Assembly: GCA_965238175.1 (NCBI GenBank)
Contig: CBDEGZ010000003.1
Span: 3,072,001 to 3,136,000, forward strand
Source: Gammaproteobacteria bacterium
GTDB lineage: Bacteria > Pseudomonadota > Gammaproteobacteria > CAJXQU01
Direction: 5' to 3'
Length of the DNA: 64,000 nt
The translations under genes were made by a program, and so were the position numbers. This document shows, one piece after another, positions 1-64,000 of the stretch; the stretch's first letter is position 1, and each line of letters begins with the position of its first letter. Below the pieces are notes generated by a model. The model saw only the letters and a program-made list of their open reading frames with translations, searched no databases and was not told the origin of the DNA.

Positions 1-254
1 TTTCTCAGCAAACTGATTCTCACGAAGTAACAGAAGCAGTCCAACAAATGGTATCTGCTACAGAAGAAATTACTGGTAATATTCATGTTGCAGCCAATTC
101 TGCTGATGAAGCTAATAAATCCGTACTACAAGGCAAGGCGGCTATTAAGGCGGTTAATTTATCGATAAACTCACTGGCAACTAAATTACAATCCTCAAGC
201 GGAGTGGCGAAAGAATTAGAAGAAAATACCAATGATATTAATTCAATATTAAAT
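1..254 (+). pseudogene. Methyl-accepting chemotaxis protein, 5' part (runs off window start), interrupted by IS481
   Basis: MCP methylation-helix-like sequence ...EAVQQMVSATEEI...LEENTNDINSILN; the frame resumes after the IS once the 7-bp duplication is removed (NSILN|[25 protein letters not shown]). Confidence 0.9.
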
Positions 255-1480
255 TGTAGAAGTTTAGACCCAATCTGACACATCACTAAATCAAGCGGAG
301 CGTAGCGACGCTTGATTTAGTGAGAGTTACCCGCTTTGATGTAACTGCAACGTAAACATCAAAACACAAAGAGGTAACTCTCATGATTCATACTAATGAC
401 AAAGTTATAAAACATAAAGTTGGTCTACTCAATCTCGCTGAAGAACTCGGCAATGTCTCAAAAGCCTGCAAGATGATGGGTTTGTCCAGAGATACATTTT
501 ATCGCTACAAAGAAGCGGCTGATGAAGGCGGTGTAGAAGCCTTGTTTGATCGTAATCGGCGTACCCCAAATCTTAAAAACAGAATCGACCCGGCTATTGA
601 AACCGTTGTGCTCGAGTATGCACTGGAAGAGCCCGCACATGGTCAAACGCGCACCAGTAACGAGCTGCGCAAACGGGGAACATTTGTCTCACCCAGTGGC
701 GTTCGTTGTATCTGGCTTCGTCATGGTCTTGCTTGCTTTAAAGATCGCCTGAAGGCATTGTCTGATAAGGTAGCTGGTGAAGGCTTGATCCTCACTGAGT
801 CTCAAGTCGCGGCGATGGAACGCAAGAAAGACGACGATGAGGCTTGTGGCGAGATAGAGACGGCACACCCTGGTTATCTTGGCTCGCAAGATACTTACTA
901 TGTCGGTACTTTCAAAGGCATTGGTCGGGTTTATCAACAAACGTTTGTTGATACTTACAGCAAGGTCGCTCACGCGAAACTGTACCCGACTAAAACACCG
1001 ATTACGGCAGCTGACATGCTCAATGACCGCGTCCTCCCATTCTACGAAGAACAACGTTTGCCTATGTTGCGCATTTTGACAGATAGAGGGACGGAGTATT
1101 GTGGGCGAGCTGACCAGCATGATTATCAGCTTTATATGGCGTTGAACAATATCGAACACACCAAAACCAAGGTCAAATCACCTCAGACGAATGGTATTTG
1201 TGAGCGATTCCATAAGACGATCCTCAATGAGTTTTATCAAGTCGCTTTGCGTAAGAAAATTTACCAATCGATTGATGAACTGCAACTCGACCTTGACGAA
1301 TGGTTGCTCAAATACAATACTCAACGAACTCACCAAGGCAAAATGTGCTGCGGGAGGACGCCGATGGAAACACTCATCGACGGACAAGCTATCTGGAAGG
1401 AAAAGTTTTTGAACTAAACTTAACCTGACAGTCAGTTACAGAAAAAGGGGTAACTGTCAGATCAAGTCTGAATTTCTACA
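255..1480 (+). mobile_element. IS481-family insertion sequence, copy 1 (1226 bp)
   Basis: Ends TGT...ACA; imperfect 26-bp terminal IRs (TGTAGAAGTTTAGACCCAATCTGACA vs TGTAGAAATTCAGACTTGATCTGACA, 21/26); 7-bp target duplication ATTAAAT at 248-254 and 1481-1487. Confidence 0.95.
383..1417 (+). CDS. IS481-family DDE transposase
   Basis: N-terminal HTH ([20 protein letters not shown]) and rve integrase core (QDT...TDRGTEY...[13 protein letters not shown]). Confidence 0.95.
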
Positions 1481-1985
1481 ATTAAATGTAATTCGTGGTA
1501 TTGCCGACCAAACTAATTTACTTGCACTCAATGCCGCCATTGAAGCAGCTAGAGCGGGTGAAAATGGCCGTGGTTTTGCCGTTGTTGCTGATGAAGTAAG
1601 GGCCTTGGCACATCGAACACAGGCGTCAACAACAGAAATACAGTCTTTGGTCGAACATTTTCAGAAAAATGTGAAAAGTACAGTTGATGTCATGCAAGAA
1701 GGCTCAGCAAGTTCCTTGTTGGCTACCGAAGATAGCTCTAATGCAACACAAGCACTTGATGAAATCGGCAAACAGATTTATGACATTTTTCAGTTAAACA
1801 CCAATATCGCAAGCTCTTCAGAAGAACAAGGCGCTATTATAAAGAATATTAATGAGAGTATTCAAAGCATAAATGAGAAAGCAAAAGAAACAGCAACTCA
1901 ATCGAATAAAACAAGTCAGTCAAGCACTCAAATAGAGTCAACAGCTTCCGAACTTCAATCATTAATTGCTACTTATAAATTCTAA
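1481..1985 (+). pseudogene. Methyl-accepting chemotaxis protein, 3' part (signalling domain)
   Basis: Encodes [40 protein letters not shown], the canonical MCP hairpin tip; stop at 1985; cut off from its 5' half by the IS. Confidence 0.92.
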
Positions 1986-2207
1986 ACAATTAGGCATTTT
2001 TATATTCCTAATATTCTGATGTCAGGCATTCTACGAAACAGCTATTTCTATTTCCAAGTACGCCAATAACAACGACACATTCAGACATAAAATGCTACTG
2101 ATCTTAAGATCGGCAAATAACCTGATGTGATGGTCTCCTCCCCCTAACGGCATCTAGGTGCCATGATTGAACTGACATACACACAATCAAAAGAGGAGAA
2201 GACCAAA

Positions 2208-3221
2208 ATGAAGACTACAACAATCGGGTTAGACATAGCAAAAAACGTATTTCATGCTGTCTGCTGTAATCAACAAGGGCGTATAATCAAAAAGAAAATG
2301 TTAAAGCGAGCGCAGGTACTCTCCTTTTTTCAATCTCAACCTCCTTGTTTAGTCGCAATAGAATCTTGTGCAACGTCACAGTATTGGGCCCGAGCGATAC
2401 AACAACAGGGACATCAGGTGAAATTACTACCACCTCAGCATGTTAACGCATTTCTAATCGGCAATAAGAATGATTATAACGATGCCTTGGCCATCGCCGT
2501 TGCTGCGAAACAACCTCATTTAAAAAGTGTGGGCATTAAATCAGTTGAGCAACAAGACAACCAGGCACAACATAAAGCAAGAGACTTAGCGGTCAGACAA
2601 AGAACCGCATTATGTAACCAAATGAGAGCGCTTGTTGCAGAATATGGCATTAGCCTTCGTCCCGGCCTAAATACCCTACGTCAATCTATCCCGTTGCTAT
2701 TAAGTGATGAGAACGAACGGTTGTCCGTTACTTTCAAAAGGATACTGCGCCAGCTAAAGGAACAATGGCAATCACTTGATGCCTGTATTGCGACATTTGA
2801 CCAATTGATCATTCAATCGGCAAAAAACAATGCGATTTGCCAACGCTTACAAACTATTCCAGGGTTTGGGCCGATGGTCTCGAGCGCGTATTTTAATGAA
2901 GTGGGAAACGGCGCTCATTATCACAAAGGGCGCGATGTGTCCGCCTCATTAGGACTTGTTCCACGACAGTACAGTAGTGGTGGTAAAGAGGTGCTACTGG
3001 GGATCAGTAAACGCGGCAATAAATACCTTCGTTGTTTGTTAATTCTAGGCGCGAAGGCCGTGGTATCAAGAGCCAAAACGAAAGGCGATAAACTGAGTCA
3101 ATGGATTAATCGTTTAGTTGAGACGCGGGGGCATAATCGAGCGTGTGTGGCGTATGCCAACAAAATGGCAAGAATGGCCTGGGCTATAACGGTTTCTGGT
3201 GATGACTACTCACCGGCCTAA
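2208..3221 (+). CDS. IS110/IS1111-family DEDD transposase (recombinase)
   Basis: GLDIAK, IESC and KNDYNDA DEDD RuvC-like motifs; C-terminal TIPGFG and GLVPRQYSSGG (catalytic Ser) motifs; start placed at the ATG after the GAGGAG RBS (ORF track starts at 2163). Confidence 0.95.
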   Translation: MKTTTIGLDIAKNVFHAVCCNQQGRIIKKKMLKRAQVLSFFQSQPPCLVAIESCATSQYWARAIQQQGHQVKLLPPQHVNAFLIGNKNDYNDALAIAVAAKQPHLKSVGIKSVEQQDNQAQHKARDLAVRQRTALCNQMRALVAEYGISLRPGLNTLRQSIPLLLSDENERLSVTFKRILRQLKEQWQSLDACIATFDQLIIQSAKNNAICQRLQTIPGFGPMVSSAYFNEVGNGAHYHKGRDVSASLGLVPRQYSSGGKEVLLGISKRGNKYLRCLLILGAKAVVSRAKTKGDKLSQWINRLVETRGHNRACVAYANKMARMAWAITVSGDDYSPA

Positions 3222-3239
3222 ATAGAGAGAACAAATCAT

Positions 3240-3450
3240 TTCAACGAATTGCGAAGGTAAAACTAAAGATGGCATAACAGGTCAAACCAGCCTATTGAAA
3301 ACCTGTCGAGCTCAGGGGTAACTAATACCGATAACCTGATAAGGAAAATAGGCGCGTAATACATCCAGGTCAGAAGTTGAAAACTTCATTGAAGGCCGTA
3401 TATATGACAGCAATCCTGTCCCTGTTATCTGAATGTTTTATCTTGCAATA
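3240..3450 (+). ncRNA. Predicted bridge RNA / seekRNA of the IS1111-type element (boundaries approximate)
   Basis: Stem GCCTATT(3290-3296)/AATAGGC(3347-3353) encloses GAGCTCAGG and ATAACCTGA, which match the two strands of the reconstructed insertion target; ATATATGA (3400-3407) matches the circle junction. Confidence 0.7.
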
Positions 3451-3470
3451 CGGGAGGAGACCATATATGA

Positions 3471-3700
3471 ACTCAAGATTCATGGAGCTTTCCACAGGGA
3501 CTAACCCAGTGATCCGCTCACCACTAAGCGTCCGACCCAAAACAGCTGAATAGATATCCACCGCTGTTCCTAATGGCGTAAATCCGACGCCTAGGTCAAC
3601 TGTCTTCCCAAACTCCCACAGCAGATCCACAAAATTCAATGGATCATTCCCCACATAGGCATACATATTCAACCTATAAGCAATTGGATCCGGTTGTAAA
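3471..3700 (-). pseudogene. RHS repeat-associated core / pre-toxin TG remnant
   Basis: Minus strand reads LQPDPIAYRLNMYAYVGNDPLNFVD (RHS core end motif), then DLGVGFTPLGTAVDIYSAVLGRTLSGERITG (PT-TG-like); no upstream RHS body and no toxin domain. Confidence 0.75.
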
Positions 3701-3791
3701 GATCAATTCACTCCGACCCTCTCTGCCCCTGTTGATCCAAGGACGACCAAGATTGAACAAATGTTACTATTAATAACTTGAGGAAGAAGAT

Positions 3792-4214
3792 ATGAAACTT
3801 TGGAATACATGCGAAGGTACTGGTAGCCTTCCAAAAAAAGCAATCGTAATATTCAATGCCTTCGAACAGAAGTTCAATGACTATATTACCGAAAAGAACT
3901 ACGGCAGCGGATTGAAGCAATGGTCGGTCATATTTATTATCGCTGGCGGACCGCTGGATCCAGGCTTTACTGAAAGAACTATGGTAAAGAGAAGCACACA
4001 GAAGATGGATTTTCGCTTGCGGGTAGATTTTGAGGCTTTTAAAAAAGGTAACACACAAAAACGCACTTTTCTAATGTATGATACTTTGCTTCGATCCCTA
4101 GATATTCTCGCGGCAAAGAAGGTCAAAGACTTCGACCTTGACAGTCTAAGAAAAGATTTTGAGGCTTGCGCAGGGCTGAATGGTTGGAATATCGATCCTG
4201 ATGAAACCGTCTGA
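3792..4214 (+). CDS. Putative polymorphic-toxin immunity protein (Imm44-like)
   Basis: 140 aa with GAGG RBS; NYGSGL...F.ER....K..DFRLRVDFEAF...KDFD pattern resembles Imm44/Imm12-type proteins; next to the RHS remnant. Confidence 0.6.
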   Translation: MKLWNTCEGTGSLPKKAIVIFNAFEQKFNDYITEKNYGSGLKQWSVIFIIAGGPLDPGFTERTMVKRSTQKMDFRLRVDFEAFKKGNTQKRTFLMYDTLLRSLDILAAKKVKDFDLDSLRKDFEACAGLNGWNIDPDETV

Positions 4215-4408
4215 AACGTAGGGATTTATGACCAAGTGCATTCGCCCCGCAGGAAACAGTCCAATGTCATCAACTATGATCCTAAAACCAAACAATGACT
4301 CTGGTTGAGAATATCTCGCCAAAGTCACAGACTGATGGCCAGATGAGAGCAAAGTTTTTGACATAAGGGTGCTGCAGAAAGCTAATCATCGATATTTTGG
4401 TACATTAA

Positions 4409-5242
4409 GTGATGAAAAAAAGAATTGATCTAATGTGGGTTATTGGCAAATTGCCAACACAAAAACAGCTTGCCGACGTTTTTTTCTTGCTATCAAAACA
4501 AGCCGACAGGACGCTGCAATTCGTAAGCACTCAAGATGCTTCGTTTAAGATGCGTGAATTGAGAGCCAAGCAAGGTTATCCCAATTTTTCTATTCCAGAT
4601 AATGCTCACATCCACCTGAGCATTCTTGCTCATGATGTTCCGAAGGGGCAGGATAGAAGATATCCGGACTTTAGCATCCATTTTGTAAGTATAGGGTTAA
4701 AATTTTCCCCACCTTATATATTGCACCTTATCATTGCGGAGAAACATCTATCTGCTTCACTTGATGAGTTCGTTTTTAATTGCAGTGCAATCGTAGCCAA
4801 AAAACTCCGAGTTACTTACGGTTACGGGTTAATTTGTGCATTCCGAGATGACGAGATTGAATATAGTCAGGGATCAACGGGGGTGAGTGAATCTGAAAAT
4901 CCAATGTTCGAAAAACTGGCAAAGGAAGTCAGGAAACTCGAAAATGGAACGTGCTTCCGAAAGATGGCATCTGGAGAGATCCTTCGTTCAGTATATCGTT
5001 GGAATATAACCAATGAGAAACTAAAAAATATCAGCGAATCTTCAGGGGAAGTTACGGTTCGTCAGCTTAACAACGATCTGTTTTTTTGGTTCTTGCCCAA
5101 GGAGAAAAAGGAAATAGTGTTTGATAAATTCAGAGAACTTGGCAAAACAGTTTACACTGAATGGGTTGACTATGAGGACTATGTACCCTGCCGACACTTT
5201 CTAGTTGATGTTGACGATTGGAATGCTATCAACGAGCTTTAG
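4409..5242 (+). CDS. Hypothetical protein, possibly an orphan immunity protein
   Basis: 277-aa open frame; YGYG and ILRSVYRWNI segments are reminiscent of toxin-immunity proteins; function is inferred from context only. Confidence 0.55.
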   Translation: MMKKRIDLMWVIGKLPTQKQLADVFFLLSKQADRTLQFVSTQDASFKMRELRAKQGYPNFSIPDNAHIHLSILAHDVPKGQDRRYPDFSIHFVSIGLKFSPPYILHLIIAEKHLSASLDEFVFNCSAIVAKKLRVTYGYGLICAFRDDEIEYSQGSTGVSESENPMFEKLAKEVRKLENGTCFRKMASGEILRSVYRWNITNEKLKNISESSGEVTVRQLNNDLFFWFLPKEKKEIVFDKFRELGKTVYTEWVDYEDYVPCRHFLVDVDDWNAINEL

Positions 5243-5614
5243 GCTAACTTGCGGTGCGTGCAGCCTTTTAGAGTCAGGTCTAACGTACGCTATGCTCGAT
5301 CATAAATCGACCGCCCTCAAGAGCGCCATCCCATAACTTAAAAGTCGAGCTTAAAAGAGTATATAAAGACAGTACAATAACTTTCACAAGTGTCCGTAAT
5401 CTCAAATAATGCCCCAATCAATAGAGTCAACTGGTGCTGCAATACATCCGTATTAAGACCAGCCGAGCGCCTTCTCCTGGATATCCAACTTCCGATCAGC
5501 CTGCCCTTGCAGGTCGAGCCGACTGACGCCCATTTCTTTCACGCCAAAGGCGGTGTAGATCGTTCCCATTGATTTCTATCCTATGGTTAGTCCAACTCTC
5601 TAACGACAATCGTT

Positions 5615-5661
5615 CCCCAAGTTTGGAATTTGGTAGCTAATAATTTTCTCGCAGGAAAGCG
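5615..5661. repeat. Junction repeat R1 of a three-copy direct repeat
   Basis: AAGTTTGGAATTTGGTAGCTAATAATTTTCTC (5619-5650) is identical to 6714-6745; both are followed 3 bp later by GGAAAGCG. Confidence 0.9.
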
Positions 5662-5666
5662 GTGCA

Positions 5667-6560
5667 CTAGACTCCATTCAATGCCTGATAAGTGATTCCT
5701 CTAGGCCTGTTTGGATGCGCGGCATCTGGTCCACTTTCGATGACTTCGTAGCCTCGTCCTTCAAAAATATAGTCAGCGATAGCGCGTTCCTGTGCGATCA
5801 TCTCTGATATGTCTTCAATCAAGTCTTCGTAGTCACCGTGCGTATCACCATTTTCTTCGATAGGTCCCTCAGGTGCAAGGGGATAAACATCAGTCAGTAT
5901 ACCGAGATCCTCAACAAGTTCCATGTCATGATTTACCTTTGGCCGCTTGTCCAACTCACAAAACAGGTCAAGATATCTATCTCTTACTTCCTCTTCTTTT
6001 ATTTGGGGATGAATTAGTATTTTCTTCATGGCCATTTCCGGAAACAGTTTCCGAAATATCCCAGGTATGAATAAGCACTCCGATTCGATAATCTCGTCGC
6101 CTGCAAGACAATAGCCATCCTCCATATCAACGAAGGATTCGATAATTTCCACTAAAGGATCGTCATCAACCTCTCTGCCAAGCTTTCGATCAATATCGTA
6201 AGCGCTCAGTTCAAAAAACATTTGAAATTGCAGGCCAGAAAACGCGGCTGTCTTCGCGATTACTTGCTCATTTTTCAAATTGCGTCCTGAAGCAAAATCT
6301 ACTATTGGAGATATGATTATACTTAGCAATCCGAGCGAGTGATACACAGTGAAGAAATGAGAATAATAGTTTCTGCTTGAAATAGAAAATCTTGATATTT
6401 GGTCATTATTCAATACTTCTTTTTCTGTACCAAACAAATTCTTGATTACATCAACCCGATTACATTTTTCGAAAGCCAGTATAACGTCAGTTTCAATGAT
6501 ATATGAGCTAAAGCGATCCTTATCGGCACAACTTACCGGAATTTTCTTTAGTTGTGACAT
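5667..6560 (-). CDS. Acidic hypothetical protein, paralogue A
   Basis: 297 aa with AGGAG RBS; shares IAQE.AI.DY.FEGR.Y and K.LF...N...S.F.I.SRN motifs with the ORF at 6701-7624. Confidence 0.8.
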   Translation of the reverse strand: MSQLKKIPVSCADKDRFSSYIIETDVILAFEKCNRVDVIKNLFGTEKEVLNNDQISRFSISSRNYYSHFFTVYHSLGLLSIIISPIVDFASGRNLKNEQVIAKTAAFSGLQFQMFFELSAYDIDRKLGREVDDDPLVEIIESFVDMEDGYCLAGDEIIESECLFIPGIFRKLFPEMAMKKILIHPQIKEEEVRDRYLDLFCELDKRPKVNHDMELVEDLGILTDVYPLAPEGPIEENGDTHGDYEDLIEDISEMIAQERAIADYIFEGRGYEVIESGPDAAHPNRPRGITYQALNGV

Positions 6561-6569
6561 GATCTACTC

Positions 6570-6646
6570 CTATTGTGAAAAATTAGGATTTCGCCAGATC
6601 AAAGTTTTCCCCGTCCGGTTGTCTAATATGATTAGCTGCGCGGCAT
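6570..6646 (-). pseudogene. Frameshifted microORF (MPQLIILDNRTGKTLIWRNPNFSQ after removing 2 nt)
   Basis: ATG at 6646; 77 nt to TAG at 6572-6570; deleting 2 nt from the CCGCGCAG stretch gives a peptide collinear with the microORF at 7638-7703. Confidence 0.5.
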
Positions 6647-6692
6647 TTCTTTTAACTGTACCGTATCACGCGCCTTACGATTCAGTTTTCCA

Positions 6693-6756
6693 AACTTGTT
6701 TCAATTTTTCCCTAAGTTTGGAATTTGGTAGCTAATAATTTTCTCTTTGGAAAGCG
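6693..6756. repeat. Junction repeat R2
   Basis: Contains the 32-bp block identical to R1 and a 35-bp block (6693-6727) matching R3 at 31/35 without gaps. Confidence 0.9.
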
Positions 6757-7624
6757 TATAACTGACTTCCCTCTGGTAGTCTCGCCCCTCAAACAGATAG
6801 TCAACAATCGCTTGCTCCTGCGCAATCAGTTCAGGATTGTCATCAAATTCTGCAAGATTATCAACCTCATCGTAAGTGTCGATATGGTCACCCAAATCAA
6901 AATCAAAGGCATCATAGGGCTCTAAAGTATCCACATAGGCAAATTTACCGACCAAACCTGGGTAACGAGACATCTTTACGGGTAAGTCAACATTTGAGCC
7001 ACCACAATGATCGTAGAGCTCCTGCTTGACCAGGAGTTGACTTTGAATGGAAGGGTAAAATATATCAGTAAGTTCACCCTGGTAAATTATTTCATGCCAA
7101 TAATTTTTATCCGTCAAAAACGCAAAAACAGTGGGACGATAATTTAGTAAAAACTCCAAAAATTCAAATTTCGGTAAATATACATCCCGACGCCGCTCGT
7201 CAATCGTAAGCTTATTCTCGTCGCTAAAGTAATTTAGTGTTAGATTGATATATTTAGTGCCCCGCAACAATTGGCTAGTTGATAACTTGTCTTGGATTGC
7301 TGTTAACTTGTCGTTTGCATCTGGCTTCGATTTATCATCATAATCACACTCAAATTCGTAATCAGAATAGGTGATCAAATCAATTGAACCATGAAACAAG
7401 CCCCCGAAAGAAATTTCAATGTTTTGAGAAATCAGATTTCTGCTTCTAATACAAAAACTTGATACATCTTTTGGATTGAATATATTGCCATCCAACTTAA
7501 ACAGGAGCTTTACAAAAGCGAGTAGGTCCCATTCTCTAACGACAATGTAAAAGTTGTCATCCCCAACTATCCATCCTTGATCCAGGTCGCTGTCGTCAAC
7601 AGTACGAAATTCAATCTGTTGCAT
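6701..7624 (-). CDS. Acidic hypothetical protein, paralogue B
   Basis: Start placed at MQQIEF after GGAG RBS (track start 7684); motifs shared with paralogue A; the last ~18 codons read through repeat R2. Confidence 0.8.
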   Translation of the reverse strand: MQQIEFRTVDDSDLDQGWIVGDDNFYIVVREWDLLAFVKLLFKLDGNIFNPKDVSSFCIRSRNLISQNIEISFGGLFHGSIDLITYSDYEFECDYDDKSKPDANDKLTAIQDKLSTSQLLRGTKYINLTLNYFSDENKLTIDERRRDVYLPKFEFLEFLLNYRPTVFAFLTDKNYWHEIIYQGELTDIFYPSIQSQLLVKQELYDHCGGSNVDLPVKMSRYPGLVGKFAYVDTLEPYDAFDFDLGDHIDTYDEVDNLAEFDDNPELIAQEQAIVDYLFEGRDYQREVSYTLSKEKIISYQIPNLGKN

Positions 7625-7637
7625 TTTGGTCTCCGCT

Positions 7638-7703
7638 TTATCTGGCCATATTGAAATGCAGTATCCTGCCTGTTCTTTGATCAATCAGGATAACTTGTTT
7701 CAT
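7638..7703 (-). CDS. Putative 21-aa microprotein MKQVILIDQRTGRILHFNMAR
   Basis: ATG follows GGGGGAAA inside repeat R3; stop lies just before the RBS of paralogue B; homologous peptide upstream of paralogue A. Confidence 0.5.
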   Translation of the reverse strand: MKQVILIDQRTGRILHFNMAR

Positions 7704-7726
7704 TTTCCCCCAAAGTTTGGAATTTG
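7692..7726. repeat. Junction repeat R3
   Basis: AACTTGTTTCATTTTCCCCCAAAGTTTGGAATTTG vs R2 AACTTGTTTCAATTTTTCCCTAAGTTTGGAATTTG. Confidence 0.85.
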
Positions 7727-7977
7727 ATCCTGTTTTTCGCAATTCTTGCAAAAATTCGTTTGCATTTTATCATCAGAGACTCGCACTACGAAGGAAATTT
7801 CGAGCTTGCCTATTATTAATTTTATTCGATATATTACCTATCATACTCTGATCACCCTGGCAAAATTCTGACAACTTGTTTTATGGCATTACCATCATCA
7901 GAATAAATTTGAAGTAGAGAATGCATATGATCGAGATATTTAAAAAAGGAAAATTACGTCCTTTAAATGATCAAAAC

Positions 7978-8004
7978 GTAATGATTAATATTTTAAATCA
8001 TTAC
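7978..8004. promoter_or_regulatory. Dyad upstream of catalase, candidate peroxide/iron regulator site
   Basis: GTAATGATT-N9-AATCATTAC perfect inverted repeat ~80 bp upstream of katA; half-sites resemble Fur/PerR-type boxes; regulator identity is inference. Confidence 0.4.
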
Positions 8005-8081
8005 CATTTAAACAATTAATTTTATTTATCATACTTTCCTTACTATTATGATTCTTCGAATCCAGCAATGAGGAAGTAGAG

Positions 8082-9530
8082 ATGAAAAAGAAATTAACGA
8101 CTAGTGCCGGCTGCCCAGTCGCCAACAACCAAAACATTATGACAGCGGGTCCTCACGGACCACAGTTATTGCAGGATGTATGGTTTTTAGAAAAGCTTGC
8201 ACATTTTGATCGAGAAGTTATTCCTGAAAGGCGAATGCACGCAAAAGGATCTGGTGCTTATGGAACATTTACTGTGACGAATAGCATCACAAAATATACA
8301 CGAGCGAAAATATTCTCGGAAGTCGGAAAGAAAACTGATCTTTTCGCAAGGTTTACCACCGTCGCTGGTGAGCGTGGCGCTGCAGATGCTGAACGTGATA
8401 TTCGTGGCTTCGCGCTTAAGTTCTATACTGAAGAAGGTAACTGGGATTTAGTTGGGAATAATACGCCCGTTTTCTTTTTGCGTGACCCATTGAAATTCCC
8501 AGATCTTAATCATGCTGTAAAACGTGATCCGCGAACTAATATGCGTAGTGCACAAAACAACTGGGATTTTTGGACATCCCTTCCTGAAGCATTGCATCAA
8601 GTGACAATCGTTATGAGCGATAGAGGCCTGCCCAAAACTTATCGCCACATGCATGGTTTCGGTAGCCATACGTTCAGTATGATCAATGCGGGTAATGAGC
8701 GTGTTTGGGTCAAATTTCACTTTAAATCCAACCAAGGTATTGAAAACCTAACTAATCAGGAAGCTGAGGTTGTGATTGGTCAAGATCGCGAAAGTCATCA
8801 AGCAGATTTATATAACGCGATTGAAGAGGGTGATAATCCATCATGGGTTTTGTCTATTCAAGTAATGACTGAAGAGCAGGCTGAGCAGTCACCTTACAAT
8901 CCTTTCGATTTGACCAAAGTGTGGCCGCATGGTGATTATCCACTTATTGAAGTTGGCGTTATGGAGTTGAATAAAAACCCTGAAAACTTCTTTGCAGAAG
9001 TTGAGCAATCTGCCTTCAACCCTGCAAATGTCGTCCCCGGGATCAGTTTTTCTCCTGACAAAATGTTGCAAGGTCGTTTGTTCTCATACGGTGATGCACA
9101 ACGATATCGTTTGGGCGTAAACCATAATCAGATCCCTGTGAATGCACCTCGCTGCCCGGTTCATAATTATCACCGTGATGGAGCAATGCGTGTTGATGGG
9201 AATCAGGGAAGTACGATTGGTTATGAACCAAATAGTCAGGGCGAATGGCAGGAGCAACCTGATTATTCGGAACCACCAATGAATTTGTCAGGTGCGGCGG
9301 CACGTTGGGATCACCGTGAAGACGATGATTATTATTCACAACCGGGCAATTTGTTCAGACTGATGAGTGACGAAAAGAAGGAAGCTTTATTTAATAATAC
9401 TGCTGCTTCTGCTGGTGGGGCTTCAGTCGAAGTTCAAAAACGACATATCAGTAACTGCTTAAAAGCTGATCCAGCATATGGCGCTGGTGTAGCAAAGGCA
9501 CTTGGCCTTTCTATTGATGACGTTGAATAA
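8082..9530 (+). CDS. katA: Monofunctional heme catalase (small-subunit type)
   Basis: [18 protein letters not shown] active-site signature and RLFSYGDAQ heme-ligand signature; 482 aa. Confidence 0.97.
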
Positions 9531-9571
9531 TAACTCGTCATGAGACTTAACCAGATAATTGAAGTTATAGT

Positions 9572-9612
9572 GGACGAGTTATTACTGTTTTATAAACGAT
9601 AACAACTCGTCC
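9572..9612. terminator. Hairpin downstream of katA (possible terminator)
   Basis: GGACGAGTT ... AACTCGTCC stem with further imperfect inner pairing; no clear U-tract. Confidence 0.4.
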
Positions 9613-9835
9613 GTCTCAATTGATGAATATAGGCCACGGCTTGAAAATGCTTTTGTTTTTTCTTCGAGAAGAAGGCTTAAGACAAGAAATTTATATATCG
9701 AAACAATAAATGGGTTTGATGATAAAACACAAGAAGAATCTTGAAACAAAAAGTGCATCTAGAGAAATGAATTGCCTTAAAAAAACTTGAACACTTGATT
9801 AAACTAGAAAAGGTTTACCCTAATTGACTATCAAG

Positions 9836-11061
9836 TGTAGAAGTTTAGACCCAATCTGACACATCACTAAATCAAGCGGAGCGTAGCGACGCTTGATTTA
9901 GTGAGAGTTACCCGCTTTGATGTAACTGCAACGTAAACATCAAAACACAAAGAGGTAACTCTCATGATTCATACTAATGACAAAGTTATAAAACATAAAG
10001 TTGGTCTACTCAATCTCGCTGAAGAACTCGGCAATGTCTCAAAAGCCTGCAAGATGATGGGTTTGTCCAGAGATACATTTTATCGCTACAAAGAAGCGGC
10101 TGATGAAGGCGGTGTAGAAGCCTTGTTTGATCGTAATCGGCGTACCCCAAATCTTAAAAACAGAATCGACCCGGCTATTGAAACCGTTGTGCTCGAGTAT
10201 GCACTGGAAGAGCCCGCACATGGTCAAACGCGCACCAGTAACGAGCTGCGCAAACGGGGAACATTTGTCTCACCCAGTGGCGTTCGTTGTATCTGGCTTC
10301 GTCATGGTCTTGCTTGCTTTAAAGATCGCCTGAAGGCATTGTCTGATAAGGTAGCTGGTGAAGGCTTGATCCTCACTGAGTCTCAAGTCGCGGCGATGGA
10401 ACGCAAGAAAGACGACGATGAGGCTTGTGGCGAGATAGAGACGGCACACCCTGGTTATCTTGGCTCGCAAGATACTTACTATGTCGGTACTTTCAAAGGC
10501 ATTGGTCGGGTTTATCAACAAACGTTTGTTGATACTTACAGCAAGGTCGCTCACGCGAAACTGTACCCGACTAAAACACCGATTACGGCAGCTGACATGC
10601 TCAATGACCGCGTCCTCCCATTCTACGAACAACAACGTTTGCCTATGTTGCGCATTTTGACAGATAGAGGGACGGAGTATTGTGGGCGAGCTGACCAGCA
10701 TGATTATCAGCTTTATATGGCGTTGAACAATATCGAACACACCAAAACCAAGGTCAAATCACCTCAGACGAATGGTATTTGTGAGCGATTCCATAAGACG
10801 ATCCTCAATGAGTTTTATCAAGTCGCTTTGCGTAAGAAAATTTACCAATCGATTGATGAACTGCAACTCGACCTTGACGAATGGTTGCTCAAATACAATA
10901 CTCAACGAACTCACCAAGGCAAAATGTGCTGCGGGAGGACGCCGATGGAAACACTCATCGACGGACAAGCTATCTGGAAGGAAAAGTTTGTGAATTAAAC
11001 TTAACCTGACAGTCGGTTACTGATAATTGGGTAACTGTCAGATCAAATCTGAATTTCTACA
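9836..11061 (+). mobile_element. IS481-family insertion sequence, copy 2 (1226 bp)
   Basis: Near-identical to 255-1480; 7-bp target duplication TATCAAG at 9829-9835 and 11062-11068. Confidence 0.95.
9964..10998 (+). CDS. IS481-family DDE transposase
   Basis: Differs from 383-1417 at 2 residues (EEQ/EQQ, FLN/FVN). Confidence 0.95.
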   Translation: MIHTNDKVIKHKVGLLNLAEELGNVSKACKMMGLSRDTFYRYKEAADEGGVEALFDRNRRTPNLKNRIDPAIETVVLEYALEEPAHGQTRTSNELRKRGTFVSPSGVRCIWLRHGLACFKDRLKALSDKVAGEGLILTESQVAAMERKKDDDEACGEIETAHPGYLGSQDTYYVGTFKGIGRVYQQTFVDTYSKVAHAKLYPTKTPITAADMLNDRVLPFYEQQRLPMLRILTDRGTEYCGRADQHDYQLYMALNNIEHTKTKVKSPQTNGICERFHKTILNEFYQVALRKKIYQSIDELQLDLDEWLLKYNTQRTHQGKMCCGRTPMETLIDGQAIWKEKFVN

Positions 11062-11353
11062 TATCAAGTGCAGTGGAAATTTTATCCTGCACCCGTTGCA
11101 ATGCATCTTGAAAATCTTCTGAAACACCCTGATTTCCATTCTTATATTCAAGATATTCATGGACAATATTCAGCGCAGCCATCACTACAATTCGTTCACT
11201 TCCAGCAATCTTTCCATTGCTTCTAACTTCCTTCAACTTACCATTTAGAAACTCAACTGATGTGTAGAGCGAATCGCGCTCCTCGTCTGTACATGCAACC
11301 GTATATTCTTTATCTAGTATGCTGACTGTTACGGGTTTTTGCTCTTCGCTCAT
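11057..11353 (-). CDS. zapA: Cell division protein ZapA (last codons replaced by the IS end)
   Basis: VTVSILDKEYTVAC...ERIVVMAALNIVHE motif; downstream of the TIGR02449 gene. Confidence 0.93.
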   Translation of the reverse strand: MSEEQKPVTVSILDKEYTVACTDEERDSLYTSVEFLNGKLKEVRSNGKIAGSERIVVMAALNIVHEYLEYKNGNQGVSEDFQDALQRVQDKISTALDM

Positions 11354-11583
11354 GTCCGAGTTTCCATAGATTTAAGACGTGAAATCATTGCTTCTACACG
11401 GGTTCGCGCTAGTTCCGTTTTTTCAATCAAATCAGCTCTTTCTACCGCTAGCGCACCTTGCTGTTGACGCAAGGCCTCATTCTCTGCACTCAGGTTTTCT
11501 ATGGTCTGGATAAGTTGATCTACTTTTAATTCTAACGCTAAAAGATCCATCGGCTCCCTATTACTATCGTTATTGTCACTCAT
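11350..11583 (-). CDS. TIGR02449-family (ZapB-like) coiled-coil protein
   Basis: LELKVDQLI...L..EN..LR...L.EK.ELARTRVEAMISRLKSME; overlaps the zapA start. Confidence 0.88.
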   Translation of the reverse strand: MSDNNDSNREPMDLLALELKVDQLIQTIENLSAENEALRQQQGALAVERADLIEKTELARTRVEAMISRLKSMETRT

Positions 11584-11614
11584 TTGTCACTGATCCACTT
11601 AGGATATCATGCAA

Positions 11615-11643
11615 ATCATAGAGGCCACCGATAGATCGGTCAA
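11615..11643 (-). promoter_or_regulatory. Sigma70 promoter for TIGR02449-zapA
   Basis: Minus strand TTGACC-N17-TATGAT, 31 bp upstream of the ATG. Confidence 0.65.
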
Positions 11644-11655
11644 GATCTATCGGTG
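11626..11655. terminator. 12-bp hairpin after the giant gene, overlapping the zapA-operon -35
   Basis: CACCGATAGATC-N6-GATCTATCGGTG perfect stem. Confidence 0.5.
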
Positions 11656-11682
11656 ATTTGTTCTATGTTTTCAGTGGAATAG

Positions 11683-14600
11683 TTACCATTTACCGATAAT
11701 ATCTAGGAACAGACCGTGAACATCGTAGTCCTGGCGAGTCAAATCATCATCAAACTTGGTGAAGTTATAACCCGCACCAACTTTAACGTTATCTCCAAGG
11801 TGACGATATAAACCCAATAATGCACCATGTCGCATATCGTCTTCCGTTTCAGACTGTAACCAACGGTATTCTGCCAGTCCATCCCAATGTTTGATAAAGT
11901 GATACCGTGCACGAACTACGGCTAGCCTTGCACCGGTTTCAAACCATTTACCTTGGTCACGATCTTGCCTGATATCACCACGTTTATAGGCTAATTTGCC
12001 ACCTAATTCCCAATATTCATCTAGATCGTAGAGTCCTTCTAGCGAGAGCACATGACTACGCTCATCATTTGGTCGTCGGGTAGATATCTGACCTTCGCTG
12101 GGCAGATCAAACAAGAAGCTATATTTAGCCAGTATATTCAGCTTGTCGTTAAATGTCGGTCGATATGCAGCACCGAAATCCAACTCCGTAAACTTGCCAT
12201 CTTTACGGCTATCGTCATCATCATTCGTCACAGAGAAGTTTAATTTACCTAACCACCTAAGACTCGGATCTTGCTTCCATTCGATGGCATTACTGGTTAG
12301 CCATTGTGTTGCGTTAACAGAACCTTCATCCTTTCTATATTCCAGTCGAGTGCTACCTTGCACACCATCTGATCCATACTGGGCTCCGACACTAAGAACA
12401 TCACGTTCAATATCTTCAGCACCTGTTACATCTAGATTACTGGATTGCATGGATGCAGAAAGACTCCAGGCATCGCTCAAGGCAAAGTCCAAACCATATA
12501 CCTTACTGACGCCGTCTTGAAGATCACTTTCAACAAACTGGTTCTCGCTAAACAATTTCAAACCATTTGCATATTCCCGACGACTACCCATCGTTAAGGT
12601 TGATCGTTTGCTGCCTGTTCGATCAGGATCTATTGCATAAGTACCGTACAAATCCACACCACTTGCGGTTGTATAGTTAGCGCCAACTTGACTTGTAGCT
12701 CCATCACCAAAACCACTGGATAATGAAAGCGTGGTCTTATCATTTACTGCATATTCAACACCTGCAACATAGGCATTTCCACGATCTCCGACACTGACCT
12801 CACCTTTCAATGCAAGCCGATCATTAACCTGAGTTGTCACACCCACTGTTGCCATATCATTGTCGTCATAATCATCCTTTTCAGAGAGCGTACCTTGTAG
12901 CGCACCGTACATCCGTGTCTGCTCCGTGAAGAAGTATTCCGCACTGACACCCAATAAATTTGCTGATCCATCTTCTCCGGTCAGAAAATCATCAATATCT
13001 TCATGTCGAATTTCGGCACCAACGGCAAATTCATTTGTGACTGCATAATCGCCTTGCAGACTTAGGTTTGTTTCTTTGCTTAAACCGTCTCTATCGTAAA
13101 CCGTTCCTCGTCCTGATATTGTCAGGTTTTCAGTCGCTTGAATTTGTCCTTCAAGACCAGCATCTAAAGTGTCAATACCGTTATCAACACGCGCGGCCGA
13201 GAAACCGGAATCCCGATCTTTATACCAAACTTCAAGTCGGCCATCTGTTTTACCTTCCGTCACTTCGGTTAAATTAACTTTACCTTCGATACTAAAGGCT
13301 CTGCCATCAACTCTATCATTACCATTAACCGGGTTTTTATCACTAAACGACAAACCTCCATCTAGAGATTGAGAATCACTATCCGTCTGACGTGCATCTG
13401 TCTTCGCGTATTCCCCTTTTACGTATGTTCCCTTACCAAGTTTCAGAGTCACATCTGTACCATGCATTCGATAATCACTATCATCACGATTTTCCTTAAC
13501 CACCGTTGCACCAAGTGCTAAATTATCAGTAACCCAAACCTTACTTCGCCCACCGGCAGTTATCTTGTCAGCTTCAAAACCATCCGCTACGAATTCATAA
13601 TCTGATAACAAGTAAACATTGTTACCTTCCAACGGACGATCTTTTATGATTGCTGGCGCTGAATTATTGGCAACCTGAGTCAGAGGACGACTGAGAATTA
13701 GACGTCCTTGAATATAATCAATCTCATAGTCTCGACCTTCTTCAAGGGTGATATTTTCGAGCACTCTTTCTGTATCTTTAGCCCTTATTTCAACCCAGAC
13801 TTTTTCTGATCCCTGAACAATATCTTTATCTCTCAGGTAATAGAGACTACCGCCAGTTGCACTAAATTCATTATGTGCAAATGAAGTTTGCGCTTCTGAT
13901 CCAAAACCATTGAGTTCAACTTTATGATCTCCAAATTTTGTTGTATTCACAGAACGATGTTGCAACTGAACACCATAGAGGCTGCGATCATATTGGGCAA
14001 ACTCATTACCCGTGAATCCAGTATGATAATTACCCCAGACGAAATGCGACTTATCCCAATCAACCCGAACATAGGCAGCACCTTGGGTATCAACATCACT
14101 TATCGTTGTCGAATCATCACCATAAATTGGATAAAACCTATCTGAATCTAATCGACGGAAGATCCGACTTGGATCTTTTCTCTCAAGATTGGAGCCGATA
14201 TTTTTCAGTTCATCTTCAGTCGTATCAATCTGTGCCGTGATCAAATATTTACCTTTGATTTTTCCTTTTAAGTACATGGCAAGCCGACCATCGACGAAAA
14301 TTTCCTCATCAAAATGATCATCGACTTCTAACGGTGATGCATTTCCTGAAACGCTATTATTTCCTATCGTCATGTTCGCAAGACCAACGAGGAACATATA
14401 CTTACCCGTCACATCAATCGGTACCGCATACGCCCACTTTTCTTCAGTCGAAGTTTCTAATTCCAGATCAAAAGTATGTTGGCCCGGTGGTAAATGTTGT
14501 TCGATCACAAAGGTATTGTTCTCAGCAACAGGTACTTCAACACCATCAACCATCAATTTATGATTTTTGTTGAGATCAACACCATGCAGTCTAACTCGAC

Positions 14601-17600
14601 TACCATGAACAGGAATTGTCTGGCGTGCAAGTTGTGATTTACCATAAATCGCTAAACCATCTGCGATTTGAGCATTTCTTATCAAATCTGCATCGATCGT
14701 TTTCAAGAACTGTGGCGCTGTTTCATCCATATGTCCTTCGGCATCATAGGTTCGTAATACGTAAGTCAATGGAGCTCCTGTTTCATAACGTTGCCCATTA
14801 AAACCTTCCCCATCCCAAGTAACCTTGTCCATGAAGCTAATATCATTGCCTCTTAAAGTCGCGATTGGTTGAACCATATCTCGATCAGAATCAGCAAAAA
14901 TAGCCAATTCCCAGTGATCAATAAAATGCTTGTAGTTACTGTACAAACTAAAGGTCACAGGTTCAGCCACTGATCCATCATTGATGATCAACGCGCTATG
15001 CGCCATGATTGACAGTCGCGGATCATTTGCAGCTGGATCTTCGACTGCCCAGATTGCGCCTCCGTCAGGTAAAAGGATCCTACTGTCACCTGGTTTACTG
15101 GCGACGAACACTTTTTTCTCAACTGTTCTTTCTTCAATTATGTCGTAGTGAACTTCAATTTCTGATCGCCGATTTAATTGCATTCCTTCTGGCGTTTCAT
15201 TTGTCGCCGCCGGCTCATTAAAGGAACGACCAGATGTCGTGATACTACCTTTTGATAATCCCATTCGTTGTTCAAAAATTCTGGCCGTTTTTGCTGCCCG
15301 AGCTTCTGATAAGCCTTGATTATCGCGATATTTTCTGGCAGTAGCCGGCGCGAGTCGTTGCGTATCGGTATGCCCAACAATATGTACGCGTATGTTCGGT
15401 TTATCACTGAGTAAATAGAGAACTTCCTGAAGTTGTTTTATGTGTTCAGGACGAATAAATGATTTACCAGAATCAAAATAAATCGGATCGACCACATTGG
15501 AAAGTTTAACTACCTCTTCCTTCACTGTCTCCTGAACCTCCGGTCGACCGGCTAATGTAAGTCGACCCGGTTCAGGCAACTTGACGGCAAAATTGAATTT
15601 CGACACCAAGGCCTGAGTAATACGCAAAACACGCGGATTTTCACTTACAAATACTGTTCCTTCCGGCAAAGTTGCTGGATCAACTTTGACAATATAATTA
15701 CGTCCTCGATCCAGTCGTCCACCATCAATATCAGCAATGTGGTATCGACCATAACGATCAGTTTCGATCAGTAATCCTTCCACTGTTGCAAGACGAACGC
15801 CGGGGATCCCTTCTTCGCCTTTATCCTGTACACCATTACTATTTCGATCGTCAAAAACTTTACCTATAATAGTGGTCTTTTGTAGTATTGGATCTTGAAT
15901 AATCCGTACCTTTGCAGTCGCCTGGTTACTCACCGGCCCACCAAAGAATAATGCGATTGCGGTATTCACATATTCGCCTGCAACTACACCCGTCGATACA
16001 CGTGTAAAGTACGCGATTTGGATTGCCTCACCGGGAGCAAAACTAAGCCCGCCGAAGTTGATCGGATCAACCCCCGTTGGGTTAATGATCGTCTTCAGAT
16101 CATCGAGTGTTCCCAGCTCACCATCAGCACCTTCTCTGATCAATAATGCTGATTCCGGTACATAACGGAAACCACCGGGTAGATCATCTTGAATATCAAT
16201 ATTGTCCAGATTATTTGATGTAGTATTTTCAGCTTCTAGCGTATAGAAAACAATATCGCCAATAACCGCTTCAGATCGGTCCGCTCTTTTCGATAATAAA
16301 ATTGAGCCGGTTGTTGCCAGTGGATCGATCGGAATATGATTATTGATCACGTCCTGATCACCAGCTTCTAGTGCCCAGGTATAGAAATATCTTGTTGCAT
16401 CTCCTGCTTGTGGTGGTGTTGCCTGTGCTTGTAAGTTACACGGCGGACCTGTGGTTGCATCACCCGGACACGTGGTGGCATCCAGTGCACCTGCCTCTGA
16501 AAGAATTGTTGTTGAGGGTTGTATAAAACCACCAGGAATTGTCGTCAATCTGACCCTGTAATCACCTGCCAGTAGAGTACATCCAGCGACACCAAGTTGT
16601 AGATCAAATCGATATTGTCCATTTGCTGATGTTACTTGTCCCGATTGTCCTGGTAATAAACAGGCCGTCGGCACAACATTGTTAGAACTGTCAACAAGAT
16701 CGATCCCCACTCCCGGCACTGGAGCTCTAGTAACAGTGTTATAGATGACTCCGCTAGGATCAACCGGTATCGGAACATTCACAACCGTGGCATTTGGAAT
16801 AGGTATTGTCTCTCTATAGAAAGTCACTCCCTGAGGTGTAATAGCATCAATAGTGAAATTTCCTGGTGTAAGACCTGTAAAATCAAACAAACCATCTGCT
16901 GTAGTGACCAGCGTTCCCACAGTATTCCCATTACTATCTCTAGCAATAATGGTCCATCCTTCCAATGGGTTTTCAGTACTTCCTAATTGATCGTTCCCAT
17001 CCGTATCTAGCCATACAACACCGGTTATACCGGTAGTGTAAGTAATAGGCGTTGGATCATCACTCCCAGTTGTGTCACCAGGTGCTCCCGGATTAGTTGT
17101 AGTTGGGTCAACTCCACTATCAGAAAGATCGGTAATAAAAGAACCTGGAGCCGCAACGTCTTCACCCGTAATTCTAGCCTGATTGGTTAAAGGGTTAGGA
17201 ATACCACTTGCTTGAGGGTTTATTAGTACGGAAAAATCAAAAGTTATCTGCTGACCAGCATCCAACCGCCCTGATGTACCATCAAATAAATTCGGTAGAC
17301 TATTAGTAATATTAGGATTTGTTGTAGCAGTGCTTGATACAATGGTAGAGCTTCCTGTCTCATAAGCGACAAAGGCGCTCCCAAATTGAGTCGAGACATC
17401 GTCAACCAAACTTAAATTATTAAGGTTCAGCACCCCTGTATTTTGTATGACGAGGCGGAATCTGAGCCGAAGATTACTACCTACCTGTGTGACTTCTGCT
17501 ACTTCTTTAGTTAACGAAATTGCTGAGCTTACTGCAAGTATAATTTGGGTTGGATCATTTTCTGAACTGTTGCCGCCTAAAGAGATTGTTTCCGACGGAT

Positions 17601-19875
17601 CGCCATCGCCATCAGGATCTGGATCAGTTCCATTGTCAGATTTATCAAGTACTTGTGGATACCCATTAGGTAAAAGTGCACTCGTGATCTCGGCCTGATT
17701 AAAAAATGGACCCGTTTGAGTTCCAATATCAACACGTACCGTAAGCGTCAAACTTTGACTTGTACCTGCTGCTATAGTGTCTGAACCTGCAAGTAAGTTT
17801 TTCTGGGATTGTCCATCATAAGGTGTCACTGGAGCAGTCAATGCCCCACGGTTAACTGCTGTAACAGCAATACTGTTTACCCCAGGAAAAGCCGCAGTTA
17901 AATCATCTGTAACTTGAACATTTAATGCATCTTCAGCAGCTAAATTCTCGATCACCATTCCGAACTCAATGTCATACGTCGTTCCTGAAACTAAACTGAC
18001 ACTGTTAACTTGTTTTGCTATCCCGAGCGAAATGAACCGACAACCATAGAGGGGTATAGCTGGATCGCCGGGATTGATTACCGATGCTAAACCAACTCCC
18101 CCTGCCGAACCGTTATAATTACCACCGTCTGGACCTGTTCCACCTGTGAGAGCATTACCTACTCCACCAGCACCACCTATAACGTTTTGGCCCGCAAGGC
18201 CATTTGTATGCGTAGTATCCGATAACCAGATAACACCACCAGCGCCACCACCACCAGCACCGTCTTGGCCATTCTGACTTGAACCACCAGCACCACCCGC
18301 TGCCGAAAGCGGTGTATTTATGACTGCAGTTCCAGTATGAACGAGGATTGTTCCGCCAGCACCACCACCACCACCACCTTCAGATTGTGCAGACCCAGCA
18401 GAGTCGCCATCAGCGCTTATCGTCCCATTACCTGTGATGTTCTTAGCTCTGATATATAAAATACCACCACCTGCTTGTCCACTAGAAACTGCCAGGACAA
18501 AACTGGCTAGATTATTACCGTTACTTCCACCACCACCACCACCCATGGCAAATCGAGTTGCAGTAGGCGTCCCACCATTAATTTGTTGGAAAAACGTACC
18601 ACCACCAATGCCGTGCGAGAACTGGTTATCAGTACCCCGTCCACCATCACCACCTCGATTTATATGGCCACCGCCACCGCCACCGCCATCTTCAGAAAAA
18701 CCTGCGCCAGAACCTGCATTACCAGGAGCACCTTGTCCCGTATCCCTTGTCCAATCCGTTTGCCATAAGACAGGAGGAATTGTAGCCGGAACAGGGTCAT
18801 TCGTATTTCCGAACAGGGCATCATTATCCACATCATCTCTAACGAATCTATATATATTCTGATAAGGGGCAGTATTGCCGAGATCGTCAGTTCCAGGATA
18901 ACCTACTGCACCTACTTCTTCACCTAAGGTGCCAGCATTTTCACTTAATAAGACCTGACTAAACGTCCGACTCGGTGAGCCAGCGATCCCCTCTCCCTTA
19001 AACCCAAAGTTATAGACATTCGCTTCAACTGTACCGGAAGGTCCATCACCATCATCCAAATTACGATTCCTGAAGAACTGTCCACCTCGAAAGCCTCTAC
19101 CCGTTGCATTGATACTACCCGCTACATTCAAGGTTTCTTGAACATTAAGCGCTGCAATACCACCCCATCGCCCATTCCATCGATCGGGAACTACCTCTCC
19201 TGTAGCGGTAATATCAAGGTTTACAAACTGAGGTACCTTGATAACTTGATAGCGACGAAAACCTGAATTGCCCGAAACCGTATCCGAGCTACTGTAAGCA
19301 TTGGTCAAACCACCACCAACTGCCGTACCTTCAACGGGAACTGAACCACCAGATACCGGACCCGTGGCAATCAAATACTCATAATGACCTACAGCTACAT
19401 TTGCAGGGAGATAGCCGGCTTGTTCAAAGCCGCCATTGCCATCACCATATTGCCCTACTGGCTGTCCAGCATCCACCAAATGCTGGTTAACAAAATGATT
19501 GTCGGCAGAGTCAATATCCGCCCCCTGCATCTGTACGATAATTAATATATCGCCCGCTGCAATGGTAGAGCTAACTCGCGCATCGAGATTCGTCGCCTGA
19601 GGACTATCAATGGGTATAGAGGTTGAACCAGCAGAAACTGTGACAGCGCCTGTCGGTGCTGGGTAATAGACATTTACACGAGTGAGTGGCGTGGTAATTT
19701 GTAGATGACCATCTTGTCCTGTAGAGCAAACAAGATCAGCCCACGCTGTTCCAGAAAAGGTGGCGAAAAGAAGGCTAATTAAACCAACAATACCAAACTT
19801 CTGTATCTGCTTTAAAAATAAACTAACTACCGTTCTACCTGAATCATTCAGATATTTTTTGGTCCGATTTCTCAT
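11683..19875 (-). CDS. Giant secreted adhesin-like protein: Gly-rich N-domain, DUF11/SdrD-B-like Ig repeats, OmpA-like domain, C-terminal outer-membrane beta-barrel region
   Basis: Signal peptide ending AWA; poly-Gly tracts; LSKRADRSEAVIGDIVFYTL (DUF11-like); GKVFDDRNSNGVQDKGEEGIPGVRL (SdrD-B-like); IYFDSGKS..GHTD..NQGLSEARA..NRRSEI (OmpA_C); amphipathic strands ending in Trp. Confidence 0.88.
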   Translation of the reverse strand: MRNRTKKYLNDSGRTVVSLFLKQIQKFGIVGLISLLFATFSGTAWADLVCSTGQDGHLQITTPLTRVNVYYPAPTGAVTVSAGSTSIPIDSPQATNLDARVSSTIAAGDILIIVQMQGADIDSADNHFVNQHLVDAGQPVGQYGDGNGGFEQAGYLPANVAVGHYEYLIATGPVSGGSVPVEGTAVGGGLTNAYSSSDTVSGNSGFRRYQVIKVPQFVNLDITATGEVVPDRWNGRWGGIAALNVQETLNVAGSINATGRGFRGGQFFRNRNLDDGDGPSGTVEANVYNFGFKGEGIAGSPSRTFSQVLLSENAGTLGEEVGAVGYPGTDDLGNTAPYQNIYRFVRDDVDNDALFGNTNDPVPATIPPVLWQTDWTRDTGQGAPGNAGSGAGFSEDGGGGGGGHINRGGDGGRGTDNQFSHGIGGGTFFQQINGGTPTATRFAMGGGGGGSNGNNLASFVLAVSSGQAGGGILYIRAKNITGNGTISADGDSAGSAQSEGGGGGGAGGTILVHTGTAVINTPLSAAGGAGGSSQNGQDGAGGGGAGGVIWLSDTTHTNGLAGQNVIGGAGGVGNALTGGTGPDGGNYNGSAGGVGLASVINPGDPAIPLYGCRFISLGIAKQVNSVSLVSGTTYDIEFGMVIENLAAEDALNVQVTDDLTAAFPGVNSIAVTAVNRGALTAPVTPYDGQSQKNLLAGSDTIAAGTSQSLTLTVRVDIGTQTGPFFNQAEITSALLPNGYPQVLDKSDNGTDPDPDGDGDPSETISLGGNSSENDPTQIILAVSSAISLTKEVAEVTQVGSNLRLRFRLVIQNTGVLNLNNLSLVDDVSTQFGSAFVAYETGSSTIVSSTATTNPNITNSLPNLFDGTSGRLDAGQQITFDFSVLINPQASGIPNPLTNQARITGEDVAAPGSFITDLSDSGVDPTTTNPGAPGDTTGSDDPTPITYTTGITGVVWLDTDGNDQLGSTENPLEGWTIIARDSNGNTVGTLVTTADGLFDFTGLTPGNFTIDAITPQGVTFYRETIPIPNATVVNVPIPVDPSGVIYNTVTRAPVPGVGIDLVDSSNNVVPTACLLPGQSGQVTSANGQYRFDLQLGVAGCTLLAGDYRVRLTTIPGGFIQPSTTILSEAGALDATTCPGDATTGPPCNLQAQATPPQAGDATRYFYTWALEAGDQDVINNHIPIDPLATTGSILLSKRADRSEAVIGDIVFYTLEAENTTSNNLDNIDIQDDLPGGFRYVPESALLIREGADGELGTLDDLKTIINPTGVDPINFGGLSFAPGEAIQIAYFTRVSTGVVAGEYVNTAIALFFGGPVSNQATAKVRIIQDPILQKTTIIGKVFDDRNSNGVQDKGEEGIPGVRLATVEGLLIETDRYGRYHIADIDGGRLDRGRNYIVKVDPATLPEGTVFVSENPRVLRITQALVSKFNFAVKLPEPGRLTLAGRPEVQETVKEEVVKLSNVVDPIYFDSGKSFIRPEHIKQLQEVLYLLSDKPNIRVHIVGHTDTQRLAPATARKYRDNQGLSEARAAKTARIFEQRMGLSKGSITTSGRSFNEPAATNETPEGMQLNRRSEIEVHYDIIEERTVEKKVFVASKPGDSRILLPDGGAIWAVEDPAANDPRLSIMAHSALIINDGSVAEPVTFSLYSNYKHFIDHWELAIFADSDRDMVQPIATLRGNDISFMDKVTWDGEGFNGQRYETGAPLTYVLRTYDAEGHMDETAPQFLKTIDADLIRNAQIADGLAIYGKSQLARQTIPVHGSRVRLHGVDLNKNHKLMVDGVEVPVAENNTFVIEQHLPPGQHTFDLELETSTEEKWAYAVPIDVTGKYMFLVGLANMTIGNNSVSGNASPLEVDDHFDEEIFVDGRLAMYLKGKIKGKYLITAQIDTTEDELKNIGSNLERKDPSRIFRRLDSDRFYPIYGDDSTTISDVDTQGAAYVRVDWDKSHFVWGNYHTGFTGNEFAQYDRSLYGVQLQHRSVNTTKFGDHKVELNGFGSEAQTSFAHNEFSATGGSLYYLRDKDIVQGSEKVWVEIRAKDTERVLENITLEEGRDYEIDYIQGRLILSRPLTQVANNSAPAIIKDRPLEGNNVYLLSDYEFVADGFEADKITAGGRSKVWVTDNLALGATVVKENRDDSDYRMHGTDVTLKLGKGTYVKGEYAKTDARQTDSDSQSLDGGLSFSDKNPVNGNDRVDGRAFSIEGKVNLTEVTEGKTDGRLEVWYKDRDSGFSAARVDNGIDTLDAGLEGQIQATENLTISGRGTVYDRDGLSKETNLSLQGDYAVTNEFAVGAEIRHEDIDDFLTGEDGSANLLGVSAEYFFTEQTRMYGALQGTLSEKDDYDDNDMATVGVTTQVNDRLALKGEVSVGDRGNAYVAGVEYAVNDKTTLSLSSGFGDGATSQVGANYTTASGVDLYGTYAIDPDRTGSKRSTLTMGSRREYANGLKLFSENQFVESDLQDGVSKVYGLDFALSDAWSLSASMQSSNLDVTGAEDIERDVLSVGAQYGSDGVQGSTRLEYRKDEGSVNATQWLTSNAIEWKQDPSLRWLGKLNFSVTNDDDDSRKDGKFTELDFGAAYRPTFNDKLNILAKYSFLFDLPSEGQISTRRPNDERSHVLSLEGLYDLDEYWELGGKLAYKRGDIRQDRDQGKWFETGARLAVVRARYHFIKHWDGLAEYRWLQSETEDDMRHGALLGLYRHLGDNVKVGAGYNFTKFDDDLTRQDYDVHGLFLDIIGKW

Positions 19876-19992
19876 TCAACATCCCCTCAGAGTTGCAATT
19901 TGATACCGACAGCAGATTAAAAATAACCAGTTGTTCGACATCCTCAGTTGTTCAAGCTATATCACTTACAATACTAAATTTGTATTTATAAC

Positions 19993-20008
19993 TGCATGTT
20001 TCATGCCA
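19993..20008 (-). promoter_or_regulatory. Candidate sigma54 (-24/-12) promoter of the giant gene
   Basis: Minus strand TGGCATGAAACATGCA with exact GG-N10-GC spacing; dyad TGTA-N7-TACA at 20045-20059 upstream. Confidence 0.55.
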
Positions 20009-20085
20009 TTTTCACCAAATTAAAGACTTTTATTTCACTTCAATTGTAGTTACCTTACATTTTTATTATTTTTAGAGATTTGTAT

Positions 20086-20667
20086 ATGTCTGGAGCCCTC
20101 TATTATCAACTCGAAACAACCCTGTTAAACGCAGGCTCGATAATTTCACCTGCTGAAGCACAGGGCGCATTGTGTGGGATCCTTAGTCTCTCTTCAACAC
20201 TTGATATTAATGTCTGGATGAATTTCATCCTTGACGAACAAACTCAGGCTGATACTCAAGCTGAACAACGATCAAACCTGAATGCTGAGCTGGTCGAACT
20301 GCAGGATATGACTGAAAATGGTTTTGATCCAATCTCAGGTGGTATGGAACTCTTATTACCTCCAGATGAGACAGATCTACCTGAACGATTAGAAGCACTA
20401 GCTTCCTGGTGCGAAGGGTTTCTTTACGGAGTTGGAGTCAGTGATAATGAGTTAGGCAAAAAGAACAAATTATCTGAAAGTGCAGAGGAATTTATAACCG
20501 ACGTTCGTGAAATCGGAAAGCTCGATACAAAATCTGAAGATGAAGACGCCGAACATTACTATATGGAACTCTTTGAATATATCCGCGTAGGTGTGCTAGT
20601 TTTCCGTGAAGAAATCCAAGCGAATGCTATAATTTCAAGCTCTCTCTCAAATAAAATTCAACATTAA
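20086..20667 (+). CDS. ygfB: UPF0149 family protein YgfB
   Basis: SPAEAQGALCG...LLLP...R.EALASWCEGFLYG...ELFEYIRV; upstream of pepP. Confidence 0.9.
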   Translation: MSGALYYQLETTLLNAGSIISPAEAQGALCGILSLSSTLDINVWMNFILDEQTQADTQAEQRSNLNAELVELQDMTENGFDPISGGMELLLPPDETDLPERLEALASWCEGFLYGVGVSDNELGKKNKLSESAEEFITDVREIGKLDTKSEDEDAEHYYMELFEYIRVGVLVFREEIQANAIISSSLSNKIQH

Positions 20668-20669
20668 TT

Positions 20670-21983
20670 ATGGAAAGAAAAGAATTCGCACGCCGTCGCA
20701 AACGCCTGATGGATATCATGAACATCGGCAGTATCGCAATTTTGCCAACTTCAGAAATACGTAGTCGCAATAATGACGTCGATTATCAATATCGACCCGA
20801 TAGTGATTTTTATTATCTAACCGGCTTTCCAGAACCAGAAGCCGTGGCCGTTTTAATTCCTGATCGCAAACATGGTGAATTTATCCTCTTTTGTCGTGAA
20901 AAAGATCCAGAAATGGAAACATGGCATGGTCGACGCTCTGGTCTTGAAAAGGCGGTTGAATATTACGGTGCTGATGATGCATTTCCAATTGGCGATATTG
21001 ATGAAATTTTACCGGGCTTGATCGAAAACAAAGATCGCGTTTTTTACAACATGGGAATTGATCCTAATTTTGATGCGCATATACAAGGCTGGGTTAATCA
21101 AGTGCGAAATAAAGCCCGATCAGGTGTCACCGCACCAGAAGAATTTATCTCACTAGGCCACGCATTGCATGAACTACGTCTGTTTAAAAGTCGTGGTGAG
21201 ATCAAAGCCATGCGTCGTGCAGCACAGATCTCGGCCAAGGCACACACTCGTGCAATGAAACAATGTCGGCCAGGCATGAAGGAATACCAGATTGAAGCAG
21301 AGTTATTACACGAATTTATGAAGCATGGATGCCGTTCATCCGCATACCCATCAATTATCGGTGGCGGCGAAAATGGATGTATTCTCCATTACACAGAAAA
21401 TTCTGATCCATTGAATGATGGCGATCTATTATTGATCGACGCTGGCACTGAACATGATTGTTACGCAAGCGATATTACCCGCACCTTCCCAGTTAACGGC
21501 CAGTTTAGCCCAGCACAAAAAATACTCTATGAAATTGTGCTGCAAGCGCAGGAAGCTGCAATAGAAAAAATCCAACCAGGCAACCACTGGAATGATCCAC
21601 ATAAAGCCGCCGTTCGGATAATTACCCGCGGACTAAAAGAAATCGGCCTACTCAAAGGTCGCCTACCAACTTTGATCAAACAAGAAGCCTATCGGCCTTT
21701 TTATATGCATCGTACTGGCCACTGGTTAGGAATGGATGTACACGACGTTGGTGACTACAAAGTCAATGGGGATTGGCGCATGCTTGAAGCAGGTATGATT
21801 ATGACTGTTGAGCCAGGGCTCTATATCAAAGAGCATTCTCGCGGTGTCGCAAAAAAATGGTGGAACATGGGCATTCGTATCGAAGACGATGTTCTCGTGA
21901 CTCGAAACGGACACGATATCCTTAGTAAAGATGTACCAAAATCCATCGCAGAAATTGAAGCTCTGATGGATCATGCAACCTGA
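20670..21983 (+). CDS. pepP: Xaa-Pro aminopeptidase
   Basis: DSDFYYLTGF N-domain; DAG, DITRT, HRTGHWLGMDVHD, TVEPG, RIEDD metal ligands. Confidence 0.96.
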   Translation: MERKEFARRRKRLMDIMNIGSIAILPTSEIRSRNNDVDYQYRPDSDFYYLTGFPEPEAVAVLIPDRKHGEFILFCREKDPEMETWHGRRSGLEKAVEYYGADDAFPIGDIDEILPGLIENKDRVFYNMGIDPNFDAHIQGWVNQVRNKARSGVTAPEEFISLGHALHELRLFKSRGEIKAMRRAAQISAKAHTRAMKQCRPGMKEYQIEAELLHEFMKHGCRSSAYPSIIGGGENGCILHYTENSDPLNDGDLLLIDAGTEHDCYASDITRTFPVNGQFSPAQKILYEIVLQAQEAAIEKIQPGNHWNDPHKAAVRIITRGLKEIGLLKGRLPTLIKQEAYRPFYMHRTGHWLGMDVHDVGDYKVNGDWRMLEAGMIMTVEPGLYIKEHSRGVAKKWWNMGIRIEDDVLVTRNGHDILSKDVPKSIAEIEALMDHAT

Positions 21984-23208
21984 TTTTGATTGCTTGATCG
22001 TCGGTGGTGGAATGGTTGGAGCGAGCCTGGCCTGCGCACTTCGCAATCAAACTTTAGACAATCGACCGATCAAAATTGCGGTTGTCGAAGCATCCGCTCC
22101 CAGTAAAAATAATCCTCCTAGCTATGATGATCGTGGACTAGGAATTGCTCCTGCATCGCAACGGATCCTGCAAGGTCTTGGCTTATGGGGAAAACTCAAA
22201 GTGGAAGCAACACCGATCAAAAAAATTCATATTTCTGATCGTGGCCATTTTGCAACAACGCGACTGTCAGCAGAAAAAATGGGCGCCGTTCAACTTGGCC
22301 ATATTGTCATCGGACGTGCGTTGGGTGAAGTTCTACAAAATAGCATCGACAACTCTGCAAATATCGAATTCATCTGTCCAGCAACCGTTTCTAATATAGA
22401 ACATCAAAGTGATCATATTTCTATAGACATTCAGAACCCAAACAAGACTAAAAAAATCACCGCAAGTTTACTGATTGCTGCTGACGGTGGTAATTCACAA
22501 GTTAGAAAAATACTCGGTGTTGAAGCTGAAACTAAAGAATATGATCAAACTGCAATAGTAACCAACGTCACACCTGAAATACCGCATAACAATACCGCCT
22601 TTGAGCGTTTCACATCCACAGGCCCTCTGGCATTACTCCCCTCTTCGGATCAAAGATGTGTCGTTGTCTGGACAACTAAAACTGATCAAGTCGATTCCAT
22701 CATGCAACTCGAAGATCCGGAGTTTCTTGACCAATTAGAAAAAAGATTTGGCCGTCGATTAGGAAAGTTTTTAAAGATGGGCCAGCGTCGAAGCTACCCA
22801 ATGAATTTGATCAAAGCCAAGCAACTGATAGGTCCACGATTTGCAATTCTCGGTAATGCTGCACACACCATTCATCCAAATGCTGCACAGGGTTTAAACC
22901 TTGGGCTTAGAGATATTACGCAAATGGCAGAGTTAATCGTTGATGCCGCTCGCAACAATAAAGATATTGGTCACCCAGAATTACTGAATACTTATGCGGA
23001 ATCACGTCAAAAAGATCACCAGCAAGTGATCCATTTTAGCGATGGTTTGACCAAACTATTCTACAACGACAACCCTGTTCTAATCACCCTACGGAATCTT
23101 GCAATGTTAGGTGTTGAACATTTCCCACCTGCAAAACGTGCTTTAACAAGACGTGCGATGGGACTATCAGGTGAGCCACCCCGTTTGGTCAGAGGGCTAC
23201 CTCTTTGA
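21973..23208 (+). CDS. ubiH: 2-octaprenyl-6-methoxyphenol hydroxylase
   Basis: GGGMVG FAD motif, AFERFT..GPLALLP, GNAAHTIHP.AAQGLNLGLRD; pepP-ubiH-ubiI synteny. Confidence 0.93.
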   Translation: MQPDFDCLIVGGGMVGASLACALRNQTLDNRPIKIAVVEASAPSKNNPPSYDDRGLGIAPASQRILQGLGLWGKLKVEATPIKKIHISDRGHFATTRLSAEKMGAVQLGHIVIGRALGEVLQNSIDNSANIEFICPATVSNIEHQSDHISIDIQNPNKTKKITASLLIAADGGNSQVRKILGVEAETKEYDQTAIVTNVTPEIPHNNTAFERFTSTGPLALLPSSDQRCVVVWTTKTDQVDSIMQLEDPEFLDQLEKRFGRRLGKFLKMGQRRSYPMNLIKAKQLIGPRFAILGNAAHTIHPNAAQGLNLGLRDITQMAELIVDAARNNKDIGHPELLNTYAESRQKDHQQVIHFSDGLTKLFYNDNPVLITLRNLAMLGVEHFPPAKRALTRRAMGLSGEPPRLVRGLPL

Positions 23209-24428
23209 GAACAGTACGTAATAATAAAATAGACTATGATTTGATCATCATAGGTGGCGGTGTCACCGGATCTGTTTTAGCTGTCCTGTTAGAACAAACC
23301 AATCTGAAAATTGCACTTGTAGAAGCTAACCGTTTTGATCCCGAAAAAAATGATCCTCGTGTGTTTGCTATCACGCTATCTTCAGAACAAATTTTTCGTT
23401 CTGCTGGAATTTGGGAAGAGCTTCAATCTCAACCCATGGGACATTTCAGAGAGATAAACGTTTGGGATGCGAACGGTTCTGGAAACATTCATTTCGACAG
23501 TAAAACAATTTGCGAACCAACCTTAGGTTACATAATCGAAAACCAAAAAATTCAATCAGCCCTTAAAAATAAAATTGATCCGCTCGAAAATATTGACTGG
23601 CATTGCCCAGAAAAAATTGATCAACTGACAACACATTCTGATCATGTTTCTGTCTTACTAGAATCAGGAAAAAAAATCACATCAAAATTGATCGTTGGTG
23701 CCGATGGTGCTAATTCGCGCGTGCGTGAACTTGCTGAGATTAAAAACGAAATCTACGACTACCAACAAACTGCGATTGTTTGTTCAGTAAAAACCCAAGT
23801 TGTACATAATGATATTGCCAGACAACGTTTTTTAAGCTCCGGGCCACTCGCCTTTCTACCACTTTCAGATCCGCATATGAGCTCGATTGTCTGGTCAACG
23901 ACACCAAATCAAGCCCAAGCTTTGCTCAAAAGCAACGAAGAAATATTTCATCAAGAACTTGAACAAGCATTCGATTCAAAACTCGGATCCATTCTGGAAT
24001 CTAGCCATCGATTCAGCTTTCCTCTCACTCGTGCACATGCAAAAAACTACGTCACAGAAAGAATCGCCTTGATCGGCGATGCTGCTCATCGCGTACACCC
24101 GTTAGCCGGGCAAGGTGCAAACCTAGGAATTCTCGATGCCACCACATTAGCCGAAATTCTTATACAACATTCTGAACATGATATTGGCCGCAAATCCATC
24201 CTGCGAAAATACGAACGCTGGCGCAAGGGCGAGAACCTCAGCGTTATTGCCACGATGGATGGTTTTAAATACTTATTCGGATCAACTTTAGAACCCGTTC
24301 AATGGATCAGAAACACTGGGCTTGATATAACTAACTCTTCAACTTTTGCAAAAAACCTGATCATGCGAAAAGTGATAGGGTTGGAAGGCGATCTTCCTAA
24401 GATTGCTCTTACTAATGATATCTCATGA
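23205..24428 (+). CDS. ubiI: UbiI/VisC-family FAD-dependent hydroxylase
   Basis: GADGANS, ARQRF...GPLAFLP, GDAAHRVHPLAGQGANLG, LRKYERWRK; follows ubiH. Confidence 0.85.
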   Translation: MRTVRNNKIDYDLIIIGGGVTGSVLAVLLEQTNLKIALVEANRFDPEKNDPRVFAITLSSEQIFRSAGIWEELQSQPMGHFREINVWDANGSGNIHFDSKTICEPTLGYIIENQKIQSALKNKIDPLENIDWHCPEKIDQLTTHSDHVSVLLESGKKITSKLIVGADGANSRVRELAEIKNEIYDYQQTAIVCSVKTQVVHNDIARQRFLSSGPLAFLPLSDPHMSSIVWSTTPNQAQALLKSNEEIFHQELEQAFDSKLGSILESSHRFSFPLTRAHAKNYVTERIALIGDAAHRVHPLAGQGANLGILDATTLAEILIQHSEHDIGRKSILRKYERWRKGENLSVIATMDGFKYLFGSTLEPVQWIRNTGLDITNSSTFAKNLIMRKVIGLEGDLPKIALTNDIS

Positions 24429-24594
24429 CCAAAACTGCATTTTTACATCTTTATGATTTGCCTAATCTTTACAGCTGCCGGAACAATTTACTGCGTTGTT
24501 CAACCTTTAGAACTACGCTAATGAGAAAAAACTCGCCACTCTCAACAAATTAATTAACGAATACAAAAGTGAAAGGCAGCTCATATATGTAGAT

Positions 24595-24870
24595 ATGGAA
24601 GATCCTGAGTATAAGAAGATCTTAAAATCAGGCAGTAGTATTTCTCTAAGTGCTATTCAAGAAAAGGTGCTCCCAAAATGTTTACTATTTGGAACCTGCA
24701 TATTTATGCTTTCACTATTTAACCGAAACATAAAAATAAGAGATTTATTTATTATCAACATAGTCCTTATCTTCAGCTTTTTTATGATCAGAAATCTAGC
24801 TTTATTCATTCCTGTTACCTTGGGCTATCTTGCTATAGTGGCTCGAAAATCAATAAGAATGCTTAACTAA
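24595..24870 (+). CDS. Small hydrophobic hypothetical protein, possibly the 3' part of a frameshifted gene starting near 24425
   Basis: Several hydrophobic segments; the frame is open upstream of the ATG; no family recognised. Confidence 0.3.
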   Translation: MEDPEYKKILKSGSSISLSAIQEKVLPKCLLFGTCIFMLSLFNRNIKIRDLFIINIVLIFSFFMIRNLALFIPVTLGYLAIVARKSIRMLN

Positions 24871-25507
24871 TAAACGTATCCTCGAGAAACTCAACTTTTC
24901 CCGTTGAGACATCATACACAGCACCGATAATTCCAATCTCATGAGCATCCAACATATCATCAATAATATCACTTAATCGAATGATTGATTCGATCTGATA
25001 CCGAACATTGAGGTGATTTATTTTTTCGACAAAATCAGGGTTTTCCGAAGTGCGATCAGCTTTATTGGTGACTGTTTTCTCATGGCGTATTGAAGGTTTT
25101 ATCAGGTTTACAATTTCGCCAATGTGACCATCTTTAAAATCATCGCAGGCTGCTTTTACGGCTCCGCACCCTGTGTGCCCCATCACTACAATTAACTTGC
25201 TCCCCAAGTATTTGGTGCTGAACTCAAGACTTCCTATACATTTATCAGATGCAATACTTCCGGCAAGACGCACACTAAAAATGTCTCCCAGTGCCTGATC
25301 AAAAAGTAACTCCACTGGCGCTCTTGAATCACTGCAACTTAGTACAGAAACAAACGGATGCTGTTTGTCTTTTGTCATGTGGATAAGACTAGGGAAATCT
25401 TTATCATCCATATAATTATCAAGAAAACGATTATTGCCTTCCACCAAAATTTCTAATACTTCGGACGGTTTAATCTTGTCACGATCCAGTAATGGGTGTT
25501 TGTACAC
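24863..25507 (-). CDS. Beta-class carbonic anhydrase
   Basis: CSDSR and GHTGCGAV zinc-ligand motifs; EGNNRF N-terminus. Confidence 0.93.
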   Translation of the reverse strand: MYKHPLLDRDKIKPSEVLEILVEGNNRFLDNYMDDKDFPSLIHMTKDKQHPFVSVLSCSDSRAPVELLFDQALGDIFSVRLAGSIASDKCIGSLEFSTKYLGSKLIVVMGHTGCGAVKAACDDFKDGHIGEIVNLIKPSIRHEKTVTNKADRTSENPDFVEKINHLNVRYQIESIIRLSDIIDDMLDAHEIGIIGAVYDVSTGKVEFLEDTFIS

Positions 25508-25674
25508 TGATTATCTCCAATGTAGAAAAAGCAATTCTCACATATGAACTACTGTTTTTATATGGGAATAATTCTTATTATTTGAAATTTAAAAGTGCAC
25601 CCAAAATACTTAAAATCCCCATCACGCTCTTCTTAAATGATCAGTCCATAGTGCTCAGATCATTTTTCCTAAAA

Positions 25675-26631
25675 TCAATATTTACTGAATCTGGGCACCC
25701 AATTCTTCACATTTTTTCTGTATTCAAACCACTCATCGCCAAATCGTTTTTCTATATCAACAGTATGATGCCACCGTACGAAAAGTTCGGAATAGACAAA
25801 CACAACGAAAATGGGAAAGAGCATCATCCAACTTTTATACGCAAACATAATGCTAATAAATATCATCATTGTTGAGACCTGCAAAGGGTTCGCAACATAA
25901 CTATATATTCCCGTTGTGACTAACTTTTGTGGTGGATCAAATGGAATCGGAGTACCTCGACCTTTGCTTGCAAATTCGATCAAGGCAAGGTATCCAGGCA
26001 CCATACTAAAACCCAGGCCAAGTAAAGAAATGCTTGTATGAAGCAAACTCATATGAAAAAAGTTGAAAATATTTTTATCATTTATATACAGTACAATGGA
26101 CGGAATTAAAAATACTATCCAGCCTCCCCAGATATAGGATTGGATCAATGCTCTGGCTAAAACTTGTTGTCGATTAGCTGTTAATTGATAAATTAACAAC
26201 GACGGAAATAGACAACTTATTATTAGTACCGCTTCTCCAACCAACCAATTCTCTCCTAGTGAAAATATTGGTTCTAACAACGGCATACAAAAAATATCAA
26301 TCATTAATGCCACTGCTATCGGAAATATGATATTCAAAGAGCTAAAAACATACGGCAAAAATACTCCCCAAAAGATTGACCAACCAATAATAATTTCCAG
26401 AGGAATATTAGTATAACTATTCTCAGAGGAAGGGTAAGACCACCATCCCATATACTCGGCCAAGAAATTCATTAAGAGAATATAGGGGATCGACAAAAGC
26501 AAACCTAACATTAAACCAACCAGCTCAAAATATGTTGGGCGTCTTATAACAAAAGCGATCCCTATGCCTATCACTGGCATAAGCAAGATCAGGGACTTTA
26601 AAATCTCTGAATTAATTTCGATTAATTGCAT
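25675..26631 (-). CDS. Membrane protein with C-terminal ICMT/PEMT-like methyltransferase domain
   Basis: Multiple TM helices; GRGTPIPFDPPQKLVTTGIYSYVANP...RFG.EW.EY...V..WVP motif. Confidence 0.8.
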   Translation of the reverse strand: MQLIEINSEILKSLILLMPVIGIGIAFVIRRPTYFELVGLMLGLLLSIPYILLMNFLAEYMGWWSYPSSENSYTNIPLEIIIGWSIFWGVFLPYVFSSLNIIFPIAVALMIDIFCMPLLEPIFSLGENWLVGEAVLIISCLFPSLLIYQLTANRQQVLARALIQSYIWGGWIVFLIPSIVLYINDKNIFNFFHMSLLHTSISLLGLGFSMVPGYLALIEFASKGRGTPIPFDPPQKLVTTGIYSYVANPLQVSTMMIFISIMFAYKSWMMLFPIFVVFVYSELFVRWHHTVDIEKRFGDEWFEYRKNVKNWVPRFSKY

Positions 26632-27538
26632 TTTCTGTCAGCACTCTTGCAGTTAACCAAGTTGCATAGCTTTGCATTGGTCCGAAATACCAGTATGGAT
26701 CTAATTTTCTTTCGTAACTTAACCTCCAGGTTATCTTCGTTTTACCTTCGTCAAAGGGTTCCAGAAAAACCTCTGATGATTTCCAGGTTAGATAATTACT
26801 GATGTAACTATCATCATGTGGGATCTCAAAACGGATATAGTTAGCATTAGATTCAGCCACACGAAATACAGTTGAGCCTTTATGAATATTACTAAAAATC
26901 CATTTTTTGTATTCAAAATTTAAACGTCTCTCGTCTCCAACGTCCAGACCTTCGCCGATCATATTAATAGGTAATGGGAAAACCCGTAAGAAAAAAGGTC
27001 GAGGCTGTGAAGGTATTAATGACTGCGATAAATTATCGCGAATAGAGCCAATACCCACATTGGCTACTCTCGAATATTCGACTTGCCCAAATCGATCAAA
27101 GGTTAAGCTCTCATGAGTGCCTTCCAAGGCTGTCATTGCAATAACAATGGTTAATGCGGAAAGCTGAATTTTATTATTTTCATTACGTGATTTTTTAATA
27201 CGTATAATCGTTGAAGTAAAAAATGCCGCTAGACTATATAAAATGGGTGATGCCATTATTATGCAAATAAAACCTTCTCTCAGCAGTGGTACAGACAATA
27301 ACAATGCAATTGTGAGCCACTTCATCGTTACACCAACAGGTGTTTTCGCATTTGGGGTAAGACTCAATCCTAACGCTAACAAAAATGGCAGACCAACATA
27401 TAAGGCGGCAGAACTACCTAGACTATTGTATTTAAGTACGTAATAAAAAAGGAACAACAAACCAATAAGCAGGATTATGTAAAACAACCTCCATTGACTA
27501 ATTGTTATTTTACGTTTGTTATTTTCTTCGTTATTCAT
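26612..27538 (-). CDS. Membrane protein with C-terminal SRPBCC/polyketide-cyclase-like domain
   Basis: N-terminal TMs with EGFICIIMASP; C-terminal T.ITWRLSYERKLDPYWYFGP. Confidence 0.65.
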   Translation of the reverse strand: MNNEENNKRKITISQWRLFYIILLIGLLFLFYYVLKYNSLGSSAALYVGLPFLLALGLSLTPNAKTPVGVTMKWLTIALLLSVPLLREGFICIIMASPILYSLAAFFTSTIIRIKKSRNENNKIQLSALTIVIAMTALEGTHESLTFDRFGQVEYSRVANVGIGSIRDNLSQSLIPSQPRPFFLRVFPLPINMIGEGLDVGDERRLNFEYKKWIFSNIHKGSTVFRVAESNANYIRFEIPHDDSYISNYLTWKSSEVFLEPFDEGKTKITWRLSYERKLDPYWYFGPMQSYATWLTARVLTENAINRN

Positions 27539-27966
27539 TATTTCTTCACCATTTTAAGGTTATCAATTTTAGGAATATTCAATATCCACAAGGCAATATT
27601 CCGATAATCTCGTAAAAGCGGATAAAAAATATAAGAGAGAGCTTTTGATTTGAATAAGTAATAATTGATTCGATTGAACAGATCTGATCGGGAACTTAAA
27701 ACGGATAAAATATTAATTGCATCAGCACCGTAGTATATTTTTTCAGCAAATTTCACAACCATGCCACGTTCAATATCCAACCTCAACGCCGTTACTTCAT
27801 CCAAAATTGCAGAAGGATTCCGCACATCGATGAGTATAACTTCACCTACGTTTTTTTGGATTCGCACCATCTTAGAATACTGCTTACAAAATGGGCACTC
27901 CCCATCATAAACAACATAAAGTTTACTTCCTTGATCCATATTCACTTGTTCACCTCTGACAGGCAT
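27538..27966 (-). CDS. DCC1-like thiol-disulfide oxidoreductase (DUF393)
   Basis: VVYDGECPFC (DxxCxxC) motif and YYGADA; true start may be the second Met. Confidence 0.85.
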   Translation of the reverse strand: MPVRGEQVNMDQGSKLYVVYDGECPFCKQYSKMVRIQKNVGEVILIDVRNPSAILDEVTALRLDIERGMVVKFAEKIYYGADAINILSVLSSRSDLFNRINYYLFKSKALSYIFYPLLRDYRNIALWILNIPKIDNLKMVKK

Positions 27967-27971
27967 GATAA

Positions 27972-28039
27972 ATTTAGTTAATAAGCTAATTAACTTAGTT
28001 TACTTAATATTTAGATAATTAGTCAATAGGCTAAATAAC
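27972..28039. promoter_or_regulatory. Two copies of a putative ArsR operator in the divergent intergenic region
   Basis: ATTTAGTTAATAAGCTAATTAAC (27972-27994) and AATTAGTCAATAGGCTAAATAAC (28017-28039), 19/23 identical, each a TTAG-N7-CTAA dyad. Confidence 0.55.
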
Positions 28040-28053
28040 AACATGGGCAAATC

Positions 28054-28356
28054 ATGGAAAAAGTATTTCAAGCTTTATCTTCTACTGTTCGCAGAAAGAT
28101 ATTAGCTTATCTTTCTGCGACAAGTTTGACTGCAGGGCAGATTTCTGAACGCTTTGAGATAAGCAAACCATCCTTATCAAAGCACCTAAGTATTCTAGAA
28201 AATGCAGGTCTTGTCACTGGAGAAAAGAAAGGTCAGTTTGTTCACTATAGCCTTGTGGAAGATAACCTGATTAATACTTTAAATGGCTTTGTACAGGAAG
28301 TTTGTCCCGTAGCAAAACCACTCAAAAAAGAAAGTAAAGCAAAAGCCAGGAAATAA
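28054..28356 (+). CDS. ArsR/SmtB-family (SdpR-like) transcriptional regulator
   Basis: VFQALS..VRRKIL.YL....LTAGQI...F.ISKPSLSKHLSILENAGLV..EKKGQFVHYSL wHTH. Confidence 0.92.
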   Translation: MEKVFQALSSTVRRKILAYLSATSLTAGQISERFEISKPSLSKHLSILENAGLVTGEKKGQFVHYSLVEDNLINTLNGFVQEVCPVAKPLKKESKAKARK

Positions 28357-28502
28357 AATCCTTAGTACATTATTTTTTATTAAATATCTGTTACTGATTC
28401 CCTTACTTCTTATTCAATCAAACAACATTTGCTCAAAGTCCATTTTCTCTGTAAAAATACAAGCTAGAAACCTAAATCCTCAAGCAATGAGAATAATAAA
28501 AA

Positions 28503-29366
28503 ATGCACTCAAATATTTTTGGTAGGAATCAATATAGACAAAACTTAGGCCGTCGTCGTGGCGGTCTGGCTCTAAGATTATGGCCAATCCTTATCTTTGC
28601 TTTGTATCTCGCTTACTACTGGTTTTCGAACCAGGAGAAAGTACCGATGACGGATCGTAATCAATTAGTAGATTTAACCCGTGAAGAAGAAGCTGCATTG
28701 GGTTATCAATCTTATCAACAAGTTTTGAGTCAGGAAAATGTGATCCGTAATGGTGAACTAGTCGATCAAATCCGTGAAATTGGAGCACGTTTAGCGACCG
28801 CAGCAGCCGATGTAGACCCAGGATTTGAATGGGAATTCAATTTGATAGATTCACCTCAAGCAAATGCCTTTGCGCTACCGGGAGGTAAAGTCGCAGTCTA
28901 TACCGGTATTTTGGAGGTAACAGCCAATGTCGATGGCTTGAGTGCGGTCATGGGCCATGAAATTGCACATGCTATTGCGCGACATGGTGCTGAGCGAATG
29001 GCTTATCAGAAATTGATCCAGTGGGGCACGATGGCAATTTCGATTGCCGTTGGCGATATGGGTTATAACACCCAGAGAATGGTTCAAGGTGCGCTAGGAA
29101 TGGGATCAAAATATGGTGTTTTATTGCCTTTCTCACGTAGCCATGAATCAGAAGCCGATTACATGGGATTAATTTTCACTGCACGGGCATGTTATGACCC
29201 AAGAGAAGCACCGAAGTTATGGGAGCGGATGTCAGAGAAAAGTAAAGGACAACCACAGGAATTTACCTCGACTCATCCAAGTCACGAAACACGAATTAAA
29301 AAATTAAATGAGTGGATGCCTGAAGCATTAGAAGTTTACGAAAAAAATTGCAGTGGTGATTTTTGA
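28503..29366 (+). CDS. M48-family (Oma1/LoiP-like) zinc metallopeptidase
   Basis: NAFALPGGK, HEIAH, FSRSHESEAD, STHP motifs. Confidence 0.92.
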   Translation: MHSNIFGRNQYRQNLGRRRGGLALRLWPILIFALYLAYYWFSNQEKVPMTDRNQLVDLTREEEAALGYQSYQQVLSQENVIRNGELVDQIREIGARLATAAADVDPGFEWEFNLIDSPQANAFALPGGKVAVYTGILEVTANVDGLSAVMGHEIAHAIARHGAERMAYQKLIQWGTMAISIAVGDMGYNTQRMVQGALGMGSKYGVLLPFSRSHESEADYMGLIFTARACYDPREAPKLWERMSEKSKGQPQEFTSTHPSHETRIKKLNEWMPEALEVYEKNCSGDF

Positions 29367-29545
29367 ATAATTATTTTTAGATCAATAATTTATACTATTT
29401 CAAATAAAAACTAACAATCAGGAAATTAGAATAGGTTAAGACTTAAGTCGGTAAAAAAGTAGCAAGCTCTAAGCGTCTGATCATTACTGTAGGAAAAATA
29501 GGGATGATAGCAAATAAAGCAGCGTATTTTTCAATAAACACGACT

Positions 29546-29815
29546 TTAGATGCCATCTTGCCTGAGGTTAAAAAGATTAAGCGTTTTTTTACGCTTAAAC
29601 CCAACAACCAGCCCTAATAATGCAGATCCACCATCCAGGCGGCCATCGGCGGAGATGCCAGAACTTCGCTAATAGTTTGCCAGTCGATTAAATCCTCCAA
29701 CCCTGTAAAGAAGGTGAAGGTAAACGCTGAAATATTTTGGGCGACACACCCAACGTTATAGTGACGATTAAGCTGGCTGTTAAAAAAAGGGTTGTAGTAT
29801 TGAGGTGTTTTTCAT
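29546..29815 (-). pseudogene. Decayed VPLPA-CTERM/PEP-CTERM protein gene
   Basis: Across frameshifts: signal-peptide-like MK.HLNTTTLFLTASLIVTITLG, then FTFFTGLEDLIDWQT, then SPPMAAWM/GSALLGLVVGFKRKK (exosortase-type sorting signal). Confidence 0.7.
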
Positions 29816-29880
29816 GAGTGGTTTCTTTATTTTTGTTACATTCATTATTGGCAACCCGTTCCTTGGATTGTAGCTATGTC

Positions 29881-31449
29881 TTAACCTGACTTAAAATAAT
29901 TTTCCAGAAATTGATCAAACGGTAATTGATCCATTGCTTCAAGAGCATGTTGTTCATTGAGTGATAGTTCGACCATTTCTTCCATTTGACCAAACTGCTT
30001 ATCATCAACCGTTAAGTTAAAAAAGTAATCTCGATGCTGTTCTGATTTCTTCATCGCAAAATCAAAAAATGATTGATTATTTTCATGCATTTCAGCAATA
30101 ACTCTTGCAGATGGGAGCAGATCATTATTACTGACTTTTTTAATCTGAGCTTGTAAGGCTTCCGAATAATTTTTTGTTTCTGGATCAGCATCTAACATTT
30201 CACACACGCCGTGCATATTGTCGAGAATTTCTGTTATCCAATCTGTCAGTAAAATTGGTTTGCCATCCCTTGAAAGTATTAGATCTGGATTACGACCCGA
30301 ACATGCAGCTGTTGACTGGTTACGTTCAAATTCATGTCTCTCCTGATCATCCATCGGCGGACTGTCTTGCAATAAACAAAAAATTAATAAGGCTTCCATG
30401 AAGTGTAGCTGTTGTTCGTTCAGGCCAATCGGATCAAAAGGGTTTACATCCAATGCGCGGATTTCAACATATTTTATACCGCGAGTATCTAGTGCATGTG
30501 ACGGTGTCTCTCCTGACTCTGCGATCTGTTTTGGCCGTACAAAACTATAATATTCGTTCTCAATTTGCAGGATATTGGTATTGAGTTGACGATATTCCCC
30601 ATCGACTAAAACACCTATCTTTTCATAGTCCATACTTGGTGTTTTCACCGCCGCTCTAAGACTAGCAACGTATTCATCCAAAGAATTGTAGCTAATGACT
30701 ATGCCGTCTTGATTACTATTTTTGTAACCAATATCACTCATACGCAAGGAGGTTGCATGAGGCTCTGCACAGGATGAACAATCAAAGTCATCGAATTCAA
30801 CTAATCTTAATTTGGTAAAAGACGGACATACTGCAGGTGATGCACCAAATAGGTAAGAAACTATCCAGCCTATGCGTTGAAAATTTCTGATCATGCTCAT
30901 ATAAGATTCAGAAATAAAGCTCTGAGGATCAGACTGATCATTTTCTAGCGATTGGTATGCAGGCCAGAATTTTTCAGGTATCGAATAATTAAAATGGACG
31001 CCGGAAATTGCTTGCATCGCTCGACCATAGCGATGCGCAAGCCCATGTCGATAAATATGCTTCATCCGCCCCACATTTGAATTACCGTAGTCGGCGATAG
31101 GAATACTCTCATCATTTTCGAGCAAACATGGCATGCTGGTAGGCCACATCATTTCATCACCGAGCTGCGCATAAATAAAATGATGCAAATCGTTAAGAAA
31201 ACTAAGTGTGTCTTTAATATCCGCAAAAGGTGGTGTGATCAATTCCAGCAATGCTTCAGAATAATCCGTTGTAATATATGGATGAGTGAGCGTTGAGCCC
31301 AAAGTCACTGGATGTGGAGTTTGTGCAATATGACCAGCCGGCACGACTCGGAGACTCTCTTTTTCAATCCCCTTAAGTCCACCCTGTAGCAAAAAGCGAT
31401 ATTTTGGTTCGTCGAGCACTTTAAGACGTTCTTCTAATTTTTTGTACAA
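29881..31449 (-). CDS. gshA: Glutamate--cysteine ligase
   Basis: GIEKESLRV, ITTDYSEALLELITP, QAISGVHFNYS, ATSLRMSDIGY, LQIENEYY, YVEIRALDVNPF. Confidence 0.97.
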   Translation of the reverse strand: MYKKLEERLKVLDEPKYRFLLQGGLKGIEKESLRVVPAGHIAQTPHPVTLGSTLTHPYITTDYSEALLELITPPFADIKDTLSFLNDLHHFIYAQLGDEMMWPTSMPCLLENDESIPIADYGNSNVGRMKHIYRHGLAHRYGRAMQAISGVHFNYSIPEKFWPAYQSLENDQSDPQSFISESYMSMIRNFQRIGWIVSYLFGASPAVCPSFTKLRLVEFDDFDCSSCAEPHATSLRMSDIGYKNSNQDGIVISYNSLDEYVASLRAAVKTPSMDYEKIGVLVDGEYRQLNTNILQIENEYYSFVRPKQIAESGETPSHALDTRGIKYVEIRALDVNPFDPIGLNEQQLHFMEALLIFCLLQDSPPMDDQERHEFERNQSTAACSGRNPDLILSRDGKPILLTDWITEILDNMHGVCEMLDADPETKNYSEALQAQIKKVSNNDLLPSARVIAEMHENNQSFFDFAMKKSEQHRDYFFNLTVDDKQFGQMEEMVELSLNEQHALEAMDQLPFDQFLENYFKSG

Positions 31450-31578
31450 AAAAAATCCTGCACTTTCTTTTAAGAAAATTCGAATCCATAAAATACATTA
31501 AAATCAGCTTTTTTGATATGAGAAAATTACGAGATCGGTTTTATTACTAACACCCGATCAGAGCTAGGAACAACTATG

Positions 31579-33651
31579 TTAGGAATTCCCAGGACGATTC
31601 TGGTGGCCATTAAAAGCATCTTCAAGGACTTTATTTGTGATCTTTTTAACTCTTTCTAAACTGGCCTGTTGTTCTTCAGTAAGGTTTCCATGCTCAATTG
31701 TTGTGTTATCATCAGAGGTGAGCCAATCTGCCAATTCAAGTGGTGTGCCAGGATCATCATTATGTTTTTTTAGTTGCTCTAAAATTTCATTATTATGGGC
31801 TTCTTGAGATTTCGCCAATAAAGCTGCATCTTCAGCAGTTGTATTTGAATCATCAGCTTGATTGGATTGACGTTCTTTAGCTTCACTTATGGTTTTTTCA
31901 ACTTGCTTGTCATTTACATTACCAATCGATTCGATATCCATTAGTAGTGGTACTTCATTAACCACATTTGAATCATCATTAACTTTTTCAACTTGTTGCG
32001 TCAAACGTTGCTTTTTGAGTTCTACCAATTGTTGATTGACTTTTTGCAAAACCGCAAGTACCTGATCTTTCTCAATCTTTGCTTGTCGAGCTTTATCTAA
32101 AACTTGTGTTACCTGCGATTGAATTTTACTTCTGACATTTTGAATATTTTTTTCATTACGCAACCGATATTGTTCGTGTGCATCTTTAAATTTTTCTATG
32201 ATCTGCTTGGTTTCAATAGTTGCTAGTTGTTTAACTTTTTGTATTTCTATGCTTCTGGATCGCTGCTTTTCTATACCCACTGAAAACCTGTCCAATTGCT
32301 CACTCATTTTTTCACGTTCTGTCGCCAACTGCTGCTCAAAACTATTACGCCTCGTAAGCTCATAAGATTTATGTTTTTCTAATCGTGTCTTAATCAATTC
32401 TAGCTCTTTCGAGACATGTTTCAAGGTCAACTCTTTTTGTTCAGTACCCTGCTCACTTTCAATCTGCTTTTGTTCTTCCTGAATGTAGCTCTGCGCATTC
32501 TCTAACTGTGCTCGTAGTCGACCAAGTTCACTTGCTTGATCATGACTATCTATTGTTGCTTCATGAGCTTCTTCATATTTTTGCAGGTTATCTTCCAACG
32601 ATCCATTTGCTGGGATACTTTCTATCTGATCAATTTTTTTGCGTGCTTCTACCAGAATGCCTAAATCTTCGATCGGTTTAGGATCTTCCGATTCTTGAAG
32701 TTCAGTTTCACCTTTATCATTTTGCTTTTTATCAAGCCCTTCTTGAGCAATAAGATGAACTTCCGTACTTAACATCAACTTCAACTCACCCATCCGTTGA
32801 TCGATCGAGGTCATTCGTCTTTCCAGAAGTGTACCTGCAAGACTATTCTTTGCCTCAAGCTCTTTCTCTTCTTGCTCGGATACTAATAAAGAAAATTCAA
32901 TCAATTCATCATAATCTTTGCGAGCCAGTTTCAGTAAGTGACCGGTAGTCAACATTGTTACAGTCGCTGTTCGTTTTTGATCCTCTAACAGTGCTTCGTC
33001 ACCAAAAAACTCTCCCACACCCAGCTCGGCCAATGTTTCAGTTTCACCAGAATTAAAATCACGTTTAGTAACTGCACAGCGGCCTTCACCAATAAAATAA
33101 AAATAATTACCCGGCATATTTTGAGTAATTATTTGATCTCCTTTTTTGACTTTCATGTTTTCAAATCGTGCCGCGAAACCTTCTGTAAGGGAAGGTGAAA
33201 TTCGTGAAAAAATATCCAACGAAAAAAGTGGCCTCAGCCAATTTAGACTTTCTTCAGCAAGCTCTCTTTCTGTACTTATGCCTGTTTCCGATTCAGTTTC
33301 ATCAACATAATTGTTCAGTGCTTCGACATATGATTTGTTGACAGTTAAGAGAACCACACGTGTTTTTGCCTTTGCGGACAGAAATACATCTTGATTTAAA
33401 GGATCTTTCGCTTTTTCAGTACCAGCCAGAATTGTTTCACTAAACTCGAATTTTTTGTATATATCAGCATCACCTTCTAACAAATAGAAGAGTCTTTCTT
33501 GCTCTTGCTGAAATAGTTCGCTTCCTGTGGGAAGCATGGTGATTTCTGAACGACTGATCAATTTCCCCTGAAGTTCAGACGACAGACGCACTACCGGGTT
33601 TAGTCGGCATATTTGTTCATGGTACTTTTCTTCAGGTTTTTCTTGTCTCAT
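31579..33651 (-). CDS. Tandem cyclic-nucleotide-binding domain protein with long C-terminal coiled coil
   Basis: Second cNMP domain has GEFFGDEALL....RTATV; first is degenerate; ~400-aa E/Q/K-rich heptad region. Confidence 0.8.
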   Translation of the reverse strand: MRQEKPEEKYHEQICRLNPVVRLSSELQGKLISRSEITMLPTGSELFQQEQERLFYLLEGDADIYKKFEFSETILAGTEKAKDPLNQDVFLSAKAKTRVVLLTVNKSYVEALNNYVDETESETGISTERELAEESLNWLRPLFSLDIFSRISPSLTEGFAARFENMKVKKGDQIITQNMPGNYFYFIGEGRCAVTKRDFNSGETETLAELGVGEFFGDEALLEDQKRTATVTMLTTGHLLKLARKDYDELIEFSLLVSEQEEKELEAKNSLAGTLLERRMTSIDQRMGELKLMLSTEVHLIAQEGLDKKQNDKGETELQESEDPKPIEDLGILVEARKKIDQIESIPANGSLEDNLQKYEEAHEATIDSHDQASELGRLRAQLENAQSYIQEEQKQIESEQGTEQKELTLKHVSKELELIKTRLEKHKSYELTRRNSFEQQLATEREKMSEQLDRFSVGIEKQRSRSIEIQKVKQLATIETKQIIEKFKDAHEQYRLRNEKNIQNVRSKIQSQVTQVLDKARQAKIEKDQVLAVLQKVNQQLVELKKQRLTQQVEKVNDDSNVVNEVPLLMDIESIGNVNDKQVEKTISEAKERQSNQADDSNTTAEDAALLAKSQEAHNNEILEQLKKHNDDPGTPLELADWLTSDDNTTIEHGNLTEEQQASLERVKKITNKVLEDAFNGHQNRPGNS

Positions 33652-33668
33652 TAGTTGTTATTACAATT

Positions 33669-33881
33669 TCAGGCATCCATATCTGGTATTAGCTGGCTTC
33701 TCAACTGCGCTATTTGATCCTTTAATGCCAGTTTACGTTTCTTCAATCGTTTCAATTTTAGTAAATCAGTCCCTAAATCCTTAGAAAATTCTTTTATTGA
33801 GATATCTAAGTTACGATGCTCATGTTCTAACTCGACCAGTTGTGTTTTGACCAAAGATAATTTTTTCTTTTCCAAAGTCAT
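33669..33881 (-). CDS. YdcH/DUF465-family small coiled-coil protein
   Basis: LE.EHRNLD..I......D.L.LKRLKKRKLALKDQI...LIPD. Confidence 0.88.
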   Translation of the reverse strand: MTLEKKKLSLVKTQLVELEHEHRNLDISIKEFSKDLGTDLLKLKRLKKRKLALKDQIAQLRSQLIPDMDA

Positions 33882-34122
33882 TCTCTCTTATTGAAATTAG
33901 TCAAACAGACCAACTTCCAACTAAATTTTAGCGCCAAAATATTAGAATCGCTCGTATTCTCCATTCTAGCAAGTATTTAGTTGCATTTTTTAGTTAAAAC
34001 CTATGCAATATTTATGACAATCTACAAAACTCGTAAATTATAACTATCCGATTTAACTAGCAGTTTACCTTCATCATGTGAATTTCTGCAATTATTGCTT
34101 AACCAACACTCTAATTATCTCG

Positions 34123-35157
34123 TTATTTCTTACCAATTGTTCTAGAGATCACAAACAAACCAGATAACAACATCCATAAAGCGGCAGGTATCGGAACCGG
34201 TGAAGCTGCACTCGCAAATTGTAAGTTTCTGATCCCAATGTCATCAGAACGAGAATCCTCATTAAATTCGAGCAGTAAAAAAGGCGTATCCGAGACAATA
34301 CCTATGAATCGTACATCATCATAGTTATCACTGTACAATCCTTCGTTTGCTTCTGTTGTCGGATCGTTATAATAACCAGGGATCACCGGTAGACCCCCAG
34401 TCTCTTCTTTGATTTTAAAGGTTTGGTTGTTAGCATCCGTAATCGTGATAGATTCGCGACCATAGGAATAAAGCCCGCCATCTGAACTTTGGCCATTTAT
34501 CGTCACATCAACATATTTTTTATTGTTGACGAGTTCAAATGCAAAAGCATAAAGCTCAGGACCACTGGTAATCTCAATCTTAAAATCGTCGTTGTCCCAC
34601 TTAAAGGGATCACCATCCGCAACTTCATCAGTATCAAAGCCACCAAACTTCCCAATTGAAAGCACATTTGTAAAAGCATTTATCTGTTCAAAATTACGCT
34701 TATTAATTCTATCATTGTAAATAATATGTGCCTCAGCGGTATCACCACTCATATATTTCGTGCCATGTTCATTAGTCACTTTATCCGTTTCAAGCGCACT
34801 GATCTGAAAGCTCCATTGAAAGTTCGTATCGGCTTTATTAAAACTTGCCACTCTTCCCAGATCGATATTATTACCGGCAGAATTCCAATCTATTCGCGCC
34901 GATTCAAAATCTGGATGTGATGGATCTGGTAGTGAAGCAATCCCTCCATTCACTGTTGACGAAATATTGGTATGGCTTATTTCGAATGTCGAATGATCAA
35001 GATGTCGCGAAAAGGTTGTTGTCATATCCGCTTGCCATTCTGTGAAACTAGTCGAGAAAAGTATTGCCGCATGAGCGGACATTACCGAAAATTGGAATGT
35101 GATAAACCCAATACAAACTAATATTAATTTTTTGATTAATTTCCTTATTGTTTTCAT
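34123..35157 (-). CDS. Secreted VPLPA-CTERM/PEP-CTERM sorting-domain protein
   Basis: Signal peptide ending AHA; C-terminal SPVPIPAALWMLLSGLFVISRTIGKK. Confidence 0.85.
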   Translation of the reverse strand: MKTIRKLIKKLILVCIGFITFQFSVMSAHAAILFSTSFTEWQADMTTTFSRHLDHSTFEISHTNISSTVNGGIASLPDPSHPDFESARIDWNSAGNNIDLGRVASFNKADTNFQWSFQISALETDKVTNEHGTKYMSGDTAEAHIIYNDRINKRNFEQINAFTNVLSIGKFGGFDTDEVADGDPFKWDNDDFKIEITSGPELYAFAFELVNNKKYVDVTINGQSSDGGLYSYGRESITITDANNQTFKIKEETGGLPVIPGYYNDPTTEANEGLYSDNYDDVRFIGIVSDTPFLLLEFNEDSRSDDIGIRNLQFASAASPVPIPAALWMLLSGLFVISRTIGKK

Positions 35158-35317
35158 GATCCCTTCCCGAGAGCATTTTTTTCAATCGTTAGAACAATTC
35201 TCCGTTAAAAACACCTCACAAGTCAAATACGCACAACTACTCTGTACAAACCTATCTAATTGATTTATATGACTTTATAAAATTCGCTATTTAAAACAAC
35301 TGTTTCATCTAAATAAT

Positions 35318-35878
35318 TTAGCGGATTTTTTCCCCTGTGACAGCATCTCGAATACTTGTTGGGTTTGTTTTTTTGGATAAGTTCTCGTGCAAAATATAAT
35401 TTAAGTGATCATCAAACATCATTTGAACTTTCCAGCCAGATTCTGCAGGTGGTTTACCGGCAACATTTGCACTGGTAGATACAACGGGCCCTGCTAACTG
35501 ACATAGAGCTTGACATAAAGGGTGTGATGACACCCGGACTGCAAGTCCATTATGCTTCCCTCGTAACCACTTAGGACATTGCTTTGATGCTGGAAGTATC
35601 CAGGTAAACGGGCCTGGCCAGGTCGATGTAACTTTAATTTTGATCTGTTGATTCGGAAAAGTGATCAATTGATAAAGTTGAGTTATATCGGCGGCAATAA
35701 CGATCAAACCTTTGTGAACTGGCCTTTTCTTGATCGTTAAAATTTTCAAAACCGCTTTTTCATTCCAAGGATCGCAACCTAGGCCATAGACAGTCTCTGT
35801 TGGGTAGCCGATAACACCACCTATTTCGATCTCTTGGGAAGCACGTTTTAGATGCCAGCTAGAGTAATGTTTAGCCAA
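35318..35878 (-). CDS. tsaC: Threonylcarbamoyl-AMP synthase
   Basis: YPTETVYGLGCDP, KKRP..KGLI, WPGPFT, STSAN. Confidence 0.95.
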   Translation of the reverse strand: MAKHYSSWHLKRASQEIEIGGVIGYPTETVYGLGCDPWNEKAVLKILTIKKRPVHKGLIVIAADITQLYQLITFPNQQIKIKVTSTWPGPFTWILPASKQCPKWLRGKHNGLAVRVSSHPLCQALCQLAGPVVSTSANVAGKPPAESGWKVQMMFDDHLNYILHENLSKKTNPTSIRDAVTGEKIR

Positions 35879-35894
35879 AGCACATCTCTTAAAC

Positions 35895-38312
35895 TTATTT
35901 AGATTTTGTCTTTGCCTTCGCCTTGGCTTTTTTCTTCGCCTTACTTTTAGCCTTAGATTTGGCTTTATTCTTAGTCTTAGCTTTTACCTTAGTTTTAGCC
36001 TTTGCTTTAGCTTTTCGTTTACCACGTCCACGTTCTGGTGCTTCTTCAATCATCTTTGTCGCTTCTTCTAAAGTGATCGATTCTGGTTCTTTATCTTTTG
36101 GGATCCGGGCATTTTTCTTGCCATCAGTAACATAAGGACCATAGCGCCCTTTTAGTACCTTTATATCGGTCCCTGCAAATTCTTTTATATTCTTTTCTGC
36201 ATCTTCTTTTTTCTTCAGCTCGATCAATTCTAACGCTCGATCGAGCGTGATGGTGTAAGGATCATCATCATCTTTGATAGATACATACTTATTGCCATAT
36301 CGAACATATGGACCAAAACGACCAACATTGGTCGAAACAGGATTTCCTTCTAAATCTTCACCCAGATCACGAGGAAGTTTGGTTAACTCCATGGCCTCTT
36401 CTAAAGTGATAGTATCGAGCTTTTGACCTGCTTGTAAACCATAAAACCGAGGCTTTTCATCCGCTTCCGCATCACCAATCTGAACATAGGCACCGAAACG
36501 TCCCATACGCACCGTGACTGGCTCACCTGTTTTTGGATCTGTACCTAATTCACGCGCTTGATTAGCATCTTTACGAGAAACATTTTCTTCTTTATCAAGT
36601 AATTGTTTCTCAAATGGCGTCCAAAATTCTTCAAGAACAGGGATCCATTGTTTTTCACCACGAGAAATTTCATCCAGTTTATCTTCAAGATTCGCCGTGA
36701 ATTCGTAATCAACATAAGTTGAAAAATGATCTGTCAGAAATTTGTTTACGAGACGTCCCATATCCGTTGGTGTGAAACGTTTCTTCTCAAACTCAACATA
36801 TTCTCTGTGTAATAAAGTTGAAATGATCGAAGCATACGTAGAAGGTCTTCCGATGCCATACTCTTCTAGTGTTTTAACAATGCTTGCTTCCGTAAAACGT
36901 GGAGGTGGTTCGGTGAAATGTTGATCGGCGAAAACGTCATTAAGATTGACCGTTTCACCTTCTTTTAGGACTGGTAATTTCTTTTCGTCACTATCACTTT
37001 CGTTGCTGTCATCTTTACCTTCAAGATAGACTGCCATAAAACCAGGATCTGCAACTGTCGAACCACTCGCACGAAAATTGTTCCCTTCGCCACATTTTAA
37101 ATCAACACCGACTTGATCAATCGTCGCATGCTTCATCTGACAAGCTACGGTTCGCTTCCAGATCAGATCATAAAGTTTGAATTGATCAGCACTCAGAAAC
37201 GGCTTCATATCTGTCGGCGTTCTTCTTGCCGAAGTCGGCCGTACGGCCTCATGCGCTTCCTGAGCATTTTTGGATTTACTCTTAAACATCCTTGGTTCAG
37301 GAGGAATTTCCGTTGTGCCATATCGTTCAGATACGAAATCACGGATCTCGTTCAGCGCTTCTTGCGCTAAATTTACCGAGTCGGTTCTCATATAGGTGAT
37401 CAAACCAACAGAACCTTCTTCAATATTGATTCCTTCGTAAAGCTGCTGTGCCGTCCGCATAACACGCTGCGCGGTAAAACCGAGTTTCCGTACACCTTCT
37501 TGTTGTAATGTCGAAGTAATGAAAGGCGGTGACGGATTCCTTTTTCTTTGTTTTTTCTCAACACGGCTAACGAGCAATTGGCCACCGGCCTTCTCGATCA
37601 GATCATCTCGGATCTTGTTTGCATTTTCTGCATCAGTGACAGAAAATTGTTTGATTTTTTCGTTCTGATAGAGATTTAATTTCGCACCAAAACTAACGCC
37701 ACCATGCGTATTAGATGCTTCTATTGTCCAATATTCCTTTGGATCAAAACGTTCGATTTCTTCCTCACGCTCAACGATTAAACGTAATGCTGGGCTTTGA
37801 ACACGACCTGCTGAAAGTCCTCGTGCAATTTTTTTCCAAAGTAATGGTGATAGATTAAAACCTACCAGATAATCAAGCGCACGCCGTGCCTGCTGTGCGT
37901 TAACCATCTCCATCGACAGTCCACGTGGTGCCTTAATCGCTTCTTGAATTGCACCTTTAGTAATTTCACTAAAAACAACCCGAAAAACCTCTTTGTTTTT
38001 TAGTAATTTCTTATCTTTAAGGATCTCAGCCAGGTGCCATGAAATGGCTTCTCCTTCGCGGTCCAAATCCGTCGCGAGATAAAGCGCATCGGCTTTCTTC
38101 ATCGCTTTGACGATCGCCGCAACGTGTTTGTTATTTTGGTCGACGGTTTCGTATTTCATTTCAAAACCGTGTTCGGTATCAACCGCACCTTTCTTCGGCA
38201 TTAAATCACGGACGTGACCGTACGAAGCCAAAACCTCGAAGTCTTTACCTAGGTAGCGTTTTATTGTGTTTGCTTTGGCCGGAGACTCGACCACAACCAG
38301 ATTACTTGTCAT
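35895..38312 (-). CDS. topA: DNA topoisomerase I with Zn-free C-terminal repeats and Lys/Ala-rich tail
   Basis: VVVESPAKA, ATDLDREGE, SAGRVQS, ITYMRTDS; three GR(F/Y)G.YV repeats. Confidence 0.97.
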   Translation of the reverse strand: MTSNLVVVESPAKANTIKRYLGKDFEVLASYGHVRDLMPKKGAVDTEHGFEMKYETVDQNNKHVAAIVKAMKKADALYLATDLDREGEAISWHLAEILKDKKLLKNKEVFRVVFSEITKGAIQEAIKAPRGLSMEMVNAQQARRALDYLVGFNLSPLLWKKIARGLSAGRVQSPALRLIVEREEEIERFDPKEYWTIEASNTHGGVSFGAKLNLYQNEKIKQFSVTDAENANKIRDDLIEKAGGQLLVSRVEKKQRKRNPSPPFITSTLQQEGVRKLGFTAQRVMRTAQQLYEGINIEEGSVGLITYMRTDSVNLAQEALNEIRDFVSERYGTTEIPPEPRMFKSKSKNAQEAHEAVRPTSARRTPTDMKPFLSADQFKLYDLIWKRTVACQMKHATIDQVGVDLKCGEGNNFRASGSTVADPGFMAVYLEGKDDSNESDSDEKKLPVLKEGETVNLNDVFADQHFTEPPPRFTEASIVKTLEEYGIGRPSTYASIISTLLHREYVEFEKKRFTPTDMGRLVNKFLTDHFSTYVDYEFTANLEDKLDEISRGEKQWIPVLEEFWTPFEKQLLDKEENVSRKDANQARELGTDPKTGEPVTVRMGRFGAYVQIGDAEADEKPRFYGLQAGQKLDTITLEEAMELTKLPRDLGEDLEGNPVSTNVGRFGPYVRYGNKYVSIKDDDDPYTITLDRALELIELKKKEDAEKNIKEFAGTDIKVLKGRYGPYVTDGKKNARIPKDKEPESITLEEATKMIEEAPERGRGKRKAKAKAKTKVKAKTKNKAKSKAKSKAKKKAKAKAKTKSK

Positions 38313-38331
38313 ATAAAATCAAAATGAAGCG

Positions 38332-38811
38332 TTAGTGCAAAATACCGTTATGTTCATCCATGATCAAATCTTCCATCCAACCAAAGGCTTTTTCAGAACC
38401 TGGTTGGTTAAATAAGACCATCAGAACAATCCATTTTAACTGTTCCATGTCAATCATATTGGACTCCAATACCATGACTCGATCGAGTATTAATTCGCGG
38501 CTATGGTGCCCTATCACGCCGATCTGTTCAAGGAACATCAAAAATCCGCGGCTTTCTAGATCTAGTTTTCCTTGCTCTTTATAAGTGTAAATGCGCACAG
38601 CTGTGCTTTCTGCCTGCTCACTAATCGCGATGTTGTCTTGCTGAGCAGTTAGCCCTTCTAGCCATGTAAATGCCTTTCCAATCTGTATCTCATCAAAGCC
38701 TGATTGTTGTAATTCTGGACGCAATGACTCCTGATCGATGGAAATATCATTCTCATTATCAATATAATTCTCAAAAAGAAAAATCAACACATCCAGTTCA
38801 GTTTGTTTCAT
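38332..38811 (-). CDS. smg: Smg/DUF494 protein
   Basis: DVLIFLFENY...GF...I.KAF.WL...RIYT..E...RGFLMFLEQ...LKWIVLMVLFN. Confidence 0.93.
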   Translation of the reverse strand: MKQTELDVLIFLFENYIDNENDISIDQESLRPELQQSGFDEIQIGKAFTWLEGLTAQQDNIAISEQAESTAVRIYTYKEQGKLDLESRGFLMFLEQIGVIGHHSRELILDRVMVLESNMIDMEQLKWIVLMVLFNQPGSEKAFGWMEDLIMDEHNGILH

Positions 38812-38841
38812 ATTCTAATTACTTAATTCTTCTATGTTGCT

Positions 38842-40008
38842 TCAGCATTTTCTAACATACCTTCCACCGGCTTGAGACTCGACATAGCCCTCTAACTCTA
38901 GGGCCAACAGGATGGAGGAAACATCACTAGCAGTCAATCCCGTTCGTTCAACAATTTCATTTACTGTGATCGGATCGTAGCCCAAACTTTCCAGTAATCG
39001 ATTTTGTTCACCTTGTAACGGTGCACTGGTATCTACAGATGAGGTGATAACAGAAGAGGCATTTGTCAGTATTGTACTTTGATCAGAAATTGAAGCTTCG
39101 TATAAAGGCCCTAAATCTTCAATAATATCCTCTACCGATTCGACCAATTTTGCACCTTCACGGATCAAAGCATGGCAACCCTTCGATTGCGGATTATGGA
39201 TAGAGCCAGGAACAGCAAATACCTCTTTTCCTTGCTCTAATGCAAAACGAGCAGTGATTAAAGAACCACTTTGTTTAGCCGCTTCGACAACGAGCGCCCC
39301 TAAAGCCAACCCACTGATCACTCTGTTTCTGCGAGGAAAGTTTTCTTTTCGAGGCATTGCTCCGGGCACAAATTCCGAAACTATCGCTCCCGTTTCAACG
39401 ATCTGTTCGGCTAATTTTAAGTGTCGTGCAGGATATATTCTATCTGGCCCTGTACCTAAAATCGCAATGGTTTTCCCACTCGCAGCCAACGCTCCTTGGT
39501 GTGCAGCAGCATCAATACCCAATGCCAATCCACTGGTAACGACCAAACCTGCTAACGCCAACGCTTGTGCAAATTCACGTGCGATTTCCAACCCACCTGG
39601 CGTGGCAGCTCGACTTCCTATAATCGATAGTTGTGGCTTTGACAATAATTCAGGATCACCATTTACATATAAAAGTATAGGTGGATCATTTAATTCCTTT
39701 AATAAAAACGGGTATCGGCGATCGTGCAGAGTAACTATGTGGTGTCGAGAATGGGCATCTATCCAACCCACGTCTTCTTCTACTTGGCGATCCGCATTCT
39801 TGATTTGATTTATGACGGTAGAAGTCAGTCCAGCATGCTTTAATTCTGCTGGCGAAGCATTGAAAATATGTTTTGGTGATTCAAACTTTTCCAGCAGCGC
39901 AAGGATCCTTTTGGGCCCAAATCCTTTAACACGATTTAAAGCTAACCAATCTTGCAGATCCTTATCGCCATCTAATCCAGAGTTCATTGATTGTTCAGTA
40001 TCTGACAA
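38842..40008 (-). CDS. dprA: DNA-processing protein DprA
   Basis: IIGSRAAT, SGLALGIDAAAH, FPRRNRVISGL, SGSLITA, VFAVPGSI; C-terminal wHTH. Confidence 0.96.
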   Translation of the reverse strand: MSDTEQSMNSGLDGDKDLQDWLALNRVKGFGPKRILALLEKFESPKHIFNASPAELKHAGLTSTVINQIKNADRQVEEDVGWIDAHSRHHIVTLHDRRYPFLLKELNDPPILLYVNGDPELLSKPQLSIIGSRAATPGGLEIAREFAQALALAGLVVTSGLALGIDAAAHQGALAASGKTIAILGTGPDRIYPARHLKLAEQIVETGAIVSEFVPGAMPRKENFPRRNRVISGLALGALVVEAAKQSGSLITARFALEQGKEVFAVPGSIHNPQSKGCHALIREGAKLVESVEDIIEDLGPLYEASISDQSTILTNASSVITSSVDTSAPLQGEQNRLLESLGYDPITVNEIVERTGLTASDVSSILLALELEGYVESQAGGRYVRKC

Positions 40009-40087
40009 CTCTCTTACATCACTCTACCCAAAGACCGGCGATGGTATCAGAGAAATGATCTTTCTCGAAATTCAGGAGTTACGTATG

Positions 40088-40227
40088 GAGACCTCAGCAT
40101 AACGTAGCGAGCGAAGCCAAGACGAGGCAAAATATAGGCCCAAAAGCGGAGTTTTCTGGTGTAAATGAGTATTTTAAGCCTATTTTTAACAAAGTATTGG
40201 CAAGCGTAGTAGTTATGCTGAGGCCTC
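40088..40227. mobile_element. 140-bp MITE / palindromic element (RPE-like)
   Basis: Terminal IRs GAGACCTCAGCATAAC / GTTATGCTGAGGCCTC (15/16); internal dyad AAAATATAGGC / GCCTATTTTT; non-coding; abuts the tsaP stop codon. Confidence 0.75.
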
Positions 40228-41323
40228 TTACGGTAAATGTACCGCATCATAAATATGTGCAGGGCGCTCTAGATCCATCACCAAAGCGTAACTAACCTTT
40301 TCGAACGTGCGGGAAAACCATCAACTCACCAATGCGTTCTTCTGGTAACTCAATCAATTCACTCAGACCAAAATGTTGCTGCTCATAAGCAATTGGATCA
40401 CGTATCAAGCGGCCACTTTCATGAATTGAAAGTACGTGCCCAGCCTCAAGGCCAGCTTTATTACCTATATTCAGAACCACCATTTGATACTGGCCAATTT
40501 GGGAAACACCATCGATAACGGAAATGATTTTGCCATTAATCTCATGATCTGGAGCATGCGGAATAAATTTCTCGCTGATAGGATCTTCTTCTGGTAATAG
40601 CCGATCACCAATTAAAACTTCCTGCTTTGATAAGGTAATGAACACGGTAGAGGGATCCCCAAAATGCTGCATTTCCGCATCAGCTACATAGATTGCCTCA
40701 TAGCCAAGTATCTTACCCTTACTATTTTCACCAGCAGGCACATCTCGATAGACCTCACCACTACGGAAGATCATATAACGGTGTTGTTGCTCGTTTTCAT
40801 TAATGCCACGTACATAGACCTTATTCTCTGCACCTGCGATCAAATGCTCATCCTGACTAGCGACGACATACGGCGCGAGTTCAAGGGTATCACTGGCAAC
40901 AACACGTGGTCGCGATAAAAAGGGACGTATAACATCCAATGGGATAGCCGGTATTGCATGATCGTTTATTGAAGCTCTTACACTTGGAGAAAGCTTAACA
41001 GTCCTTCCTCCAGATACAGATTTAGATGCATATTTAGATGCAGATCCAGATACCATTTTCAGACACGGTTTTCCATTGCAAAGTGTAAGCTCCAGAACAT
41101 CTCCCGGATAGATCAAATGAGGATTTTTAATTTGCGGGTTAACTTGCCATATCTCAGACCACAACCAGGGACTTTTTAAAAAGATAGCCGAAATATCCCA
41201 TAACGTATCACCTTTTTTTACAACATATTGTTGTGGATGATCTGTGCGAAGCTTGATATCTTCCGACATCGCCGTACATGAAATGCAAAACATAAACATG
41301 AAATAAATGATTTTTTTAGCCAT
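40228..41323 (-). pseudogene. tsaP: LysM-domain type IV pilus secretin-associated protein TsaP-like, with +1 frameshift near the 3' end
   Basis: YVVKKGDTLWDIS..FLKSPW.W.EIW..NPQIKNPHLIYPGD LysM; removing one G at 40311-40313 restores the conserved MVFRTFEKVSYALVM and a stop at 40228 (as sequenced it stops at 40292). Confidence 0.8.
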
Positions 41324-41472
41324 TTTAAACCCTTAACACCTCTATGTGTGAGACCATTGTGTGAATTATTCTGCAAGAAACGTGCACAAACGTATTAGAG
41401 CTTCACGTTTGTACTCGAAGTTTGCTATACTGTCTCTTAAATTAATTAACTGCTTTTAACCTGCTTAATTTT

Positions 41473-41976
41473 ATGACAATACTTGATATTCTCATCTACC
41501 CAGATCCAAGATTGCGACTCGTAGCAAAACCTGTAGAAAAGGTTGATAGCTCTATACATCGACTGTTAGACGATATGCTTGAGACTATGTACGATGAATC
41601 AGGCGTTGGATTAGCCGCAACACAAGTGGGTATTCAAAAACGTATTTTGGTTGCAGATGTCTCAACCAGAGAAGACTCCCCACTTTATCTGATCAACCCT
41701 GTAATAACTTACGCTGAAGGTAAAAGAGAAAAAGAAGAAGGTTGCCTTTCTCTTCCTGAGGTTAATGAAATCGTTGAGCGTGCAGACAGGATCCACGTAA
41801 AAGCACTTGATCGAAGTGGAAAAGAAATAGAAATGGATGCTGAAGGTACCCTGGCAATCTGTATCCAACATGAAATTGATCATCTGGATGGGAAACTATT
41901 TGTAGATTATATCTCTGCCCTCAAGCGCAACAGAATTAGAAAAAAGATGGAAAAACGCCTCCGTCAGGCCAGCTAA
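41473..41976 (+). CDS. def: Peptide deformylase
   Basis: [20 protein letters not shown] motifs. Confidence 0.97.
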
Positions 41977-42018
41977 ATCAACTACTGATCAAAAACAGTT
42001 TCAGGCTCCAATATACAG

Positions 42019-42954
42019 ATGACCACCCCTTTGCGAATTGCATTTGCTGGCACGCCTGAATTTGCGGCCATTTCACTTGAAGGTCTTATAAAAAACAGTC
42101 AACATGAGCTTGTAGCTGTATTCACCCAACCAGATAGACCGGCAGGGCGGGGTAGAAAGATCCAGAAAAGTGCGGTGAAAGAAGTTGCAGAATTGCATAA
42201 TATAGCTGTTCTACAACCACACTCTTTCAATAGCTCGGAAACATTAGAGGCATTGCGCAATCTTGAACTTGACCTTTTAATCGTTGTTGCCTACGGACAA
42301 ATTTTACCTAGAGCTATTCTCGACACACCTCGTCTAGGCTGTATTAATGTCCATGGATCTCTGCTTCCACGTTGGCGCGGAGCAGCCCCCATACAACGTG
42401 CTATCGAGGAAGGTGATGCACAATCCGGTATTACAATTATGCAAATGGCAGAGTCATTAGACAGTGGCCCAATGTACTCAAAAACCTCGTGTAATATCGA
42501 TCAAACGGATACTAGCCAAACGCTACATGACAAACTAGCAAATCTAGGTGCGCAATGCTTACTTGAAACTTTGTCAGCCATTGCGAGTGGTTCAACAAAA
42601 TTAGAAGCCCAAGATGAGAGTCAAGTAACTTATGCCTCAAAACTGACAAAAGCTGAAGCAGAAATCGATTGGAGCGAACCTGCTTCAAGCATTCAACGAA
42701 AAATACGCGCCTTCAACCCCTTCCCTGTTTCATTCACTGAGTTATTTGATCAAAAAGTCCGAGTCTGGGAAGCCGAGGTGATTCAATCGGATCATAATGA
42801 GACAACCGGTACAATCAACAAGATCTCGCGTAATGGCATTGATATTGTTGCAAACGAAGGTTTATTACGGATCAAAACCCTGCAACTTCCAGGAAAACGT
42901 AAAGTCTCCGTATCCGACTTCTTGAATGCGAACCCTGATCTTGTTAAACCCTAA
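42019..42954 (+). CDS. fmt: Methionyl-tRNA formyltransferase
   Basis: FAGTPEFA, TQPDRPAGRG, NVHGSLLPRWRGAAPIQR. Confidence 0.97.
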   Translation: MTTPLRIAFAGTPEFAAISLEGLIKNSQHELVAVFTQPDRPAGRGRKIQKSAVKEVAELHNIAVLQPHSFNSSETLEALRNLELDLLIVVAYGQILPRAILDTPRLGCINVHGSLLPRWRGAAPIQRAIEEGDAQSGITIMQMAESLDSGPMYSKTSCNIDQTDTSQTLHDKLANLGAQCLLETLSAIASGSTKLEAQDESQVTYASKLTKAEAEIDWSEPASSIQRKIRAFNPFPVSFTELFDQKVRVWEAEVIQSDHNETTGTINKISRNGIDIVANEGLLRIKTLQLPGKRKVSVSDFLNANPDLVKP

Positions 42955-42982
42955 GCTAGTTTAATTCTGATCTGACCAGTTA

Positions 42983-44305
42983 ATGACCTCTGCAAAAAAT
43001 AATCCTCGCATGATTGCGGCAAAAATTGTTGATGCCGTTTTAAGCGAGCATCGTTCTTTATCCGATTGCGCATCACCACTTTTAGATCAAATAAGTGATC
43101 CTCGCGACCGTGGGCTGGCGCAAGAGTTAAGTTACGGCGTACTTCGTTGGTATGAACAATTAGATGCAATGGTGTCACCTTTGCTGCACCGTCCTATGAA
43201 AAAACGCGACAGTATTTTGAAAGCCTTACTTTTAATTGGTGCTTATCAAATTTTTCATTTACGAACACCAGAGCATGCTGCGGTATCTAGTACAGTTGAG
43301 TGTGCGCGACAATCAGGACGACCTTGGGCAACTTCTCTTTTAAATGGCGTATTACGAAACCTGATCAGAAAGTGTGAACACTTACTTACTCAGGTTAGCA
43401 ATTCAAATAAGCAGAAGTATAGTCACCCATCATGGCTCATCGAGAAAATAAAAACTGACTGGCCCAACGACTGGGAAACAATACTAAGCAATAACAACCT
43501 GCCTGCAAGCATGGCATTACGGGTCAATGTGTTAAAGAATGATCGCGATACTTATCTTTCTATGCTAGATGAACAGGATATTAAATATTCAAAATCAGAA
43601 TTTAGTAAACAGGGCCTATTACTTAAACAATCGATCAATCCGACTCGCTTGGCCAACTTTGAAGATGGCGCAGTTTCCATTCAGGATATCGCCGCCCAAC
43701 TGGCCATGCCTTTACTCGATTTAAAACCCGAGCAAAATGTTCTTGATGCCTGTGCCGCACCGGGCGGTAAAACAGCCCACATTCTTGAAACCGAACAAAA
43801 TTTGAATCGGTTAGTCGCTATAGATATAACCGAAAAAAGAATCGCTTTATTAAAAAATACGCTTACAAGACTTGGCTTATTAAATAATAACGTCCGTATT
43901 CTTGATCAAGATGCAACCACAACGCAACAATGGTGGGATGGACACAAATTTGATCGCATTCTGTTGGACGCACCCTGTTCAGCCACAGGTGTGATCCGTC
44001 GGCACCCGGATATTAAATATCACCGAAAAGCCAGTGACATCGATTCCTTGGTAAAAACGCAACGTTTACTGCTAAAAGCACTCTGGCCACTACTTGCCAG
44101 CGGCGGTCGGCTTGTATATGTTACCTGTTCAGTGTTTAAACAAGAGAATCAGGATCAAATAGCTTGGTTTTTATCCGAACAAAAAGATGCTGAAGAATTA
44201 AAGATTTCATCACCGTGGGGTCGCAATACAGCTTTTGGAAAACAAATTTTGCCAGGAGAAGGTGGAATGGACGGATTTTATTATGCCTGCTTGCATAAAA
44301 CATAA
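42983..44305 (+). CDS. rsmB: 16S rRNA m5C967 methyltransferase
   Basis: NusB-like N-domain; DACAAPGGKT, DAPCSATGVIRRHPDIK, TCS. Confidence 0.96.
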   Translation: MTSAKNNPRMIAAKIVDAVLSEHRSLSDCASPLLDQISDPRDRGLAQELSYGVLRWYEQLDAMVSPLLHRPMKKRDSILKALLLIGAYQIFHLRTPEHAAVSSTVECARQSGRPWATSLLNGVLRNLIRKCEHLLTQVSNSNKQKYSHPSWLIEKIKTDWPNDWETILSNNNLPASMALRVNVLKNDRDTYLSMLDEQDIKYSKSEFSKQGLLLKQSINPTRLANFEDGAVSIQDIAAQLAMPLLDLKPEQNVLDACAAPGGKTAHILETEQNLNRLVAIDITEKRIALLKNTLTRLGLLNNNVRILDQDATTTQQWWDGHKFDRILLDAPCSATGVIRRHPDIKYHRKASDIDSLVKTQRLLLKALWPLLASGGRLVYVTCSVFKQENQDQIAWFLSEQKDAEELKISSPWGRNTAFGKQILPGEGGMDGFYYACLHKT

Positions 44306-44858
44306 ATCGCAACTGATTGTCATTCTTATTACCCTGCTATCAGGTTCCATTTACAGTCAAATGTTTGCTGCGGAAATCAACGTCAACTATGTCGAATCCG
44401 ACATTGTTAATGGTATTTATGTCGTCACTGCCAATCTCTACTATGAATTAGGAGAGGAAGCCACAGAAGCCCTGAACAATGGCATTCCATTGTTATTCTA
44501 TATCGAAGTTGAATTTGAACAACCAAGAGAACTCATGTGGAATAAACCACTCATTCGTCATAGCCATAATGTACGGCTTGAGCATCATCCTCTTAGCGAT
44601 CAATATATTCTTACAAACTTGGCAACGAAGGATCAATTCAGCTTTGACTCTCTCAATGATGCTTTGCTCAAGCTAGGGAAAATTTCAAAACTACCTGTTG
44701 CAGAAGAAAATCAAGTTCAATATGAAAACGTTCTACTTGGCAAGATCCGATCGGGACTTGATATAGAAGCACTGCCGCCGCCAATGCGACTACAGGCATG
44801 GCTTTCTTCTGAATGGCGCGTCTCCACAGGCTGGGTTGAATGGGAGGTTTTTCCATGA
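44283..44858 (+). CDS. DUF4390-family exported protein
   Basis: Signal/TM, EAL.NGIPL.F, LPPPMR; conserved position between rsmB and ntrY. Confidence 0.8.
   Translation: MPACIKHKSQLIVILITLLSGSIYSQMFAAEINVNYVESDIVNGIYVVTANLYYELGEEATEALNNGIPLLFYIEVEFEQPRELMWNKPLIRHSHNVRLEHHPLSDQYILTNLATKDQFSFDSLNDALLKLGKISKLPVAEENQVQYENVLLGKIRSGLDIEALPPPMRLQAWLSSEWRVSTGWVEWEVFP

Positions 44859-64000: not shown

What the first reader, a model, noticed from the sequence alone, without database searches (positions are those of the whole stretch)
5585..7730. Repeat-delimited array of highly diverged unknown paralogues (cassette-like modules)
Seen: three direct repeats spaced 1095 and 999 bp apart. R1 and R2 share an identical 32-bp block; R2 and R3 match at 31/35. 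Each precedes a minus-strand module: R3-microORF-geneB, R2-microORF-geneA, R1-remnant. Genes A and B are homologous only in patches (K.LF...N...S.F.I.SRN; IAQE.AI.DY.FEGR.Y). Inference: after a plain tandem duplication, non-coding DNA should decay faster than protein, yet here the junctions are near-identical and the genes are very diverged. That fits modules being captured or exchanged at a conserved site, or a strongly selected regulatory element. The repeat is not attC, REP or CRISPR-like, and no recombinase lies next to it. It sits beside orphan immunity-like genes, so a conflict or defence role is possible. This is my best candidate for an undescribed system.
Basis: partly seen in the sequence, partly recalled or inferred. 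Interest (0 to 1): 0.8.

Follow-up and report, generated by a model that had tools for sequence, protein, structure and literature searches.

The report
Decaying tandem array of orphan genes
Two very diverged copies of an otherwise unknown gene lie head to tail in a degraded, insertion-sequence-ridden island, and the near-identical short repeats between them are the genes' shared 3' coding tail and stop/start junction, most likely kept alike by recent local recombination and not by a new cassette system.

Summary
There are three direct repeats spaced 1095 and 999 bp apart. R1 and R2 share an identical 32-mer, and R2/R3 match at 31/35. They flank two minus-strand paralogues, A (297 aa) and B (307 aa), which are 25% identical.

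The repeat is not an intergenic site. R2 is the last 16 codons of B, its stop codon, and the overlapping start of a conserved ~21-codon micro-ORF. R1 is an out-of-frame copy of that tail just behind A, fused to a 21-nt B-like N-terminal scrap. R3 is the last few codons and stop of a lost upstream copy.

The gene bodies are saturated at synonymous sites, but the tail is not: 13 of 14 identical residues keep the same codon, P about 2e-4. The junction copies are therefore young.

The repeat, the genes and the whole island occur nowhere else in anything searched. No tyrosine recombinase gene lies within about 600 kb.

Best reading: a decaying tandem array of lineage-specific genes with recent intra-array recombination (gene conversion, duplication and deletion), inside a remnant Rhs/immunity island. 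Function is unproven. Capture of cassettes at a site is not supported, but it is not excluded.

The parts
7727..7837 (-). Open frame of 45 codons that runs into repeat R3. It shows no A/B-like motif and is of unknown origin. It lies between the island and a 60-nt relic of an HhH-GPD glycosylase gene.
   Evidence: frame from 7837 down to 7700, with no IAQE..FEGR motif; no significant tblastn match to A or B apart from QIPNFG.
7692..7726 (-). Repeat R3 (layout y-O-D). It holds the 18-nt core O (7709-7726, encoding QIPNFG), a stop codon, and the first codons of the micro-ORF. It is the relic of the 3' end of a lost upstream copy, 'gene C'.
   Evidence: 31/35 identical to R2; the homology to R2 starts exactly at the core.
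7638..7703 (-). Intact micro-ORF of 21 codons (MKQVILIDQRTGRILHFNMAR). Its ATG overlaps the preceding TGA stop (ATGA), a GGGGGA Shine-Dalgarno-like run lies 4 nt upstream, and it ends 13 nt before the ATG of gene B.
   Evidence: peptide-level conservation with the second copy (0 of 1000 shuffles reach the score).
6701..7624 (-). Gene B: 307 aa (327 aa from the alternative TTG at 7684), acidic (pI 4.36), no known family. It has a GGAG ribosome-binding site 8 nt upstream.
6702..6756 (-). Repeat R2, the complete version (U-O-D, with D running on to 6693). It is the last 16 codons of gene B (LSKEKIISYQIPNLGKN), the stop codon, and the TTG start of the micro-ORF.
6561..6704 (-). Intergenic stretch upstream of gene A with a degenerate micro-ORF. 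It reads TTG-KQVWKTES-stop, then an insert of about 60 nt with a second in-frame stop, then the conserved peptide LIILDNRTGKTL (about 6600-6632) in the same frame. An AGGAG site lies upstream of the gene A start.
   Evidence: One search shows a 10-bp hairpin (UUCCAAACUU/AAGUUUGGAA) formed across the insert junction; its folding z-score of -0.59 is not significant.
5667..6560 (-). Gene A: 297 aa, acidic (pI 4.53), no known family, and the only paralogue of B. It ends in its own tail, ..GITYQALNGV-stop.
5607..5661 (-). Repeat R1 (U-O). It is a copy of the B-type tail (LSCEKIISYQIPNLGNDCR-stop) that starts 5 nt after the stop of gene A, in the +1 frame relative to A. It is 49/55 identical to R2.
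   Evidence: The sequence here agrees with independent contigs of run X1 (0 other letters, 0 gaps).
5590..5610 (-). A 21-nt scrap that matches codons of gene B (IVVREWD; here IVVRELD) at 19/21. It is joined to R1 through a shared ATTG. It is the relic of a further, young, B-like copy downstream of A.
   Evidence: family D9, 90%.
5243..5589 (.). Unidentified filler, richer in G+C (0.465-0.485 against about 0.40). It ends the array on its downstream side.
   Evidence: no other copy in the genome, no Pfam match, only chance-level DNA matches in 400 genomes of the class.
3475..5242 (.). The rest of the island. It holds an Rhs core-end plus toxin-end fragment (3475-3699, minus) cut by an IS110-family element, an Imm44 immunity gene (3792-4214, plus), and a 277-aa gene with no relatives (4409-5242, plus).

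Best explanation
This is the remains of a tandem array of lineage-restricted genes.

The repeat unit is a gene of about 300 codons for an acidic, probably cytoplasmic protein. Its stop codon overlaps the start of a micro-ORF of about 21 codons, which is followed after a short spacer by the next gene.

The 'repeats' are the unit junction. Each holds the last 16 codons of the gene (part U, then an 18-nt core O), the stop/start overlap, and the first codons of the micro-ORF (part D).

The units duplicated long ago, and A and B have diverged to 25% identity. The junction copies are young. They were made alike, or left behind, by recent homologous exchange inside the array: short gene-conversion patches, and/or duplication of a B-like unit followed by deletions.

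Two units are intact (B, A). At least two more survive only as scraps: R3, and R1 with the IVVRELD piece.

The array lies in an accessory island that is absent from the six other species of the genus. The island is bounded and cut by insertion sequences and also holds an Rhs toxin-end fragment and an Imm44 immunity gene. By association, A and B most likely belong to the inter-bacterial conflict repertoire, as orphan immunity-type proteins.

Shown: the anatomy, the two ages of sequence, the uniqueness of the locus, and the context. Inferred: the recombination history, and especially the function.
For: - R2 lies inside gene B. It is its last 16 codons plus the stop, and the micro-ORF start overlaps that stop in both R2 and R3.
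- A and B show a coding signature with saturated silent sites. Nucleotide identity by codon position is 0.43/0.51/0.33, and 39 of 69 identical residues use different codons.
- In the R1/R2 tail, 13 of 14 identical residues use the same codon, P = 1.7e-4.
- The copies are mosaic. R1/R2 share U+O, R2/R3 share O+D, and R1/R3 share only O. Flank identities are 39/60, 28/60 and 18/60.
- R1 is followed directly by a 19/21 match to B codons for IVVREWD, so a young B-like copy once lay downstream of A.
- The micro-ORF is conserved as a peptide but not as DNA. The unit junction is therefore old, and only O+D within it is young.
- Nothing points to mobility. The repeat is confined to this locus. There were 0 hits to the back-translated tail. 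The 73 matches to the 18-nt core elsewhere (70 metagenome stretches and 3 viral) are all single, and the 72 with full flanks have chance-level flanks, at most 23/60. There is no nearby tyrosine recombinase.
- The region is in decay. An IS110-family element cuts the Rhs fragment. Of the HhH-GPD glycosylase gene that the closest congener G003 has next to catalase, only a 60-nt relic is left. The metallo-beta-lactamase-fold gene found there in G003 is missing.
- Imm44 lies next door. Zhang et al. 2012 (PMC3482391; passages read) describe tandem arrays of distantly related paralogous immunity genes. They state that Imm44 occurs in heterogeneous polyimmunity loci that vary between close strains.
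Against: - Both homology tracts end within 0-11 nt of the same 18-nt core. Crossovers at a specific site would also produce that pattern.
- Homologous exchange normally needs a longer identical stretch than A and B now offer anywhere else; the longest run in the bodies is 9 nt.
- R1 is not simply A's tail. A has its own stop 5 nt before R1, and R1 is in another frame, so at least one extra event (a frameshift or a deletion) must be assumed.
- No comparative data exist: there is one genome and one sequencing run, kept only as contigs.
- The functional guess rests on neighbourhood only. A and B match no immunity family. Their neighbours Imm44 and the 277-aa gene are on the opposite strand. No intact toxin gene is adjacent.
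Confidence: 0.6

Rival explanations
1. The repeat is a functional element selected at the nucleotide level, not a product of recent exchange. It could be a translational-coupling or leader signal combining the Shine-Dalgarno run, the stop/start overlap and a hairpin. Such a signal would control the micro-ORF and the gene behind it, or act as an RNA-processing or stability signal at the end of each cistron.
For: - The core carries a G-rich Shine-Dalgarno-like run 4-5 nt before the micro-ORF start, and the stop/start overlap is kept in R2 and R3.
- The micro-ORF peptide is conserved.
- In R2 the core pairs with a 10-bp complement just downstream. The R3 region folds better than shuffles (z = -2.38; 2 of 200 shuffles fold as well).
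Against: - Only the 18-nt core is common to all three copies. U is missing in R3, and D is missing in R1.
- The R1 and R2 folds are not better than shuffles (z = -0.13 and -0.59), and the three predicted structures differ.
- The R2 hairpin owes half of its second arm to a copy-specific insert.
- There is no Rfam match at E up to 1, and the scan found no terminator-like site at any junction.
- The micro-ORF behind R2 is broken, and R1 has none.
- Selection on an RNA signal would not explain the silent-site identity across all 16 tail codons of U+O.
Confidence: 0.15
2. The 18-nt core is a site-specific recombination site. The ~1-kb modules (micro-ORF plus gene) are cassettes inserted or excised there by a recombinase encoded elsewhere. 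[quoted passage not shown] This is the first reader's idea.
For: - The layout R2 = U-O-D, R1 = U-O-x, R3 = y-O-D is what crossovers within O would leave.
- The modules are of similar size, 1095 and 999 bp.
- The context includes immunity-type genes.
- rAID clusters are defined by a tyrosine recombinase, an array of co-oriented genes of ~100-300 codons, and conserved intergenic motifs (PMC12247911; passages read).
Against: - The six PF00589 matches in the genome all lie far away; the nearest is about 600 kb off across the contig ends, or 900 kb directly.
- The site lies inside a coding region, not between genes.
- It occurs only at this locus.
- The core in its context is absent from the genome, metagenome and viral collections.
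- The 'cassettes' are each other's only relatives in 1.84 billion representative proteins, which points to local duplication and not capture.
- The core has only a weak dyad (7-nt arms matching 6/7, 3-nt spacer; read from the sequence).
- The neighbouring IS110-family element inserts next to a different repeated sequence.
- Contigs of the one run show no alternative joint, but contigs cannot show rare forms.
Confidence: 0.06
3. The modules are degraded toxin-antitoxin-like pairs. The micro-ORF would be the stump of a small upstream antitoxin gene, and A/B would be PIN-like nucleases.
For: - The order is a small ORF, then a larger gene, repeated, with the small ORF conserved as a peptide.
- The protein-language-model search placed A nearest to clusters named PIN-domain protein, DUF3368 or PIN_13, at scores 0.87-0.88.
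- The one region of the A/B profile that hhalign matched to PIN-like DUF3368 proteins is the N-terminal I-V-x-D strand region.
Against: - All of these are below significance. Atlas scores under 0.9 with 120-132 shared features are leads only, by the tool's own calibration, and B gave no usable hit.
- hhalign probability is 0.7%, E 0.08.
- There was no Pfam match for the whole proteins at E up to 1 or for their halves at E up to 10, and no PADLOC match.
- The low-confidence models show three consecutive strands where a PIN fold alternates strand and helix.
- A 21-residue peptide is too short for a known antitoxin (my own knowledge of VapB/MazE-type antitoxins, not tested here).
Confidence: 0.07
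4. The repeats are chance similarity or an assembly artefact.
For: The 32-mer equals the word size at which short-read graphs collapse. The Logan contigs break exactly there.
Against: - 0 of 100 shuffles give two copies of the 32-mer.
- The collapsed 32-mer has twice the depth of its flanks (18 against 8-9.5). The three flanking contigs agree with the window with 0 differences.
- The chromosome contig of 3.33 Mb carries both copies in different contexts.
Confidence: 0.01

Closest known systems
Polyimmunity loci of polymorphic toxin systems (Zhang et al. 2012, PMC3482391; passages read)
   Same: Both are tandem arrays of paralogous genes that are often only distantly related. Both vary between close relatives, lie near toxin cassettes or stand alone, and can include Imm44. 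Here an Imm44 gene and an Rhs toxin-end fragment lie within 2-3 kb, and the island is missing from the six congeners.
   Different: A and B match none of the described immunity families, and nothing else either. Only two genes are intact. Imm44 and the 277-aa gene are on the other strand. No protection has been shown.
[quoted passage not shown]
   Same: Both have co-oriented genes of about 300 codons with a conserved sequence motif at each gene junction, in an immunity-type context.
   Different: There is no adjacent tyrosine recombinase. The motif is largely coding. The organism is a gammaproteobacterium, not a member of the Bacteroidales. There are only two genes, and they are each other's paralogues, not a collection of unrelated immunity genes.
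Orphan toxin/immunity modules behind rhs and cdi loci (Poole et al. 2011, PMC3150448; Koskiniemi et al. 2014, PMC3967940; search listing and start of abstracts only)
   Same: A short conserved stretch is repeated before successive variable modules, allowing homologous recombination. An Rhs fragment is present in the island.
   Different: As I recall it from those papers (not read here), the conserved stretch in those systems is the 3' end of the rhs/cdiA core at the 5' end of each orphan toxin. Here it is the 3' tail of a non-Rhs gene. TIGR03696 matches only at 3625-3699, not in A or B.
Integron gene cassettes with attC sites
   Same: Modules are about 1 kb and are separated by a recurring short element.
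   Different: There is no integrase. The element is not a structured, imperfect inverted repeat outside the coding region.
   Same: Old, diverged duplicates carry a short, nearly identical patch. Silent sites are saturated outside the patch and conserved inside it.
   Different: Here the patch sits at the unit junction, and two of the three copies are relics. Duplication followed by deletion therefore cannot be separated from conversion.

Membership tests
Tandem paralogue array with recent intra-array exchange | The adjacent genes are homologous | tested here: met
   25% identity over 324 columns. BLASTP block 19/36, E 1e-07. Each is the other's only match in the genome.
Tandem paralogue array with recent intra-array exchange | A patch is far more similar than the rest, including at silent sites | tested here: met
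   Patch 49/55 with a 32-nt identical run, against 42.5% overall and a longest run of 9 nt in the bodies. 13 of 14 identical residues use the same codon, against 30 of 69 in the bodies; P = 1.7e-4.
Tandem paralogue array with recent intra-array exchange | Direct evidence of conversion or unequal crossover (variants between strains or within reads) | not testable with these tools
   Only one run holds the DNA, and it is kept as contigs. No other genome has the locus.
Polyimmunity locus (Zhang et al. 2012) | The genes belong to recognised immunity families | tested here: not met
   A and B have 0 Pfam and 0 NCBIfam families at E up to 1. Only the neighbour at 3792-4214 matches Imm44 (E 2.8e-11).
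Polyimmunity locus (Zhang et al. 2012) | A tandem, co-oriented array that varies between close relatives | tested here: inconclusive
   A and B are co-oriented, but Imm44 and the 277-aa gene are on the other strand. The island is absent from 6 of 6 congeners, but no strain of the same species is available.
Polyimmunity locus (Zhang et al. 2012) | The proteins neutralise toxins | not testable with these tools
   This needs co-expression with toxin domains.
rAID cluster | A tyrosine recombinase gene at the head of the array | tested here: not met
   The genome has six PF00589 matches. The nearest lies about 600 kb from the locus across the contig ends, or 900 kb directly.
rAID cluster | An array of co-oriented genes of ~100-300 codons encoding orphan immunity proteins | tested here: inconclusive
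   There are two co-oriented genes of 297 and 307 codons. An immunity function is not shown.
rAID cluster | Conserved intergenic sequence motifs | tested here: inconclusive
   A conserved motif exists at each junction, but most of it is coding sequence of the upstream gene.
Integron cassette array | An IntI integrase, and attC sites with paired inverted core sites outside the ORFs | tested here: not met
   There is no nearby PF00589 match. The repeat overlaps the ORF end. The folds of R1 and R2 are no better than shuffles.
Rhs/CDI orphan module | The conserved stretch before each module is the end of the Rhs or CdiA core | tested here: not met
   TIGR03696 matches only at window 3625-3699. The A and B tails have no such match.
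PIN-type toxin with upstream antitoxin | A detectable PIN-like domain | tested here: not met
   No Pfam match for whole proteins at E up to 1 or for halves at E up to 10. hhalign against 11 DUF3368-type proteins of more than 120 residues (one shorter one was left out) gave probability 0.7%. Atlas scores were 0.87-0.88, below the tool's 0.9 line.

The most novel reading that the evidence does not exclude
The 18-nt core is a recombination site, and ~1-kb 'micro-ORF plus gene' modules are inserted, excised or swapped there by a recombinase that is not linked to the array. That would make this a relic of an integron- or rAID-like array of conflict genes in a sparsely sampled gammaproteobacterial order. 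The mosaic R2 = U-O-D, R1 = U-O-x, R3 = y-O-D is what crossovers within O would leave. My evidence argues against this reading, but it cannot exclude it without raw reads or sister strains.
Probability: 0.05. Interest if true: 0.7.

Novelty: new member of a known kind. Interest (0 to 1): 0.25.

Why it matters
As read here, the locus is ordinary genome biology: a decaying tandem gene pair with a recent recombination patch, in an island riddled with insertion sequences.

Two things are mildly useful:

- A and B form a protein family with no relative in 1.84 billion representative proteins, yet with clear signs of purifying selection. They sit beside Rhs and immunity remnants, so they are a candidate new immunity-type (or otherwise conflict-related) family from an under-sampled lineage.
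- The unit has a conserved ~21-codon micro-ORF coupled to the stop of the preceding gene, and automatic annotation would miss this.

If the cassette reading were true, it would extend recombination-built immunity arrays beyond the Bacteroidales.

Tried and rejected
**Structure**
- AlphaFold2 on the two-sequence alignment gave unusable models: mean pLDDT 39.2 for B and 35.6 for A.
- Foldseek of the B model against PDB gave 0 matches at E up to 0.001, with best TM 0.26, which is meaningless.

**Family and similarity searches on A and/or B (plus neighbouring ORFs in the family scans), all negative**
- Pfam and NCBIfam.
- PADLOC and PHROGs.
- PDB sequences with the A/B profile: 0 matches at E up to 10.
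- Plasmids searched with B and phages with A, by tblastn.
- hhalign of A/B against the neighbouring 277-aa and Imm44 proteins: probability 0.1% each.
- ESM Atlas: no usable hit for B; PIN-named clusters at 0.87-0.88 for A.
- hhalign against PIN-like DUF3368 proteins: probability 0.7%. I rejected this as evidence and kept it only as a lead.

**RNA and signals**
- No Rfam family at E up to 1.
- No terminator-like site at any junction.
- Folds of R1 and R2 are not better than shuffles.

**Programmed -1 frameshift from the tail into the micro-ORF**
An in-phase G-GGA-AAA heptamer precedes the stop in R3 only, not in R2 or R1 (read). Rejected.

**IS110-family element as the recombinase for the repeat**
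Of its 25 copies, the 24 full-length ones had their flanks read. About half are followed by a different repeated sequence, and none resembles the core. Rejected.

**Filler at 5243-5589**
No other copy in the genome, no Pfam match, and only two chance-level DNA matches in 400 class genomes. It remains unidentified.

**Expression and excision**
- No RNA holder is listed for this DNA.
- The only holder (X1) is kept as contigs. These break at the 32-mer and show no joints. Neither expression nor circles could therefore be tested.
- Runs X2 and X3 of the same sample had nothing laid on the stretch.

**Other**
- A class-level match in G400 (E 0.0057, two TGA stops inside) is what 400 genomes give by chance.
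- Supplementary files of the papers cited could not be seen. The lists of rAID and polyimmunity loci in them might contain arrays more similar to this one.

Full report
**Observation**

The repeat finder gives a 35-nt family at 5598-5632, 6693-6727 and 7692-7726, spaced 1095 and 999 bp, with R3 31/35 identical to R2. It also gives a 55-nt pair, 5607-5661 and 6702-6756, at 89%. The 32-mer at 5619-5650 recurs exactly at 6714-6745. No third copy appears with up to 3 mismatches, and 0 of 100 shuffles gave two copies.

Two minus-strand ORFs fill the intervals: A (5667-6560, 297 aa) and B (6701-7624, 307 aa; a TTG at 7684 would give 327 aa). They are real paralogues:
- They are 25% identical over 324 columns.
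- The best block is 19/36, E 1e-07.
- Each is the other's only match in the genome.

**Anatomy of the repeat**

I read the junctions on the minus strand. R2 is not intergenic. It is the last 16 codons of B (LSKEKIISYQIPNLGKN), the TGA stop, and a TTG that overlaps the stop and opens a short frame.

I split R2 into three parts:
- U: 29 nt.
- O: an 18-nt core, CAAATTCCAAACTTNGGG, encoding QIPNLG.
- D: the stop/start overlap and the first four micro-ORF codons.

The other two copies are partial:
- R1 holds U and O. It starts 5 nt after A's own stop and lies in the +1 frame relative to A. A ends in its own tail, GITYQALNGV.
- R3 holds O and D. Upstream of O, its 45-codon open frame has no A/B motif.

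Outside the core, flank identity is 39/60 for R1/R2, 28/60 for R2/R3, and 18/60 for R1/R3, which is chance level.

Directly after R1, through a shared ATTG, comes a 21-nt stretch that matches B's codons for IVVREWD at 19/21 (family D9). A young B-like copy therefore once followed A.

**The micro-ORF**

Behind R3 an ATG overlaps the stop (ATGA) and opens MKQVILIDQRTGRILHFNMAR (7638-7703). A G-rich Shine-Dalgarno-like run lies 4 nt upstream.

Behind R2 the same frame reads TTG-KQVWKTES-stop. After an insert of about 60 nt with a second stop, it reads LIILDNRTGKTL.

The two peptides score 35, and 0 of 1000 nucleotide shuffles reach that. The DNA similarity is at chance: 535 of 1000 shuffles do as well. 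The unit 'gene, coupled micro-ORF, next gene' is therefore old, and one micro-ORF copy is now broken. Both genes have good ribosome-binding sites.

**Two ages of sequence**

The codon-aligned A/B bodies have nucleotide identity of 0.43, 0.51 and 0.33 at codon positions 1, 2 and 3. Of 69 identical residues, 39 use different codons. These are genuine protein-coding genes, long diverged, with saturated silent sites.

Over 840 aligned nt the identity is 42.5%. The best 55-nt window is 41/55, and the longest identical run is 9 nt.

The R1/R2 tail is 49/55 with a 32-nt identical run. In it, 13 of 14 identical residues keep the same codon (P = 1.7e-4 given the body's rate).

**Uniqueness**

The repeat occurs only here in the 3.35-Mb genome:
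- A BLAST of 86 nt finds 2 places.
- The 32-mer has 2 hits with up to 3 mismatches. The 16-nt core has 3 hits with up to 1 mismatch, all at this locus.

A back-translated pattern for EKIISYQIPNLG found nothing in metagenome contigs or genome contigs. The 18-nt core found 70 metagenome and 3 viral stretches, each with a single match. By my own rough estimate that is about the number chance predicts. The 72 matches with full flanks were at most 23/60 identical to any of the three copies, with a mean of 16.8.

A and B have no relatives:
- They found only themselves among 820 and 1289 candidates in the 5.8-billion-cluster search.
- The A/B profile found only these two among 1,835,955,588 representatives.
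- 0 of 6 congeners match. Those six are also the only other genomes held for the whole order.
- Of 400 class genomes scored, one gave a chance-level hit (E 0.0057); one further genome was not scored.
- In genome contigs, 161 stretches matched a pattern, but none was confirmed.
- Plasmids searched with B and phages with A gave nothing.

**Context**

The locus lies in a heavily rearranged stretch:
- An IS110-family element occupies about 2115-3474. A BLAST finds 25 copies in the genome, this one included.
- That element cuts an Rhs core-end fragment at 3625-3699 (weak TIGR03696 matches: E 0.008, and 2.4e-4, both below the family cut-off). The genome has seven stronger Rhs core matches elsewhere.
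- An IS481-like element lies at about 249-1485 and 9830-11067. At least 24 other near-full copies are listed, which is a floor, because only 40 of 127 candidates were scored.
- Between them lie an Imm44 gene (3792-4214, E 2.8e-11), a 277-aa gene that also has no relatives, unidentified G+C-richer filler (5243-5589), the A/B array, and catalase.

In the closest congener, G003, catalase (86% DNA identity) is followed by a metallo-beta-lactamase-fold gene and an HhH-GPD glycosylase gene. The window keeps only a 60-nt relic of the glycosylase 3' end at 7849-7908. The rest is absent from the whole genome. The stretch from 3475 to about 7848 is thus an island that replaced native genes, and it has since been cut up.

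**Recombinases**

The genome has six PF00589 (tyrosine recombinase) matches. The nearest lies about 600 kb away across the contig ends, or 900 kb directly. The flanks of the 24 full-length IS110 copies show a different preferred neighbouring sequence, unrelated to the core.

**Reads**

One public run holds the DNA, and it is kept only as contigs. The contigs agree with the window with 0 differences and break at the 32-mer. The 32-mer's depth (18) is twice that of its flanks (8-9.5). No joints are listed. This confirms two copies of the 32-mer but cannot reveal rare excised or deleted forms.

**Function**

A and B are acidic (pI 4.53 and 4.36). B has no hydrophobic segment, and A has only a marginal one (Kyte-Doolittle 1.78 over 19 residues).

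All family, structure and fold searches failed.

One weak lead exists. The language-model search put A nearest to PIN-named clusters (0.87-0.88). hhalign aligned the N-terminal strand region to PIN-like DUF3368 proteins, but at probability 0.7%. I do not count this as evidence.

By neighbourhood, the family most plausibly belongs to the inter-bacterial conflict repertoire. Zhang et al. 2012 (PMC3482391; passages read) describe tandem arrays of distantly related paralogous immunity genes. They note Imm44 in heterogeneous, strain-variable polyimmunity loci, sometimes next to XerC/D recombinases.

**Interpretation**

The simplest account is a decaying tandem array whose unit junction has recently been exchanged among units.
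- At least four units existed: C (only R3 left), B, A, and a young B-like copy (only R1 and the 21-nt scrap left).
- The junction is the only place where selection kept a run of identity long enough to seed homologous exchange. There the tail peptide, the ribosome-binding run, and the stop/start overlap are all constrained together. This would explain why both young tracts include the core.
- Conversion cannot be told apart from 'recent duplication of a B-like unit, then deletions'. Either way an extra event is needed to explain why R1 lies out of frame right behind A's stop. A single-base indel within an 8-nt window (ATGGAGTC) would join A's frame to R1 (read).

I put this reading at 0.6. The main reservation is that the two tracts end within 0-11 nt of the same core, which is also what site-specific crossovers would leave. 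With one genome, that rival can only be made unlikely, not excluded.

**Comparison with known systems**

Among known systems, the locus most resembles a small polyimmunity-type array. Its layout superficially resembles rAID clusters, which are defined by a tyrosine recombinase, co-oriented genes of 100-300 codons, and conserved intergenic motifs (PMC12247911; passages read). However, the defining recombinase is absent, and the motif is coding.

It is not an integron array and not an Rhs/CDI orphan module (see the membership rows).

I did not test that note. It agrees with my reading but is not independent support.

**Verdict**

The cassette-system reading is not supported.

What remains is a new, very narrowly distributed gene family in a familiar kind of arrangement. 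Interest is low to moderate, limited mainly by the complete lack of comparators.

Noticed in passing
window 2115-3474 and 24 other places in the genome: An IS110-family element of about 1360 bp has 25 copies. In about half of them the right end is followed by the same ~40-nt sequence (gggataagaatg.ccataaaaacattaaaagacaatg...). This suggests targeted insertion next to a dispersed repeat, as is known for IS110-type elements.
   Followed up: partly
window 249-1485 and 9830-11067: Two identical copies of an IS481-like element (344-aa transposase with HTH and rve domains), in the same orientation, bracket the whole region. At least 24 further near-full copies are listed in the genome, so this chromosome has undergone a large insertion-sequence expansion.
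   Followed up: partly
window 3475-3699 (minus): An Rhs core-end motif (YVGNDPLNFVD) is followed by about 50 codons of a toxin end, then cut by the IS110 insertion. The genome has seven stronger Rhs core matches elsewhere, two of them about 100 kb further on.
   Followed up: partly
window 4409-5242 (plus): A 277-aa ORF between Imm44 and the array has no relative in the 5.8-billion-cluster search and no family match. It is another lineage-only gene of the island.
   Followed up: partly
window 7849-7908 (plus); L012 4276-5701: A 60-nt relic of the 3' end of an HhH-GPD glycosylase gene survives in the window. In congener G003 the intact gene and a metallo-beta-lactamase-fold gene lie next to catalase, and both are missing from this genome.
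   Followed up: yes
window 1605-1985 (plus): A 126-aa fragment of a methyl-accepting chemotaxis signalling domain lies between the IS481-like and IS110 elements. It is probably a gene cut by insertion.
   Followed up: no
window 11683-19875 (minus): A giant 2730-aa ORF has SdrD_B, DUF11, prealbumin-like and OmpA domains. It looks like a large surface or adhesin-type protein.
   Followed up: no
window 5243-5589: A stretch richer in G+C (0.465-0.485 against about 0.40) lies between the array and the 277-aa gene. It has no copy, family or relative in anything searched, and its origin is unexplained.
   Followed up: partly
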